Source of the DNA: Chloroflexota bacterium
Lineage (GTDB): Bacteria; Chloroflexota; Limnocylindria; Limnocylindrales; CSP1-4
Assembly (NCBI GenBank): GCA_003250155.1
Contig: QKHE01000006.1
Coordinates: 1-50,807 of the forward strand
DNA: 50,807 nucleotides
Direction of reading: 5' to 3'
Part shown: positions 1 to 50,807 of the stretch, piece after piece
Layout: each line of letters opens with the position of its first letter
How positions within the stretch are numbered: position 1 is the first letter of the stretch
Made by a program: the position numbers and the translations under genes
Notes under the pieces: generated by a model
The model's input: the letters and a program-made list of their open reading frames with translations, nothing else
What the model was told of the DNA's origin: nothing
The model's database searches: none

Positions 1-1
1 T

Positions 2-439
2 GGCTGGCAGGCGCCGTTCCCGGTGCCGCACGTCGAGCTCGCGATCGACCCGGGCCGGCTCGGAATCGGCCTGCTGTTCGTCGTCGCGCTCGCGCCGCTG
101 ATCGGGACGCTGCTGTTCACCGCACCGATCTTCCTGCTGCGCAGCAGGACCCGCTGGTGGGTCGCCCTGATCATCGGCTTCGTGCTGTTCAACGTCGCCG
201 TCGGCGGCCTCGCGTTCCTGTGGGCGTACGTCAACTTCGACTGGGTGGCCGGCCTGTTCTGGTTCATCGGCAAGACGTTCGCGCTCGTCTTCGTCTTCGT
301 CTGGCTGCGCGGCACGCTGCCGCGCGTCCGGATCGACCAGCTGATGGGCTTCGCCTGGAAGTGGCTGCTGCCGGTCTCGCTGCTGAACCTGTTCGTCACC
401 GCCGTGGCCGTCATCGTCGTCGACGCGGTGGGGCGCTGA
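2..439 (+). CDS. nuoH: NADH-quinone oxidoreductase subunit H, C-terminal fragment. The 5' end lies left of the window.
   Basis: The frame is open from the window edge. The C-terminal signature [43 protein letters not shown] matches the conserved NuoH/ND1 tail (RxT.PR.R.DQLM..WK.LLP). The stop TGA at 437-439 overlaps the next ATG (ATGA). Confidence 0.9.
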
Positions 440-1197
440 TGAGCTTCCTGTCACAGCTCGTCCCGGGCTTCGGCATTGCCAAGGGCATGACCCTGACGCT
501 GAAGCGCTTCTTCGCGCCCAAGGCGACGATCAAGTACCCCGAGCAGAAGGCCGACGTCGCGGTCCGCTTCCGCGGCCGCCTCCAGCTGCTGTGGGACGAG
601 AACGGCCTGCTGAAGTGCGAGACCTGCTTCCAGTGCGCCCAGGCCTGCCCCATCGAGTGCATCGACATGGGCGGCCTGGATACGAAGGGCCGCTTCCACG
701 TTCACTGGGGCGCGCCCGAAACGTACGGCGAGCGGCGCGAGGAGTCGGCGCTGCGGCGGTCCGGCCGCGTCGTGCCCGATCCCGCGTACGACCACTTCGC
801 GGGCATCGACCTGGCGGCCGTCGACGAGATCCTGGCGCGCCACGACCACGATCCGGCCCGGATGCTGGCGATCTTCGAGGACGTCCAGGCGGCCTACGGC
901 CACCTGCCGGTCGCGGCGCTCAAGCGGATCAGCGAGACCACCGGGGCGTGGTACGCGATGCTGTACGGCACGGCCTCGTACTACCAGCACCTGCGCTTCG
1001 AGCCGCCCGACGCCGAGGGTCAAGCGGCCGCGACGGGCGCCCGCCGACCAGGCGAGGACGCCTACCTCGCGGCGCTCGGCGCCTCGCTCCGGGGCGGCGC
1101 GCCGTCCTCGCCGGACGCGACCGCGGCGGCAAGCTCGGCCGCGAACGGACCCGCGAACACGTCGCGGCCGTCGACGAAACGGCGGTCTGACGCGTGA
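439..1197 (+). CDS. nuoI: Atypical NuoI. It has a NuoI N-terminal half with only one CxxCxxCxxxCP motif, fused to a Cys-less NuoE-like N-terminal helical domain and an Ala/Ser/Pro-rich tail.
   Basis: The ATG at 439 overlaps the nuoH stop. The N-terminus LTLKRFFAPKATIKYPEQKADVAVRFRGRLQLL...CETCFQCAQACPIECI is NuoI-like (motif at 616-651). The second ferredoxin motif is absent. Residues encoded at about 808-1000 (VDEILARHDHDPARMLAIFEDVQAAYGHLPVAALKRISETTGAWYAMLYGTASYYQHLRF) resemble the N-terminal helical part of NuoE. There is no Cys after the first motif region. Confidence 0.8.
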   Translation: MSFLSQLVPGFGIAKGMTLTLKRFFAPKATIKYPEQKADVAVRFRGRLQLLWDENGLLKCETCFQCAQACPIECIDMGGLDTKGRFHVHWGAPETYGERREESALRRSGRVVPDPAYDHFAGIDLAAVDEILARHDHDPARMLAIFEDVQAAYGHLPVAALKRISETTGAWYAMLYGTASYYQHLRFEPPDAEGQAAATGARRPGEDAYLAALGASLRGGAPSSPDATAAASSAANGPANTSRPSTKRRSDA

Positions 1198-2552
1198 CGA
1201 CGTTCCTGACGACCCCGGCCGCGTGGCCGTCGATCCTGCTGGCGCGGCGCGATGCGGCTGACCCGACGGACCTCGCGTCGGCCGTGCGGGCCGGCGCGTT
1301 CGGCGGCCTGACGAAGGCCATGCGGGAGCTCGGGCCGGCGGCCACGATCGGGCTGCTCGAGGAGGCCGGGCTGCGGGGGCGCGGCGGGAGCGGCCACCTG
1401 GCGGCCGAGAAGTGGCGGGCGGCGGCCCGAACCCCGGCCAAGGCACGCTACGTCGTCGCCAACGGCTACGGCGCCGATCCCTCGGTCGCGACGGACCGCG
1501 CGCTGCTCGAGACCGACCCGTACGCGGTCATCGAGGGCGCCGCGATCGCGGCCTTCGCGACCGGCGCGGAGGAGGTCCACATCGCCGTCAGAGCCGGGGC
1601 GACCGAGGCCATCGCGCGCCTCGAGGCGGCGATCGTCGCGGCGCTGGAGGCCGGCTTCATCGGCGACGACGCGCTCGAGAGCGGCAGCCGCATCGAGATC
1701 CTGGTCCGGCCGGTCCAGGGCGCCTACATGCTCGGCGAGGAGACGGTCCTGCTGAAGGCCCTCGAGAGCAAGCGCGGCCAGCCCGAGCAGCGTCCGCCGC
1801 ATCCATCGACGAAGGGCCTCTACGGACGGCCGACCGTGGTCCACAACGTCCAGACCCTCGCGGTGGTGCCGTACATCCTGCGGCACGGCGCGGCGGCGTT
1901 CCGCAAGATCGGCGACCCGGATGCGCCAGGAACGATCCTCGTCGAGGTCCGCGGCCCTGACGGCGCCGGCGTGGCGGAGGTGCCGCTGGGCACGCCGCTG
2001 CGTGACGTCATCGCCCTCGTCGGGGCGCCCGCGCGCGGCCGCAAGGTGAAGGCCGTCGTCATCGGCGGCCCGTCGGGCGGGATCCTGCCGGCGTCGCAGC
2101 TCCGCACGCCGTACAGCTTCGACGGCCTGCGTGCCGCCGGCGCCCACGTCGGCTCGGGCTCGGTGGTCGTCGCCGACGACCGGGCATGCGTCGTCGACCT
2201 GGCGCGGATCCTCACGCGCTACTGCGCCGATGAGGCCTGTGGCAAGACGATCCCGTGCCGAATCGGGCTGCGCCGAATCGCCGAGATCGGTGAGCGCCTG
2301 ACGACCGGCACGTCGCGGGCGGGCGACCTGCAGCTCCTGGAGGACCTCTCGGCCGACGTCGTCGGCTCGGCGCTGTGCGACCACGAGCGACTGGCCACGC
2401 TGCCGCTGATGAGCGGGCTACGATACTTCCGCGCCGAGGTCGACGCGCATCTCGAGCGCGGCGAATGCCCGGCCGGCGTCTGCCGACCGGCGACCCTCGC
2501 CCCGGCCGCCGCCGCCGGTCCCAGCACGCGCGCCTCCAGGGCCCAGGCATGA
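1194..2552 (+). CDS. nuoF: NuoF-family (51 kDa) FMN/NADH-binding subunit homolog with a degenerate N3-cluster motif.
   Basis: The GTG at 1194 overlaps the upstream stop (GTGA). Motifs seen: GLRGRGGSG, GAYMLGEETVLLKALESKRGQPEQRPPHPSTKGLYGRPTVVHNVQTL, and EACGKTIPCRIG where the canonical sequence is ESCGKCTPCREG. Confidence 0.85.
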   Translation: MTTFLTTPAAWPSILLARRDAADPTDLASAVRAGAFGGLTKAMRELGPAATIGLLEEAGLRGRGGSGHLAAEKWRAAARTPAKARYVVANGYGADPSVATDRALLETDPYAVIEGAAIAAFATGAEEVHIAVRAGATEAIARLEAAIVAALEAGFIGDDALESGSRIEILVRPVQGAYMLGEETVLLKALESKRGQPEQRPPHPSTKGLYGRPTVVHNVQTLAVVPYILRHGAAAFRKIGDPDAPGTILVEVRGPDGAGVAEVPLGTPLRDVIALVGAPARGRKVKAVVIGGPSGGILPASQLRTPYSFDGLRAAGAHVGSGSVVVADDRACVVDLARILTRYCADEACGKTIPCRIGLRRIAEIGERLTTGTSRAGDLQLLEDLSADVVGSALCDHERLATLPLMSGLRYFRAEVDAHLERGECPAGVCRPATLAPAAAAGPSTRASRAQA

Positions 2553-5329
2553 CCGACCTGATCACGCGCCCCGACGCCGCCTCCGACGCCGCTGACCCGG
2601 CCGACGCCGCGATCGTGCCGGTCGCCCAGCCCGCGGCGCCGACGGAGCGCCCGGACCGCCCCGCACGCCGCGACCGCCACGTGCGGCCCGATGGCTCGCC
2701 GGAAGCGCGTCCGGACGTCCCGGCCGTCCTGAGCACGGCCGAGCCCGTCGAGGACACGCACGCCGAGCGTCTCCTCACGACGCAGGCGCCGCAGCGGCCG
2801 CTGGCCACGCCGCCGATCCGGATCGAGGTCGACGGCCGGGTCGTCGAGGGCTTCGAGGGCCAGACGATCCTCGAGGTCTGCCGCGACAACGGCATCGAGA
2901 TCCCGACGCTGTGCTACGAGCCGAAGCTGCCCGGCTTCGGCGCCTGCCGGATGTGCGTCGTCGACGTCGAGGGCGAGGAGCACCCGCCGATCAGCTGCTC
3001 GCGGGCCGCCGAGGCCGGCATGAAGGTCCAGACGCAGACCGACGAGGTGCGGCGGCTGCGCCGGACGAACCTCGAGCTGATCTTCTCCGATCACAACGCC
3101 TACTGCCTGCCGCCCTGCCAGTTCAAGTGCCCCAGCCACATCGACATCCCGGGCTTCCTGAAGCAGAACGCGGAGGGCAACTTCCGGGAGTCGACCCGGA
3201 TCTTCAAGCGGACGATCCCGTTCCCGTCCGTCCTCGGCCGGGTCTGCCCGGCCCCGTGCGAGGAGCACTGTCGCCGCGACGAGGTCGACGAGGCGATCGC
3301 GATCCGCGACAGCCACCGCTACGCCGGCGACCAGGTCATCAAGGCGATGCTCGACGAGGACCTGGACCCGCCGGTGCCGTTCGAGGTCCAGGCCAAGACG
3401 GGTCGGCGGGTGGCCGTCATCGGCTCCGGCCCGGCCGGCATGGCCGCCGCCTACTACCTCCTGATCAACGGCCACGACGTGACCGTCCTCGAGCGCGACC
3501 CGGCGCCAGGCGGGATGCTCCGCTACGGCATCCCGCAGTACCGGCTGCCGAAGGTCGAGGTCCTCGAGGCCGAGTACGAGAGCGTCAGCCGCCTCGGCGG
3601 CAAGATCGTCTGCAACCAGGCGCTGGGTCGCGACTTCAGCCTCGACGACCTCCAGTTCCAGGGCTACGACGCGGTCGTCATCGCGATCGGCTGCTACGAC
3701 ACCAACAAGCTCGGCATCCCCGGCGAGGACGCCGCCGAGGTGCTCGACGGCCTCGAGTACCTGCGAACCGCCACGCTCGGCCTGCCGTACCCCGACCACG
3801 CCGGCAAGCGCGTCGTCGTCATCGGCGGCGGCTTCACCTCGATGGACTGCTCGCGGACCTCGATCCGCCAGGGCGCGGCGGAGGTCACGCTCGTCTACCG
3901 CCGCGACATGAAGGACATGCCGGCGGCCAACGAGGTCCACGAGGCGCTCGAGGAGGGCGTCACCGCGATCTTCCAGGCCGGGCCGACGAAGGTCATCACG
4001 GACGAGGCCGGCAACGTCACCGGGGTCGAGTTCATCCGGATGCAGCTGGGCGAGCCCGATGCCTCCGGGCGGCGGCGGCCGCAGCCCGCTCCCGGCACCG
4101 AGTTCGTCGTGCCCTGCGACCGGGTCCTGCTGGCGATCGGCCAGGGTCCCGAGCTCGACTGGGTCGGGCCGGGCTCGACCGGGGTCGGGCCGACGAAGAA
4201 CCGTCGCCTGCAGGCCGACGCGGTGACGTTCGAGACCGGGCGCCCCGGCGTGTTCGGGACCGGCGACGTCCGGATCGGCGCCGCGACGGTGGTCGAGGCG
4301 ATCGCCGAGGGCCGGCGCTGCGCCTACGCCGTCGACGCCTATCTCAAGGGCCGCGACCTGGCCGCGATCAAGACCCGCCAGACCCTGGCCGAGCCGCAGC
4401 CCGAGTTCCTGTCGATCGTGCCGTTCACCGCCGAGGTCAAGGAGCCGCGCTACCGGCTCAAGGCCCTCGACGCGGAGGAACGCCGCCACAGCTACGTGGA
4501 GTACGAGATTCCGTACTCCCGCGGCGAGATCGTCGCCGAGTCGACGCGCTGCCTGCAGTGCACCTGCGAGGCGATCGGCTACTGCGACCTGCGCCGCCTC
4601 GGGATCGAGTACGGCACGACACTCCAGACCCTCGAACCCAGGCACCACGAGGGCGCCGGCTACCGCAGCGTGACCGAGAACCGCTTCACCGGCATCAACC
4701 ACGACTACGTCCGCGACGATTCGCACGCCTTCATCCTGCGCGAGCCGTCGCGCTGCATCGACTGCGGACGCTGCGCCCAGGTCTGCTCGGAGGTCGTCGG
4801 CGCGGCGTGCTACGACTTCATGCGCATCGGCTTCGACACGCTCGTGACGACGCCGCTCGACATGAGCCTCAACGACACGCCGTGCGTGTCCTGCGGCCGC
4901 TGCGCCGAGACCTGCCCGACCGGCGCCCTGATGCCGAAGCCGCGCGTGCTGCAGAAGTACGAGGTCGACGAGAGCCGCTGCATCCTGTGCGGCATCTGCG
5001 TCGACGCATGCCCCTACGACGCGCTGCGTGACGGCGGCGAGTACGAGCTGACCCACGCCAGCCGGGCCGAGCCGATGATCGACCTCATGGCGCTCGCACA
5101 GCTGGATCGCGAGACCGAGATGACGTACGTCCGCAAGGAACGCGACTGGCTCCAGCGCGCGATGGCCGAGGGCCGCTACGTCGATGAGCGGCGGCTGCTG
5201 CCGGTCCTGCCGCCGTCGATGGCGTCGGGCGACGGCGACGGCGCGCCGACCGCGCGCCCGAACGAGGCGCCGTTCGATCCGCCCCGGATCGGGGCTGCGG
5301 GGACGCACCCGCACGCCCACCTGAAGTAG
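2549..5329 (+). CDS. Multidomain Fe-S flavoprotein. Its order is: NuoG/FdhA-type N-terminal [2Fe-2S] domain, GltD-like (glutamate synthase small-subunit family) FAD/NAD(P)H module, several 4Fe-4S motifs, and a NuoI-like C-terminal half. No molybdopterin-type domain is present.
   Basis: The ATG at 2549 overlaps the nuoF-like stop (ATGA). Motifs seen: 2Fe-2S LCYEPKLPGFGACRMCVVDVEGEEHPPISC; GltD-type C..PPC...CPSHIDIPGFL and GRVCPAPCEEHC; FAD site VAVIGSGPAGMAAAYYL; NAD(P)H site VVVIGGGFTSMDCSRT; Fe-S motifs CLQCTCEAIGYC, CIDCGRCAQVC, CVSCGRCAETCPTGAL and CILCGICVDACPYDAL (4979-5014). These are followed by EYELTHASRAEPMIDL, which resembles the NuoI C-terminus. Confidence 0.8.
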   Translation: MTDLITRPDAASDAADPADAAIVPVAQPAAPTERPDRPARRDRHVRPDGSPEARPDVPAVLSTAEPVEDTHAERLLTTQAPQRPLATPPIRIEVDGRVVEGFEGQTILEVCRDNGIEIPTLCYEPKLPGFGACRMCVVDVEGEEHPPISCSRAAEAGMKVQTQTDEVRRLRRTNLELIFSDHNAYCLPPCQFKCPSHIDIPGFLKQNAEGNFRESTRIFKRTIPFPSVLGRVCPAPCEEHCRRDEVDEAIAIRDSHRYAGDQVIKAMLDEDLDPPVPFEVQAKTGRRVAVIGSGPAGMAAAYYLLINGHDVTVLERDPAPGGMLRYGIPQYRLPKVEVLEAEYESVSRLGGKIVCNQALGRDFSLDDLQFQGYDAVVIAIGCYDTNKLGIPGEDAAEVLDGLEYLRTATLGLPYPDHAGKRVVVIGGGFTSMDCSRTSIRQGAAEVTLVYRRDMKDMPAANEVHEALEEGVTAIFQAGPTKVITDEAGNVTGVEFIRMQLGEPDASGRRRPQPAPGTEFVVPCDRVLLAIGQGPELDWVGPGSTGVGPTKNRRLQADAVTFETGRPGVFGTGDVRIGAATVVEAIAEGRRCAYAVDAYLKGRDLAAIKTRQTLAEPQPEFLSIVPFTAEVKEPRYRLKALDAEERRHSYVEYEIPYSRGEIVAESTRCLQCTCEAIGYCDLRRLGIEYGTTLQTLEPRHHEGAGYRSVTENRFTGINHDYVRDDSHAFILREPSRCIDCGRCAQVCSEVVGAACYDFMRIGFDTLVTTPLDMSLNDTPCVSCGRCAETCPTGALMPKPRVLQKYEVDESRCILCGICVDACPYDALRDGGEYELTHASRAEPMIDLMALAQLDRETEMTYVRKERDWLQRAMAEGRYVDERRLLPVLPPSMASGDGDGAPTARPNEAPFDPPRIGAAGTHPHAHLK

Positions 5330-5332
5330 CCG

Positions 5333-5935
5333 ATGCGCGCCTGGCTGTACCTGATCGGCGGGCTGGTCGCCTTCGGCGTCGTCGCGACGCCGGGGCTGCT
5401 GGTGCTGCTGTTCTTCGGCGGCAGCAGCGACGACGTCATGCTCGCCTCGCTCGCGACGCTGATGCTGGTGTCGGGGATCGCCGTCGTCACGATGCGCGAC
5501 ATCATCCGCTGCGGCCTGGCGATGATCGTCTGCTTCCTCGCGTTGGCCGGGATCTACGTCATCCTCCGCGCGCCGATCGTCGCTGCGGCCCAGGTGATCA
5601 TCTACATCGGCGCGATCAGCGTGCTGGTCCTCTTCGCGATCATGCTGACCCAGGACAAGATCGCGCCCGCCCGCCTCGTGTTCCAGACGCAGGCCCTGCC
5701 GGCCGCGATCGCCGCGATCGTCCTCGCGGTGCTCATCGCGCTGGCCGGGGTCGGCACCGACTGGCCGGGCGCGGTCGATCGACTCAGCATCGCGACCGTC
5801 GCCGTCGCGAACCAGCTGTTCGACGAGTACGTGCTGCCGTTCGAGGTCGTCAGCGTCCTCCTCCTGGCGGCGGTCGTCGGCGGCGTCTTCCTGGCCAAGC
5901 GCGAGCCGACTCGCCGCGACGAGGACTCGGTCTGA
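5333..5935 (+). CDS. nuoJ: NADH-quinone oxidoreductase subunit J
   Basis: Polytopic membrane protein with the NuoJ-like core AAAQVIIYIGAISVLVLFAIML. It sits between the nuoI-position genes and nuoK and starts 4 nt after the upstream stop. Confidence 0.9.
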   Translation: MRAWLYLIGGLVAFGVVATPGLLVLLFFGGSSDDVMLASLATLMLVSGIAVVTMRDIIRCGLAMIVCFLALAGIYVILRAPIVAAAQVIIYIGAISVLVLFAIMLTQDKIAPARLVFQTQALPAAIAAIVLAVLIALAGVGTDWPGAVDRLSIATVAVANQLFDEYVLPFEVVSVLLLAAVVGGVFLAKREPTRRDEDSV

Positions 5936-6252
5936 TGGGCCTGGCCGACAACATCGACATCTACCTGGCCCTCGCCGGGGCGCTCTTCGCGATCGGGACG
6001 TTCGGCTTCCTCGCCCGGCGCAACGCGATCTCGATGCTGATGTCGATCGAGCTCATGCTCAATGCCGTCAACCTCGCGATCGTCACGTTCGGGGCGTTCG
6101 AGCCGGCCCTCCAGGGGGACGGCCCGATCATCGCGTTGATGGTCATGGCCGTCGCGGCCGCCGAGGCGACCGTCGGGCTGGCGATCGTGATCGCGATCTT
6201 CCGCAACCGCCGCACGCCGCTTGTCGACGAGTACGACGCGATGCGCCGATGA
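5935..6252 (+). CDS. nuoK: NADH-quinone oxidoreductase subunit K
   Basis: A 105-aa protein with three TM segments. It carries the signature MLMSIELMLNAVNLAIV...AAAEATVGLAIVIAIFR. Its start overlaps the nuoJ stop (ATGA). Confidence 0.95.
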   Translation: MGLADNIDIYLALAGALFAIGTFGFLARRNAISMLMSIELMLNAVNLAIVTFGAFEPALQGDGPIIALMVMAVAAAEATVGLAIVIAIFRNRRTPLVDEYDAMRR

Positions 6253-6277
6253 GCCGCCCACGCATGAGCCACCGCGC

Positions 6278-8272
6278 ATGAGTCACGACCTGCTCATCCC
6301 GCTGATCATCGCGTTCCCGCTCGCGGGCTTCCTGATCACGGCCGTCATCGGCCGGCGCCTGGGCGCGAACGCGTTCTGGATCCCGGTCGGGGCGGTCGTG
6401 CTGTCGTGGCTCGTCGCAATGCTCGTCGTCGTCGCCGCCCTGACGGGCGCCGAGCCGTACGGCGAGCACGGCTACGGCGTCACGCTGTGGACCTGGATCC
6501 CGGCCGGCGCGCTCGACATCACGGCCGGCTTCTTCGTCGACAGCCTGACCGCGGCGCTGCTCATCGTCGTGACGACGATCGGCATGCTCGTGCATGTCTA
6601 TTCGATCGGCTACATGGCCCACGACCCCGGGCGCTGGCGCTTCTTCGCCTACCTCAACCTGTTCATGGTCTCGATGCTGCTGCTCGTGCTGGCCGACAGC
6701 TGGCTCGTGCTGTTCGTGGCCTGGGAGCTGGTCGGGCTGTGCAGCTACCTGCTGATCGGCTTCTGGTACCGCAAGCGCAGCGCGGCCGAGGCGTCGAAGA
6801 AGGCGTTCATCGTGAACCGCGTCGGCGACGTCGGCTTCATCCTCGGCCTGATCGCGATCTTCGTGAACACCGGCACGCTGAACATCCGCGACTCGATCGA
6901 CGTCCTGACCTCGGAGACGCTCGTCGCGTTCCCGATCCCGGTCGCGCTCGTCGCGCTGCTGCTGTTCGCGGGCGCCGTCGGCAAGAGCGCCCAGTTCCCG
7001 CTCCACGTCTGGCTGCCCGACGCGATGGAGGGCCCGACGCCGGTCTCTGCCCTGATCCACGCGGCGACGATGGTCAACGCCGGCGTCTACATGGTCGCCC
7101 GGGCCAACCCGATCTTCGCCTCGGCGCCGGACGTCATGGTCGTCGTCGCCGGGATCGGCATCTTCACCGCGATCCTGGCCGCCTCGATCGCGATGACCCA
7201 GACCGACATCAAACGGGTCCTCGCCTACTCGACGCTCAGCCAGCTCGGCTACATGTTCGCCTCGCTCGGGGTCGGCGCCTTCACGGCCGCGATCTTCCAC
7301 CTCATGACCCACGGCTTCTTCAAGGGCCTGCTGTTCCTCGGCTCGGGATCGGTCATCCACGCCGTCCACGAGGAGCAGGACATGCGCCGGATGGGCGGCC
7401 TGGCGAAGAAGATCCCGCACACCTACTGGACGATGCTGATCGGCGCGGTCGCCATCTCCGGGATCCCGCCGCTGGCCGGCTTCTTCAGCAAGGACGAGAT
7501 CCTCGGCGAAGCCTTCAAGCTCGGCTTCACGTGGGTCTGGGCGATCGGCATCGTCGTCGCGGTCATGACCGCGTTCTACATGTTCCGGCTCATCGGCCTG
7601 ACGTTCTGGGGCGAGAGCCGCGTCGATCCGGCGGTCGAGCCGAAGATCCACGAGTCGCCGCGGACGATGACCGTCCCGCTGTGGCTGCTGGCGATCCCGT
7701 CGCTCGTGCTCGGGGTCCTGCTGACGTGGCCCGGCCCGCCGCTCGGGCCGCTGCTCGGCCTGGATGGCACCGGCCCGCTCCACACCTGGCTCCACGGCGT
7801 GTTCGAGCCGGGCCTCGAGCTGCTCGGCCACCACGAATCCGAGTTTGCGCTGCTGGGCATCGACGGCGTCCTGATCGCGGTCAGCGTGGCCGTCGCGCTG
7901 GCCGGCATGCTGCTGGCGTGGCGCCTGTTCGGGGTGGAGATCGGGCCGTTCCGCGGCGCCCAGCGGCCCGAGCAGGTCAAGGCCCTCACGGCCCGCGTGC
8001 CCGGCCTCTACCGCGCCTCGGTCAACAAGTGGTGGTTCGACGACCTCAACCACGTGATCTTCGTCGTCATCGGCGGCTTCAGCGCCCGCGCCGCGGCGTG
8101 GTTCGACAGCCACGTCGTCGACGGCATCGTCAACGGCATCGGTACCGTGACCCGCCGCTCGGGCGGCGGCCTGTCGCAGATCCAGACCGGCCGCGTCCAG
8201 AACTACGCGCTCGGCATCGCGCTCGGGCTGATCGTCATGGCCGGCTCGTACCTCGTGATCGTGGGCCGCTGA
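6278..8272 (+). CDS. nuoL: NADH-quinone oxidoreductase subunit L
   Basis: Antiporter-like subunit with WELVGLCSYLLIGFWY, GKSAQFPLHVWLPDAMEGPTPVSALIHAATMV, and the long C-terminal lateral-helix region. I chose the start at MSHDLL (6278), downstream of the nuoK stop. The ORF track starts at 6221, which would overlap nuoK. Confidence 0.93.
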   Translation: MSHDLLIPLIIAFPLAGFLITAVIGRRLGANAFWIPVGAVVLSWLVAMLVVVAALTGAEPYGEHGYGVTLWTWIPAGALDITAGFFVDSLTAALLIVVTTIGMLVHVYSIGYMAHDPGRWRFFAYLNLFMVSMLLLVLADSWLVLFVAWELVGLCSYLLIGFWYRKRSAAEASKKAFIVNRVGDVGFILGLIAIFVNTGTLNIRDSIDVLTSETLVAFPIPVALVALLLFAGAVGKSAQFPLHVWLPDAMEGPTPVSALIHAATMVNAGVYMVARANPIFASAPDVMVVVAGIGIFTAILAASIAMTQTDIKRVLAYSTLSQLGYMFASLGVGAFTAAIFHLMTHGFFKGLLFLGSGSVIHAVHEEQDMRRMGGLAKKIPHTYWTMLIGAVAISGIPPLAGFFSKDEILGEAFKLGFTWVWAIGIVVAVMTAFYMFRLIGLTFWGESRVDPAVEPKIHESPRTMTVPLWLLAIPSLVLGVLLTWPGPPLGPLLGLDGTGPLHTWLHGVFEPGLELLGHHESEFALLGIDGVLIAVSVAVALAGMLLAWRLFGVEIGPFRGAQRPEQVKALTARVPGLYRASVNKWWFDDLNHVIFVVIGGFSARAAAWFDSHVVDGIVNGIGTVTRRSGGGLSQIQTGRVQNYALGIALGLIVMAGSYLVIVGR

Positions 8273-9927
8273 TGGCCGATCTGCCGCTGCTGTCGATCGT
8301 GACCTTCGCGCCGCTCGTCGGCGCGCTGGTCATCGCGTTCGCCCCGGCCCGCTGGGCGCGGCTGCTGGCGCTGGCAACCGCGCTGGCGACGTGGCTCGTG
8401 TCGCTCTACGCCGTGACCCGCTTCGACCCCGCGCTCAGCGGCTTCCAGCTCGTCGAGGAAGTGTCGTGGATCCCGCTGTTCGGGATCGAGTACAAGCTCG
8501 GGACCGACGGGCTGGCGCTGGTCCTCGTGGTCCTGACGACGACCCTGACCTGGATCAGCATCCTGGCGAGCTTCAAGCCGATCCAGACGCGGATCAAGGA
8601 GTACATGGTCTCGTTCCTGATCCTCGAGGTCGGGATGGTCGGCGTGTTCCTCGCCCTCGACACCTTCCTGTTCTACATCTTCTGGGAGGTCGTCCTCGTC
8701 CCGATGTACCTGATCATCGGCATCTGGGGCGGCGCGAACCGGATCTACGCGACGATCAAGTTCGTCCTGTACACGCTCGTCGGGTCGCTGCTGATGCTGG
8801 TCGCGATCCTGGCCACCGCGTTCGCCTTCCAGGAGGCCAACGGCGGCAGCTGGGTCGGCGCATTCGACTTCGAGGTCCTCCGGGCGCACGCGGCGACAGC
8901 GGGCTTCGGCGACGCCCTGCAGATGCTGGCTTTCGCGGCCTTCTTCCTGGCCTTCGCGATCAAGATCCCGATGGTCCCGTTCCACACCTGGCTGCCGGAC
9001 GCCCACGTCGAGGCGCCGACCGCGGGCTCGGTGATCCTGGCCGGGATCCTGCTCAAGCTCGGCGGCTACGGCTTCATCCGCTACAACCTGGCGCTGTACC
9101 CCGACGCTGCCCAGGCGTACGCACCCTTGATCGTGCTCCTGAGCGTCATCGCGATCATCTACGGCGCGATCGTGGCGATGGTCCAGCCCGACCTCAAGAA
9201 GCTCGTCGCCTACTCGTCCGTCAGCCACATGGGCTTCGTGACCCTCGGCATCTTCATCTTCCAGCCGCAGGCGATGGACGGCGCGATCCTGCAGATGGTC
9301 AACCACGGCCTGATCACGGGCGCGCTGTTCCTGCTCGTCGGCGTGATCTACGAGCGGACCCACGATCGGACGATCGCCAAGATGGGCGGCCTGGCCGGCC
9401 TGACGCCGGTCTATGCCGCGGTCTTCGGCTTCTTCGTCTTCGCCTCGGCCGGGCTGCCCGGCCTGTCGGGCTTCGTCGGCGAGTTCCTGGCGCTGCTCGG
9501 CACGTTCGTCGTCAACCCGTGGGCCGCCGGCGTCGCCGCGCTGGTCATGATCCTCGGCGCGGCGTACCTGCTGTGGATGTTCCAGCGAGTGGTCTTCGGT
9601 GAGCCATCGGAGTTCCTGCTGGGCATCCGCTCGCACCTCTCCGACATGACGCCGACCGAGATCCTGACGCTCGCGCCGCTGGGCGCGCTCGTGGTCGTCT
9701 TCGGGCTCTTCCCCGGGATCCTCCTCGACCTCATCGGAGGCAGCGTGACGAGCGCCCTCGACGCCGTCGGGCACGGCAGCGCGATCAGCGTCGACCCGCT
9801 GGTTCCGGCGGTCGGGCTCGGCATCGTCGTCGCGGCGGTCATCGTGCAGCTGGCGAACGCGCTGTTCGGCGGCGGCGGGGCCGGCGAGGACCAGCCCGGC
9901 GAAGCGGCCCCCGAGGGCGCGTCATGA
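8272..9927 (+). CDS. nuoM: NADH-quinone oxidoreductase subunit M
   Basis: The start MADLPLLSIV overlaps the nuoL stop (ATGA at 8270-8274). Motifs seen: FYIFWEVVLVPMYLIIGIWGG, KIPMVPFHTWLPDAHVEAPTAGSVILAGILLKLGGYG. Confidence 0.95.
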   Translation: MADLPLLSIVTFAPLVGALVIAFAPARWARLLALATALATWLVSLYAVTRFDPALSGFQLVEEVSWIPLFGIEYKLGTDGLALVLVVLTTTLTWISILASFKPIQTRIKEYMVSFLILEVGMVGVFLALDTFLFYIFWEVVLVPMYLIIGIWGGANRIYATIKFVLYTLVGSLLMLVAILATAFAFQEANGGSWVGAFDFEVLRAHAATAGFGDALQMLAFAAFFLAFAIKIPMVPFHTWLPDAHVEAPTAGSVILAGILLKLGGYGFIRYNLALYPDAAQAYAPLIVLLSVIAIIYGAIVAMVQPDLKKLVAYSSVSHMGFVTLGIFIFQPQAMDGAILQMVNHGLITGALFLLVGVIYERTHDRTIAKMGGLAGLTPVYAAVFGFFVFASAGLPGLSGFVGEFLALLGTFVVNPWAAGVAALVMILGAAYLLWMFQRVVFGEPSEFLLGIRSHLSDMTPTEILTLAPLGALVVVFGLFPGILLDLIGGSVTSALDAVGHGSAISVDPLVPAVGLGIVVAAVIVQLANALFGGGGAGEDQPGEAAPEGAS

Positions 9928-11390
9928 GCGACCTCGCGACGATCGCCCCGTTCGCGCTGGCGGTCGGCCTCGCGCTCCTCGTCCTGGCCGTCGACATCGC
10001 CTGGCCGGGCCGGCGGGGAGCCGTTCTCGGCACGACGCTCGTGGGCCTGCTGATGGTCGCGGCCGCGACGCTCGACGTCGGCTCGGGCGGCGCGCGCATC
10101 ACGGCTTTCGACGGGGCCTACGTCGTCGATCCGCTGACGACGTTCCTGGACCTGCTGTTCATCGGCATCGTGGCCTTCACGATCGTGTTCGCGCCCGACT
10201 ACCTCGAGCCGCGCGGCCTGCCGCTCGGCGAGTTCGCGGTCGTGCTGCTGTTCGCGATGACCGGCGCGATGCTCATCTCGGCGTCGGCCGACCTGCTGGT
10301 GCTGTTCATCGCCCTCGAGCTGATGGTCCTGCCCGGCTACATGCTGGCCGGCTACCACAAGACCGACGGCTACTCGACCGAGGGCGCGATCAAGTACTTC
10401 CTGCTCGGCTCGTTCAGCTCGGCCATCTTCCTGTTCGGGCTGGCGTTCGTGTGGGGCTTGCTCGGGACGACGCGCATCGAGGACATCCAGGCGGCGCTGA
10501 CCGGCGGGGCCGCCAGCTCGCCGGCGCTCGTGATGGGCCTCGCGTTCCTGACGACCGGCGTGGCCTTCAAGATCGCCGCCGTGCCGTTCCATTACTGGAC
10601 GCCCGACGCGTACCAGGGCTCGCCGACGCCGGTCACCGGCTACCTGTCGGTCGGCCCGAAGGTCGGCGCGTTCGCGCTCGTCCTGCGGCTCTTCGTCGAG
10701 GCGCTCGGCCCGCTCAGCGCCGACTGGGTCCAGGTCGTGATCGTCCTGGCGGTGCTCACGATGACGCTGGGCAACCTCGTCGCGCTGACCCAGACCAACG
10801 TCAAGCGGATGCTCGCCTACTCCTCGATCGCCCACACCGGCTACATGCTCGTCGGCCTGGCGGCGTTCGCCGTCGGCCGGCTGGAGGGCCTCGAGGGCCT
10901 GCTGTACTACGGCGCCGCGTATGCGGTCATGAACCTCGGCGCGTTCGCCGTCGTCGGCGCGATCCAGCGCCGGGCGGGCGTGACCTCGGGGCTGGCGACC
11001 TTCGCCGGGCTCGGCCGGCGCGAGCCGTGGCTGGCGGTCCTGATGACGCTGTTCCTGCTGTCGCTGACCGGCATCCCGCCGACGGCCGGCTTCTTCGCCA
11101 AGGCCTACGTCATCCTCGCCGCGGTCCAGGCCAGCCAGGCCGGCTCGGCGGCGCTCGGCGTGCTGGCCGTGGTCGCCGTCCTCAACGCCGCCGCGGCCGC
11201 CTTCTACTACCTCCGCGTCGTCGTCTACATGTTCATGCGCGAGCCCGATTCGGAGCAGCCGGTCCTGGCCCACGGGCGGCTGCTGTGGGGCGGCCTCGTC
11301 GCGGCGAGCGTGCTGACCGTGATCCTGGGCCTGCTGCCGGGTCCGCTCCTCGACGTCGTCGGCCAGGCCGCCCGCGCGATCGGCAGCTGA
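9924..11390 (+). CDS. nuoN: NADH-quinone oxidoreductase subunit N
   Basis: Its start overlaps the nuoM stop. Motifs seen: LELMVLPGYMLAGY, FKIAAVPFHYWTPDAYQGSPTPVTGYLSVGPK, MLAYSSIAHTGYML. Confidence 0.93.
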   Translation: MSDLATIAPFALAVGLALLVLAVDIAWPGRRGAVLGTTLVGLLMVAAATLDVGSGGARITAFDGAYVVDPLTTFLDLLFIGIVAFTIVFAPDYLEPRGLPLGEFAVVLLFAMTGAMLISASADLLVLFIALELMVLPGYMLAGYHKTDGYSTEGAIKYFLLGSFSSAIFLFGLAFVWGLLGTTRIEDIQAALTGGAASSPALVMGLAFLTTGVAFKIAAVPFHYWTPDAYQGSPTPVTGYLSVGPKVGAFALVLRLFVEALGPLSADWVQVVIVLAVLTMTLGNLVALTQTNVKRMLAYSSIAHTGYMLVGLAAFAVGRLEGLEGLLYYGAAYAVMNLGAFAVVGAIQRRAGVTSGLATFAGLGRREPWLAVLMTLFLLSLTGIPPTAGFFAKAYVILAAVQASQAGSAALGVLAVVAVLNAAAAAFYYLRVVVYMFMREPDSEQPVLAHGRLLWGGLVAASVLTVILGLLPGPLLDVVGQAARAIGS

Positions 11391-11433
11391 CCGGGGACCT
11401 ATCGGACCCCGTCGACCGCCTGCACCGCGGCCG

Positions 11434-12147
11434 ATGCTAGGCTTCCGCGCCGTGGACACCGTGAGCAACCGGATTCGGCTTCGTCTCGTGCCGGCCCTGC
11501 TGACGGCCAGCGGCGTGATCCTGCTCGCGAGCGGCCTCCTGTCGTACACGACCGCGATCGAGGCGCCGCCGCCGCCACTGTCGCTGGCGAGCTTCGAGCC
11601 GCTGCCGACGATCCCGACGACCGTCGTCCTCCCGGGCGCCGGCGCGACCGCCGAGCCGACGTTCCCGGCCGATCGCGTGGTCACCCGCGTCGTCGTCCGG
11701 CGGCTCGGCATCGACCTGCCGATCATCCTCCAGCAGGACGACGTCCATGGCGCCTTCCCGCTGTGCGACGTCGCGCTCTACCTGCCGTTCATGGGCCAGC
11801 CCGGCCAGGGTCGGGCGACGTACATCTATGCCCACGCCCGGACCGGGATGTTCCTGCCGCTGCTGACCGAATCACGCCGCAACAACGGCGCCCGGATGAT
11901 CGGCTGGACGGTCGAGGTCTACACCAGCGACAACTGGCGCTTCCTGTACAGGATCGTCGAGGTCCGTCGCCACATCAGGAGCCTCGACGCGGCCAACAGG
12001 GCGGACTGGGAGTCGGTCTGGCTGCAGACCTCGGAGGGTCCGTACGAGTCGTCGACCAAGCTCCAGGTCGTCGCCAACTTCGACTCGGCCGCGCCCGCCG
12101 ACCCGGCCGACGCCCACCCCAAGGCCAAGCCCCGCGTCTGCGTCTAA
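11434..12147 (+). CDS. Membrane-anchored sortase-like protein in which Ser replaces the canonical catalytic Cys.
   Basis: It has an N-terminal TM segment (LVPALLTASGVILLASGLL). The blocks follow sortase order: VVRRLGIDLPIIL (substrate-groove strand), ATYIYAHARTGMFLPL (His block), GWTVEVYTSDNWRFLYRIVEV, then VWLQTSEG where sortases have LxLxTC, then KLQVVANF. This call is by eye only. Confidence 0.45.
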   Translation: MLGFRAVDTVSNRIRLRLVPALLTASGVILLASGLLSYTTAIEAPPPPLSLASFEPLPTIPTTVVLPGAGATAEPTFPADRVVTRVVVRRLGIDLPIILQQDDVHGAFPLCDVALYLPFMGQPGQGRATYIYAHARTGMFLPLLTESRRNNGARMIGWTVEVYTSDNWRFLYRIVEVRRHIRSLDAANRADWESVWLQTSEGPYESSTKLQVVANFDSAAPADPADAHPKAKPRVCV

Positions 12148-12161
12148 GCCGGGCGATCGCC

Positions 12162-13817
12162 CTACGCGGCCGTGGCGGGCCGTTCCGCGGTTCGTCGCAG
12201 GGCCAGGGCCGCGGGGATCGCGAGCGCCAGCACGGCGGCCGCGACGAGGAAGATGCCGACCAGGATCCGGGCGGCCTCGCCCGAGGCCCACGCCTCGAGC
12301 GCCTGCACGACGAGGCCGTCCTCGAGCGGTCGGTCCTGCAGCGACGGCGGGATGAACGACTTGTACGCGTCCGGGGTCGCGTAGACGGCCGCCCAGAGGC
12401 GGTCGATGACCGTCGAGCCGAAGGCCGTCAGGACGGCCAGGCCGATGGCCATGCCGATCATTCGGGCGACGGTCACCGTCGCCGAGGCAACGCCGAACGC
12501 CGTCCGGCCGAGGGCCTCGACCGCGGCCGTCGAGCGTGGTGTCACCGTCAGCCCGAAGCCGGCCCCGAAGGCGGCGAGGACGACCGCGACCTCGGCCAGG
12601 CTGGTCGACGGCGTCCAGGTGGCCATCGCGGCCAGTCCCGCGATCGCGAGGCCCAGCCCGACGACCGTCGTCAGCCGCAGGCCGACGGCGCGCAGCACGA
12701 GGCCCGACGCGAGCGCCCCGGCGGCGGTGGCCGCGGCGAGCGACCCGAGCGCGATCCGCTGCACGTCCGGCCCGCCGTACAGGACTCGGTCGACGAACAC
12801 GGCGCCGCCGATGATCGCGGTCGCGAAGCCGTAGCCGGTCAGGAGCGAGACGAGCGCCGCGGACGCGAAGCCGGGGGCCCGGAACCAGCCCGGGTCGATG
12901 AACGGCTCGGCACGCCGGGCGCCGACGACCAGCGCGACGACGATCGCGACCGCGGCGGCGAGGCCGAAGCCGGCGACGAGCGCCGGCCAGTCGAGGCCGA
13001 GGGCCGGGGCCGGGTCGGCGCCGGCGATCGTCAGCCCGACGAGGAGCAGCCCGAGCCCGATCGAGAAGGCGCTCGCCCCGGCGAGATCCAGGCGTCCACC
13101 GCGGCGGGCAGTGTCCCAGTCCGTCGTCGCGGCCCAGCCGATCGACAGCGCGATGATCCCGATCGGGACGTTGACGTAGAAGACGTAGCGCCACGGCGCC
13201 CCGAGGGCATCGGTCAGCGTCGCGGCCAGCTCGCGCTCCACGCGCAGCGAGCCGAGGAACGCGTCCGGGTGGATGGCCTGCATGATCCACGCCCCGGCGA
13301 AGGGGCCGGCGGCCATGCCGAGGAACGTCAGGGCCCCGATCACGCCGAGCGCGCGGGGCCGGGCCGCGCCATCGAACAGATGCGACGCCGCCGCGGTCGC
13401 GACCGGCACCAGCGCGCCGCCGCCGAGCGCCTGGACCAGCCGCGCGGCGATGAGCTCCTCGAGGGTCTGGGCCCGGCCGGCGAGGGCGGACCCGATCACG
13501 AACACGACGAGCGCACCCAGGAACAGCCGCCGGACGCCCCACCGATCGGCCAGCCGCCCGGCCAGCGGCATCGTCACGATCGACACGAGCAGGTAGCCAT
13601 TGACGATCCAGGATGCGGTCCGGAGCTGCCGCCAGTCGGCGAGGTCGGTCAGGATCGCCGGCAGCGCGACGGCCGTGATCATGAGCTCCAGACCGGCAAG
13701 GAAGACCCCGGTGCCCATGACGGCGAGCAGGACGATCGAGGCGCCGCGTGCCACCAAGGGAGTGTAGGCACGAGTTGCCGGGCCGGACCCGGGGCCTGCA
13801 ATTGAGCCCTTCATCAA
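12162..13817 (-). CDS. MFS transporter, DHA2 (14-TMS, EmrB/QacA-like) drug:H+ antiporter family.
   Basis: N-terminal signature FLAGLELMITAVALPAILTDL...SWIVNGYLLVSIVTMPLAGRLADRWGVRRLFL. It is about 550 aa with many TM segments and lies downstream of tetR on the same strand. Confidence 0.9.
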   Translation of the reverse strand: MMKGSIAGPGSGPATRAYTPLVARGASIVLLAVMGTGVFLAGLELMITAVALPAILTDLADWRQLRTASWIVNGYLLVSIVTMPLAGRLADRWGVRRLFLGALVVFVIGSALAGRAQTLEELIAARLVQALGGGALVPVATAAASHLFDGAARPRALGVIGALTFLGMAAGPFAGAWIMQAIHPDAFLGSLRVERELAATLTDALGAPWRYVFYVNVPIGIIALSIGWAATTDWDTARRGGRLDLAGASAFSIGLGLLLVGLTIAGADPAPALGLDWPALVAGFGLAAAVAIVVALVVGARRAEPFIDPGWFRAPGFASAALVSLLTGYGFATAIIGGAVFVDRVLYGGPDVQRIALGSLAAATAAGALASGLVLRAVGLRLTTVVGLGLAIAGLAAMATWTPSTSLAEVAVVLAAFGAGFGLTVTPRSTAAVEALGRTAFGVASATVTVARMIGMAIGLAVLTAFGSTVIDRLWAAVYATPDAYKSFIPPSLQDRPLEDGLVVQALEAWASGEAARILVGIFLVAAAVLALAIPAALALRRTAERPATAA

Positions 13818-14046
13818 GAGGGCATCCGCCCGAGCGGTGATGACAGTAGCGCGGGCACCGACTCCCTAGCGGCGGTCGGTGACGCGCTTCCATGGGCGCA
13901 CCCCGCTGGCCAAGAGCCGCAGAGCTGATCTGGAGTCACTGTCGCCCGCCGGCCGGCACCGAGATCGTTCCAGAGTGGATTTGACCCCCCCCAGCCTTCC
14001 GTCGCCCCAGCGTTGGAGAAGGTAGTGTGGCTCCGGTTCCCGCGCG

Positions 14047-14799
14047 TTAGGCGTGGAGCCGGGCTTCAATCCCGGCGATCTGGATGTCGAGACCGACTTC
14101 GAACTGCGCGTCGATCGACCGCCGCCCGATGACCGGCACGACGGCGCGGATCGCGGCGAACCGATCCGAGGGCAGCGATCCGAGGTACTCGACCCCCTCG
14201 CGCTGGGCCTCCCGAAACTCCGGACTCCGGCTGGACGTCGCCATCGACCCAAGGGCGAACAGGTAGAGCGACTGGTAGGCGTCGAAGGCCGCTTCCGGGG
14301 TGAAGCCGGCGTCGAGGAGGATGGCGAGGATCCGCTCGAATAAGGCGATGCCTGCGGGCCCGTAGCGAGCCCGGCCGATCAGGATGTCGCCAGTGTTCGG
14401 GTGGCGGAGGAAGCCCTGGAACATCGCGCGGTGAACGTCGCGGAGCTGCTCGCGCCAGTCACCCCGCGGCGACGGGAGCTCCACTTCCTCCAGGACGGCG
14501 TGGCCCACGAACTCGAGGAGCTCGTCCTTGTCGCGGACGTGCCAGTACATCGACATCGGGGTCACGCCGAGGGCCTCGGCGAGCCGCCGCAGCGAGAAGC
14601 CAGCGACGCCGTCGCGATCGATGATGGCGAGGGCTGCCTCGACGATCTGCCCCCGGCTGAGTGGCGGGCGCGGGGAGCGCCTCCGCCGTCGCGCGGGTGC
14701 GGCGATCCAAGGCGGGAGCGGCACACCTGACGGGACCGGTTGAGCCCGTCCTGCGCCGCGTGCCCCCGGCTCCGACGGCGGTTTGGTCTGTGCGGTCAT
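14047..14799 (-). CDS. TetR/AcrR-family transcriptional regulator
   Basis: HTH block LSRGQIVEAALAIIDRDGVAGFSLRRLAEALGVTPMSMYWHVRDKDELLEF. It has an N-terminal Pro/Arg-rich extension of about 45 aa, so the true start may be internal. Confidence 0.9.
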   Translation of the reverse strand: MTAQTKPPSEPGARGAGRAQPVPSGVPLPPWIAAPARRRRRSPRPPLSRGQIVEAALAIIDRDGVAGFSLRRLAEALGVTPMSMYWHVRDKDELLEFVGHAVLEEVELPSPRGDWREQLRDVHRAMFQGFLRHPNTGDILIGRARYGPAGIALFERILAILLDAGFTPEAAFDAYQSLYLFALGSMATSSRSPEFREAQREGVEYLGSLPSDRFAAIRAVVPVIGRRSIDAQFEVGLDIQIAGIEARLHA

Positions 14800-14818
14800 G
14801 CTGCCCCTTGCATTCCTC

Positions 14819-14841
14819 TACGCTGTATGATATACATCGTA
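14819..14841. promoter_or_regulatory. Imperfect 10-3-10 palindrome in an AT-rich divergent promoter region; a candidate TetR operator.
   Basis: TACGCTGTAT-GAT-ATACATCGTA, with 9 of 10 arm positions complementary. It lies in the 96-bp gap between tetR (-) and the small membrane protein genes (+). The gap is conspicuously AT-rich for this genome. Confidence 0.45.
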
Positions 14842-14895
14842 CGTTGATAGTACACCGTATATGGCGTCCCCGCAAGCCGAAAGGAAGCGAGCACC

Positions 14896-15282
14896 ATGGC
14901 AACGACCTTCGGGAACGTCATCGCCGGGACGGTGGACCTTCTGGTTCGCTGGATCGTGATCCCGGTCACGTCCGTCATCCCGCCGCTGGTCAGGAGCGGG
15001 ATCCTGCTCGCGGTCTACTCCGGCCTGTGGCTGGCATTCGGGGTCGGGCTGGTCGTAAACCGAGACGCGATCGGCGACCTTTGGCAGGGCCTGGCGAGCC
15101 TGCCCCTGCCGATCCAGGCGGGCGCCTGGCTCCTGTTCCTCCCGCTCACCGCCGGCCTCTGGGTCTGGGGCACCGACTGGGCCGAACCAGCCCGCCTGGT
15201 GGTCATCGCCGGACTCGCCGGCTGGAACCTCCTGGTCTTCCTGCCTCGCCGCGGGACCTCCCCCGATCCAGCCGCAGCCTGA
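14896..15282 (+). CDS. Small integral membrane protein of unknown function (paralog A).
   Basis: An AAGGAAG Shine-Dalgarno-like sequence lies 8-14 nt upstream of the ATG. There are about 4 predicted TM helices. It shares IV(I/V)PVTSVIP...SGIL...LP(L)xIQ..(A/G)WLL.LP...GLW(V/I)W...W....RL.VIA.LAGWNLLV.LP with the next ORF. Confidence 0.6.
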   Translation: MATTFGNVIAGTVDLLVRWIVIPVTSVIPPLVRSGILLAVYSGLWLAFGVGLVVNRDAIGDLWQGLASLPLPIQAGAWLLFLPLTAGLWVWGTDWAEPARLVVIAGLAGWNLLVFLPRRGTSPDPAAA

Positions 15283-15326
15283 AGCGGTGAGTCGGCACTC
15301 AGATGGGAGCCGTAGGAGAAATCGAC

Positions 15327-15665
15327 ATGGACGCCCTGATCGTCGCCCTCGTCAATGGCATCGTCGTTCCGGTGACGAGCGTCATCCCGGTCCTCGCGTC
15401 AAGCGGGATCCTGTTCCTCGTCTTCGCCGCGCTGTGGGGCCTCTTCGCCGCAACACTCCTTCGAGACCGGCGAGCCCTGGACGCGGCGTGGATTCGGATC
15501 CGGCGCCTGCCGCTCGTGATCCAGGGCTTCGGATGGCTGCTGGCCCTGCCGGTCCTCATCGGCCTCTGGATCTGGCGGCGTCAGTGGCCCGCGGCCGGCC
15601 GCCTCGCAGTGATCGCCGCGCTCGCCGGGTGGAATCTCCTCGTCATGCTTCCGGAGCCGGCCTGA
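15327..15665 (+). CDS. Small integral membrane protein of unknown function (paralog B).
   Basis: It is roughly 50% identical by eye to 14896-15282. I prefer the start at MDALIV (15327) because GGAGAA lies 7 nt upstream and the alignment with paralog A begins there. The ORF track starts at 15303. Confidence 0.6.
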   Translation: MDALIVALVNGIVVPVTSVIPVLASSGILFLVFAALWGLFAATLLRDRRALDAAWIRIRRLPLVIQGFGWLLALPVLIGLWIWRRQWPAAGRLAVIAALAGWNLLVMLPEPA

Positions 15666-15758
15666 ACATCGGGTCGGTCAGGCAGCCAGGCGCCGCATCG
15701 ACCAGAAACGAGCGGTTCCGCGTAGCGTTATCCGGTCGATCGCAGCCCCCTGCGGGGC

Positions 15759-15791
15759 TTGACACCCGGCGGAAGATCAATGCATATTGAT
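15759..15791 (+). promoter_or_regulatory. Candidate promoter with an overlapping inverted repeat upstream of the arsR-PI operon.
   Basis: TTGACA at 15759-15764, an 18-nt spacer, then CATATT at 15783-15788. The inverted repeat ATCAAT-GCAT-ATTGAT at 15776-15791 overlaps the -10 region, as autoregulated ArsR/SmtB operators often do. Another TTGAT lies about 12 nt downstream. Confidence 0.35.
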
Positions 15792-15854
15792 ATAAACTCT
15801 CGTTGATCCAACGCCCGCGGTGTCCCGCCGGGCGTCCTACCGTCGGAGCCGCCG

Positions 15855-16211
15855 TTGCCGCCGTCCCCCGCCCACATTCGAACCACCCTCGCGGCGGTCG
15901 TCGACCCGCCCGAGGAGCTCCGTGCCCTGCGCCTCGTCCACAAGGCGCTGGCCGACGTCAACCGGCTGCGGATCGTGCGCCGGTTGGCGAAGAGCGAGGC
16001 CAGCGTCTCGGAGCTGATCGAGCACGTCGGCCTGTCGCAGCCACTCGTGTCGTGGCACCTCGGCCGCCTCCGCAGCGCCGGCCTCATCGAGACACGCCGG
16101 GTGGGCCGGGAGACCGTATCGCGCCTCCTGCCGGAGGCGTTCGAGCGGTTCGCCGACCACGAGCGACGCGTCCTCGGCCTGGCCCGGACAAGGGAGCAGA
16201 CGGCGTCGTGA
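15855..16211 (+). CDS. ArsR/SmtB-family (winged-HTH) transcriptional regulator
   Basis: LADVNRLRIVRRLAKSEASVSELIEHVGLSQPLVSWHLGRLRSAGLIETRRVGRETVSRL is a typical ArsR HTH. The TTG start is taken from the ORF track and is uncertain. Confidence 0.85.
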   Translation: MPPSPAHIRTTLAAVVDPPEELRALRLVHKALADVNRLRIVRRLAKSEASVSELIEHVGLSQPLVSWHLGRLRSAGLIETRRVGRETVSRLLPEAFERFADHERRVLGLARTREQTAS

Positions 16212-16834
16212 GCGGCTCGCTCGTCTCGCCCGCGACCCGGCGCCGCGTTCGCGACCTCGCCACGCCGATCGCCCGCGGGCTCGGCCGGCTGGGCCTGACG
16301 CCGAATGCCCTGACGGTCGTCGGCTTCCTCGGCACATGCGTCGCGGCGTTCGCGGCCGCCGGCCAGGCGTGGGCCGTCGCGGGCGTCCTCGTCCTCGCCT
16401 TCGGCATCTTCGACCTGTTCGACGGCTCGCTGGCGCGGGCGACCGGGCGCGTTTCGCGCTTCGGCGCGTTCCTCGATTCGACGCTCGATCGAGCCGGCGA
16501 GGCCGTCGTCTACATCGGCATCGTTGCCGGCTGCCTTGCCATCGACCACCCGCTCGGCGCCGTCAGCGCCGCCGCGGCCATGGCCTCGGCGTTCATGGTG
16601 AGCTACACGCGGGCCAAGGCCGAGAGTCTCGGCTTCGCGCCCGCGGCAGGCATGGCGAACGTCGGCCTCGCGCCGCGCGAGGTCCGCGTGGTGATCGTCG
16701 CCATCGGGCTGCTGGCGGCGGCCGCCTCGTCCCTCGACGCATTGGCCGGAGCGCTCATCCTGATCACGGTCCTGGCCTCCCTGACCACCGTCCAGCGCAT
16801 CCTGCACGTCCGCGCGCAGGCGAAGGAGGGCTGA
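16208..16834 (+). CDS. pgsA: CDP-alcohol phosphatidyltransferase, probably phosphatidylinositol-phosphate (PIP) synthase.
   Basis: The GTG at 16208 overlaps the arsR stop (GTGA). The full CDP-alcohol motif DLFDGSLARATGRVSRFGAFLDSTLDR (D-x2-DG-x2-AR-x8-G-x3-D-x3-D) is present. The gene lies directly upstream of ino1 and in the same operon as pimA. Confidence 0.85.
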   Translation: MSGSLVSPATRRRVRDLATPIARGLGRLGLTPNALTVVGFLGTCVAAFAAAGQAWAVAGVLVLAFGIFDLFDGSLARATGRVSRFGAFLDSTLDRAGEAVVYIGIVAGCLAIDHPLGAVSAAAAMASAFMVSYTRAKAESLGFAPAAGMANVGLAPREVRVVIVAIGLLAAAASSLDALAGALILITVLASLTTVQRILHVRAQAKEG

Positions 16835-16899
16835 AGCCGGCCGCTCCCTGATCTTCGAACCCACCGGACATCCGACCACATGAGGAACTGGAGAACCAG

Positions 16900-18150
16900 A
16901 TGGCAAAGACCAACGGCAAGAACGGCCACACGCCGACCAACACCTGGGCGGGCTCGGCCCGCCGCAAGGACGGCAAGATCCGTGTCGCGATCGTCGGCGT
17001 CGGCAACTGCGCGAGCAGCCTCGTGCAGGGCCGCTACTACTACGAGAACGCCAACGACGACGACTTCGTCCCGGGGCTGATGCACGTCAACCTCGGCGGC
17101 TACCACATCCGCGACATCGAGTTCGTGGCCGCCTTCGACGTCGACAAGAACAAGGTCGGCAAGGACCTCTCGGAGGCGATCTACCAGAAGCCCAACAACA
17201 CCTACGTCTTCCAGCAGGTCCCGCACACCGGCGTGACCGTCGAGCGCGGCATGACCCACGACGGGCTCGGCAAGTACCTCAGCGAGATCATCGAGAAGGC
17301 GCCCGGCCCGACGGCCGACATCGTCGGCATCCTCCAGGAGCGCGAGGTCGACGTCATGGTCTCCTACCTGCCGGTCGGCAGCGAGGAGGCGACGAAGTGG
17401 TACGTCGAGCAGGCGCTTCGTGCCGGCGTCGGCTTCATCAACGCCATCCCGGTGTTCATCGGCCGTGAGCCGTACTGGCAGCGCCGCTTCGCCGAGGAGG
17501 GTCTGCCGGTCATCGGCGACGACATCAAGAGCCAGGTCGGCGCGACGATCAGCCACCGCGTGCTGACGCGGCTGTTCATGGATCGCGGCGTCCGCCTCGA
17601 CCGGACCTACCAGCTGAACTTCGGCGGCAACACGGACTTCCTGAACATGCTCGAGCGCGAGCGCCTCGAGTCGAAGAAGATCAGCAAGACGAACGCCGTC
17701 ACGAGCATGCTCGACTACGAGCTCGATCACGACGACGTCCACGTCGGCCCGTCCGACCACGTGCCGTGGCTGCTCGACCGCAAGTGGTGCTACATCCGGA
17801 TGGAGGGCACGACCTACGGCGACGTGCCGCTCAACGCCGAGCTGAAGCTCGAGGTCTGGGACAGCCCCAACAGCGCCGGCGTCATCACCGACGCGATCCG
17901 CTGCCTGAAGCTGGGCCTCGATCGCGGCCTGAAGGGCACGCTCGTCGCGCCGTCGAGCTACTTCATGAAGAGCCCGCCGGTCCAGATCCACGACGACATC
18001 GCGTTCAACCGCGTCGAGGCGTTCATCCGCGGCGATGACGACGAGACGCTCGTCGGCACCGAGAAGCCCGTCAAGCGCACGTACCGCAAGCTGGCGGCGC
18101 GGCCGTCGAAGGCGGCGGGGACCGGCGCGAAGGCGGCGACCGGGGCGTGA
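16900..18150 (+). CDS. ino1: myo-inositol-1-phosphate (inositol-3-phosphate) synthase
   Basis: GGAGAA lies 7 nt upstream of the ATG. Motifs seen: [81 protein letters not shown]. It has a Lys/Ala-rich C-terminal tail. Confidence 0.92.
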
Positions 18151-19172
18151 GCTCGGGCGGCCGTCCCCTCAAGGCACCGCATCGGCGGGGGCCCCAGGGT
18201 CCCCGCCCGATCGAGCGCTCGGCGGTCTACGTCTATCGCCTCGGGGCGTGGATCCTGGGCAGCCTGCCCGTGCCGATCGCGCGCTGGATCGTGGCCTTCA
18301 TGCTTCAGCTGTCGTTCTTCATCGTGCCCTCGAAGCGGCGCTCGGTCCACCTGAACTTCGCCCACGTGACCGGCAAGTCGCCGTCGAGCCTCGAGGTCCG
18401 GCGGCGCTCGCTCGGCGCCTACCGTTCGTACGCGCGCTACGTCGTCGAGCTGATGCGCCTGCCGCTCATGACCGACGACGCGGCCGAGGCGCTCGTCGAC
18501 ACCTCCAACCTGCTGCCGCTCGAGGCCCATTGGAAGGAGACCCGGCGGGGCATCATCCTGACGACGCCCCACATCGGCAATCTCGAGGGCGTGGCCCGCG
18601 GCATCGCCCGCCACGGCTGGCCGATCGCCGCGGTCGCCGACGACACGAGCTTCCCGGAGCTGTTCGATCACCTGACCCGGCAGCGCGAAACGTGGGGCGT
18701 GCGGATGATCCCGTGGCGCAACCTGCGCGAGCTGTACCGGATCCTCCGGCGCGGCGAGATCCTGGCCCTCGTCATCGACTGGGGCTACAAGGCCGACGAC
18801 GTGCCGGTTCGCCTGTTCGGGACGTGGACGACGCTGCCGGCCGGCCCGGCCGTGCTGGCCGCGCGGACCGGGGCCGAGATCGTCAATGTCGCGATTCGGC
18901 GAACGGCGGACGGCCGCGCCTACCAGATCGCCTATGGCGAGCCGATGCTCGTGCATTCGACGGAGCCGGCCGAGATCGCGCGGGCGACGCAGGCGATCGC
19001 CGACGCGCTCGAGGCGACGATCGCCGCGGCGCCGGAGCAGTGGTACAGCTTCAAGCCCCAGTGGCCCGAGACCGAGGCCGAACGGGCCGAGCTGGCCGAG
19101 CGAGCGGCGCTCGAGCGCTCGGGCGTCGACGCGGCGCTGGGAGCGCCCGCGGAAGGCCTAGCGACCGGCTGA
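18147..19172 (+). CDS. LpxL/HtrB-family lipid acyltransferase (PatA-like PI-mannoside acyltransferase candidate), copy 1.
   Basis: Its GTG overlaps the ino1 stop (GTGA). It has an N-terminal membrane-associated segment, an H-x4-E motif ([10 protein letters not shown]), and [10 protein letters not shown]...[24 protein letters not shown], which is typical of the family. Confidence 0.8.
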
Positions 19173-20134
19173 TGGGCGAACGCGGGCCACGATCGTCGTG
19201 GGTCCGGCGGCTGCGCGCCCGTGGTGTCGTGGCCGGCGCCTGGCTGCTGTCGCGCCTGCCCGAGCGACCGCTCCTCGCCCTGGCGGGGATCGTCGGTGAC
19301 GCCTGGTGCCGCCTCGCTCCCGAGCGGCGCCGGCTGGCGCGCCGGAACCTCGCCCGGATCGCGGCCTGGATGGACGAGACGGGACGGGGCGACCCCGCGC
19401 GTCGGGCGGCGGCCCATGACGGAGCGGCGCTGACCCGGCTCGTCCGCGAGGCGTTCCGGAACTCGGCCCGCTACTACCTCCGCCTCGCGCGCGCCGGAAC
19501 GCTGTCGCCGGCCGAGGTTGAGCGGCGCTTCGTCGTCGATACCCCCGAGCTGCTCGCCGAGATCCTGGCGGACCCGAAGGGAGCGCTGTTCGTCGGCCTC
19601 CATCTCGGCTGGTACGAGCTCGCGGCGCTGTACTTCATCCGCAAGACCGGCCGGCGCGGCGTCGTCCCGACGGAGATCGTGGCCGACCCGGAGCTCCAGG
19701 CCTTCCTCGTCGCCTCGCGCGAGCGGATGGGGGTCCGCCTCGTCGACGTCGCCTCGGCCCGCCGCGAGCTGGCCGCCGCACTTCGCCGCGGCGAGACGGT
19801 CGGGTTGGTCGCCGATCGCGACGTGAGCGGCAGCGGCATCGTGACAACCCTGTTCGGGCATCCGGCTCGCCTGCCGGCCGGGCCGGCGCTGCTGGCGCTC
19901 GAGACCGGTGCGGTGCCACGCGTCTTCGGCACCTGGGTCGCCGCCGACGGCCTCAACCACGCGCGCGGCCAGACCGTGCCGCTGCCCGAGGGCGAGACGC
20001 GACGCGCGCGCGTCGAGGCGTGGCTGGAGGCGGAAGCGCGAGCGTTCGAGGAATACGTTGCCGAGGCGCCGGAGCAGTGGCAGGCCGTCTTCCACCCGAT
20101 CTGGGACGACCTCGCCGAGGGGCTCGCGGCATGA
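19172..20134 (+). CDS. LpxL/HtrB-family lipid acyltransferase, copy 2 (paralog of 18147-19172).
   Basis: The ATG at 19172 overlaps the upstream stop (ATGA). Motifs seen: H-x4-E (GLHLGWYELAA), VGLVADRDVSGSG...LFGHPARLPAGPALLALETGA. Confidence 0.75.
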   Translation: MGERGPRSSWVRRLRARGVVAGAWLLSRLPERPLLALAGIVGDAWCRLAPERRRLARRNLARIAAWMDETGRGDPARRAAAHDGAALTRLVREAFRNSARYYLRLARAGTLSPAEVERRFVVDTPELLAEILADPKGALFVGLHLGWYELAALYFIRKTGRRGVVPTEIVADPELQAFLVASRERMGVRLVDVASARRELAAALRRGETVGLVADRDVSGSGIVTTLFGHPARLPAGPALLALETGAVPRVFGTWVAADGLNHARGQTVPLPEGETRRARVEAWLEAEARAFEEYVAEAPEQWQAVFHPIWDDLAEGLAA

Positions 20135-20958
20135 CCGCCCGCCTCGGTCGCGCCGACCTGCACATCCACACCCTGGCCTCCGACGGGACGGTCGGGGTGA
20201 TCGACGTGCTGGATCACGTCGAACGCAACACCGACCTCGACGTCATCGCCATCGCCGACCACGAGCGGATCGACGCCGCGCTGGCCGGGCGCCGGATCGC
20301 CGTAGATCGCGGGCTGTCGTTCGAGGTCGTCGTCGCCGAGGAGATCACGACCCTCGGCGGACACCTCCTCGGGCTGTGGCTCGAGGAGCGCGTCAAGCCG
20401 TTCCGCTCGCTCCGCTCGACGATCGCCGAGGTCCATGCCCAGGGCGGCATCGCCGTGCCGGCCCATCCGCTGGTGCCGTACCCGCTGTGCGCCCAGGGCT
20501 TCGTGCTGCGACGCCTGCTCGGCGACGACGAGCGCTACCGGCCCGACGGCCTCGAGGCGTTCAACCCGACGACGCTCGGCCGGCCATGGCACGGCAAGGT
20601 CGTGCGCTTCGCCGAGGAGCACGGCCTCGCTCGGCTCGGCAACTCGGACGCCCACGAGCTCGACGCGATCGGCATCGGCTACACGACCTTCCCCGGCCGA
20701 TCGGCGGATCAGCTGCGATCGGCGATCCTGGCCCGGACGACCCACCACCACGGCTCGTTCCACCCGCCCGGCGCCCAGGTCGGGACGTTCGGCAAGCAGC
20801 TCCGCAAGTACGGCCGCGACGTTCGCGCCGAGGTCGGCGGCCGGCTCCGCCGTGACGGCTCGCGGCGCGACCTGGGCTACCCGTCGGAGCACGGCGTCGG
20901 TGCCGTGGGGCTCGTGGCCAGCCGGCGGCGGGGCGAGGAGGAGGCCGAGTCGGCATGA
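20131..20958 (+). CDS. PHP-domain metal-dependent phosphoesterase (TrpH/YciV-like).
   Basis: The ATG at 20131 overlaps the upstream stop (ATGA). PHP motifs seen: ADLHIHTLASDGT, DVIAIADHE, ITTLGGHLLGLW, GGIAVPAHP, LGNSDAHE. Confidence 0.85.
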   Translation: MTARLGRADLHIHTLASDGTVGVIDVLDHVERNTDLDVIAIADHERIDAALAGRRIAVDRGLSFEVVVAEEITTLGGHLLGLWLEERVKPFRSLRSTIAEVHAQGGIAVPAHPLVPYPLCAQGFVLRRLLGDDERYRPDGLEAFNPTTLGRPWHGKVVRFAEEHGLARLGNSDAHELDAIGIGYTTFPGRSADQLRSAILARTTHHHGSFHPPGAQVGTFGKQLRKYGRDVRAEVGGRLRRDGSRRDLGYPSEHGVGAVGLVASRRRGEEEAESA

Positions 20959-22139
20959 AGATCGGGCTCGTGACGCCGTACGTCTACCCGCTGCCGGGCG
21001 GGGTCAACCAGCACGTCCGGTACCTCTACGAGAACCTCCGGCTACGCGAGCACGACGTCCGGATCATCACCAGCAGCCACGGCCTCCAGCGCGCCTCGGA
21101 GGGCGACGTCATCCGCATCGGCAAGGGCATCTCCGTCCCCTCGAACGGCTCGGTCGGGACGGTCACCGTCTCGCCGCGCTACCTGTCGCAGGTCCGCGAG
21201 GTGCTGGAGCGCGAGCAGTTCGACCTGCTCCACTTCCACGAGCCGTTCGTGCCCTTCCTGTCGCTCGTCACGCTGCGGCTGTCGAAGAGCGTCAACGTCG
21301 CGACGTTCCACGCCTATGGCGGCTTCTCGCCGGCCTACGAGTTCGGCTCGCGGGTCCTCGGCGGCTACGCCCGCCGCCTCCACGGCCGGATCGCGGTCTC
21401 GGCCGCGGCCCGTCACTTCATCGATCGCTACTTCCCCGGCGATTACAAGGTCATCCCGAACGGCGTCGATACCGCCCGCTTCGCACGAGCCGTGCCGATC
21501 GCGCGCTGGCAGGACGGCACCCGGAACATCCTGTTCGTCGGCCGCTTCGAGCCTCGCAAGGGCCTGCTCGACCTGCTCAAGGCCTACCGGATCCTGCGCC
21601 GAACCGGCTGCAACTGCCGGCTCCTCGTGATCGGTGGCGGGCCCCAGGCGAAGGAGGCACGCCGCTACCTCCAGACGCGCCGGCTGGGCGGCGTGGAGTT
21701 CCTCGGCCGGGTGACCGACGAGGAGCGCGATGCGCTGTTCAAGACGGCCGACGTGTACTGCTCGCCCGCGACCGGGCGGGAATCGTTCGGGATCGTGCTG
21801 CTCGAGGCGATGGCCGCCGGCACGTCGATCGTGTGCAGCGACATCCACGGCTACAAGGGCGTCGTCCGCCGCGACCGCGAGGGCCTGCTCGTGCCGCCGC
21901 ACCAGCCGAAGGCGCTCGCCGCGGCCCTGGCCCGGCTGCTGTCCGACGACGCCCTGCGCGAGCGGATGAGCAGCTCCGGGCTCGAGCGAGCCGAGGAGTT
22001 CAGCTGGGAGCGGGTGACCGCCAAGGTCGAGGAGTACTACGGCTTCGTGATCCGGCGGCTCGCCGCCCAGGGCCAGCTGCCGCCGGGCTTCAGCGCCGAG
22101 GTCCCGGCCGACCCACGGCAGGTCATCCCGGCCGCCTGA
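20955..22139 (+). CDS. pimA: GT4 glycosyltransferase, PimA-like phosphatidylinositol alpha-mannosyltransferase.
   Basis: Its ATG overlaps the PHP gene stop (ATGA). The N-terminus MKIGLVTPYVYPLPGGVNQHVRYLYENLRLREHDVRIITS is PimA-like. The GT4 E-x7-E region is ESFGIVLLEAMAAG. Operon context with the PIP synthase and acyltransferases supports the call. Confidence 0.8.
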   Translation: MKIGLVTPYVYPLPGGVNQHVRYLYENLRLREHDVRIITSSHGLQRASEGDVIRIGKGISVPSNGSVGTVTVSPRYLSQVREVLEREQFDLLHFHEPFVPFLSLVTLRLSKSVNVATFHAYGGFSPAYEFGSRVLGGYARRLHGRIAVSAAARHFIDRYFPGDYKVIPNGVDTARFARAVPIARWQDGTRNILFVGRFEPRKGLLDLLKAYRILRRTGCNCRLLVIGGGPQAKEARRYLQTRRLGGVEFLGRVTDEERDALFKTADVYCSPATGRESFGIVLLEAMAAGTSIVCSDIHGYKGVVRRDREGLLVPPHQPKALAAALARLLSDDALRERMSSSGLERAEEFSWERVTAKVEEYYGFVIRRLAAQGQLPPGFSAEVPADPRQVIPAA

Positions 22140-22154
22140 TCCGGCGCTCCGGCG

Positions 22155-25100
22155 CTACTCCGGGCCGGCCGGCAGGCCCGGCGGACCGGCCGCCCGTTCG
22201 AGCCGGCGCTCGGCGAGCGCGACGCGCCACGACCAGGTCGAGTAGCCGACGACGAGGGCCGTGAAGCCGATCGAGAGCAGCATGATCGCCGGCCCGATGT
22301 CGAACAGCGGTGGTCCGTCGACCGAGCGATCGACCGTGCTGACCGGGAACTGGAACGGGTACAGGTAGGTCGGCAGGAAGCCCTGGTAGGCGTTGTGCAG
22401 GTTCGTCGGCAGCGGCAGCCCGCTGATGTTCGGGTACCAGAGCACGAACCAGAAGCCGATCGCGACCATCGCGCCGACGACGAAGCGGCGCGAATCGCGC
22501 GCTGTGGCGACGTACGCCGCGAGCGGTGTCAGGGCGAGCAGGACGACCATCGCGATCGGCTCGACCGGGACGTTCGGGATGTTCATGAGCTCGCCGCCGT
22601 CGACGAAATTGGTCACGAACGCGATCGCCGCAACGACGCCGCCCCCGATGAGGATCGTCGTCCGCAGGCGCGCCCGGACGCCCGCCGAGGCCAGTGCACC
22701 GTCCTCCAGCGCCGCCGCGTCGGCCTCGTCGGCCAGCGCCAGCATCTCGCGCACGAGCAGCAGCAGCCCGATGCCGAGCACGATCGCGAGGGCCAGCGCG
22801 CCGGGGGCGACCGGGATCTCGGGGATCACCGTCGGACACGCCTGCGAGCTGGGGTTCACGTCGGTGACCCGGACGGCAGCGCACAGCGGTCGATGCAGCA
22901 GCCACAGCAGGAACGGGCCCACCACGGCGACGGCGGCCGCCACCCGCGCAAGGATCCACGTCCGACGTGATGGGCCGTGCCACAGCTCGGCCAGGAAGTA
23001 GGCCAGCGCCAGGAACAGGAACGGCAGCGCCGTGTAGTAGTGGTACTGGAACGCGGCACGGTCGATCCGGGCCCACGCGATCCACTGGAAGGCGAAGGCG
23101 ATCGCCACGAGGGCCAGGGCCGCGCTGCGGCGCTTGAAGGCCTGCCACGCGGCGAAGGCCATCGCCGGCACGGCCAGCCACCACGCGACGAGATTGCCGG
23201 CGTCGTAGATCGCGCCCGCGGTGCCGCCGGCGAAGCCCTCCTCGTAGAACCACACCGGCTTCAGGTCGAACGGCCAGGCCCACCACGGCGACGACGCCGG
23301 ATGGGCCGAGCTCAGGCGGTTGTGGTAGTTGTACATGTCCCGCGTCAGGTCGATGAGCGTCTGGCCGGTATGGCCGGCCGGCCAGCCCTGGACGAGCTGG
23401 TGGTTCTCGACGAACGCCCACGGGATGTACGACGCCACGTAGACCGCCAGTGGGATCGCCACGAGGCAGACGGCGAGCCAGACGGCCGGCAGCCCGAGGC
23501 CGCTGCCGAGGCGCAGCCAGCCGTGGGGCGCCGGGGCAGGCGGATCGAGGATCGCTCCCGGGTCGTCGGCTTGCGGCGGCGGCGCCATCGGCCCGAAGCC
23601 GAGCCGCCCGGTGACGACGAACGCGGTATGGACGGCGGCGCCCAGGACGAAGCCGAGGATCGCCAGCTCGATCGGGGTCACCGAGACCGGGCCGAGGGTC
23701 AGCGGGGCGAGCGGGTCGCCGCGGGCCGCCCCGGCGAGCAGTGCCAGGCCGCCGGCGACCGGCGCCGCGAATGTCGCGAAGCGCTGTTCCTCGACGGTCC
23801 AGGCGATCGGGTGGCTGACGTTCGCCACGACGCCGGCGAGTGTCAGCGCGACCATGATCGCCAGGAACAGGTAGTTGCCACCGCTCTCGCCGGCCGGGAC
23901 CGAGATCGCGAGGTATCCGAGGACGGTCGTCGCGACGATCATGCCGAGGATCGCCAGCAGCCGTCCGAGCGCGCTCCGCGACAACGCCAGGATGCCGAGG
24001 CCGCCGATCGCGTACGCGGCGACCCACTTCGACGCCAGGGCCAGCCCGAGCAGCAGGCCGACCGCCAGCATCCCGACCGCGAAGGCCAGCCAGCCCCGCC
24101 CTCCACGCCCCGGCCTGAGCCACAACGCCGCGAAGATCGTGTAGGCGGCGACGATGCCGAGTCCCACGTAGGCGTCGTTCATCCCGATCCTGCTCTGGGC
24201 GAACAGCATCCCGTCGAGCAGGGCCAGGATGCCGACGAGGATCGCGACGCTACGGCGATGGAACAGCAGTCGCGCCAGGACGTACAGGAACAGGGCCATC
24301 AGGATGCCCGCGATGACGCCCGGCAGGCGCCAGGCGAACGCGTGGCGTCCGATCGGGACCGCGGCGACCCCGCCGCCCGCATCGAACGCCAGCAGCTGCT
24401 GTCGATCGCTCGACGGGTAACGCTCGTTGTCGTCCATCACGATGGCTGCCGGCTCGAACGGCAGCGCCGCATCGGCGTAGACCGCGTTGCCGTGGGGCTC
24501 GACGACGTAGACCGTCGGCGTCGTCGGGTCGTCCGGGCGCGAGCCCTCGACGTGGACCATCCGGCTGGCCTCGTCGAAGTAGGCGCGTCCGGCCCGGTCG
24601 CCGGGAAGTGGCAGCGTGGTGTCGATCCGGGGATCCTCGTCCGGCTTCGCGACGACGACCGCGAGCCGCGGACCGTCGGCCGTCATGTACGGCACGTAGA
24701 TCGGGTCGTCGCTGAGCCCGCTCGTGCTCACCGCGCCGGTCGCCGGGCCGCCCACGCCGACGACGTCGGCGATGGTCCCGGTCTCGGGGTCGATGAACGC
24801 CAGGCCCTCGGCCGTGGCCACGGCGATCCGGCCTTGGCCGCCGTCCGTCAGCTGGCCGACACCGGACAGCTGGGCCCGGCCGACCACCTCGGCCGCGCCG
24901 AGATCGACGGTCACGATCTCCTGGAGATCGGCGCTGCCGCCGTCCGTGGCAAGCACCGCTGCCAGCCGGCTGCCGTCGTCGGTGACGAACAGCCGCTCGA
25001 CGGTGCCGTCGAGATCGAGCAGCGGGTGCAGACCGAGCGGCGCGAGGCCCTGGCCGCGAACGTCGTCGACCGGGCCGAGCTCCGCCTCCAGGACCTGACC

Positions 25101-27482
25101 ACTGCGGGTCGCCGCGTAGAGCCGTGCAGCCGGCCGGTCGATCGCGACGGCCACGACGCCCGGCCAATCGGCACTGGCCGCGAGCTCGCGGGACTGGAGG
25201 TCGTAGCCGAGGACCTCGCTGCCGGTCGCGATCCACAGCCGGTCGCCCTCCCGCGGCGAGCCGGCCAGGGTGTCGTCGCGCCGCGGTTCGATCGCGGCGT
25301 CGACGACGGCCTTGCCGAGCTGGCTCGTCGCGACGACGCGGTCGTCGGCGAAGGCCACGATGCCGAGCGCCATCGCGTACTTCGCCAGGTGTGGATGGGT
25401 CCACTCGTAGATGTTGTGCGAGATGCCGTACCGCCAGTCCTGGAGGAACTCGGTCGCGGTCCGCGGGTGGTAGACCTCGTCGAAGTGCATCTGGTACGGC
25501 TCGGGCAGCCGCCACAGGCGGACGCTGAGCAGGGCGATCGCCAGGACGACCAAGATCCAGGCATCGAGCTTGTCGAGACGGCCGCCGCGCTCGGCGGCCA
25601 GGGCCGCGCTCCGATCGGCGCGGACCGGGCGATCGCGGAAGCGGGCCACGAACCAGGCCCACGGGCCTTCGCCCCCGGGGCCGGCGTCGGGGTCGTCCCA
25701 GGCGGGCACCAGGCCGGCCCCCGGCGCCGGGCCCTCGCGCACGACCGCGGCGGAGGCTGTTATTGGCGAGGCGGCCAGCGGTGAGGCGGTCAGCGGTGAG
25801 GCGCTCAGCGGCGAGGCGCTCATCGGCGAGCCGGCCAGCGGCGCACGCCATTCGATCGCGGGCGGCCCCGACGGCTCGGCTGCCAAGTCGTCGAATCGTT
25901 CAGGCTCCGGAACGTCGGCGCTCGTCGCGACCTCGTCGGCCAACTGCTCGTCGGCGCCGCCGCGGAGCTGCACGAACGCCCAGGCGAAGACGGCCGTCGC
26001 GGCGGCGGCGACGGCAGCGACGCCCCAGTACGAGGTGAGCGTCGAGCCGATGCCCAGCCAATCGTCGATCCCGGGGTTGTCGGGGTAGAGCGTCGTCAGG
26101 ACCGCGTACATGTTCGCGAACACCGCGCCGCTGCCGACGAGGTACGCGATCCGCCAGCGCAACGATGCGCCGGCGACGATGGCCGCGATGGCGACGAACG
26201 GGAACAGGTAGCGCTCGTGCACCCGGGTCGGCAGCACGAAGAATGCGAGGCTGAGCACGATCAGCCCGACGAGGATCGTCCGGCGGTCCGGCCGCCGCCA
26301 GACGAGGGCCGCGACGATCGCGATCGCCGCGAGGAGCAGCAGCGCGCCGACGGCCAGCGCCGGCAGGGCGCCGATCATGACCCCCGGGTCGCCGACGCAG
26401 CGGCCGTCCGGCGGGATGCCCGGCACGTGCCACAGGTCGATGTCGCCGATCCGGATGACGAACGGCTCGGACGGCACCGCCGTCGAGTCGCAGACCCACT
26501 GGCGGTTGACCGCGATGCCGTTGACGCTCCCGTCGAGCTGCGTCTGGCCGACGAGTGCCCACGGGTTGTAGGCGTTGACCGACACGTACGGGTAGCCCGA
26601 GGCCGTGGAGAAGATCTGGTTGACGAGCCCCTCGATCCCGAGCCCGAACGGGAGCGACAGGATGATCGCGGTCAGCAGCCCCGCGGCGCCGGTGGTCAGG
26701 ATCCGGATCGGACCTCGGAGGCGCGCCTCGAGGCGAGTTCGACCGTACGTGGCCGGATCGGGGTCGTCCTCGCCGTATGCCCCCCGGGGCCGGAGCGCCC
26801 GCCGGATCGCGACGATGGCGACGATCGGGATGAGGATGCCGAGCTGGGGCTTGATGAGCGCGGCGAGCATCGCCAGGATCGCCGCCCGCTCGAGGCGGTC
26901 GCGCCACAGCTCCCGCACGGCCAGCAGCAACGGGATCAGCCCCACCGAATCGACCTGGCCCCAGATCGTGCTGTCGAACCAGGTCACCGGGTTGAGGACG
27001 ACGAGCAGGGCGCCGATCCGGGCCGCGCGCTCGCCAGCGCCCAGCTCGCGCGCCATGGACCAGACGAGGTACCCGAGGACGAGGTCGGCCAGGATCGGCG
27101 GGACCTTGATGAGGTCGCCGGGGCCGGCCAACCCGAAGAGGTTCGCGACCGTCCCGACTGCCCACAGGACGTACAGGTAGCCGGGCGTGTAGTCGTGGAA
27201 GAACGGCCGCTCGTAGAAGCCGTACAGTCCCTCGTCCGCCAGGTTCTTGGCCCAGAACTGGAACGAGCTGATGTCGACCCCGAACCCGGAGCCCGGCAGG
27301 AGATATGCAATGATGAGCCGGAGGGCGAGCCCGACGGCCAGGAGGATCAGGATGCCCCGCAAGGCGTCCGCCGCCTCGGTCCGCGACGGAGCCCCCGTGC
27401 CCGGGTCGGGCTCACCGACTGCGGGACCTGTCAAGACGCGAACGATCTCCTGCGAGCGGTGAGGTGGCTGGGAGCGTAGCAC
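22155..27482 (-). CDS. A 1775-aa polytopic membrane protein with two GT-C glycosyltransferase modules. The N-terminal module is ALG6/DUF2029-like. The C-terminal module is PMT/GT39-like and is interrupted by a soluble repeat domain of about 330 aa.
   Basis: The frame is uninterrupted and protein-like throughout. N-module motifs: FFHDYTPGYLYVLW, WGQVDSVGL. The linker has SPxxA repeats. PMT motifs: HFDEVYHPRTATEFL...THPHLAKYAMALG, then FAWRLPGVIAGILMALFLYVLARLLF, DGMLFAQSRIGMNDAY. The C-terminal region SSPWWAWPFDLKPVWFY is PMT_4TMC-like. The GTG start at 27482 is uncertain because it overlaps the divergent gene start. Confidence 0.8.
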   Translation of the reverse strand: MLRSQPPHRSQEIVRVLTGPAVGEPDPGTGAPSRTEAADALRGILILLAVGLALRLIIAYLLPGSGFGVDISSFQFWAKNLADEGLYGFYERPFFHDYTPGYLYVLWAVGTVANLFGLAGPGDLIKVPPILADLVLGYLVWSMARELGAGERAARIGALLVVLNPVTWFDSTIWGQVDSVGLIPLLLAVRELWRDRLERAAILAMLAALIKPQLGILIPIVAIVAIRRALRPRGAYGEDDPDPATYGRTRLEARLRGPIRILTTGAAGLLTAIILSLPFGLGIEGLVNQIFSTASGYPYVSVNAYNPWALVGQTQLDGSVNGIAVNRQWVCDSTAVPSEPFVIRIGDIDLWHVPGIPPDGRCVGDPGVMIGALPALAVGALLLLAAIAIVAALVWRRPDRRTILVGLIVLSLAFFVLPTRVHERYLFPFVAIAAIVAGASLRWRIAYLVGSGAVFANMYAVLTTLYPDNPGIDDWLGIGSTLTSYWGVAAVAAAATAVFAWAFVQLRGGADEQLADEVATSADVPEPERFDDLAAEPSGPPAIEWRAPLAGSPMSASPLSASPLTASPLAASPITASAAVVREGPAPGAGLVPAWDDPDAGPGGEGPWAWFVARFRDRPVRADRSAALAAERGGRLDKLDAWILVVLAIALLSVRLWRLPEPYQMHFDEVYHPRTATEFLQDWRYGISHNIYEWTHPHLAKYAMALGIVAFADDRVVATSQLGKAVVDAAIEPRRDDTLAGSPREGDRLWIATGSEVLGYDLQSRELAASADWPGVVAVAIDRPAARLYAATRSGQVLEAELGPVDDVRGQGLAPLGLHPLLDLDGTVERLFVTDDGSRLAAVLATDGGSADLQEIVTVDLGAAEVVGRAQLSGVGQLTDGGQGRIAVATAEGLAFIDPETGTIADVVGVGGPATGAVSTSGLSDDPIYVPYMTADGPRLAVVVAKPDEDPRIDTTLPLPGDRAGRAYFDEASRMVHVEGSRPDDPTTPTVYVVEPHGNAVYADAALPFEPAAIVMDDNERYPSSDRQQLLAFDAGGGVAAVPIGRHAFAWRLPGVIAGILMALFLYVLARLLFHRRSVAILVGILALLDGMLFAQSRIGMNDAYVGLGIVAAYTIFAALWLRPGRGGRGWLAFAVGMLAVGLLLGLALASKWVAAYAIGGLGILALSRSALGRLLAILGMIVATTVLGYLAISVPAGESGGNYLFLAIMVALTLAGVVANVSHPIAWTVEEQRFATFAAPVAGGLALLAGAARGDPLAPLTLGPVSVTPIELAILGFVLGAAVHTAFVVTGRLGFGPMAPPPQADDPGAILDPPAPAPHGWLRLGSGLGLPAVWLAVCLVAIPLAVYVASYIPWAFVENHQLVQGWPAGHTGQTLIDLTRDMYNYHNRLSSAHPASSPWWAWPFDLKPVWFYEEGFAGGTAGAIYDAGNLVAWWLAVPAMAFAAWQAFKRRSAALALVAIAFAFQWIAWARIDRAAFQYHYYTALPFLFLALAYFLAELWHGPSRRTWILARVAAAVAVVGPFLLWLLHRPLCAAVRVTDVNPSSQACPTVIPEIPVAPGALALAIVLGIGLLLLVREMLALADEADAAALEDGALASAGVRARLRTTILIGGGVVAAIAFVTNFVDGGELMNIPNVPVEPIAMVVLLALTPLAAYVATARDSRRFVVGAMVAIGFWFVLWYPNISGLPLPTNLHNAYQGFLPTYLYPFQFPVSTVDRSVDGPPLFDIGPAIMLLSIGFTALVVGYSTWSWRVALAERRLERAAGPPGLPAGPE
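25761..25835. repeat. Five tandem copies of a 15-bp unit, which encode an SPxxA pentapeptide repeat linker within the 1775-aa GT-C ORF.
   Basis: The units are attggcgaggcggcc, agcggtgaggcggtc, agcggtgaggcgctc, agcggcgaggcgctc and atcggcgagccggcc. The minus-strand translation is SPMSA-SPLSA-SPLTA-SPLAA-SPITA. Confidence 0.85.
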
Positions 27483-28930
27483 AGGGCGCCGTGGGCCCCC
27501 GGGCCTCGGCGCTCGTCGCCGAGTGGCTCGAGCGCGTGCCCGCGGTCGTCATCGGAGCGGCCCTCATCGCGGTCGCCCTGGCGGCCTTCTGGCTGCCCGG
27601 CTACGACCGCTACTACAACCACTTCGTGTGGCAGGCGGAAGCGTTCCTCCACGGCACGGCCGTCATCGACTGGCCGGTCGACCTGGGCGGCTTTCCGCGT
27701 GGCAACGACTGGATGCAGGACGTCTATCCGCTTCGGGAGCTGACCGGCGACCCCGGCGCGATCGGCGCTCTGCTGCCCTTCCCGCCACTGCCGGCGATCG
27801 TGCTCCTGCCGTTCGTGGCCGCGTGGGGCCTGGCGACCGACATCCGGGCCGTGTCGGTGCTCTGCGGCGCGCTGGGTGTCGGCCTCGCCTGGTGGGCCCT
27901 CGGGCGCCTCGCCCTGTCGCGGCCGATTCGCGTCGCCACGACCATCTTCCTGGCCTTCGGCACCGTGTACTGGTACGCCGCGCAGCTCGGCACGACGTGG
28001 TTCTTCGCTCACGTCGTGGCCATCGACCTGACGCTCCTGGCCGTCGGCCTCGCGCTCGGGGCGGACGCGCGGTCCGACGACCCGGTCGACGAGGCGCCGG
28101 GGGTCGCCCGGCTCGCGGCCGATCTCCGAGCGGCGCTGCGCCGGCCGTCCGAGCTCCTCGACCGCCGGCAGTTCGCCGCCGGGCTCCTGTTCGGCCTTGC
28201 CTGCACGGCGCGCCTGACCGTCGTTTTCGCGGCGCCGTTCTTCATGCTGATCGGCGGCGGCGGCACGTGGGTCCGGCGGTCCTTCTCGGCCGGTCTGGGG
28301 GCGATCATCCCCGTCGGGCTCCTGCTCGGCTACAACCTGCTCACGACCGGATCGCTCATGCATCCCGGCTACGAATACCAGTACCAGCGCGAGGCGAGCG
28401 GCTACACGGCGCTCGGCTATCACCCGGACTGGAGCATCGAGGATCCCCGCTACCTGCCGCAGAACCTCGGGATCATGCTCGCCGCGACCCCGGCGATCCT
28501 GCCGGACTACCTGCCCGGGGCCTTCGGCGACACCGACGACGTCGCCTGCGCGGACCCCGGGGCGACTCGCGGCTTCTTCGATCGAGACTGCCCGATCGCG
28601 ATCCCGCGGGCGATCGGGATGAGCATCCTCCTGACGAGCCCGGCCTATCTGCTCGTGCTTCCGGCGCTGCTCCGGCGCCGCTCCCGCCTCGTCGCCGGCG
28701 CCTGGCTCACCGTGCTCGCCGTGGCGTTCGTCAACCTGATGCATTTCAGCCAGGGCTGGGTCCAGTTCGGCTACCGGTTCGGCAACGACTTCGTCGTCTT
28801 CGGCGCGATCCTCGTCGCGCTCGGCATGGCGCGCCGCGGCGGGGTCGGGCTGGTCGGGCTGGCGCTGGTCGGCGCCTCGGTCGCGGTGAACCTGTGGGGC
28901 GTGATCTGGGGCAACATCCTCGGATGGTGA
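27464..28930 (+). CDS. Polytopic GT-C-fold membrane glycosyltransferase (ArnT/PMT_2-like).
   Basis: About 11-13 TM segments. The architecture is ArnT/PMT_2-like, with a short N-terminal loop (PGYDRYYNHFVWQAEAFLHG) after TM1. It lies in the same operon as the DUF2723 and GT2 genes. The start is uncertain: the GTG at 27464 overlaps the divergent gene, and downstream GTGs at 27491 and 27534 are possible. Confidence 0.6.
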   Translation: MAGSVAQGAVGPRASALVAEWLERVPAVVIGAALIAVALAAFWLPGYDRYYNHFVWQAEAFLHGTAVIDWPVDLGGFPRGNDWMQDVYPLRELTGDPGAIGALLPFPPLPAIVLLPFVAAWGLATDIRAVSVLCGALGVGLAWWALGRLALSRPIRVATTIFLAFGTVYWYAAQLGTTWFFAHVVAIDLTLLAVGLALGADARSDDPVDEAPGVARLAADLRAALRRPSELLDRRQFAAGLLFGLACTARLTVVFAAPFFMLIGGGGTWVRRSFSAGLGAIIPVGLLLGYNLLTTGSLMHPGYEYQYQREASGYTALGYHPDWSIEDPRYLPQNLGIMLAATPAILPDYLPGAFGDTDDVACADPGATRGFFDRDCPIAIPRAIGMSILLTSPAYLLVLPALLRRRSRLVAGAWLTVLAVAFVNLMHFSQGWVQFGYRFGNDFVVFGAILVALGMARRGGVGLVGLALVGASVAVNLWGVIWGNILGW

Positions 28931-30570
28931 CCAGCGCCCAGCCCGCCCCGGCGCGCTCGATCCCGGAGCCATCGCCCACGCCGGAGCGGCGACTCATGGA
29001 CGCCGCCGTTCGCGCCCTGCCCGCGGCGGCGCTGGTCCTGATCGTCGTCGCCAACGCATGGCCGGGCTTGATGCCCGACGTCGGCTTCTGGGATACCGGC
29101 GAGTTCCAGGCCGTGCTGCCCACGCTCGGCACCGCCCATTCGCCCGGCTATCCGACGTACGTGATCCTCGGTTTCCTCGGTTCGATCCTCCTCACGCCGC
29201 TCGGCGAGCCGGCGTTCCGGGTCACGGTGCTGTCGCTGCTGTTCGTCGCCGTAGCGGCGGTTGCCACGATGGCCCTCGTCCGGCGGCTCACGGGCTGGCT
29301 GCCCGTCGGCTTCGCCGCGGGCCTGGGCCTGGCCGTCACGCCGATCGTGTGGCTGAACGCGACGCGCGCCGATCCGCACCCGCTGCACCTGGCCTTCGTC
29401 GTGCTGCTGCTGCTGGTCCTGGTCGGCTGGCAGCAGGATCGGGACGAGCTGGAGTCGGCCGCCGCGGACCGGCGGCTGCTGCTCGCGGCGGCGCTCTTCG
29501 GGCTGGCGGCCGGCAATCACTCGCTGACGCTCCTGCTCGCGCCGGCGATCGCGCTGTTCGTCGCGGTCGTCGAGCCCGGCATCCTCCGCCGGCCGCTGTT
29601 CGTCGCCGGCTGCCTGGCCGTGGCGCTCGGCACGCTCGCGCTCGTCTACCTTGAGCTGCCGATCCGCGCCGGTCTCTGGCGCGCCCCGCTCGTCTACGGC
29701 CGGCCGGACACCTGGGAAGGCTTCTGGTACATCGCCCTCGCGCAGCAGTTCCAGGGCTCCCTCGGCGACCCGCTGGCGGACCTGCCGGCGAAGCTCGAGG
29801 CGATCGTCGAGATCGCCGGCCAGCAGCTCGGCTGGCTGACGCTGCTGCTGCCGCCCGCGGCGCTGGTCGTCGCCCGGCGCGCGCCGGCCTACGCGCTCCT
29901 GACCGGCGTCGCGATGGTCACGACGCTGCTGTTCAACACCTCGTACTCCAACGCCGACATCGAGCGCTACTACCTCGGTCCGGCACTCATGGCCTGGACG
30001 TGGCTCGGGATCCTCGCCGGCGAGGTCGCCAACCTCGCCGCGACGGCCGTCGTCGACGATGACGGCCGGCTGCGGACGTGGCTGGCCCGGCTGGCGCCGG
30101 CGGCGGCGCCGGATCCGATGCGCTGGGAGCGCGCCGGCGTGGCGGCCGCGGTCGTCGCGGGCGCGATCCTGCTCGCACCCGGCCTGGCCGACCTCGGGCC
30201 GCGGGCCGCGGCGGCCGATCGATCGGCCGACACCGCCGCACGGCGCTGGCTCGACGAGGTCCTGCCGATCCTGCCGCAGGACGCCGTGCTCGTCAGCTGG
30301 TGGAGCACCTCGACGCCGCTGTGGTACGCCCAGCGCGTGGAGGCCCAGCGGACCGACCTCTTCGTGGTCGATGATCGCACCATGCTGGACCAGGACCTCG
30401 GACGTGCGCCCGACGTGATCGAGCGCTTCCTCGGGCAGCGGCCGGTCTTCGTCATCCGCCTCGATCGCGACCTGCCGGAGCTCCAGGCACGCTTCCTCAT
30501 GGTGCCCGTCGCGAGCGGCGGCAGCACCGGCGTGTGGCGGGTCGACGGGCGCCTGGAGGGCGGCGGGTGA
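28924..30570 (+). CDS. DUF2723 (TMEM260-like) GT-C family glycosyltransferase.
   Basis: Motif FWDTGEFQAVLPTLGTAHSPGYPTYVILG, which resembles the DUF2723 consensus D.GE....a..lGi.HPPGYP. It is polytopic at the N-terminus with a soluble C-terminal domain. The ATG at 28924 overlaps the upstream gene end. Confidence 0.75.
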   Translation: MVTSAQPAPARSIPEPSPTPERRLMDAAVRALPAAALVLIVVANAWPGLMPDVGFWDTGEFQAVLPTLGTAHSPGYPTYVILGFLGSILLTPLGEPAFRVTVLSLLFVAVAAVATMALVRRLTGWLPVGFAAGLGLAVTPIVWLNATRADPHPLHLAFVVLLLLVLVGWQQDRDELESAAADRRLLLAAALFGLAAGNHSLTLLLAPAIALFVAVVEPGILRRPLFVAGCLAVALGTLALVYLELPIRAGLWRAPLVYGRPDTWEGFWYIALAQQFQGSLGDPLADLPAKLEAIVEIAGQQLGWLTLLLPPAALVVARRAPAYALLTGVAMVTTLLFNTSYSNADIERYYLGPALMAWTWLGILAGEVANLAATAVVDDDGRLRTWLARLAPAAAPDPMRWERAGVAAAVVAGAILLAPGLADLGPRAAAADRSADTAARRWLDEVLPILPQDAVLVSWWSTSTPLWYAQRVEAQRTDLFVVDDRTMLDQDLGRAPDVIERFLGQRPVFVIRLDRDLPELQARFLMVPVASGGSTGVWRVDGRLEGGG

Positions 30571-31361
30571 TGACTGACGCGCGGGACGGCACGGCGGAGG
30601 CTCGGCGCCTGCCGGAGCTGACCTATTTCTTCCCGGCCCACAACGAGGCGGCCAACGTCCGCGGCCTCGTGGAGGAGGCCCTGGCCGAGCTGCCCGCGCT
30701 CGCCGAGCGCTTCGAGATCATCGTCGTCGACGACGGCTCGCGCGACGAGACCCCGGGGATCGCCGACGAGCTCGCGGCGGCGCATCCAGAGGTCCGGGCC
30801 GTGCACCACCCGACGAACCTCGGCTACGGCGCCGCCCTCCGGTCGGGCTTCGCGGCCGGCCGGCTCGCGTATCTCGCGTTCACCGACGGAGATCGCCAGT
30901 TCCAGGTGGCCGACATTCGACGGCTCATCGACGGCCTGCTCCTGCCGGGCGACGCGGCGCACCCGCCCGACGTCGTCGCCGGCTATCGCATCAAGCGCGC
31001 CGATCCGCTCGTTCGAACGATCTACGCCCGGATGTACCGGCTCGCCAACCGGATCTTCTTCGGCCTCCGGGTGCGCGACATCGACTGTGCCTGCAAGCTG
31101 TTCCGCCGGGAGGCGCTGGAAGGCATCCACGTCGAGTCCGGGGGCGCGTTCTTCTCGGCCGAGCTGCTGATCAAGCTGGAGGCCGCCGGCCGCCGGATCA
31201 GCGAGGTCGGCGTGCCGCACTACCCGCGGACGGCGGGCCGGCCAACCGGCGCCAAGCCGCAGGTGATCCTTCGCGCGGTACGCGACTTCTGGGCGCTCCG
31301 GCTGCGCCTCTGGGCGTCGCCCCGGCGGGCGCTCCGACGCGGCTCGTCGATCCTCGGCTGA
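30570..31361 (+). CDS. GT2 polyprenyl-phosphate sugar synthase (Ppm1/DPM1/GtrB-like, for example polyprenol-phosphate mannose synthase).
   Basis: The ATG at 30570 overlaps the upstream stop (TGATG). Motifs seen: FFPAHNEAANV, FEIIVVDDGSRDET, NLGYGAALRSGF, FTDGDRQF, IDCACKLFRREAL. Confidence 0.85.
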   Translation: MTDARDGTAEARRLPELTYFFPAHNEAANVRGLVEEALAELPALAERFEIIVVDDGSRDETPGIADELAAAHPEVRAVHHPTNLGYGAALRSGFAAGRLAYLAFTDGDRQFQVADIRRLIDGLLLPGDAAHPPDVVAGYRIKRADPLVRTIYARMYRLANRIFFGLRVRDIDCACKLFRREALEGIHVESGGAFFSAELLIKLEAAGRRISEVGVPHYPRTAGRPTGAKPQVILRAVRDFWALRLRLWASPRRALRRGSSILG

Positions 31362-31373
31362 GGAACCCTCAGC
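31357..31373. terminator. Short hairpin spanning both stop codons of the convergent GT2 and BFN genes; a weak bidirectional terminator candidate.
   Basis: GCTGAGG-AAC-CCTCAGC, a 7-bp perfect stem with a 3-nt loop. It contains the TGA at 31359-31361 and the TCA at 31369-31371. There is no U-tract, so it may not function as an intrinsic terminator. Confidence 0.25.
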
Positions 31374-31953
31374 TGCGGCGGCCGCCGCTCTCGCCGCCGG
31401 CCCCGGGATCGAGCTCCAGTGAGTTCACGAAGTCGCGGAACATATCCAGCCGCGGGTCGGACGTCTCGCCGCCGACCGACTCGAGGGGCACGCGTCGCCC
31501 GGGCTCGCCGCCCTCCTCGTCGTCCTCGTCGTCGCCCGCGTCCGGGTCCATCCCGAGCGCCGCCTGATCGAGGACCTCCTCGGCGGCCAGGATCGGGACC
31601 TCGACCCGCACCGCCAGCGCCAGCGCGTCCGATGGCCGCGCGTCGACCTCGACGTCCTGCCCGTCGCGCTGCAGGTGGATCTGGGCGTGGTACGTCTCGT
31701 CCGAAAGCTCCGAGATGACGACCCGCGCGACGCGGACATCGAGCTGCTCGAGCGCCGCCGCCAGCAGGTCGTGGGTCAGCGGCCGCTCGGCCGTCACGCC
31801 CTGCAGGCGCATCGCGATCGCGCTGGCCTCCCACGGCCCGATCCAGATCGGCAGGTAGCGATCGCCCTCGGGGTCCTTGAGGATCACGACGTGGCGGTTC
31901 GACAGCATGTGCACCCGCACGCTCTCGATGACCATCTCGACGAGTCGGCCCAT
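31369..31953 (-). CDS. Bifunctional nuclease (BFN / DUF151) domain protein with an acidic C-terminal tail.
   Basis: MGRLVEMVIESVRVHMLSNRHVVILKDPEGDRYLPIWIGPWEASAIAMRLQG...RPLTHDL...ARPSDALALAVR matches the DUF151 pattern. The 404-aa ORF in the track is an upstream shadow extension that overlaps the rhomboid gene. Confidence 0.8.
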   Translation of the reverse strand: MGRLVEMVIESVRVHMLSNRHVVILKDPEGDRYLPIWIGPWEASAIAMRLQGVTAERPLTHDLLAAALEQLDVRVARVVISELSDETYHAQIHLQRDGQDVEVDARPSDALALAVRVEVPILAAEEVLDQAALGMDPDAGDDEDDEEGGEPGRRVPLESVGGETSDPRLDMFRDFVNSLELDPGAGGESGGRRS

Positions 31954-31961
31954 GGTCCCGA

Positions 31962-32678
31962 TTATCCCATCGCCCGGGATCGCCGGCCGCCGCCGCTGGC
32001 GCGGAGGCGGAGCAGCAGGCCGACCGCGAGGCCCATGGCGAACCCGCCGATGTGGGCGAAGAAGGCCACGTCGCCCTGCGCCGTCCGGGCGTCGAGCGAG
32101 GCGACGCCGCTCACCAGCTGGAGGACGAACCAGAAGCCGAGCACGATCAGCGCCGGCACCTCGGCCAGCTGGTAGAAGAAGCCGAGGAACACGATCGAGA
32201 CGACGCGGGCGCCCGGGTACAGCACGAGATATGCCCCCAGGGCGGCCGCGATCGCGCCCGACGCACCGACCAGTGGCACGTCCGACCCCGGGGCGATGGC
32301 GACCTGGGCGAGCGCGGCCACGACCCCGCCGGCGAGGTAGAACAGCAGGAACGGCAGGCGCCCCAGGCGATCCTCGACGTTGTTGCCGAAGATCCACAGG
32401 TACAGCATGTTGCCCAGCAGGTGCAGCCAGCCGCCGTGCAGGAACACGCTGGTGACGAGGCCGGCGATTGCCTGGGAGGTCCAGGCGCCGGCGTCGATCG
32501 CGTCGGTCACGCGGCTCGGGACGGCGCCCCACTCCCGGAAGAAGGCTTCCAGCGCCGCGTCGCCGCCCTGGGCGCCGATCCACAGCTCGCCGGCGAAGAC
32601 CGCGAAGCAGGCGAGGATGAGCGCGCGCGTGACGATCGGCGTGCGGCGCGTTGGATTGCGGTCCCCGAGGGGGATCAT
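31962..32678 (-). CDS. Rhomboid-family intramembrane serine protease
   Basis: Motifs seen: FLHGGWLHLLGNMLYLWIFGNNVEDRLG, the catalytic Ser block GASGAIAAALGAY, and the His block FFAHIGGFAMG. Confidence 0.9.
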   Translation of the reverse strand: MIPLGDRNPTRRTPIVTRALILACFAVFAGELWIGAQGGDAALEAFFREWGAVPSRVTDAIDAGAWTSQAIAGLVTSVFLHGGWLHLLGNMLYLWIFGNNVEDRLGRLPFLLFYLAGGVVAALAQVAIAPGSDVPLVGASGAIAAALGAYLVLYPGARVVSIVFLGFFYQLAEVPALIVLGFWFVLQLVSGVASLDARTAQGDVAFFAHIGGFAMGLAVGLLLRLRASGGGRRSRAMG

Positions 32679-32682
32679 GCGC

Positions 32683-34920
32683 TCAGGGCTTGGGCGTCGA
32701 CGATGCGGGCGCCTCGCTGTCGCTCGGCTCGGGGCTCGGCGAGCCCGCCGGCGCGCTCGTGAGCGCCTCGAGCGTCGAGCGATGGAGGCCCGTCGCGCTG
32801 AGCCACACGATGGCGTCGGGGTCGTCCGCCACGCCCGCCTCGACGTACCAGTCGATGAGGCCGGCCCAGGCCTCGGACCCGTCGGCGAGGCGGTACTGCT
32901 CGAGATACGTGCCGTTCGCCTTGTTCAACGCGATGACCCGCTGGTTGGCCGCGTCGAAGCCGTACACCACGCCCTCCCGCCGGTCGCTGCCGGACGCGAT
33001 GAGGCTGTACTCGGGCGGCGCGCGGAGGATCTCGTCTCCCGGGCTCTCGGCCGTCCAGCCCTCGCTGCGGCCGAGCACCAGGCGCAGGATCTCGCCGCCG
33101 TCGACGACCCAGATATCGCCGTCGATGTAGAGCGAGCGGAAGTCGCTGACGTCGCGGGTCGTGGCGAGGACGCCCGTCGGGGCCGCCGGGAAGCCGCTGC
33201 CGTCGGCGGCCGGCGAGTAGCGCAGGATCTGCTCGGCCGATGGGTCGACGACGTACAGGTTGTAGAGGCCGGCCTCGGCGTTCCGGACGAACGTCCCGAT
33301 GCCGACGATGTCGTCGCCCCACTCCGCCGAGCCGGTGACGTTGACCCGCGTGATCGTGCCCTTGCCCTCGCTGTTCGCGGGCCGCCAGCGCCACACGACG
33401 TTCTTGGCGTCGACCATGATCAGGTCGCGCGCGCCGACCGCGATGAGCCGGGGCGCGGCCTGGGTCGCTCCCCTGGCCTTGTTGCCCTCGCGGAAGATGG
33501 CTGTCGCCTTCTCGCCCGCGACGTCGATGCGGTAGACCGACGCGGTCTGGGGATCGAGCACGAACGGCGCGCCATCCGGCCCGCGGGCGAGCGCCGTAAG
33601 CGCGACCGCCGGGTCGTCGGGGAACTGGAAGATCGGGCTCGAGCCGACCTCGATCACCCCGTACAGCCGATCCAGCGCCGCGACGATCTGGTTCCGCAGC
33701 GGAATCGTGGTCGAGGCCGGGATCCCGGCACCCCGTGCGCGGTCGACCTGCTCGAGGCCGTCGGTCAGCAGCTCCTCCGCCCGCCGGCGGTCCGTCTCGA
33801 CGAGGTCGATGCCCGGTCCGATGACGCGTCGGTAGTCCGCCCGCGCCTGCTCGAGCGCCTGCTGGCCGACGTCGATCGAGGCGATGACCTCGTCGGGCGG
33901 CTGGCGCCCGCCGAGCGCGAAGACGGCGGCGCCGAGGCCGCCCACGACGACGACCAGCGCGAGGACCGCGACCGCGGCTCGCCGCTGGGTTTCCCGGCGG
34001 GCGCTGAGCGGGGTCACGCGCCGCGACGGCACGCGCCGCATCGGCAGCGCGTCCTGGATCCGCAGGAGCAGGCGCCCGAGCGCCGTGCCGGCAGCGAGGC
34101 GGGCCCAGCGGCCGGCCGACTGGGCGGCCGCGAAGCCGCCCGCGACGGAGTCCGCCAGCGGAATCGGCGAGCGGTCGGGTGCACCGGCCAGCGGCTCGGC
34201 CGGCCGCACCGGAACAGGCGTGACCCCGGCGCGCGCGACCGAGACCTCGGCCGCCTCGACGACGAGCATGCCGTCGCTGCCTCGCCCGCCGGCCGAGGCG
34301 AACTGACGACCGAGCTGCTCGACCGCGGACTGCGGATGGAGCTGCAGCAGCGCGTCCTTGAGCGCGTCCGGCCCGAGGGCCGCCGTGACGTTCGGCGAGA
34401 TGAGCATCAGCTGGTCGCCGACGTTGATCTCGCCGCGCCAGACATCCGGGTCGACGTCCTCGGACGGCAGCCCGCGGTCGCGGTGCGGATCCGGGAGCGT
34501 CGACAGTCGCGCGCCGCGGTTGAGGTACGCCTCGGCCGGTCCGACCGTGCAGACGTAGAGCTCGTTGTCGCGGACGACCGCCATGCCGACACCGATCGGC
34601 CCCGCGGCGACGCCGAGCGCACCTCGCTCCCGGGCGTGGGTCAGCCGCTTGTTCGCGGCCTGGATGGCCTTCGTCAGGCAGACGCGGATCCCGGCCGACT
34701 CGTCGTAGTAGTACTCGCTCCGGATCGAGTCGGCGACGAGGCGGGTCGCGTCCCGCGCCCGGGTGCCGGACACGCGCGAGGTGACGAGCAGGTAGAGGTG
34801 GCCCTTGGTCCGGGTCTGCGCGCCGACGCGCGGCTCCACGTGGAGCACGGTGTCGGGCGAGTCGGACGTGCGCTCGGGCTCGGGTACGACGCCGAGCTGC
34901 ATCTGGATTCGATGGGCCAC
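32683..34920 (-). CDS. Single-pass membrane protein with a degenerate PP2C/SpoIIE-like N-terminal domain, one TM segment, and a large extracytoplasmic beta-propeller-like repeat domain.
   Basis: The N-terminus follows PP2C block order but the metal-binding Asp positions are replaced: LLVTSRVSG where PP2C has DGMGG, VGPAEAYL where it has GDSR.YL, LISPNV where it has SDGL, and GSDGMLVVEA where it has DN.T. The TM segment is AVAVLALVVVVGGLGAAVFAL. The C-terminus has repeated strand-rich units and a Ser/Pro tail. This call is by eye only. Confidence 0.55.
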   Translation of the reverse strand: MAHRIQMQLGVVPEPERTSDSPDTVLHVEPRVGAQTRTKGHLYLLVTSRVSGTRARDATRLVADSIRSEYYYDESAGIRVCLTKAIQAANKRLTHARERGALGVAAGPIGVGMAVVRDNELYVCTVGPAEAYLNRGARLSTLPDPHRDRGLPSEDVDPDVWRGEINVGDQLMLISPNVTAALGPDALKDALLQLHPQSAVEQLGRQFASAGGRGSDGMLVVEAAEVSVARAGVTPVPVRPAEPLAGAPDRSPIPLADSVAGGFAAAQSAGRWARLAAGTALGRLLLRIQDALPMRRVPSRRVTPLSARRETQRRAAVAVLALVVVVGGLGAAVFALGGRQPPDEVIASIDVGQQALEQARADYRRVIGPGIDLVETDRRRAEELLTDGLEQVDRARGAGIPASTTIPLRNQIVAALDRLYGVIEVGSSPIFQFPDDPAVALTALARGPDGAPFVLDPQTASVYRIDVAGEKATAIFREGNKARGATQAAPRLIAVGARDLIMVDAKNVVWRWRPANSEGKGTITRVNVTGSAEWGDDIVGIGTFVRNAEAGLYNLYVVDPSAEQILRYSPAADGSGFPAAPTGVLATTRDVSDFRSLYIDGDIWVVDGGEILRLVLGRSEGWTAESPGDEILRAPPEYSLIASGSDRREGVVYGFDAANQRVIALNKANGTYLEQYRLADGSEAWAGLIDWYVEAGVADDPDAIVWLSATGLHRSTLEALTSAPAGSPSPEPSDSEAPASSTPKP

Positions 34921-34959
34921 TGAGTCCCCTCTGGCCAGGCTCCTGGGTCGGGTCGGCGA

Positions 34960-35325
34960 TTATCGCATGGGTCTCTGATCGGACTGCGGATGGCGCCGCA
35001 CCGTGACGCGGAGCCCCGAGATCCTGCGACCTGCGGGTGCCGCACCGAACGCGGCGGCCAGCGCGGAGGCGTTGAGCCGGAGCTCCTGCGCCACGATCGG
35101 AGCGTCCGCCTCGACGACCAGCAGGTCGCCCTCGCCGCCAGCCTCGATCCCGATCGCCCGGCAGGCGCCGTGCGCCGCCGGCGCGAGCTCGGCGACGATC
35201 GCATCGAATGTCGCCGCGGCGCGCGCTCGGCGGAGCTCGTCCTCGAGGCCGAGCCGGGCCGCGGCGCCGGGAATGAGCTCGCCGATGCGGGACATCGGGC
35301 GCCGGCGGCGCGGTTCGTCGCTCAC
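34960..35325 (-). CDS. DUF721 / DciA-like protein, the conserved small gene that follows recF.
   Basis: Its position immediately downstream of recF is typical. The sequence (LEDELRRARAAATFDAIV...LLVVEADAPIVAQELRLNASALAAAF) looks DUF721-like. A GTG at 35325 overlaps the recF stop (GTGA). An ATG at 35295 is the alternative start. Confidence 0.65.
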   Translation of the reverse strand: MSDEPRRRRPMSRIGELIPGAAARLGLEDELRRARAAATFDAIVAELAPAAHGACRAIGIEAGGEGDLLVVEADAPIVAQELRLNASALAAAFGAAPAGRRISGLRVTVRRHPQSDQRPMR

Positions 35326-36509
35326 GCCGTCGCCTCGACGAGCCGCGCGCCGACCGGCCGCCCGGCAGCCGTCGGACCCGTGTCCGCCGCCCCACCCGTG
35401 TCGCCCGGGACGACCTGCCACGACGTCGCGGCGGCGACCAGCGCCGGGTCGAGGTCGTCGGGCGTCGTCGTCGTGACGAACGCCTGGGGCAGCGCCGCGA
35501 TGCGCCGGACCAGGTGGCCCCGCCGCGTCGGGTCGAGCTCGGAGAAGACGTCGTCCAGCAGCAGCAGGGGCGGCCGCTCGTCGACCCGCGAGAGCAGGTC
35601 CAGCTCGGCCAGCTTGAGCGCCAGGATCGCCGTCCGCTGCTGGCCGCGCGAGGCGAAGTCGGCGAGGTCCCGGCCGGCCATCCGGAAGGCGACGTCGTCG
35701 CGGTGCGGCCCGATCAGCGTCGTGCCGTTCCAGGCCTCCTTCTCGGCGGTCTCGGCGAGGCGCCGCGCCAGCGCGTCGCGAACCGGCTCTCCCGGTCCGG
35801 CCGGAGCATTCGTGACGTACTCGAGCCGCAGCGGTCCGGCGGCCTGCTCGTCGGGCGCGATCTCGATGTGGGCCGCCGCGAGCGGCTCGTCGAGCTTCGC
35901 CAGCAGGGCCAAACGAGCCGTCACGACCGCCGCCCCGGCATCGAGGAACGGCTTGTCCCAGTAGCGCAGCTCGTCGCGCGACGCCGTCTCCTCGCGGATC
36001 GCCCGGAGCAGCCCGTTGCGCTGCTGGAGCGCGCGGCCGTAGCTCGACAGGTGCGCGCCATAGCCGGGCAACGCCGCGGCGGCGAGCTGGTCGACGGCGG
36101 CGCGCCGGAGACCGGGTGCGCCCACGACCAGGAGCATGTCCTCGGGCGCGAACAGCACGACTCGCAGCCGCTCGCCGAGGCCCGACGCCCGGCGCGCGAC
36201 GCCGTTGACGCGGATCCGCTTGCGTCCGCCTTCCGCCGCGGCCTCGGATCCGGGCCGGACCAGCGCCACCTCCAGCGCGTCGTCACCGACGCGGCCCGCG
36301 ACGCGGGCGACGTCGGCGCCCCAGCGGATGAGCTCACCATCGGCGCCGGCGCGGTGGGAGCTGCCCCTGGCCAGGACGACGATCGCCTCGAGCAGGCTCG
36401 TCTTGCCGGCCGCGTTCGGGCCCCAGATCAGCTGCGGGCCGTCGCCGAACCGGGCTGCCAGCTCGTCATACGCCCGGAAACCGGCGAGATCGAGCGCCTC
36501 CAGCCGCAC
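35322..36509 (-). CDS. recF: DNA replication and repair protein RecF
   Basis: MRLEALDLAGFRAYDEL...IWGPNAAGKTSLLEAIVVLARGSSHR (Walker A), ASRGQQRTAILALKLAE (signature), and LLLLDDVFSELD (Walker B). Confidence 0.95.
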   Translation of the reverse strand: MRLEALDLAGFRAYDELAARFGDGPQLIWGPNAAGKTSLLEAIVVLARGSSHRAGADGELIRWGADVARVAGRVGDDALEVALVRPGSEAAAEGGRKRIRVNGVARRASGLGERLRVVLFAPEDMLLVVGAPGLRRAAVDQLAAAALPGYGAHLSSYGRALQQRNGLLRAIREETASRDELRYWDKPFLDAGAAVVTARLALLAKLDEPLAAAHIEIAPDEQAAGPLRLEYVTNAPAGPGEPVRDALARRLAETAEKEAWNGTTLIGPHRDDVAFRMAGRDLADFASRGQQRTAILALKLAELDLLSRVDERPPLLLLDDVFSELDPTRRGHLVRRIAALPQAFVTTTTPDDLDPALVAAATSWQVVPGDTGGAADTGPTAAGRPVGARLVEATA

Positions 36510-36540
36510 CCCGTCGTGCCGTCCCGCCGCTGCGCCGCCG

Positions 36541-37659
36541 CTACGACGTCGTCCGAACGGGCATCACGACGTGCACGTACTGGTCGTCGCCGACCGGCTT
36601 GAAGACGCCGGGCGCCAGCGGGCCCTGGAGCTCCAGCGCGAACTGCTCGGCAGCGACGTTGGTGAGCACGTCGGCGAGGTACTTGGCGTTGAACGCGATC
36701 GATGTCCCGTCGCCCTCGACGCTCGCCTCGACCTGGCCGACGTGATCACCGACCTCGGCGTTGGCACTGACCGTGATGCCGGCCTCGCCGTCGGCGCCGA
36801 TCTGGAGCTTCACGATGTTCGCCGATTCGTGGGCGATCAGGGCCGCCGGGCGGACCGCCCGCAGCAGCTCCTCGCGATCGAGGATGGCTCGCGTCGTGTG
36901 GGCCTTCGGCAGCACCGACTGGTAGTTCGGGAACTGGCCGTCGATCAGGCGGCTCACGAGGTCGATGCCCTCGACGTGGAACATGACCTGGTTGCGGCCC
37001 TGGGCGAGCACGACGTCGACCGGGTCGTCGGTGTCGCCGAGGATCCGCGCCAGCTCGTTGAGGGCCCGCGCCGGGATGACGACGCTCACGTCCGAGACCG
37101 CGTCGAGGATCGGGATGGTCTTGACCGCGATCCGGTAGTTGTCGGCCGCGGCGAGCGTCATCGTGTCGCCCTCGAAGCGGCACAGCACGCCGGTCAGGAT
37201 CGGCCGGGCCTCGTCGGTGGCTGCCGCGAAGGCCGTCTCGTCGAGGGCTCGCTTCAGGACGTTCTGGGCGATCCGCGTCGTCGGCCGCTCGCCGACCACC
37301 TGGATCGACGGGAACTCGTCGGCATCAATGCCCTTGACGTGCGATTCGAAGCGGCCGGACGTCAGGTGGAGCGTCTCGCCGGCGCCCGTCTCGAGATCGA
37401 TCCGGTCGCCACCGCCGAGCGAGCCGACGAGGTCGGTCAGCAGCTTGGCCGGGACGGTCGTCGCGCCGTCGGTCTCGATCTTGCCCGGGACCCAATAGAC
37501 CAGGCCGATCTCGAGGTTCGTCGTGGTCAGGCGCAGGCCGCCGTCCTCGGTCTTGAGCAGGACGTTCGCCAGCACTGGCAGCGTGCTCCGCGCCGACACG
37601 GCCCGGCTGACGACGGACAGGCCGCGGGCCAGGTTCTCCTGCATGACCGAGAGCTTCAC
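36541..37659 (-). CDS. dnaN: DNA polymerase III beta sliding clamp
   Basis: GTG start. MKLSVMQENLARGLSVVSRAVSARSTLPVLANVLLKTEDGGLRLTTTNLEIG is the typical DnaN N-terminus. It is 372 aa and lies between dnaA and recF. Confidence 0.95.
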   Translation of the reverse strand: MKLSVMQENLARGLSVVSRAVSARSTLPVLANVLLKTEDGGLRLTTTNLEIGLVYWVPGKIETDGATTVPAKLLTDLVGSLGGGDRIDLETGAGETLHLTSGRFESHVKGIDADEFPSIQVVGERPTTRIAQNVLKRALDETAFAAATDEARPILTGVLCRFEGDTMTLAAADNYRIAVKTIPILDAVSDVSVVIPARALNELARILGDTDDPVDVVLAQGRNQVMFHVEGIDLVSRLIDGQFPNYQSVLPKAHTTRAILDREELLRAVRPAALIAHESANIVKLQIGADGEAGITVSANAEVGDHVGQVEASVEGDGTSIAFNAKYLADVLTNVAAEQFALELQGPLAPGVFKPVGDDQYVHVVMPVRTTS

Positions 37660-37759
37660 GTCACGTCACTCCACAAGCGCGGCAGCGGGCATTGGTTACG
37701 GGCAGCTCGCATGTCCGCGGCGCGATGGCCGCAGGCCGCCGCGGAGCCCTCCGGGTAGG

Positions 37760-38005
37760 TGTGTGTATCTTCGCCCATTCTCATAGGTCCGTCATCATCG
37801 TCATAACGCTGTGGACGCGGTGGACGGGCCCGCTCGCCCCCGTTCAGACCGGTCGTGGACGTGCCGCCGCAAATCGTGGACGAGACCGAAGTCACCCGGG
37901 ACGAGCGGTGGGCGGATCGGTGGACAGCGCGGATCCTCCGGGGTCCGCGAGACGGTTCATGGTGCCGGCGATCCACGATCGTCCAGTGGCTTATCCGACA
38001 CGGCA
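37760..38005. other. Candidate chromosomal replication origin (oriC) in the dnaA-dnaN intergenic region.
   Basis: The intergenic gap is 399 bp (37660-38058). It has five same-orientation GTGGAC cores at 37810-37816 (TGTGGAC), 37820-37825, 37855-37860, 37876-37881 and 37920-37926 (GTGGACA). These match the complement of the high-GC DnaA box TTGTCCACA. ATCCAC at 37969-37974 and TTATCCGACA at 37991-38000 are in the opposite orientation. A locally AT-enriched stretch at 37760-37808 (gtgtgtatcttcgcccattctcataggtccgtcatcatcgtcataacg) is a possible unwinding element. Confidence 0.65.
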
Positions 38006-38058
38006 TCCCCAGCGCGCGAGACGGCATGGTCGCCAGCGTCACCGGCGACGGGGCGCGA

Positions 38059-39465
38059 TCAGTCGGCGTAGATCAGCTCGCGGACGGCCGCGATCTCGCG
38101 CCGCAGCTCGTCGTTGCCGGCGGATTCGCGACCGATCTTGTCGCACGCGTGGAGAACCGTCGAGTGATCCCGGCCGCCGAGCTCGGCGCCGATCCGCAGG
38201 AGCGACACGTCGGTCTCCTCGCGCATCAGGAACATCGCGATCTGGCGCGGCACGACGATCGCCTTGTCGCGCTTCTGGCCGCGCAGCGCGTCGAGCCCGA
38301 CGCCGTAGTACTCGGACACCGCCTTGGCGATCCGCTCGGGCGTGATCTGGCGCTTCTTGGGGTTGTACAGGACGTTCGACAGGACGGCCTGGGCGAGCTC
38401 GATCGAGATCGGCATCGCGCCCATCGAGGCGTAGGCGACGATCCGGTTGAGGGCCCCCTCGAGCTCCCGGATGTTGCTGACGACCTTTCGCGCGATGAAC
38501 TCGATGACGTCGGAGCTGATCGGGACCGCGCCCTCCTCGGCCTTGGCTCGAAGGATCGCGATGCGGGTCTCGAGGTCGGGCGCCGTCAGGTCGGCGATGA
38601 GGCCCCATTCGAAGCGCGAGCGGAGCCGCTCCTCGAGCGTCAGGATTGCCTTCGGCGGCCGATCCGAGGACAGGACGATCTGCTTGCCGTCCTCGTGGAT
38701 CGCGTTGAAGGTGTGGAAGAACTCCTCCTGGGTCCGCTCCTTGTCGGCGATGAACTGGATGTCGTCGATGAGCAGCAGGTCGATCCGCCGGTAGCGCGCC
38801 CGGAACTCGTCGATCTTGCCCTGCTGGATCGAGGTGATGAACTCGTTGGTGAACTTCTCCGAGGTGGCGTAGACGACGCGCTTGCGGGGGAACTTGGCGA
38901 TGACCTGGTTGCCGATGGCGTGCATCAGGTGGGTCTTGCCAAGGCCCACGCCGCCGTACAGGAACAGCGGGTTGTAGGCGTGGCCGGGCCGCTCCGCGAC
39001 CGACAGCGACGCCGCGTGCGCCAGCCGGTTGGCCGAGCCGACGATGAAGTTCGCGAACGTGTACCGCGGGTTGATGTTGGACGCGCCGCCCTCCCCGCCG
39101 ACCCGGCCGGGCTCGACCCGGACCTGGGGCGACGATGTCGTCGGCTGCCGTTGCGCCGTCGCGTCGGCATCGCTCGCCTGCGCTTCCGGCGCGGTGCCGC
39201 TGCCGTTCGACGCATCGTCGGTCGGAGCCACGACGAAGTCGACCTGGACGGCGTAGCCGACGATGCGGGCCAGCGTCTGCGAGATCAGCGAGCGGTAGCG
39301 GCTGTCAAGCCAGTCCTTGGCGAAGCCGTTGGGGACCGAGATCCGAAAGCGTGTGTCGTCGACCTCGACGAGTGCCGTGTCTCGAAGCCAGGTCTCGAAA
39401 TTGGCGGGCGAGAGGGACACCTGCAGCTCACCGAGAGCCGCGCGCCAGACCTGCTTCGCGTCCAT
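38059..39465 (-). CDS. dnaA: Chromosomal replication initiator protein DnaA
   Basis: I chose the start at MDAKQVWRAALGELQ (39465). Motifs seen: AAA+ Walker A LFLYGGVGLGKTHLMHAIGN, LLIDDIQF, and the domain IV block IAMFLMREETDVSLLRIGAELGGRDHSTVLHACDKI. The 708-aa track ORF is an upstream shadow extension. Confidence 0.95.
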   Translation of the reverse strand: MDAKQVWRAALGELQVSLSPANFETWLRDTALVEVDDTRFRISVPNGFAKDWLDSRYRSLISQTLARIVGYAVQVDFVVAPTDDASNGSGTAPEAQASDADATAQRQPTTSSPQVRVEPGRVGGEGGASNINPRYTFANFIVGSANRLAHAASLSVAERPGHAYNPLFLYGGVGLGKTHLMHAIGNQVIAKFPRKRVVYATSEKFTNEFITSIQQGKIDEFRARYRRIDLLLIDDIQFIADKERTQEEFFHTFNAIHEDGKQIVLSSDRPPKAILTLEERLRSRFEWGLIADLTAPDLETRIAILRAKAEEGAVPISSDVIEFIARKVVSNIRELEGALNRIVAYASMGAMPISIELAQAVLSNVLYNPKKRQITPERIAKAVSEYYGVGLDALRGQKRDKAIVVPRQIAMFLMREETDVSLLRIGAELGGRDHSTVLHACDKIGRESAGNDELRREIAAVRELIYAD

Positions 39466-39640
39466 GCTCGATCTGGGTTCTCCGCTGCCGGTTGGGGGCT
39501 GGGTTGGACTCGGCGGGATCGAAATTCGGTCTCGGTCCGACGGCTTCGGCTGGCTCGGGACGGACGAGCGGGGACCCGTCGCCTGGGTCGTCGGGTGGCG
39601 AAAGGTAGCACCGCGGGGAGGGCCCCGCAAGGTGAATCCG

Positions 39641-39661
39641 CGATACTCCCCAGGAGTATCG
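39641..39661. promoter_or_regulatory. Perfect 9-3-9 palindrome in the dnaA/rpmH divergent intergenic region; function unknown.
   Basis: CGATACTCC-CCA-GGAGTATCG, read directly from the sequence. It lies 176 nt upstream of the dnaA start on the dnaA side. Confidence 0.4.
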
Positions 39662-39711
39662 GCCGCCCGCTCCCGTTCGGCGGCGCAGGGGCAGCTGGGC
39701 GACGGCCACGT

Positions 39712-39741
39712 TTGACGCGCGATCGCGCGCGGACCTATGAT
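39712..39741 (+). promoter_or_regulatory. Candidate sigma-70-type promoter for the rpmH operon.
   Basis: TTGACG (39712-39717), an 18-nt spacer, then TATGAT (39736-39741), about 120 nt upstream of the rpmH ATG. The spacer contains the palindrome GCGCGATCGCGC. Confidence 0.35.
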
Positions 39742-39860
39742 CCGCCGGACGATGAACGCGCCACGCCCTTGATCCGGGCGCCCGGCGCGTTTGCGTGCCT
39801 TCTGGGGTCGAAGACGGACGGAACCCCGAGGCCGAATGAAGAGGATCCCGGTCAAGCCCG

Positions 39861-39998
39861 ATGACGAAGCGAACCTACCAGCCCAAGAAGCGCCATCGCG
39901 CCAGGGAGCATGGCTTCCGCGCCCGCATGAAGACGGCGGGCGGGCGACGCGTACTGGCCGCGCGGCGGGCCCGCGGTCGCAAACGCCTGACGGCCTGA
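39861..39998 (+). CDS. rpmH: 50S ribosomal protein L34
   Basis: It is absent from the ORF track because it is below the size cutoff. My translation is [45 protein letters not shown], a canonical L34. It lies upstream of rnpA. Confidence 0.95.
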
Positions 39999-40030
39999 CG
40001 ACCGGACGCGGCCCCCGGCCGCGGCTGGTG

Positions 40031-40363
40031 ATGCTCGTTCGTCCGCGAGACTTCGAGGCGCTCCAGGAGCGCGGGGCGATTCGCTCCAATGCCCTGCTCG
40101 CCGCGAGGACCCTGCGGACAGGGCACCGGACCACTCGCTTCGGCCTGGCGACCGGACGGACGCTCGGCTCGGCCGTGGTTCGCAACCGCGTCCGCCGACG
40201 GCTGCGGGAGGCAATCCGGTCGATGCTGCCGTCGCTGCGACCGGGGTGGGACGTGCTGCTGATCGCCCGACCGGCGGTCGTGGGGGCGGATCACCTGGCG
40301 GTGACACAGGCGCTGCGGCGCCTCCTGGCCAAGGGAGGCGTCCTGGACGAGGAGGTCCGGTGA
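40031..40363 (+). CDS. rnpA: Ribonuclease P protein component
   Basis: [37 protein letters not shown] is the RnpA RNR motif region. I placed the start at ATG 40031, after the rpmH stop. A GTG at 40028 is also possible. Confidence 0.85.
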
Positions 40364-40611
40364 CAGAGGTCGCGGAAGGCGGATCCGGCAGGCGTGCCGG
40401 CATCCTGGGCAGGATCGGGATCGCGATGATCCACGCCTACCGCTTCGTCTTCGCCTGGCTGCCGTCGGCCTGCCGCTATCAGCCGACCTGCTCGGTCTAC
40501 ACGGAGCAGGCCATCGAGCGCTACGGCCTCGTCCGGGGCTCGTGGATGGGCGCCAGGCGGATCGCCCGCTGTCATCCGGGGCATCCCGGTGGCTTCGATC
40601 CGGTCCGTTGA
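40360..40611 (+). CDS. yidD: Membrane protein insertion efficiency factor YidD
   Basis: Its GTG overlaps the rnpA stop (GTGA). The sequence [45 protein letters not shown] is the YidD signature. Confidence 0.9.
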
Positions 40612-41854
40612 ACCGGGAGTCGCTCCGTTGATCGAGCGGCGTCGGCTGCTTCGGCTCGGCCTGGGCCTCGGCCTGCTGGCCGTCCTGGTCGTCGTTCTCG
40701 CGGCCTGCAACCCGATCCAGGTCAGCCCGTCGCCGGAAGCGACCGCGGTCGCGGGCGCCACGGCCACGCCGGCCACGCCGGCCCCGACCGCCTCGTCGAC
40801 CCCCGAACCGACGCCGTTCATCCTCCACCCCGCCGAGCTGAAGGCCGATCCGATCAGCGTCCTGGCCTGGCTCTTCACGCCGATCTACCAGGCCTTCCTG
40901 CTGCTCCTCGTGGGCATCGACCTCATCGTGCCGGACATCGGCATCGCGATCATCCTCACCACGATCGTCGTCCGGACCGTGATGGTCCCGCTGATGCGCC
41001 GGCAGATGGTCTCGATGCGGCAGATGCAGGCGATCGGCCCGGAGATCAAGGAGATCCAGCGCCGCTTCAAGAACGATCGGCTCAAGGCCCAGCAGGCCCA
41101 GGCGGCGCTGATGAAGGAGCGCGGCATCAGCCAGGCCGGCTGCCTCGTCGCGCTGCTGCCGCTGTTCCTGATCCTGCCGATGTACCAGGTCGTGCGCGAG
41201 GGCCTCACGGCGGCCGACATCACGCCGATGCTGACGATCTTCGGCTTCCAGGTCCTGCCGGTGACGTGCGATCCGGCATCACTCGGGCCGTGCCTCGACC
41301 CGCACATTCCGTGGCTCGGCGGGATCAACGCGGCCCACTTCGAGGGCATGATCCCACTGCCGTTCGAGCTGCCGATCCTCGGCGCCGGCATCTCGATGTT
41401 TGCGCTCGTCTACACCGTCATCCAGCTCGCGGCCTCGCGGTTGGCCCTGCCGGCACACACCCCCGGCGCGCAGCTCGACCAGAGCGCCCGGACGCAGCGG
41501 ACGATGGCGATTTGGCTTCCGTTCATCACCATCCTGTACGGCAGCGTCATCCCTGTCGGCGTCTTCATCTACCTCATCGTGTCCACGATCTACCAGGTCA
41601 TCCAGCAGTTCCTCACCACCGGCTGGGGCGGGATGTTCCCGCTTTTCGGCTGGACCCCCGGCTTCGCCGTGGACCACAAACCGCGCTTCCCGGTCGCCAT
41701 GCCACAGGCGCCCGCATCCACCGCTAGCCAACCGCGTCCGGCGGGAGCGCCGGCACGGCCCAAGCCTGAGCGATCGGCCCTTGACCGGAGCGCCTCTGCG
41801 GAATCGACGATCCGCCGGCGCGGTCGACAGGGTCGGCGTGGGAGACGTCGATGA
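40589..41854 (+). CDS. yidC: YidC/Oxa1-family membrane protein insertase. It may be lipid-anchored, since it has a LAAC lipobox-like motif.
   Basis: [64 protein letters not shown] is the conserved YidC core. The start is uncertain: the ATG at 40589 overlaps yidD by 23 nt, and a TTG near 40628 is an alternative. Confidence 0.88.
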
Positions 41855-42945
41855 ACAGCAGTGCCTACCGAGAGTTCACTGGCAAGAGCGTCGAGGAGGC
41901 GCTCAAGCTGGCCCGCGAGGAGTTCGGCGTGGGCCTCGACGACCTCGATTTCGAGATCCTGACCCCGGGCAGCCGGGGCGTGCTCGGCATGGGCGCCGAG
42001 CCGGCCCGCGTGCTGGCGGCGCCGCGCAGCGAGCTCGGCGGTGCGGCCCCCAAGCGCGAGGCCGCAGCGGCCCGTCCGCTGCCACCGCCTCCGCCGCGGG
42101 AGCGCGATGATGACCGCGGCCGCGGCCGCGGCTTCGGCCGCAGCTTCGATCGGGAGCGCGGCGGGCGGGGCGAGCGCAGCGAGCGCGGCGAGCGCGGCGG
42201 CCGGGGCTCCGACCGCGACCGGGGCGGCCGCGCGGCGGACGACGCCGCGGCTGAGCGTCGGCCGGCCCCCGAGCCCGACGCCGAATCCCGACCGCGAGGC
42301 CGTGACGATCGCCCGCGCCGCGAGGAGCGGCCACGACGCGACGACCGGCGCGAGGAGCGGCCGCGGCACGCCGCCGAGAGCCGCCGCGGCGCGTCGCTCA
42401 GCGAGCGCGAGGAGGCCGAGGTCACCGCGGCTCGCGGGTCCGTCGCCGCCGAGCGCGCCGAGCTGGAGGCGGCCGAGGCGTCGCCCGAGGCGCTCGCCGC
42501 CGGCAAGCTCATCCTCGAGAAGCTGCTCGTCCACATGGGCTTCGACGTCAAGGTCGAGGTCGAGGCCGGCGAGACGAGTCGGCTGAACGTGGTCGGCGAG
42601 GGCCAGGAGCGCGACGAGCTCGGCGCCCTGATCGGGCGCAAGGGCGAGCGTCTGTCGGCGCTGCAGCACCTCGTCAACCTGATGCTGTCGCGCGAGATGG
42701 GTGCCTGGACGCGTGTCCTGGTCGATGTCGAGGACTACCGCGGCCGCCGCGAGCGGCAGCTGCGCGAGATCGCGAGCCGCGCCGCCGGGCGCGTCATCGA
42801 GACCGGCAAGATGCTCCAGCTGGAGCCGATGCCGGCCCTCGAGCGGCGCTGGATCCACCTCGCTCTGCGCGAGCACCCCGAGGTCGCGACGCAGTCGATC
42901 GGCGAGGAGCCGAACCGCCGGGTCGTCGTCCTGCCGCGCGCCTGA
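41851..42945 (+). CDS. jag: Jag/KhpB-like RNA-binding protein (Jag_N, KH and R3H domains) with a long Arg/Asp/Glu/Gly-rich insert.
   Basis: Its ATG overlaps the yidC stop (ATGA). The Jag_N block is REFTGKSVEEALKLAREEFGV. The KH block is LIGRKGERLSALQHLVNLML. The R3H block is LEPMPALERRWIHLALREHPEVATQSIGEEPNRRVVV. Confidence 0.85.
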   Translation: MNSSAYREFTGKSVEEALKLAREEFGVGLDDLDFEILTPGSRGVLGMGAEPARVLAAPRSELGGAAPKREAAAARPLPPPPPRERDDDRGRGRGFGRSFDRERGGRGERSERGERGGRGSDRDRGGRAADDAAAERRPAPEPDAESRPRGRDDRPRREERPRRDDRREERPRHAAESRRGASLSEREEAEVTAARGSVAAERAELEAAEASPEALAAGKLILEKLLVHMGFDVKVEVEAGETSRLNVVGEGQERDELGALIGRKGERLSALQHLVNLMLSREMGAWTRVLVDVEDYRGRRERQLREIASRAAGRVIETGKMLQLEPMPALERRWIHLALREHPEVATQSIGEEPNRRVVVLPRA

Positions 42946-42952
42946 GCGCCGG

Positions 42953-43939
42953 CTACTCGACGATATCCATCCGGCCGAATCGCCGGAACGCCAGCGCGCC
43001 GAAGAGCACTGCCCAGGCCGCGAGGGCGACGATCGGGAACGCGGCCGGGCCGAGGTCCCGCCCGAGGACCTGGCCCGGGAAGTGACCGAGGCCGCTCGCC
43101 GCCGCGGTCGCCACGTTGCCGAGCGTGACGAAGCCGCGGAGCGGGAAGCCGCTCAGGAGCCACGCCGCGCCGCCGCCCTCCTGGAGCGGCTCCAAGCGGA
43201 CCAGGACGCTCAGGATCGCGGCCTCGATGACGAAGTAGATGAGCGCCGCCACGAGGGCGACGCTCCCCGAGCGGACGAGGACCGTCGCGAACGCGCTGAA
43301 GCCGATCACCGTCGCCGCCGCGACGACATTCCCGAGGAGGAGCGCTCCGATGCCCGCCCAGTCCACCGCCGGCAGCTGCGCCGGCGGCCGCGCGCTGCCC
43401 GTCCCGAGCAGCACCGGGAGCACGGCCCCGAGGACGAGGACGAGCCCGAACAGGACGAGCCCGACGACCCCGACCGCGAGGATCCGCGCGGCCAGCACTT
43501 GGCGCCGGTTGCCGAAGGCGATGAGGGTCGTCCGGATCGTCCCCCAGCCGAACTCGTCGCCAACCGCGGACGCGGTCAGCAGGATCAGCGCGAGCAACAC
43601 GAACACGGAGCTGCCGAGGACCGTGACGAGGCTCCGCGGGAAGACATAGACGGCCCGCGCGATGGCCGCCTCCTCGGTCCGGAACTCGTGCTCCTGGCGC
43701 TTCGCGTCGACCTGGCCGGCGAGCAGCGCCTCGGCCTCGTCGGGTGGCAGGCCCTGCCCGTAGCCCTGTGCGATCAGCTCCGCCCGGATCGCCGCCTCGT
43801 CGAACGGCGGCGGTTCGCTGATCGACAGGTAGCCCGCGGCGAACTGCACGGCGATGAGGAGCGGCACCGCGATGACGATGGCCTGGATCGACCGCCGCTT
43901 GCGGAGCCTGATCCACTCGGCGCGAAGGAGGCCGCTCAT
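42953..43939 (-). CDS. ABC-2-type transporter permease
   Basis: The N-terminus MSGLLRAEWIRLRKRRSIQAIVIAVPLL is typical of ABC-2 permeases. It has about 6 TM segments with a large first extracytoplasmic loop. Its start overlaps the ATPase gene stop. Confidence 0.7.
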   Translation of the reverse strand: MSGLLRAEWIRLRKRRSIQAIVIAVPLLIAVQFAAGYLSISEPPPFDEAAIRAELIAQGYGQGLPPDEAEALLAGQVDAKRQEHEFRTEEAAIARAVYVFPRSLVTVLGSSVFVLLALILLTASAVGDEFGWGTIRTTLIAFGNRRQVLAARILAVGVVGLVLFGLVLVLGAVLPVLLGTGSARPPAQLPAVDWAGIGALLLGNVVAAATVIGFSAFATVLVRSGSVALVAALIYFVIEAAILSVLVRLEPLQEGGGAAWLLSGFPLRGFVTLGNVATAAASGLGHFPGQVLGRDLGPAAFPIVALAAWAVLFGALAFRRFGRMDIVE

Positions 43940-44910
43940 GCCGCCGTGCCGCCCGCGGCACCCGCCGCGGGGTCGTCGTGGGTCAGCTCGATGAACACGT
44001 GCTCGAGTGACTGGCGCCGGATCCCGAGCTCCGCCGGGTACAGCCCGACGGCGGCGAGCCGCTTCGACAGCTCGGGGCCGGAGCCATCGGGTGCGTCGAC
44101 GAGCAGGCGCGTCGGCGGGTCCCCGTCGAGCGTCGCCTCGCCCAGGCTCGCGGCAACGGGCAGCGCGCGGGCGGCCTCGTCGGCCGATTCGAAGCGCGCG
44201 AACAGTCGCTCGCCCTGGCGCAGCATCGCCTGCGTCTCGCCTTCGGCGATGATCCGCCCTTCCCGCAGGATCGCCACGCGCTGGCAGAGCTGCTCCACCT
44301 CGGTCAGGACGTGGCTGGACAGGAAGACCGTCAACCCGTCGTGGGCCAGGCCGGCGATCAGCTGGCGGACGTCGACGACGCCGTTCGGGTCCAGCCCGTT
44401 CGTCGGCTCGTCGAGGATCACCAGCTCCGGCTGGCGCAGCAGCGCCACCGCGATCCCGAGGCGCTGGCGCATGCCGGTCGAGAAGCGGCCCGTGCTGCGC
44501 CTCGCCGCCGCCGTCATGCCGACACGATCCAGCACCTCGGGGATAGCGGTCGCCAGCCTGGCCTCCGACATGCCGCTCATGAGGCCGAAGACGCGCAGGT
44601 TGTCGACCGCGCTCAGGTACGGGTAGAACGCGGGTCGCTCGACGAGGGCACCGACCCGCAGGAACGCCGGCGAGCCCGGCCGTGCCGGCTCGCCGAGGAC
44701 CTGGACCGACCCGCGGCTCGGCCGCATCAGCGCGAGCAGAATGCGGATCGTCGTCGTCTTGCCGGCTCCGTTCGGACCGAGGAACCCGTACACGCCACCA
44801 CGCGGGACTTGCAGGTCGATGCCGGCCACAGCCTCGACGTCACGGAAGCGCTTGACGAGCCCCGTCGTCGCGATGACGGGCGCGCTGTCCATCGTCGTCG
44901 CCACGGTCAT
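43936..44910 (-). CDS. ABC transporter ATP-binding protein (ABC-2/DrrA-like exporter ATPase).
   Basis: Walker A GPNGAGKTTTIRIL, Q-loop, signature FSTGMRQRLGIAVAL, Walker B LVILDEPTNGLD, and H-loop SSHVL. I chose the start at MTVATTMDS (44910). The 499-aa track ORF is an Arg/Pro-rich shadow extension. Confidence 0.92.
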   Translation of the reverse strand: MTVATTMDSAPVIATTGLVKRFRDVEAVAGIDLQVPRGGVYGFLGPNGAGKTTTIRILLALMRPSRGSVQVLGEPARPGSPAFLRVGALVERPAFYPYLSAVDNLRVFGLMSGMSEARLATAIPEVLDRVGMTAAARRSTGRFSTGMRQRLGIAVALLRQPELVILDEPTNGLDPNGVVDVRQLIAGLAHDGLTVFLSSHVLTEVEQLCQRVAILREGRIIAEGETQAMLRQGERLFARFESADEAARALPVAASLGEATLDGDPPTRLLVDAPDGSGPELSKRLAAVGLYPAELGIRRQSLEHVFIELTHDDPAAGAAGGTAA

Positions 44911-44959
44911 CGGGCGAGCGTGCGTGAGCGGCCGGGGCCGAGCGGGCGGGTTGCTGGCA

Positions 44960-45592
44960 TCAGGCGGCGCGGAACCCGGCGACCGAGAGACGCGCGCCGG
45001 CCTCGTAGAAGGCGAGCGTGCGGCGCAGGGGCTCGTCGCGGCGACCGTCACCGGCGGCCACCCGCCACACGACCCGGAGCAGCTCCTCGGCGCGCTCCAG
45101 GAGCTCGCCCTCCGTTCGCGGGACCGGGATGTCGGCGTAGGTTCGGTGCGCTCGCGGCCAGGCGATGGCCTCCGGCGGGAGGCGCGGGATGAGCGACAGC
45201 GCCACGCGCGCGTGGCCGGCGGCGAGCAGCGTCCGGCCATCCACCGGCCGGAGCACCGTCCGCTCGTGGTCCGCCGCGGCGTCGGCGGCGCGCGCCGCGA
45301 GCGAGCCATGCACCGGCGGGGCGACGATCCCGGCTCGCCGGACGAGGACGCGAAGCTCCTCCGCGGAGAACTGTCGCGCCCGGGCGAGGGCAACGAGGCC
45401 GTCGAGGACGGCGTCGACGTGCTGCAGCGTCTCACCGCCGAGGATGCTCAGGGTCGCGCCCTCGTCATCGGCCTCTTCGCGCACGACGGCGACCAGCGCA
45501 AGGCTTGCCCGGCGGCAGACGTCCTGGAGGCGGTCGAAGGCGGCGAATCCCGAGCGTTCGTGGGGCTCGGGGTGGCGTGGGCCGTCGACCAT
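44960..45592 (-). CDS. Hypothetical protein (Ala/Arg-rich, helical, with no motif I recognise).
   Basis: Its composition is acceptable for a real protein and it is divergent from the LLM oxidoreductase gene. I chose the start at MVDGPRH (45592). I could not assign a family. Confidence 0.35.
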   Translation of the reverse strand: MVDGPRHPEPHERSGFAAFDRLQDVCRRASLALVAVVREEADDEGATLSILGGETLQHVDAVLDGLVALARARQFSAEELRVLVRRAGIVAPPVHGSLAARAADAAADHERTVLRPVDGRTLLAAGHARVALSLIPRLPPEAIAWPRAHRTYADIPVPRTEGELLERAEELLRVVWRVAAGDGRRDEPLRRTLAFYEAGARLSVAGFRAA

Positions 45593-45692
45593 GGCCGCAG
45601 GATACAAATCTCGAACGCACGTGCAACGCCATTTCTTCCGTCCTGTGTCACGCATCGTCCCGCCTGAGAGGCAGCCACCCTAGACTCCGTCC

Positions 45693-46715
45693 GTGAAGAA
45701 GATCGGGTTCCTGTCGTTCGGCCATTGGTCGGACTCGCCCTATTCGCAGGTCCGCTCCGGAGCGGACGCGCTCATCCAGTCGATCGAGCTGGCCGAGGCG
45801 GTCGAGGACCTCGGCGCCGACGGCGCCTACTACCGGGTGCACCACTTCGCCCAGCAGCTCGCGTCGCCGTTCCCGCTGCTGGCTGCCGTCGGGGCTCGAA
45901 CGAAGCGGATCGAGATCGGTACGGCCGTGATCGACATGCGCTATGAGAACCCGCTGTACATGGCCGAGGACGCCGGCGCCGCCGACCTGATCGCCGGCGG
46001 CCGGCTGCAGCTCGGGATCAGCCGCGGCTCGCCGGAGCAGGTCATCGACGGCTTTCGGTACTTCGGCTACGCGCCGCCCGAAGGCCAGACCGACGCCGAC
46101 ATGGCCCGGCAGCACACCGAGGTCTTCCTCAAGGTCATCGGCGGCGCCGGGTTCGCCGAGCCGAATCCCGCGCCGATGTTCCCCAACCCGCCCGGCCTGC
46201 TTCGCCCGGAACCCCACTCGCCCGGCCTGCGCGACCGGATCTGGTGGGGCGCCGGCTCCCGGGCGACGGCCGAATGGACCGCAGCGCAGGGCCTCAACAT
46301 GATGTCCTCGACCCTCATGACCGAGGATGCCGGCGTCCCGTTCCACGAGCTCCAGGCGGAGCAGATCCGGCTGTTCCGCGAGGCGTGGAAGGCGGCGGGC
46401 CACCAGCGCGAGCCGCGGGTCTCGGTCAGCCGCAGCATCTTCGCGCTCGTCGACGACCGCGACCGGGCGTACTTCGGGCGCGGCAACCAGGACGCCGACA
46501 AGGTCGGCTACATCGATGCCCGCACGAAGGCGATCTTCGGGCGGTCCTATGCGGCCGAGCCCGACGTGCTCGTCAGGCAATTGGCCGAGGACACCGCGAT
46601 CCAGGCCGCGGACACGCTCCTGCTGACGGTCCCCAACCAGCTCGGCGTGGACTACAACGCCCACGCCATCGAGAGCATCCTGAAGCACGTCGCGCCGGCG
46701 CTCGGCTGGCGCTAG
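45693..46715 (+). CDS. LLM-class (luciferase-like) flavin-dependent oxidoreductase
   Basis: KIGFLSFGHW...IELAEAVEDLGADGAYYRVHHF...RIEIGTAVIDMRYENPLYMAEDAGAADLIAGGRLQLGISRGS is a typical LLM TIM-barrel N-terminal pattern. GTG start. Confidence 0.85.
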   Translation: MKKIGFLSFGHWSDSPYSQVRSGADALIQSIELAEAVEDLGADGAYYRVHHFAQQLASPFPLLAAVGARTKRIEIGTAVIDMRYENPLYMAEDAGAADLIAGGRLQLGISRGSPEQVIDGFRYFGYAPPEGQTDADMARQHTEVFLKVIGGAGFAEPNPAPMFPNPPGLLRPEPHSPGLRDRIWWGAGSRATAEWTAAQGLNMMSSTLMTEDAGVPFHELQAEQIRLFREAWKAAGHQREPRVSVSRSIFALVDDRDRAYFGRGNQDADKVGYIDARTKAIFGRSYAAEPDVLVRQLAEDTAIQAADTLLLTVPNQLGVDYNAHAIESILKHVAPALGWR

Positions 46716-46767
46716 GCCGCCGAGCCGCGTCACGCAACTCGACGATCACTCGCAGGGAGTCTCGACG

Positions 46768-47373
46768 ATGAAGCTGACCGCCACGATGTTCATGACGCTG
46801 GACGGCGTGTACCAGGGCCCCGGCGCGCCGGACGAGGACCGACGTGGCGGCTTCGATCGCGGCGGCTGGCTGGCCCCGTACGATGACGACGAGACCGGCC
46901 AGTTCATCCTGTCGGCCTACGAGCGGATGGACGCGATGCTGCTCGGCCGCGTGACGTGGGACATCTGGGCGGCGTACTGGCCGCTTCATGACTCTGGCGA
47001 CCCGATCTCGCACGGGATCAACGTCCTGCCCAAGCACGTGCCCTCGACGACGCTCAAGGACCCGGGCTGGCAGAACACCCACGTCATCGACGGCGATGTC
47101 GAGGCGGCCGTCCTCGAGCTGAAGGCGAAGCCCGGCCGGGATCTGCTGCTGCAGGGCAGCGGCGTCCTGCTGCGCTGGCTCCTGGAGCGCGACCTCGTCG
47201 ACGAGCTGAACCTGATCGTCTACCCGGTCGTGCTGGGTGCCGGGCTGCGGCTGTTCCCGGAGCGTGGGCCGACACACGCCCTCGAGTTGCTCGGGTCGAG
47301 AACGACGCCGAGCGGCGTCTCGATCCAGACCTTCCGACCGACCGGCCGGGCGACGTTCGGGACGATGGGCTGA
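46768..47373 (+). CDS. Dihydrofolate reductase-family protein (RibD C-terminal domain).
   Basis: MKLTATMFMTLDGVYQGPG...MLLGRVTWDIWAAYWP...LLLQGSGVLLRWLLERDLVDELNLIVYPVVLGAGLRLF. GGGAG lies about 10 nt upstream of the ATG. Confidence 0.85.
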   Translation: MKLTATMFMTLDGVYQGPGAPDEDRRGGFDRGGWLAPYDDDETGQFILSAYERMDAMLLGRVTWDIWAAYWPLHDSGDPISHGINVLPKHVPSTTLKDPGWQNTHVIDGDVEAAVLELKAKPGRDLLLQGSGVLLRWLLERDLVDELNLIVYPVVLGAGLRLFPERGPTHALELLGSRTTPSGVSIQTFRPTGRATFGTMG

Positions 47374-47401
47374 GGACGCGCGTGGCCGGGGCGGGGAGCC
47401 G

Positions 47402-49006
47402 CTACGGCGTGTGGAACTCGATCGAGTCCACGATCGGCATCGCCCACTCCAGCACGGTCTCGAAGCTGTCGAGGTCGGCGCTGATTGCGATCCCCAGGAC
47501 CCGGGCCGATCCTCCGGGAAGATCGAACAGGTAGAGTCGCGCCCGACCCCCAACGGGCTCCAGGAGGACCCCGCAGGACGTCCTCAATGCGACGACGCCG
47601 TCCATCTGCAGGCCCGAGCGCCCGCCAATGGTCACCGCCGCCGGAGCGGCGCCCGCGAAGCTCGGGTCTGCCGCGATGCTTCGGGCGAGTGCGTCGGCGT
47701 CGGCCGGAGCCGGCGCACCGCAGCCCGGGCCGATCGGTCGCGGGTCTGCCATGAAGGCGAGGATCCGCCGCGGAGCGTCATCGAAGGGAAGCTGCCCGCT
47801 GATCGCCAGCCAGTCCGACGTCCGCTCCTCCTCCTGGCTCGGCCCGAGCGGATAGGCGGCGCGGAAGGTCACGAGGCCGTCGAGGTACGCGTACTCGACG
47901 GGAACGAAGTCACCGTTCTCGAGCGTGTTCGGGGCCGTCTCGCCGTAACCAAGGTCGTAGACCAGGCGCATGCCGTCGGCTCCAACCTCGTCATACGAGA
48001 GGACTTGCTCCACGACGGTCGCGCCGTCCTCCGCGAAGAGACGAACCACGAAGCGCATGTCGCCATTCGGCCAGACCGGGCCCGTGACGACGTCGTACTC
48101 CCACCGCTCGTAGGCGGCGCCGGTGCTGGTCGCATAGAGCAGTGGGACGGCTTGGATTGCGTCGCCGTCCCCGTCGCCGCCGCGCAGATCGATGAGCCCA
48201 TCGGCGCCCGTGCCGTCGACCCGCGCCTCGAGGAAGCGAGTCAGTTGCGCGGTCGCCTCTGCCCGGACAACGGCCGGGTCACCCTGCGCTGCCGGCTCGA
48301 TGAGCTCCCAGTCGGCCACCACCCAGAGGCCGTTGGAATCCTGTCTCTCCGGCTGCGCGACGTGGATCCGCACGGTCTCGTACCGGAGTGCGTCGAGGGT
48401 TGGCGCGCAGGCGCCGCCATCGGGGTCGTCCGGATAGAGCGGATTCACGACGCCCACGGCGCATCGAACGAAAAGGACGTTGCCGCCGTCGAAGTCGCGG
48501 TGCGCGAACTCCTCGTGCCATGTGAAGGATTCCCAGCCCAGGACCGCCTCGATGAACCTGGAGAAGATCTCCCCGCTATTCCCTGGGTGGTTCTGCGCCA
48601 CCTGGCCCCAGTCCACCCAGCGCTGCCATGCGTAGCTCAGGGTCTCGCCGGCATCGAAGCGCTGCTGGGCGGCGCGCAGTTCCTCCAGGGAACGCTGAGG
48701 CCACATACCGCCGCCGGTGAGGACCGACTGCACCGGGGTCGGGCTCGGCGTTGCCTGGCCGGGGTCACGCTGCGGCACGCCGCCGGCCAGGACGCCGGCC
48801 AGGGCCACCGCCATACCGGCTGCGCTGGCGGCGATCAAGAGTCGCCACGACCGCAGCAGCGGACTGACGCTCCGCTGGAGATGTCGCGCCTGTCGAAGGG
48901 CGCGCGTCTGCTGGAAGGTGGCCGCAAGTATTCGGTCGGGGAAATGCGTTCCCGCTTCTCGATCTTCCATCCATACGGAGACGCGTCGTTCGAGGTTGTC
49001 GATCAT
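47402..49006 (-). CDS. Putative anti-sigma factor: a short cytoplasmic N-terminus, one TM segment, and an extracytoplasmic domain of about 450 aa.
   Basis: Its start overlaps the stop of the ECF sigma gene (ATGA). The TM segment is LLIAASAAGMAVALAGVLAGG. No zinc-binding HxxxCxxC motif is seen, so the call rests on position and topology. Confidence 0.5.
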   Translation of the reverse strand: MIDNLERRVSVWMEDREAGTHFPDRILAATFQQTRALRQARHLQRSVSPLLRSWRLLIAASAAGMAVALAGVLAGGVPQRDPGQATPSPTPVQSVLTGGGMWPQRSLEELRAAQQRFDAGETLSYAWQRWVDWGQVAQNHPGNSGEIFSRFIEAVLGWESFTWHEEFAHRDFDGGNVLFVRCAVGVVNPLYPDDPDGGACAPTLDALRYETVRIHVAQPERQDSNGLWVVADWELIEPAAQGDPAVVRAEATAQLTRFLEARVDGTGADGLIDLRGGDGDGDAIQAVPLLYATSTGAAYERWEYDVVTGPVWPNGDMRFVVRLFAEDGATVVEQVLSYDEVGADGMRLVYDLGYGETAPNTLENGDFVPVEYAYLDGLVTFRAAYPLGPSQEEERTSDWLAISGQLPFDDAPRRILAFMADPRPIGPGCGAPAPADADALARSIAADPSFAGAAPAAVTIGGRSGLQMDGVVALRTSCGVLLEPVGGRARLYLFDLPGGSARVLGIAISADLDSFETVLEWAMPIVDSIEFHTP

Positions 49007-49557
49007 GCTGTCCGCCCGTCGATCAGGGCGATCGAGGCTCGGCTGTCCGCGTCGAGCGCGGCGCGGAGCGCCTCGGTCGCGTAGTGGATCCTGGACTTCG
49101 CCGTTCCGACCGGAATCCCGAGCATCGCGGCGATCTCTTCGGCGCTGAAGCCCGCGTAATGCCTGAGGACCATGGCAACTCGCTGGTCCTCTCCCAGGCG
49201 CCTGAAGCCCCGCTCGAGCTGGTCGCGATCGGCCGTCCGGCCGGTGACATCAGCGCCAGCGGGCTCGACGATTGCGAGGTCGACCTCGGTCGAGACGCGG
49301 CGCCGCTTTCGCCCCTGGTCGGCGCAGGCATTGACGAGCAATCGATGCAGCCATGCGTCCAGCCGATCGGCGTCGCGCAGCTTCGGCAGTTCCCGCCACG
49401 CCTTGATCAGGGCTTCCTGCACTGCATCCTCGGCGAGATGGACGTCGCGGAGGATGAGGCGGGCAACACCGAAGAGGCGGTCGACACGAGGGATGACCAG
49501 CGCTTCGAAGGCGCTGTGCTCACCCCGCTGGGCCGCTTCGACGAGGGCTCGTGTCAC
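49003..49557 (-). CDS. ECF (group IV) sigma-70 family RNA polymerase sigma factor
   Basis: Region 2: FEALVIPRVDRLFGVARLILRDVHLAEDAVQEALIKAWREL...LDAWLHRLLVNACAD. Region 4: LGEDQRVAMVLRHYAGFSAEEIAAMLGIPVGTAKSRIHYATEALRAAL. Confidence 0.9.
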   Translation of the reverse strand: MTRALVEAAQRGEHSAFEALVIPRVDRLFGVARLILRDVHLAEDAVQEALIKAWRELPKLRDADRLDAWLHRLLVNACADQGRKRRRVSTEVDLAIVEPAGADVTGRTADRDQLERGFRRLGEDQRVAMVLRHYAGFSAEEIAAMLGIPVGTAKSRIHYATEALRAALDADSRASIALIDGRTA

Positions 49558-49682
49558 TCGCTATCCCTCCGCGCGCCGGCCGATTTGGCCTCGCCTGGCA
49601 GTTATGACGGAGCGCCGTGCGCGCCCGTTCAAAGAATGGGACGCACTCGCTTCGAGGCGGCGGCGCGCCGACGGCTGCACCG

Positions 49683-50316
49683 TCACGGAGTCGGGCTCTT
49701 CTGGGCAGCGACATCGAACGTCGCCGAGTCGAGGGTCGCATGCAGCTCGTCGACCGCGCGCTGCGACGTCCCGGCGAAGTAGGCGCCGTCCATTGGCGCG
49801 ATCTTGCCGTCCACGCCGACGATCCACATCTCGTCGATCTGGCCCGGCCCTTGGTGATATCGCGCGGGACTCGCCGGTGACGCCGAACGTGGCGCACTGC
49901 TCGTCGTCGCAGGTGCTGAAGTCCGCGTCGTCGGGGACGTGCAGCGTGTTCCGATTGCCGGCGTAGCCGCCGACCGTGAAGTCGTCTGCCTCGGAAGCAG
50001 CTCGTGACGACTGCTGACCCATTGGCGCGGCGATCTCATCAACTGTGGTCGCGGGGGTGGCCGGCATGGTGCTCAACCAGGCACAGGCATCGCCGAACCA
50101 GTAGAACTCCTCGTCCACTGTGTAGGTGATGATGCCCGCGCCGTCCGGCGGATCACCGCCCCGCGGACCCCATTCCAGGAGCCAGCCACCCGGATCCCCG
50201 ACCCACCGTGAGGCGGGGATCGTCACCGGGATCCCCACACCGTCATCGGAGCAACCGGCGACGATCGAGGCCGCCACGAGGACTCCGATGGGCTTCGCCC
50301 GCCACGATCCCGCCAT
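49683..50316 (-). pseudogene. Lipoprotein gene that is apparently interrupted by a frameshift. This could be a pseudogene or a sequencing or assembly indel.
   Basis: One frame gives MAGSWRAKPIGVLVAASIVAGCSDDG (a signal peptide plus lipobox) and stays protein-like to ...CATFGVTGES near 49880. After that it becomes Arg-rich nonsense. A second frame (ORF 49683-50042) is nonsense at its 5' end but protein-like from YHQGPGQIDEMWIVGVDGKIAPMDGAYFAGTSQRAVDELHATLDSATFDV to the stop at 49683. Confidence 0.5.
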
Positions 50317-50449
50317 TCGGCCCGCGCTCTTGGCGCCCGCACACCGTCTCGGTGCGTCCTGGGATCGATGACGGCCCGTGATACCCATCCGTTCAAGATT
50401 CGCCGCGACGAGCTGCGGGCGCGCCGAACCGGCGCGGGTTGATCGGGAT

Positions 50450-50807
50450 TGGTGGAGATGGGGGAGAGTCGAACTCCCCGTCCAGAACCCTTCGCCAGCG
50501 TCCACTACGAGCGTGTCCGATCGTTTTCGTCGACCCCGGGGCCGAGGATCGGCACCCTTCCTCGAGGTCCAGTCACGTGTCCCTAGATCGGGCTTGGTCC
50601 CGGACTACGCGACGCTCGTCCGGTCTGCAGCCCCGCTGAATGACGCTTCCACGGCCCGCGGGGCGGAGGCCGCTTCCACGCTCACCTTACGGCCTTAGGC
50701 CGCGAGGGCGAGAGTCGACTGCTTGTTGGCAGGTACTTCGTTTTGCCGCCTGATTAACGAGGCCTGACGGCAACCTCGGCTCGCGTCCGCTGACAGCCAG
50801 ACCCTGT
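50450..50807 (-). ncRNA. ssrA: tmRNA (transfer-messenger RNA). The 3' end is intact and roughly 15-20 nt of the 5' end run off the window.
   Basis: The reverse complement of 50450-50479 is GGGGAGTTCGACTCTCCCCCATCTCCACCA, which gives a T-arm, acceptor 3' strand and CCA. The internal tag ORF on the minus strand at 50730-50698 reads GCC AAC AAG CAG TCG ACT CTC GCC CTC GCG GCC (ANKQSTLALAA), followed by the stop TAA at 50697-50695. The window end reverse-complements to ACAGGG..., matching the conserved ...TTCGACAGGG 5' region. Confidence 0.9.

Follow-up and report, generated by a model that had tools for sequence, protein, structure and literature searches.

A nuoI gene split around a putative Nfn/Stn-type electron-input module in a complex I operon of Limnocylindria

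The closest described relatives of the system considered here belong to the Bfu enzymes, in which the bifurcation site is the flavobicluster B1-FMN-C1 and the low-potential exit runs through B3/B4 (PMC11829005). In NfnABC, the N-terminal domain of BfuC is embedded between NfnA and NfnB (PMC11829005), and the electron path of NfnA and StnC, together with their dead-end A4/A5 branch, has been described (PMC11829005, PMC10482914). It has been reported that predicted 'Nuo-Bfu' complexes occur in Geobacter, Deferribacteres, Planctomycetes and Nitrospirae (Schut et al. 2022, PMC9304861), and that a GltD-related flavoprotein replaces NuoI in Mbx-like operons (Degli Esposti 2015, PMC4758237; NCBIfam PRK13984). 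Exchanged input modules on a conserved 11-subunit core are also represented by Fpo with FpoF/F420H2 and by cyanobacterial NDH-1 with ferredoxin, (PMC3144371). No published description of the split-NuoI, Nfn-type complex I presented below was found in the literature.

The window, that is, the whole analysed stretch of 50,807 nucleotides from a Limnocylindria-type Chloroflexota contig, opens inside a nuo operon (Table 1), whose order of 13 genes is nuoA-B-C-D-H-[I(N)::E(N)]-F'-[G(N)::GltD::Fd::I(C)]-J-K-L-M-N. Subunits NuoA-D, NuoH and NuoJ-N are ordinary Nuo proteins. The initial annotation had wired the three genes between nuoH and nuoJ into complex I, and they do lie within a complete nuo operon that is kept in every related locus; it is translationally coupled, with starts overlapping stops (the ATG of the NfnA/StnC-like target gene overlaps the stop of F' as ATGA at 2549-2552), and no terminator-like sites were seen across it. 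The same gene order, with no separate nuoI, was found in L001-L003 and in all of the about 70 related loci with enough flank, all of them from Limnocylindria-type Chloroflexota MAGs. Hundreds of species keep this layout.

Table 1. Features of the nuo operon, in positions of the window
Feature	Positions	Strand	Remarks
nuoH 3' end, cut by window start	1..439	+	GC3 0.98 ORF; counterpart L001 4325-5677, PF00146 / NuoH equivalog
NuoI(N-half)::NuoE(N-terminal domain) fusion, 'E' gene, two genes upstream of target	439..1197	+	252 aa; C-terminal tail disordered
NuoI first half, motif C-x2-C-x2-C-x3-CP at aa 61-72	439..678	+	NuoI/TYKY homology; Cys invariant in both lineages
Linker GLDTKGRFHVHWGAPETYGERREESALRRSGR after NuoI N-half	673..777	+	mean conservation 0.89, dN/dS 0.075
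NuoE/BfuC N-terminal helical domain, anchor to F'	808..1011	+	Pfam and PDB phmmer matches
F', trimmed BfuB/NuoF-like flavoprotein core	1194..2552	+	452 aa; Pfam Complex1_51K and NADH_4Fe-4S; dN/dS 0.30
Target gene (NfnA/StnC-like)	2549..5329	+	926 aa; domain order: disordered tail, [2Fe-2S], GltD/NfnL module, A3, A2/A4 ferredoxin domain, NuoI C-half
Fer2_4 [2Fe-2S] domain, A1/N1b equivalent	2813..3040	+	Cys122, 133, 136, 150
GltD/NfnL-type module	3104..4312	+	two [4Fe-4S] sites (Cys186/190/194; Cys233/237/241, His256), FAD Rossmann, NADPH Rossmann with YRR
Four-Cys motif C668-x2-C-x-C-x5-C679, A3-type cluster after GltD insertion	4550..4585	+	invariant in 82 + 44 sequences
2x[4Fe-4S] ferredoxin-like domain (A2/A4)	4733..4939	+	Cys736/739/742/746, Cys779/782/785/789
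NuoI second half, KYEVDESRC811-x2-C-x2-C-x3-C821-PYDAL...	4940..5104	+	target C-terminus (aa ~798-852, last ~55 conserved residues); invariant in both lineages
nuoJ	5333..5935	+	Pfam
nuoK	5935..6252	+	Pfam
nuoL	6278..8272	+	Pfam
nuoM	8272..9927	+	ordinary Nuo protein
nuoN	9924..11390	+	Pfam

The main anomaly of the locus is the split nuoI with a module inserted inside it, which the initial annotation did not mention. In PDB phmmer searches, residues 13-77 of the 'E' gene product match the first half of NuoI/TYKY (E ~1e-10), and the C-terminal half in the target matches NuoI/TYKY chain positions ~93-149 (E ~1e-11). NCBIfam NuoI models cover the 'E' gene by model positions 1-62 only; when the two halves are spliced in silico, TIGR01971 is matched at positions 1-116 of 121 in one stretch with 102 bits, against 51 bits and positions 1-62 for the N-half alone. 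Judged by these matches, NuoI is present only as two halves, of which the first is joined to a NuoE anchor and the second to the end of an NfnA-like protein. Behind the first half lies the linker GLDTKGRFHVHWGAPETYGERREESALRRSGR, which is presumably an interface, and residues 123-190 then align with NfnC/StnA/NuoE over the N-terminal domain only (PDB phmmer); Pfam 2Fe-2S_thioredx covers model positions 1-63 of 145, and neither Pfam nor PDB phmmer found the NuoE [2Fe-2S] domain or its Cys ligands in the 'E' gene. It is very improbable that the split is an assembly or frameshift artefact, or that the module forms a soluble Stn-like enzyme with no connection to the membrane complex. The family is indeed represented by metagenome-assembled contigs throughout, and the enzymes related to the module are soluble; however, the identical split and gene order recur in over 70 independent contigs that stem from two phyla, many studies and many assemblers, no operon of the set has a separate or intact nuoI, both halves are under strong purifying selection with all eight Cys invariant, and the Fdh-like domain, which mediates Stn tetramerisation, is missing.

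As had been read from the letters alone, the 926-residue target has a [2Fe-2S] N-terminus, a GltD-type module and further 4Fe-4S motifs, and Pfam agrees: Fer2_4 at aa 89-164 (E 2e-20), Fer4_20 at aa 186-265 (E 8e-17), Pyr_redox_2 at aa 287-588 (E 7e-30), a weak Fer4_Nqo3 match at aa 729-794 and a Fer4/Fer4_7 dicluster at aa 772-827, with no molybdopterin domain found in the Pfam run, as also claimed. Proteins that combine Fer2, GltD and Fe-S domains and have no molybdopterin domain are already on record (NCBIfam PRK12814). Among solved structures, the BfuA subunits NfnA/StnC come closest (9bov_A, E 2e-162; 9n5u_A; 8oh5_C), and homology to them extends to residue ~821, the NuoI C-half occupying the position of the A5 motif; by this homology the C668-C679 motif would be A3. 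The FAD and NADPH motifs and all Fe-S ligands of the GltD-like domain are conserved. GSGPAGMAAA (FAD) and GGGFTSMDCS (NADPH) are both present, the NADPH loop being followed by LVYRRDMKDMPA, the NADPH-type 'YRR' signature common to StnC. The AF2 model is confident for aa 85-610 and of low confidence for the Fe-S part (aa 614-926), and its GltD-like fold superposes on NfnI-L (5jca_L) with TM 0.78 and rmsd 3.3 Å, so the Rossmann pair is not degenerate. Apart from the poorly conserved tail (aa 1-85), the target is under strong purifying selection (domain dN/dS 0.05-0.27; NuoI C-half 0.09), the A2/A4 ferredoxin-like domain being the most conserved part (0.97 identity, dN/dS 0.05), and 29 of 29 Cys ligands as well as His182, His197 and His256 are invariant in 82 Limnocylindria sequences and also in 44 from both phyla.

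From these sequence comparisons, the canonical NuoEFG head has probably been replaced by a reduced, BfuABC-derived Nfn/Stn-type module inside the split nuoI, and the whole would be a proton-pumping NADPH (probably also NADH):menaquinone oxidoreductase. The two NuoI halves would join as one 2x[4Fe-4S] fold and thereby, it is proposed, lock the three polypeptides onto the Q-module. The FAD of the GltD-like domain would take electrons from NADPH and pass them singly along A7 (His256-ligated), A6, A3, A2 and A4; A4 would hand them straight to the NuoI clusters, and then to N2 in NuoB and menaquinone, which would drive proton pumping. The A2-A4 branch, a dead-end remnant in StnC/NfnA, may be the exit in the Limnocylindria enzyme. 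Since canonical complex I exits to NuoI through N5, at the A3 position, the proposed docking through A4 is without precedent. F' would probably keep FMN and oxidise NADH, giving a second input from B1 through A1 to A2, which is less certain because the F' site is remodelled.

F' is a real NuoF-like subunit, as the initial annotation stated, and two flavin/nicotinamide sites feeding complex I is a fair description of the layout. Its best PDB matches are to StnB/HydB/NfnB residues ~110-526; it stands nearer to the Bfu-B subunits (E 1e-98 for StnB) than to NuoF of complex I, and by Pfam and PDB matches it lacks the two BfuB domains that carry B2-B5, one N-terminal and one C-terminal (2x[4Fe-4S]). 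The family consensus keeps GRGGAG[FY]PT..KW, Y-x-x-GEET, RGQP.QRPP, PTVV.NVQT and three of the four N3 Cys invariant, with an invariant NGYGADP instead of NADEGDPG; in the B1/N3 motif, 75 of 75 members have Thr or Ser at the position of the second Cys (CGK[T/S]IPC vs CGKCxPC). These changes at otherwise invariant positions make the FMN/NADH function of F' uncertain, and it is conceivable, though unlikely, that NADPH is the sole donor and that F' and the NuoE N-terminal domain serve as a scaffold or nucleotide sensor without NADH oxidation. Within the operon, F' is the gene with the lowest conservation (59-85% identity vs 81-91% for the target; mean column conservation 0.65), its D94, E95 and second N3 Cys are substituted throughout the family, and C1, B2-B5 and the extra domains are gone. 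The Thermoleophilia sister lineage has the identical nuoI split with a complete BfuBC core, and a subclade in Thermoleophilia shows the converse, a decayed NADPH loop with BfuB intact, which suggests interchangeable inputs. However, the consensus motifs and three N3 Cys persist, the dN/dS of F' (0.30) resembles that of the genuine core subunit NuoJ (0.41), and the replacement motifs are themselves invariant, which indicates selection for a modified function and not decay.

The resemblance to Nfn and Bfu enzymes noted at first stood as homology, to BfuA NfnA/StnC for the target and to StnB for F', and Bfu-type bifurcation or confurcation did not, given the missing C1 (the thioredoxin-like [2Fe-2S] domain of NuoE) and B2-B5 and the replaced B1/N3 Cys. 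In the window's lineage the [2Fe-2S] domain of NuoE, the two additional domains of BfuB and one N3/B1 Cys are lost, which leaves bifurcation of the Bfu type to ferredoxin unsupported; the ferredoxin branch and flavin-based bifurcation would both be absent in Limnocylindria. Along the lines of the speculative reading offered earlier, the enzyme would be a quinone-linked bifurcating or pmf-coupled transhydrogenase, in which the electrons of NADH are divided between menaquinone (exergonic) and NADP+ (endergonic), or which confurcates in reverse. Such a reading draws on the closest solved relatives being bifurcating transhydrogenases, on cluster A2 joining two flavin/nicotinamide sites and a third, high-potential exit, and on the complete Bfu core of the sister lineage, but we regard it as improbable: C1, B3 and B4 are absent and B1 is one Cys short, each flavin has one Fe-S exit so that the branch point is an Fe-S cluster and not a flavin, the FAD of StnC is reported to be non-bifurcating (PMC10482914), and no NfnS-like partner was found in the operon. 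For the preferred NADPH (and probably NADH):menaquinone oxidoreductase, two working sites would short-circuit NADPH and NADH unless the enzyme is gated. The complex I of this soil Chloroflexota genome may be a proton pump that draws electrons directly from NADPH.

Compared with NfnABC/StnABC (PDB 9bov, 9n5u, 8oh5), the locus shares the C(E-like)-B(F-like)-A(G-like) three-gene order, a BfuA made of [2Fe-2S], an inserted GltD/NfnL FAD and NADPH domain with two [4Fe-4S], then A3, A2 and A4, and 38-46% identity over ~730 residues, with F' closest to StnB/HydB. It differs in that the target has a NuoI half instead of the Fdh-like C-terminal domain/A5, the strictly conserved A7 ligand Lys170 of StnC is His256 and its Cys114 is Ile200, BfuC is without the [2Fe-2S] domain, BfuB lacks one B1 Cys as well as the cluster domains at its two ends, and the genes lie inside a nuo operon, whereas Stn/Nfn is a soluble tetramer. 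With canonical complex I (NuoA-N, for example T. thermophilus Nqo1-14) it has in common ordinary NuoA, B, C, D, H and J-N, NuoI sequence features and a NuoF-like head with a NuoG-like N-terminal [2Fe-2S]; unlike it, nuoI is split into two fusions with the EFG-like genes between nuoH and nuoJ, the NuoG molybdopterin-like domain and cluster N1a are absent, an extra FAD/NADPH site is present, and electrons presumably enter NuoI from an A4-type cluster, where the canonical enzyme uses N5.

The 'Nuo-Bfu' complexes (PMC9304861) likewise have a Bfu-type module replacing NuoEFG in the middle of the nuo operon, with menaquinone proposed as third substrate. However, their BfuBC core is full, their BfuA is of the conventional kind with no GltD/NADPH domain, and their 14 subunits are separate, an intact NuoI among them; they are proposed to confurcate NADH and Fd. 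The split-nuoI family, by contrast, combines a BfuA of the Nfn type with a split NuoI, and its Limnocylindria members are without the Bfu core clusters; the 'Nuo-Bfu' clades include neither Actinomycetota nor Limnocylindria. Mbx-like operons (PMC4758237) also link a GltD-type NADP(H) domain covalently to a NuoI-like 2x[4Fe-4S] element in a complex-I-like membrane enzyme, but there the dicluster is intact, N-terminal and in one polypeptide, NuoE/F/G-like parts are absent, and the enzymes belong to the Mbx/Mbh-type lineage and are thought to reduce NADP+. Fpo and cyanobacterial NDH-1 share the conserved 11-subunit core with a swapped electron-input module, although the donor module is another one, and in neither is a split NuoI or a GltD domain that binds NADPH known.

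The 926-aa protein was initially annotated as a NuoG-like Fe-S protein carrying a GltD-like FAD/NAD(P)H module and lacking a molybdopterin domain, and this description is correct, as judged from its Pfam domains, its nucleotide-binding motifs and the superposition of its AF2 model. No molybdopterin-oxidoreductase domain was found in it by Pfam; the FAD motif reads GSGPAGMAAA and the NADPH motif GGGFTSMDCS ... LVYRRDMKDMPA. The window has about 72% G+C, and gene calling on the source contig L001 (JGI 3300027987) gives the same ORF. The AF2 model, for which an alignment of 44 sequences was the input, is confident at aa 85-610, with pLDDT below 50 in the Fe-S-rich C-terminal third. Superposition on 5jca_L, the large subunit of NfnI, gives a TM score of 0.78 and an rmsd of 3.3 A. 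The best superposition is on NfnA/StnC, subunits of the bifurcating transhydrogenases NfnABC and StnABC, with which the target shares the N-terminal [2Fe-2S] cluster and a GltD/NfnL insertion that carries the FAD and NADPH sites. Among PDB sequences, phmmer matched NfnA of Caldicellulosiruptor NfnABC (9bov_A) with E 2e-162 over aa 90-821, as well as an archaeal NfnA (9n5u_A) and StnC of Sporomusa ovata (8oh5_C). Since its matches are NfnA and StnC, the combination of a NuoG-like Fe-S N-terminus, a GltD insertion and further Fe-S motifs is, by homology, an architecture already known from Nfn-type BfuA, the G-like subunit of the bifurcating (Bfu) family. A shorter version without the molybdopterin domain also exists as a curated NCBIfam family, PRK12814.

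The neighbouring F' protein (452 aa) had been called NuoF-like. Its core is indeed of this type, but it is nearer to the Bfu-B subunits (StnB, E 1e-98; HydB; NfnB) than to NuoF of complex I, scoring 336 bits against the NuoF model TIGR01959 (cut-off 559). The alignment is limited to the Bfu-B core of about residues 110-526 (110-526 of the 584 residues of StnB). The motifs GRGGAG[FY]PT..KW, GEET, RGQP.QRPP and PTVV.NVQT are retained in F', and an invariant NGYGADP stands where NADEGDPG would be expected.

Positions of the features discussed, with dN/dS where estimated (L001 and L002, Limnocylindria loci; IE, the fusion protein upstream of F')
Feature	Position	Source	dN/dS
926-aa target ORF	window 2549-5329 (+)		
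F'	window 1194-2552 (+)		0.30
Fer2_4	target aa 89-164	Pfam	
Fer4_20	target aa 186-265	Pfam	0.11
His256	window 3314-3316		
Pyr_redox_2	target aa 287-588	Pfam	
FAD/NADPH domain			0.18
Fer4_Nqo3, weak match	target aa 729-794	Pfam	
Fer4 dicluster	target aa 772-827	Pfam	
A2/A4 ferredoxin domain			0.05
NuoI C-half	target aa ~798-852		0.09
Poorly conserved tails	target aa 1-85 and 891-926	conservation	
NuoI N-half	IE aa 13-77		
NuoE N-terminal helical domain	IE aa 123-190		
35-aa segment after NuoI N-half	window 673-777		0.075
NuoJ			0.41
Methyltransf_28 gene	L001 72-1304; L002 1795-3003		
NuoB	L001 1781-2542		
NuoD	L001 3087-4328		
NuoH	L001 4325-5677		
237-aa ORF	window 11434-12147		
Gene 3' of nuoN	L002 19301-19981		
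~1800-aa ORF	window 22155-27548 (-)		
recF/SMC-like gene	window 35322-36563 (-)		
dnaA	window 38059-40290 (-)		
Thermoleophilia split-nuoI contigs	L084 3466-14432; L085; L086 2565-17336; L087; L088	MAGs, Actinomycetota	

The operon runs, on the source contig and in its relatives, in the order nuoA-B-C-D-H-[I(N)::E(N)]-F'-[G(N)::GltD::Fd::I(C)]-J-K-L-M-N, and contains no separate nuoI. The protein IE (252 aa; window 439-1197) starts out as NuoI: it matches NuoI/TYKY chains over their first half and carries one C-x2-C-x2-C-x3-CP motif. Of NuoE/NfnC/StnA, it then has the N-terminal helical domain alone (Pfam positions 1-63 of 145), with neither a thioredoxin-like domain nor Cys ligands in this NuoE part. 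The second half of NuoI (KYEVDESRCILCGICVDACPYDAL...) lies in the target, so the two cluster motifs are carried by different fusion proteins instead of one polypeptide. Spliced in silico, the halves scored 102 bits against the NuoI model TIGR01971 (cut-off 113) in an unbroken match to positions 1-116 of its 121, compared with 51 bits over positions 1-62 for the N-half alone; judged by this match, the sequence content of NuoI is present but split. A single-sequence AF2 model of the spliced chain reached a pLDDT of 34. It appears from the gene arrangement that a three-gene redox cassette was inserted in frame into the nuoI loop between the two cluster motifs, an uncommon route to remodelling a conserved machine. 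The two fusion proteins that resulted would need to fold together about one ferredoxin domain common to both.

NuoA, B, C, D, H, J, K, L, M and N are ordinary Nuo proteins, all ten with Pfam and NCBIfam matches; the scores of NuoB, D, H, L, M and N are above the curated cut-offs. The gene junctions are overlapping or nearly abutting, and no terminator-like site was found in window 1-12300. Misassembly or a frameshift as the origin of the split was rejected, since contigs of two phyla, assembled independently, show it again, and we regard it as most improbable that the system is a soluble enzyme or an artefact.

Several further features of the locus deserve mention. The 35-aa segment that follows the NuoI N-half (GLDTKGRFHVHWGAPETYGERREESALRRSGR) ranks with the most strongly constrained stretches of the operon and is without counterpart in the Thermoleophilia proteins. 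On L001, NuoB and NuoD bear N-terminal extensions of about 90 and 50 aa, respectively, and NuoH is long (450 aa), its match falling into two stretches; such additions may provide interfaces to the unusual head. Directly upstream of nuoA in both L001 and L002 lies a Methyltransf_28 gene, whose product resembles the complex I assembly methyltransferase NDUFAF7, and directly downstream of nuoN in the window is an ORF without a Pfam match. A gene also 3' of nuoN on L002, with no recorded Pfam match, is like it in size and position. Farther away, the ~1800-aa ORF has PMT-type (protein O-mannosyltransferase-like) domains in its C-terminal third only. Since a recF/SMC-like gene and dnaA are nearby, the nuo operon is about 27 kb from the probable replication origin region.

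When every GTDB species was scanned through one genome, at least 572 stretches were confirmed, the best 80 of which (80-91% identity) are all from Chloroflexota/Ca. Limnocylindrales-type MAGs; every sequence analysed comes from MAGs, with no cultured representative among the named matches. By tblastn, gene order is unchanged in all loci whose flanks extend far enough. Within the operon, conservation is highest for the target (81-91% identity, compared with 59-85% for F' and 60-81% for IE), and its Fe-S cysteines together with His182, His197 and His256 are invariant in 82 of 82 sequences. His256 occupies the position of StnC Lys170, a strictly conserved ligand of the FAD-proximal cluster (PMC10482914), and is invariant in 82 + 44 sequences of both lineages (Limnocylindria and Thermoleophilia). 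This [4Fe-4S] ligand position, Lys in StnC/NfnA and Glu in NfnB, has a third variant in the target. StnC Cys114, for its part, corresponds to Ile200.

In Bfu enzymes, the bifurcation site is the flavobicluster formed by B1, FMN and C1; clusters B3/B4 form the ferredoxin exit (PMC11829005; PMC9304861). In the window's lineage, the thioredoxin-like domain and cysteines that hold the C1 [2Fe-2S] cluster of BfuC are absent, and so are the extra domains of BfuB from F' (the Trx-like domain with B2/B5 or Zn, and the 2x[4Fe-4S] domain with B3/B4), in which Pfam matched neither Fer4 nor Trx. The B1/N3 motif of F' reads CGK[T/S]IPC in 75 of 75 members, with Thr/Ser at the second Cys and the other three Cys invariant; a possible substitute, Cys344, occurs in 59 of the 75 only. 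As the second Cys is missing and the last one lies in an invariant LCDHERL (region of F' aa 344-358 and 394-400), the F' cluster is suggested to be a [3Fe-4S] cluster or one whose fourth ligand is not Cys (Asp, His or Ser). The hallmarks of the canonical N-module (N1a in NuoE, four-Cys N3 in NuoF and the molybdopterin-like C-domain of NuoG) are likewise lacking, and no operon examined contains a gene for an NfnS-type small FNR-like subunit (FAD + [2Fe-2S]).

The Bfu-type bifurcation or confurcation proposed at first is therefore not supported for the window's lineage, in which each flavin has a single Fe-S exit and C1 and B2-B5 have been lost, with B1 short of one Cys. These same points make it improbable that the system is a bifurcating or pmf-linked transhydrogenase within complex I, in which NADH electrons are partitioned or pmf-driven reverse flow makes NADPH. 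In the partitioning case, electrons taken from NADH at the remodelled flavin of F' would reduce menaquinone through the split NuoI (exergonic) and NADP+ at the GltD-like FAD (endergonic); if either case were true, the respiratory pump itself would set the NADPH/NADH balance of the cell, and the Thermoleophilia version would be a four-substrate machine (NADH, NADPH, ferredoxin and quinone).

Relatives were also sought among 1.84 billion cluster representatives, in which the next full-length relatives of the target are Stn/Nfn/Fdh-type proteins of 1000-1400 aa with at most 46% identity. The exception is P0137 (816 aa, 43% identity), in which the NuoI C-half is likewise present and whose own relatives (60-88% identity, 808-880 aa) are proteins of Thermoleophilia/Actinobacteria MAGs. 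In four Thermoleophilia loci, the operon and the nuoI split are the same as in Limnocylindria, and all Fe-S ligands of the target, including His256 and those of the NuoI C-half, are common to both lineages. There, the first fusion protein joins the NuoI N-half to a complete NuoE with the four-Cys [2Fe-2S] motif of C1, and the F protein is a complete BfuB of 630-642 aa with an N-terminal Trx-like domain, a C-terminal 2x[4Fe-4S] domain and canonical FMN and N3 motifs, so this version could be a genuine Bfu-type complex I with an additional NADPH site. In the subclade of P0137, P0273 and P0276, the NADPH loop has decayed (GDGFAA..., without YRR; alignment columns ~425-465) and BfuB is intact, the mirror image of the Limnocylindria state; the other Thermoleophilia sequences of the alignment keep GGGFTAMD...YRR. 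Between them, the two lineages make up a natural series, with the Bfu core full at one end and stripped at the other, in which one could ask what parts bifurcation needs. Six proteins of about 810-850 aa (P0154, P0207, P0226, P0135, P0162 and P0220) were rejected as molybdopterin-less relatives: all end in ...DHCARL, and by this shared end they are proteins of the formate dehydrogenase type with a GltD domain, cut short in the gene calls at a UGA codon for selenocysteine.

In NfnABC/StnABC, electrons pass from FAD through A7, A6, A3, A2 and A1 to B1/FMN, and A2-A4-A5 is a dead-end remnant (PMC11829005; PMC10482914). In the target, homology to StnC/NfnA stops at about aa 821, the NuoI C-half replaces the Fdh-like domain with A5, and its motif lies 21 residues past the last A4 ligand, for which reason the exit would be from A4 to the NuoI clusters. 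The simplest wire would be NADPH → FAD → A7 → A6 → A3 → A2 → A4 → NuoI clusters → N2 → menaquinone, and the A2-A4 branch, held to be vestigial in the Stn/Nfn enzymes, would thereby gain a function. A second and less certain input would be NADH → FMN → B1 → A1 → A2. Through the two fusions, the NuoI fold that they share would be joined to G directly and to F' by way of the NuoE anchor domain, a link standing in for the interface normally given by the NuoG C-domain. A proton pump with dual input or NADPH input is, from sequence considerations, the reading that we favour with some confidence. That NADPH is the sole donor and F' a scaffold seems rather unlikely, since F', though short of one B1 cysteine, retains four of its conserved motifs. 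We know of no natural complex I with NADPH as its physiological donor. If the favoured dual-input or NADPH-input pump is true, NADPH is fed directly into the proton pump in Limnocylindria and Thermoleophilia, abundant and largely uncultured lineages of soil and freshwater.

In full-text literature that covers few subscription-journal papers, so that absence is not conclusive, neither a nuo operon with a GltD/Nfn-type module nor a split nuoI was found described; a heliorhodopsin preprint naming Ellin6529 and complex I is unrelated. The closest known system is NfnABC/StnABC for the input module and canonical complex I for the core. In StnC, the inactive Fdh-like C-terminal domain with A5 mediates tetramerisation, whereas the target has no such domain. 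'Nuo-Bfu' complexes, as predicted for Geobacter and other organisms, possess a full Bfu core and an intact NuoI but no GltD domain (PMC9304861), and in the mbx-like operons NuoI is replaced by a GltD-related flavoprotein (PMC4758237). Compared with these, the system of the window would be a complex I with an exchanged input module, unusual in its split core subunit and its NADPH site.

Follow-up and report, generated by a model that had tools for sequence, protein, structure and literature searches.

A single gene in the window, the 50,807-nucleotide stretch of Chloroflexota DNA analyzed here, encodes two different GT-C glycosyltransferase modules in one polypeptide, and this dual fusion is real and conserved rather than an artifact of assembly. 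A full-text literature search found no published description of the architecture, and the present database labels of the protein ("phospholipid carrier-dependent glycosyltransferase" or "hypothetical") are uninformative. GT-C enzymes normally have a single core and meet their partners only in the membrane. The joining of two different cores is thus a natural Rosetta stone, which suggests that an ALG6/PimE-like family without a characterized member works together with a PMT-type enzyme. It thereby offers the large family of the N-terminal module its first functional lead.

The fusion lies in a minus-strand ORF at 22155 to 27482, for which both the ORF list and the translation give 1775 codons and no internal stop. 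The third-position GC content is 0.87 to 0.99 in each 100-codon block, while GC2 is about 0.5, a pattern that is the coding signature of this genome (72% GC). The first-pass annotation had described a 5.3-kb minus-strand frame that looks like real protein throughout, and the stop-free translation and third-position GC bear this out. All of the motifs that it quoted (HDYTPGYLYVLW, WGQVDSVGL, HFDEVYH, HPHLAKY, FAWRLP, and MNDAY) were found in the translation. The ORF start used there is a GTG at 27482, 16 codons upstream of a TTG at 27434. The TTG is probably the true start, because the database gene call and all homologs begin with MTGPAVGEPDP. The whole gene, encoding the dual GT-C glycosyltransferase of 1759 amino acids, would thus occupy 22155 to 27434 on the minus strand, with a TAG stop at 22155 to 22157. 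Two numberings are therefore used below, one for ORF residues (1775 amino acids) and one for gene residues (1759 amino acids).

Full-length homologs of the fusion protein (n = 119) show 55 to 79% identity, and the single-ORF fusion was found independently in over 140 genomes and metagenome contigs, at identities down to about 33%. Many separate projects recovered it in their assemblies, with short reads as well as with long reads. Because the ORF is unbroken in about 67 of the 77 loci from GTDB species-representative genomes and in 74 of the 79 metagenome loci, a lost stop or frameshift is excluded. Thus, the stop or frameshift that the first-pass annotation had named as a way for the fusion to fail did not appear, the same ORF running uninterrupted through most related loci. 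It had also called such a fusion unusual. This holds among described enzymes; within the lineage, however, the fusion is the rule and no oddity of this genome.

The contrary explanation, that two neighboring genes of this contig were merged by a lost stop or frameshift, could draw on 11 related loci, several of them from long-read assemblies, at which the N-terminal and PMT halves lie in different frames. Base-by-base comparison showed, however, that the open frames overlap within the linker at L003/L004 and at the nine of the 80 genome loci whose halves differ in frame, and none of these has a stop, a spacer, and a new start between the halves. L003/L004 had been considered as a clean two-gene version, with a 493-amino acid N gene followed by a 1134-amino acid PMT gene in the same syntenic block. 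We rejected it because the frames overlap in the linker, L004 contains many broken genes, and the closest relative of the pair (P0292) is a single ORF that aligns with a frame switch. The first-pass annotation had proposed a search for separate-gene versions in relatives; no clean case was found among the relatives' loci, as the candidates overlap inside the linker. Together with the recurrence of the ORF across sequencing technologies and the unbroken coding signal along it, these data leave the merger explanation with a practically negligible probability.

The N-terminal module (25920 to 27434, minus strand; gene residues 1 to 505) is predicted to contain about 12 transmembrane helices with both termini inside, and a structural model supports its assignment to the GT-C fold. 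The AlphaFold model (pLDDT 83, pTM 0.86) found its best PDB matches by Foldseek in ALG6 (TM 0.63/0.68) and GPI mannosyltransferase I (GPI-MT-I; 0.54/0.67). At E < 0.1, it matched ALG6, GPI-MT-I, PIG-U, STT3, PimE, ALG3, EmbC, ArnT, and PglB and nothing else. At the sequence level, neither single-sequence nor 58-sequence profile searches matched the module to any PDB chain, even at E ≤ 10. No family HMM was above threshold for the window protein, which scored 18.3 bits on GT87 (Pfam PF09594; gathering threshold 25) and 16.4 bits on Alg6_Alg8 (GT57, Pfam PF03155; cutoff 25), the latter over residues 379 to 448 only, in the HERY region. Its relatives score higher: two standalone proteins reached 30.4 and 25.3 bits on GT87 (threshold 25), standalone members also cross the PIG-U threshold, and the best relative obtained 24.6 bits on Alg6_Alg8 (threshold 25). 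A precomputed PF09594 match exists on a few fused homologs, and the COG name linked to the module is "Gpi18-like". The family comprises about 4100 cluster representatives at E < 0.001 and includes standalone paralogs in other genomes that have no PMT partner.

The module carries an invariant set of residues: D54, D81-Y-x-P-G-Y, W158-G-Q-x-D162, K195-P-Q, and P402-TRVHERY, together with a cysteine pair (C315/C346) in a predicted outer loop. D54, D81, K195, and H406 are unchanged in the 119 fused and 57 standalone homologs and occupy predicted outer positions, which could not be superposed residue by residue on the active site of a solved structure. The first-pass annotation had made the GT-C identity of this module depend on HMM support. 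For the window protein alone that support fails; three other lines nevertheless argue for GT-C, namely the standalone members that pass the HMMs, the match of the model to GT-C structures, and the invariant outer Asp, Lys, and His. The sub-threshold scores could also be read as signs of a noncatalytic GT-C-fold domain that, like PIG-U, binds a lipid-linked substrate and presents it to the PMT module, the more so as homologs match the nonenzymatic PIG-U and the model aligns to it with a TM of up to 0.59. We consider this very improbable, given that D54, D81, the Lys of KPQ, and the His of HERY, all characteristic of active GT-C enzymes, do not vary between fused and standalone members and that the top structural matches, ALG6 and GPI-MT-I, are active enzymes.

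In PimE, an Asp on the first juxtamembrane helix serves as the base, while a Lys and a His hold the phosphate (PMC12041525). PimE (GT87, polyprenyl-phosphate-mannose:Ac1PIM4 alpha-1,2-mannosyltransferase, PDB 9DM7) shares the GT-C fold with the N-terminal module, and its D58, K195, and H322 have putative counterparts, at topologically equivalent positions, in the invariant Asp of the first outer loop and the Lys and His at outer helix ends. The likeness extends to the GT87 matches, sub-threshold for this module and above threshold for some family members, and to the genomic setting, the fusion being encoded beside PimA/PatA-type genes. In contrast to PimE, the window protein stays under the GT87 threshold, with a Foldseek TM of only 0.44/0.59, and the module is longer, with about 12 transmembrane helices and a large Cys-bonded outer loop, and comes from Chloroflexota rather than Actinomycetota. 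The best structural matches, ALG6 (GT57, PDB 6SNH) and GPI-MT-I/PIG-M (PDB 9WNO), are eukaryotic ER enzymes with 12 to 15% identity to the module and sub-threshold HMM scores; PIG-M mannosylates a phosphatidylinositol (PI) glycolipid, as we propose for the fusion enzyme. A description of the protein as a fusion of GT-C structural subclasses A and B was dropped, ALG6, PimE, ArnT, and PglB all being GT-C_A (PMC12041525).

The two modules are joined by a low-complexity, variable linker (residues 506 to 590; 25665 to 25919, minus strand) that is predicted to be cytoplasmic and shares 19% of its positions with homologs. The Ser/Pro repeat reported for this region in the first-pass annotation was confirmed; a 15-nt tandem repeat (25765 to 25843, minus strand; 5.3 copies) specifies its ASPL(S/T) pentapeptides. 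The motifs of both modules (D54, DYxPGY, WGQxD, KPQ, and PTRVHERY in the N-terminal module; FDEVYH, SRIGMND, and PWWAW in the PMT module) are about 100% conserved, as compared to only 19% for the linker. Sequence conservation thus indicates that both modules are under selection.

The C-terminal module is supported by family profiles as a PMT/GT39-type GT-C. It scored above cutoff on both Pfam PMT (PF02366; 37.8 bits against 22.7, ORF residues 1046 to 1168) and PMT_4TMC (PF16192; 49.6 bits against 32.4, ORF residues 1375 to 1538), and the latter region aligns to residues 546 to 608 of Pmt4 (E = 1.4e-5). An Arg-rich conserved cytoplasmic segment, the first PMT transmembrane helix, and the start of outer loop 1 (25332 to 25664, minus strand) contain HPHLAKY and the invariant DE motif (HFDEVYH, D652-E653), which aligns to FDEVHF of the solved Pmt4; no alignment showed variation at the D or the E. 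The core helices TM2 to TM7 (23904 to 24353, minus strand) cover Pfam PMT profile positions 80 to 198 and include the invariant SRIGMND loop and K1136-W. A conserved outer loop (HPASSPWWAWP) and the PMT_4TMC region follow at 22869 to 23432 (minus strand), with an invariant cysteine pair (C1518/C1533) just after. These matches agree with the PMT-like identity proposed in the first-pass annotation.

The claim that everything from about residue 640 to 1775 is PMT-like was correct for the PMT core and the PMT_4TMC region; the stretch is not uniform, however, and holds three additional elements. The first, in outer loop 1, is a predicted seven-bladed beta-propeller (24354 to 25331, minus strand; gene residues about 702 to 1027, ORF residues about 718 to 1043) of about 330 amino acids. 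With 49% conservation, it is the least conserved folded region of the protein; its model (pLDDT 82) matched WD40/YncE seven-bladed propellers by Foldseek, with a TM of up to 0.75. These hits swamped the search with the whole C-terminal module, which consequently does not show how closely the membrane part resembles the PMT structures. The second element consists of four extra transmembrane helices (23433 to 23903, minus strand) that the model places at the position of the lumenal MIR domain of eukaryotic PMTs; no HMM match to a MIR domain was found in the fusion protein. To our knowledge, bacterial PMTs likewise have no MIR domain. The third is a C-terminal extension (22158 to 22868, minus strand) of about 235 amino acids past PMT_4TMC, with about five predicted transmembrane helices and a conserved outer loop (WYPN...AYQGFLPTYLYPFQF), which matched no known family.

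Compared with the GT39 enzymes (yeast Pmt1/Pmt2, 6P25, and Pmt4, 9E61; actinobacterial Pmt), the module shares the PMT and PMT_4TMC domains, the DE motif in the outer loop after the first helix, and an HPxxSxWWxWP loop before the last four helices. The likeness implies a polyprenyl- or dolichyl-phosphate-mannose donor. In contrast to these enzymes, it has the loop-1 propeller, the four helices in place of MIR, the five-helix extension, and a second GT-C fused to it. Moreover, the match to the actinobacterial Pmt equivalog model (NCBIfam NF058602) is partial, at 40 bits against a cutoff of 800, and the PMT module is therefore no ortholog of the proven bacterial Pmt. The propeller may be a new way for a PMT family member to recognize its acceptor, a task for which MIR, TPR, and carbohydrate-binding modules are the known solutions. 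EmbA/B/C and AftD, large mycobacterial enzymes, similarly carry, besides a GT-C membrane core, a beta-rich domain outside the cytoplasm that presumably holds the growing glycan, and they act on envelope lipoglycans with polyprenyl-phosphate sugars. They have one GT-C core and C-terminal carbohydrate-binding modules, whereas the fusion has two cores and a propeller in loop 1.

A simple hydropathy scan proved too crude for counting helices, so topology was derived by hand from the AlphaFold helices and the distribution of Lys and Arg. Lys/Arg clusters fall on alternate loops, and the invariant cysteine pairs lie in predicted outer loops. With a cytoplasmic linker between the modules, both catalytic loops would face the outer side of the membrane. 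That the protein is a bifunctional enzyme with both sites outside the membrane is, in our judgment, very probable.

Next to the fusion gene, after a 29-bp spacer, a divergent gene (27464 to 28930, plus strand) encodes a conserved polytopic membrane protein without a family match. We considered this 488-amino acid protein as a further GT-C and rejected it, as it had no Pfam, NCBIfam, or PDB match and hhalign against the N-module family gave a probability of 2%. It is followed by a TMEM260-like GT-C (28933 to 30570, plus strand; start approximate) and by a GT2 glycosyltransferase (30534 to 31361, plus strand). The GT2 is the most persistent neighbor of the fusion gene, found upstream at 62 genome loci, where 65 loci have enough upstream DNA. 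Its best matches are polyprenyl- and dolichyl-phosphate sugar synthases, so it is presumed to be the donor synthase for the fusion protein.

On the other side, a PimA ortholog (GT4; 20955 to 22139, plus strand) converges on the fusion gene, with the stop codons 15 bp apart. It aligns over its full length (residues 1 to 364) with Mycobacterium smegmatis PimA (2GEJ/4N9W; E = 4e-64). The rest of the PI-glycolipid operon occupies 16127 to 20958 on the plus strand. It comprises a CDP-alcohol phosphatidyltransferase with a CDP-OH_P_transf domain (about 16127 to 16834), Ino1 (16900 to 18150; 531 bits against a model cutoff of 638), two PatA-like acyltransferases (18147 to 19172 and 19172 to 20134), and a PHP-family phosphoesterase (about 20131 to 20958). 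For both acyltransferases, the top-scoring model is that of the PIM acyltransferase, although they do not reach its cutoff of 209 bits (141 and 120 bits). The cluster looks like the mycobacterial phosphatidylinositol-mannoside (PIM) pathway, and it suggests that an abundant lineage of soil and freshwater, so far uncultured, makes inositol-mannose glycolipids. Among the window ORFs scanned against family models (those up to about 43 kb), there was no PimB'-like second cytoplasmic mannosyltransferase. PimA adjoins the fusion gene in 73 of 80 genome loci; 72 loci have at least 1300 nt of downstream DNA, and PimA is next door at essentially every genome locus with sufficient downstream sequence.

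This synteny alone is weak evidence of function, because the region lies about 10 kb from dnaA and the order of the whole block, including dnaN, recF, and a rhomboid gene, is frozen across the class. The PimA cluster is also convergent on the fusion gene and not cotranscribed with it. In the deep-branching loci L138 to L153, the fusion and the GT2 are kept and the PimA cluster is not adjacent, L141 having PspC/LiaF genes there; in L089 to L092, the fusion gene stands in a different context altogether. A full-text search found no description of GT-C enzymes in Chloroflexota or of PIMs in Chloroflexi.

The first-pass annotation had suggested two consecutive transfers on one acceptor, either a protein O-glycan or a lipoglycan, which is reasonable; the genomic context leans toward a PI-anchored glycolipid. 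We infer the donor sugar, the acceptor, and which module acts first as follows. The single polypeptide, with about 32 transmembrane helices (12 and 20), would carry two active GT-C modules, the ALG6/PimE/GPI-mannosyltransferase-like one and the PMT (GT39)-like one, connected by a disordered cytoplasmic linker. The GT2 neighbor would make a polyprenyl-phosphate hexose, most likely mannose, that feeds both modules, which would act in succession on the same envelope glycoconjugate outside the cytoplasm. The favored acceptor is an acylated PI mannoside begun on the cytoplasmic face by the products of the adjacent genes (CDP-alcohol phosphatidyltransferase, Ino1, PimA-like, and PatA-like). The N-terminal module would perform the lipid-proximal step in the manner of PimE or PIG-M, and the PMT-like module would then extend the glycan or hand it over, the acceptor being kept in place by the propeller. 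As a whole, this account of consecutive extracytoplasmic mannosyl transfers to a PI-glycolipid is our preferred reading but tentative, and it may well need revision in some part.

A serious rival is a machine for protein O-mannosylation, in which the PMT module would begin an O-glycan by attaching mannose to Ser/Thr of exported proteins. The N-terminal module would add the second mannose. The propeller would then recognize the protein substrate, as MIR does in PMTs or TPR repeats in TMTC and TMEM260, and the PimA cluster would be connected with the fusion indirectly, by drawing on the same mannose economy, or would lie beside it as a consequence of the frozen gene order near oriC. We know of no characterized GT39 enzyme that acts on a lipid; all of them modify Ser/Thr of proteins. 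The PMT and PMT_4TMC matches and the DE motif thus fit this alternative, as do the protein binding typical of WD40-like propellers, the TMEM260-like protein, a second member of a protein O-mannosyltransferase family two genes away, and the deep lineages in which the fusion and the GT2 occur together but the PimA cluster is not next to them. We nonetheless regard it as somewhat unlikely. The low score on the actinobacterial Pmt equivalog sets the module apart from the proven enzyme, the relatives of the N-terminal module other than ALG6 (GPI-MT-I, PIG-U, PimE/GT87, and "Gpi18-like") all handle PI glycolipids, and PimA, PatA-like, and Ino1 genes adjoin the fusion at almost every one of the 80 genome loci.

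The modules resemble families with different acceptor classes, which would also suit two pathways that share a donor, with the N-terminal module elongating PI-glycolipids and the PMT module mannosylating proteins. The fusion would then provide equal dosage and colocalization where polyprenyl-phosphate-mannose is delivered. The long, variable, and unconstrained linker suggests that the two sites do not stand in a fixed arrangement, and in other genomes the standalone paralogs of the N-terminal module do without a PMT partner. However, the fusion has been kept in over 140 loci despite divergence to 33% identity, with no clean two-gene version, which argues for more than a common donor supply. 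Proteins become fused mostly when their steps follow one another or interact, and by this Rosetta-stone reasoning, too, separate pathways are improbable.

Inositol-mannose glycolipids in this lineage, if real, would alter the view of how widely PIM/lipomannan-type envelopes occur, this chemistry having been treated so far as a hallmark of Actinomycetota. A further step, which we put forward as speculative and rather doubtful, is that Limnocylindria, the class of Chloroflexota to which this lineage belongs, make a PI-anchored mannoglycolipid or lipomannan-like lipoglycan on a one-chain, two-site GT-C assembly line, with the PMT module recruited from protein glycosylation for the elongation of a glycolipid or glycan and the propeller as an acceptor clamp.

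Three-component systems of extracytoplasmic glycosylation consist of a GT2 polyprenyl-phosphate-sugar synthase, a flippase, and a GT-C (PMC11127046). The window resembles them in pairing a GT2 synthase gene with a GT-C, the most persistent association of the fusion gene. It differs in that no flippase gene was recognized in the window and in that the GT-C partner is here a double enzyme.

The minus-strand frame at 22155..27482 comprises 1775 codons and contains no internal stop, as seen in the ORF list and the translation. Because the high GC content of the window (69-75%) gives long spurious ORFs in several frames, we checked codon-position composition. Every 100-codon block of the fusion-gene frame showed coding-type values (GC3 0.87-0.99, GC2 0.44-0.64), and the phase plot revealed a single unbroken minus-strand coding signal from ~22150 to 27400. 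Thus, the frame is open and coding throughout, as the first-pass annotation had proposed, and all of the motifs quoted there were found in the translation. The database gene call is 1759 aa, and since all homologues begin with MTGPAVGEPDP, we placed the start at the TTG at 27432-27434; the stop codon is TAG (22155-22157). The Ser/Pro repeat linker noted earlier is present in the cytoplasmic segment, where a 15-nt tandem repeat (25765-25843, minus strand; 5.3 copies, 85% matches) encodes its ASPL(S/T) repeats.

A homologue search covering 5.8 billion proteins identified at least 120 full-length relatives of the fusion protein (1638-1819 aa, 55-79% identity), labelled as Chloroflexota MAGs, mostly Candidatus Limnocylindria/Limnocylindrales. 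A genome scan showed that at least 582 species-representative genomes carry a relative of the C-terminal half. Among the best 80 loci, the N-module lay immediately upstream wherever the DNA reaches (77 loci), with an uninterrupted single frame in ~67 of these 77. In a second scan, of JGI metagenome contigs, which took distant relatives as seeds, 74 of 79 loci were fused, including lineages just 32-37% identical to the window protein. Cluster representatives with 39-46% N-module identity kept the motif order DYxPG ... HERY ... FDEV and retained Pfam PMT and PMT_4TMC matches. The halves were found in different frames in nine genome and two metagenome loci. In the nine genome loci, five of which are long-read MAGs and one of which contains Ns, the two open frames share 67-860 nt within the variable linker, and in none are the halves separated by a stop followed by a spacer and a second start. 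Each homologue has a linker of its own length and sequence, and all frame discrepancies in related assemblies fall inside it. Two loci considered as a two-gene version (L003 and L004) were dropped, as they show the same frame behavior and their nearest relative, the protein P0292, is a single ORF. A clean separate-gene version, for which the first-pass annotation had suggested a search, was found in none of the genome or metagenome loci scanned. The prevalence of uninterrupted frames contradicts a lost stop or frameshift as the source of the ORF, and we regard an assembly artefact as vanishingly improbable. In this clade, the fusion is both the ancestral and the prevailing arrangement.

The N-module of the window protein scored below threshold with every HMM (GT87 18.3, Alg6_Alg8 16.4, and DUF2079 10.2 bits), and no PDB sequence matched it, even using a 58-sequence profile. 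Its family includes 4109 cluster representatives (E<0.001). Standalone proteins of 450-560 aa are numerous in this family; JGI names them 'Gpi18-like mannosyltransferase' or 'dolichyl-phosphate-mannose-protein mannosyltransferase', and several of these pass the Pfam GT87 or PIG-U threshold. The AlphaFold model, for which 57 standalone homologues served as input (pLDDT 83.3, pTM 0.86), matched the PDB structures of yeast ALG6 (query/target TM-scores 0.63/0.68), GPI mannosyltransferase I (0.54/0.67), ALG3 (0.49/0.64), and PimE (0.44/0.59), and all structure matches at E<0.1 were GT-C proteins without exception. We found that D54, D81-Y-x-P-G-Y, W-G-Q-x-D162, K195-P-Q, and P-T-R-V-H406-E-R-Y are invariant in the fused family and likewise in the standalone family and the distant fused lineages. 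PimE uses an Asp of its first juxtamembrane helix as catalytic base and binds the donor phosphate through a Lys and a His (PMC12041525). The N-module carries the same kinds of residues at corresponding outer positions, a resemblance that does not extend to a residue-by-residue superposition. Thus, the GT-C identity proposed by the first-pass annotation holds for the fold and the invariant motifs, while the family HMMs did not bear it out for the window protein. The model also matches PIG-U and STT3, and the N-module might be non-catalytic in the manner of PIG-U; with catalytic-type residues conserved in both modules, we consider this very unlikely.

Standalone N-module paralogues occur in other bacteria (loci L006 10001-16831 and L005, and the contig of protein P0293), where they cluster with PMT_2-type GT-Cs, GT2 or GtrA, Acyl_transf_3, or GH127 arabinofuranosidases; one locus holds three family paralogues. 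This suggests that the N-module family is a broad, unstudied group of extracytoplasmic glycan-building enzymes.

The PMT/GT39-like identity of the C-module was confirmed by HMM scan, in which Pfam PMT reached 37.8 bits against a cutoff of 22.7 and PMT_4TMC reached 49.6 bits against one of 32.4. Against PDB sequences, HFDEVYH after the first helix aligns with the DE motif (FDEVHF) of yeast and Chaetomium Pmt4, and the loop preceding the last four helices aligns to Pmt4 (E 1.4e-5). Because the fusion protein scored only 40 bits with the NCBIfam actinobacterial Pmt equivalog (cutoff 800), we consider the C-module a divergent PMT member rather than an orthologue. Its AlphaFold model (43 homologues as input; pLDDT 81.7, pTM 0.82) places TM1 first, followed by two short outer helices with the DE motif, an all-beta domain of ~28 strands (gene residues ~702-1027), and ~19 more membrane helices. 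In Foldseek, this domain hit seven-bladed propellers of the WD40/YncE type, at target TM-scores reaching 0.75. The model lacks the MIR domain of eukaryotic PMTs and has four helices at the equivalent position. Beyond PMT_4TMC, the chain adds five further helices and a conserved outer loop (WYPN...AYQGFLPTYLYPFQF). Since deep lineages retain ~440 residues from the DE motif to the RIxMND loop, the propeller is as old as the fusion.

Topology was deduced from AlphaFold helices, hydropathy, and the positions of Lys/Arg clusters rather than from a dedicated predictor. The N-module is predicted to have 12 TM helices with both termini inside. An Arg-rich segment (RFRDRPVRADRS...RGGRLDK) immediately precedes TM1 of the PMT module, which would run from inside to outside, and the C-module is predicted to have 20 TM helices with its C terminus inside. 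The DYxPGY, KPQ, HERY, and DE motifs, the propeller, and the PWWAW loop would all be on the outer side. Because the motif-bearing loops of both modules fall outside, both active sites probably face the extracytoplasmic side, which answers the same-side question raised by the first-pass annotation. The invariant Cys pairs C315/C346 and C1518/C1533 are located in predicted outer loops, consistent with disulfides. Across 119 full-length homologues, identity to the window protein, as a fraction of positions, was 0.63 in the N-module, 0.19 in the linker, 0.79 in TM1 and the DE loop, 0.49 in the propeller, 0.65 in the PMT core, 0.76 in the outer loop and 4TMC, and 0.56 in the C-terminal extension. 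This pattern points to strong constraint on both catalytic modules and a linker free to vary.

The fusion gene is tightly enclosed, with 15 bp (22140-22154) between its stop and the convergent pimA stop and 29 bp (27435-27463) between its start and that of a divergent 488-aa gene, a spacing shared with the related loci L001 and L002. Promoters and terminators must lie inside adjacent coding sequence, or the transcripts must be leaderless. The downstream plus-strand operon (16127-22139), with overlapping stops and starts, holds a complete-looking phosphatidylinositol-glycolipid set: a CDP-alcohol phosphatidyltransferase, inositol-3-phosphate synthase (Ino1), two acyltransferases with PIM acyltransferase (PatA) as their top-scoring NCBIfam model, a PHP-family phosphoesterase, and a GT4 resembling mycobacterial PimA over its full length (E 4e-64). 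The metal phosphoesterase (PHP_C; CehA/McbA-like; ~20131-20958, plus strand) separates the acyltransferases from PimA in almost every related locus. To our knowledge, no bacterial phosphatase converting phosphatidylinositol phosphate to PI has been firmly assigned, and its position makes this protein a candidate.

On the other side, the 488-aa polytopic membrane protein (27464-28930, plus strand) has 2522 database relatives, all 'hypothetical', with no match in Pfam, NCBIfam, or PDB; nor did profile comparison relate it to the N-module family. Next on the same strand come a bacterial GT-C similar to human TMEM260 (E 6.8e-14, 9RQL) and a GT2 closest to polyprenyl/dolichyl-phosphate sugar synthases (28933-31361), so that three GT-C cores lie within 9 kb. 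This block is retained in L001, L002, and across the 80 genome loci, with PimA in 73 (downstream DNA extends 1300 nt or more in 72 loci) and the GT2 in 62 (65 have sufficient upstream DNA). The presence of the 488-aa and TMEM260-like genes varies, the former usually, not invariably, separating the latter from the fusion gene. In the deep lineages L138-L153, the GT2 still adjoins the fusion and the PimA cluster does not, which makes the GT2-fusion pair the most persistent link; in L141, PspC/LiaF genes occupy the PimA-cluster position, and L089-L092 show a different context with GH12 and a GT87 gene. Thus, the PimA link is very common, not universal. The replication-origin neighborhood (35322-42945) carries recF, dnaN, and dnaA on the minus strand and, beyond them, plus-strand yidC and jag. 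The recF, dnaN, and dnaA genes, ~10 kb from the fusion region, are equally syntenic, which tempers conserved gene order as evidence of function.

These data describe one conserved polypeptide with two GT-C modules, a loop-inserted propeller, and conserved neighbors. We hold with considerable confidence that it is a two-site enzyme with both sites outside, and we propose that both modules use polyprenyl-phosphate hexose supplied by the adjacent GT2 and act consecutively on one acceptor. The PMT, PimE, and PIG-M affinities and the PimA neighbor suggest mannose as the donor sugar. More tentatively, the favored acceptor would be an acylated phosphatidylinositol mannoside, on which the N-module would act in a PimE/PIG-M-like manner and the PMT-like module would extend the glycan, the propeller serving as an acceptor clamp. 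In the main alternative, the PMT module would carry out classical protein O-mannosylation and the N-module would extend the glycan; the uniform protein specificity of known GT39 enzymes and the deep lineages without the PimA cluster beside the fusion speak for it, and we judge it somewhat less likely than the favored version. Two unrelated acceptors sharing a common donor seem less likely still. The protein and its locus combine parts of known kinds (GT39/PMT family, GT-C fold, PIM-type operon). In our literature search, we found no description of a stable fusion of two different GT-C cores, of a propeller inserted into PMT loop 1, or of such a fusion gene with a PimA/PatA/Ino1 operon, or of PIM-type genes, in Chloroflexota. 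Databases label the protein 'phospholipid carrier-dependent glycosyltransferase' or 'hypothetical'.

Elsewhere in the window, a 745-aa protein (32683-34920, minus strand) flanked by recF/dciA and a rhomboid gene is retained throughout the class, in 59 of 80 loci, its sole family signal being a faint PP2C-phosphatase match (E 4e-4); a DciA gene follows recF in relatives, and nuo (complex I) genes lie at 1-12 kb. Long-read MAG assemblies of the lineage (L002 10001-15415, L003, and L004) contain likely indel errors: the relative P0117 has an Arg/Pro-rich tail of ~100 aa overlapping the pimA gene, and the acyltransferase and PMT genes of L004 are fragmented. Limnocylindria-type loci with 50-82% identity appear in L007, L018, L064, and L067 under Deferrimicrobiaceae, Eisenbacteria, Methylomirabilota, or Patescibacteria MAG labels, probably binning or labelling errors. 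Distant family members exceed the window protein by several hundred residues (P0257, 2012 aa; P0178, 2092 aa; P0209, 2390 aa), and P0209 carries ~900 additional residues between the N-module and the PMT module.
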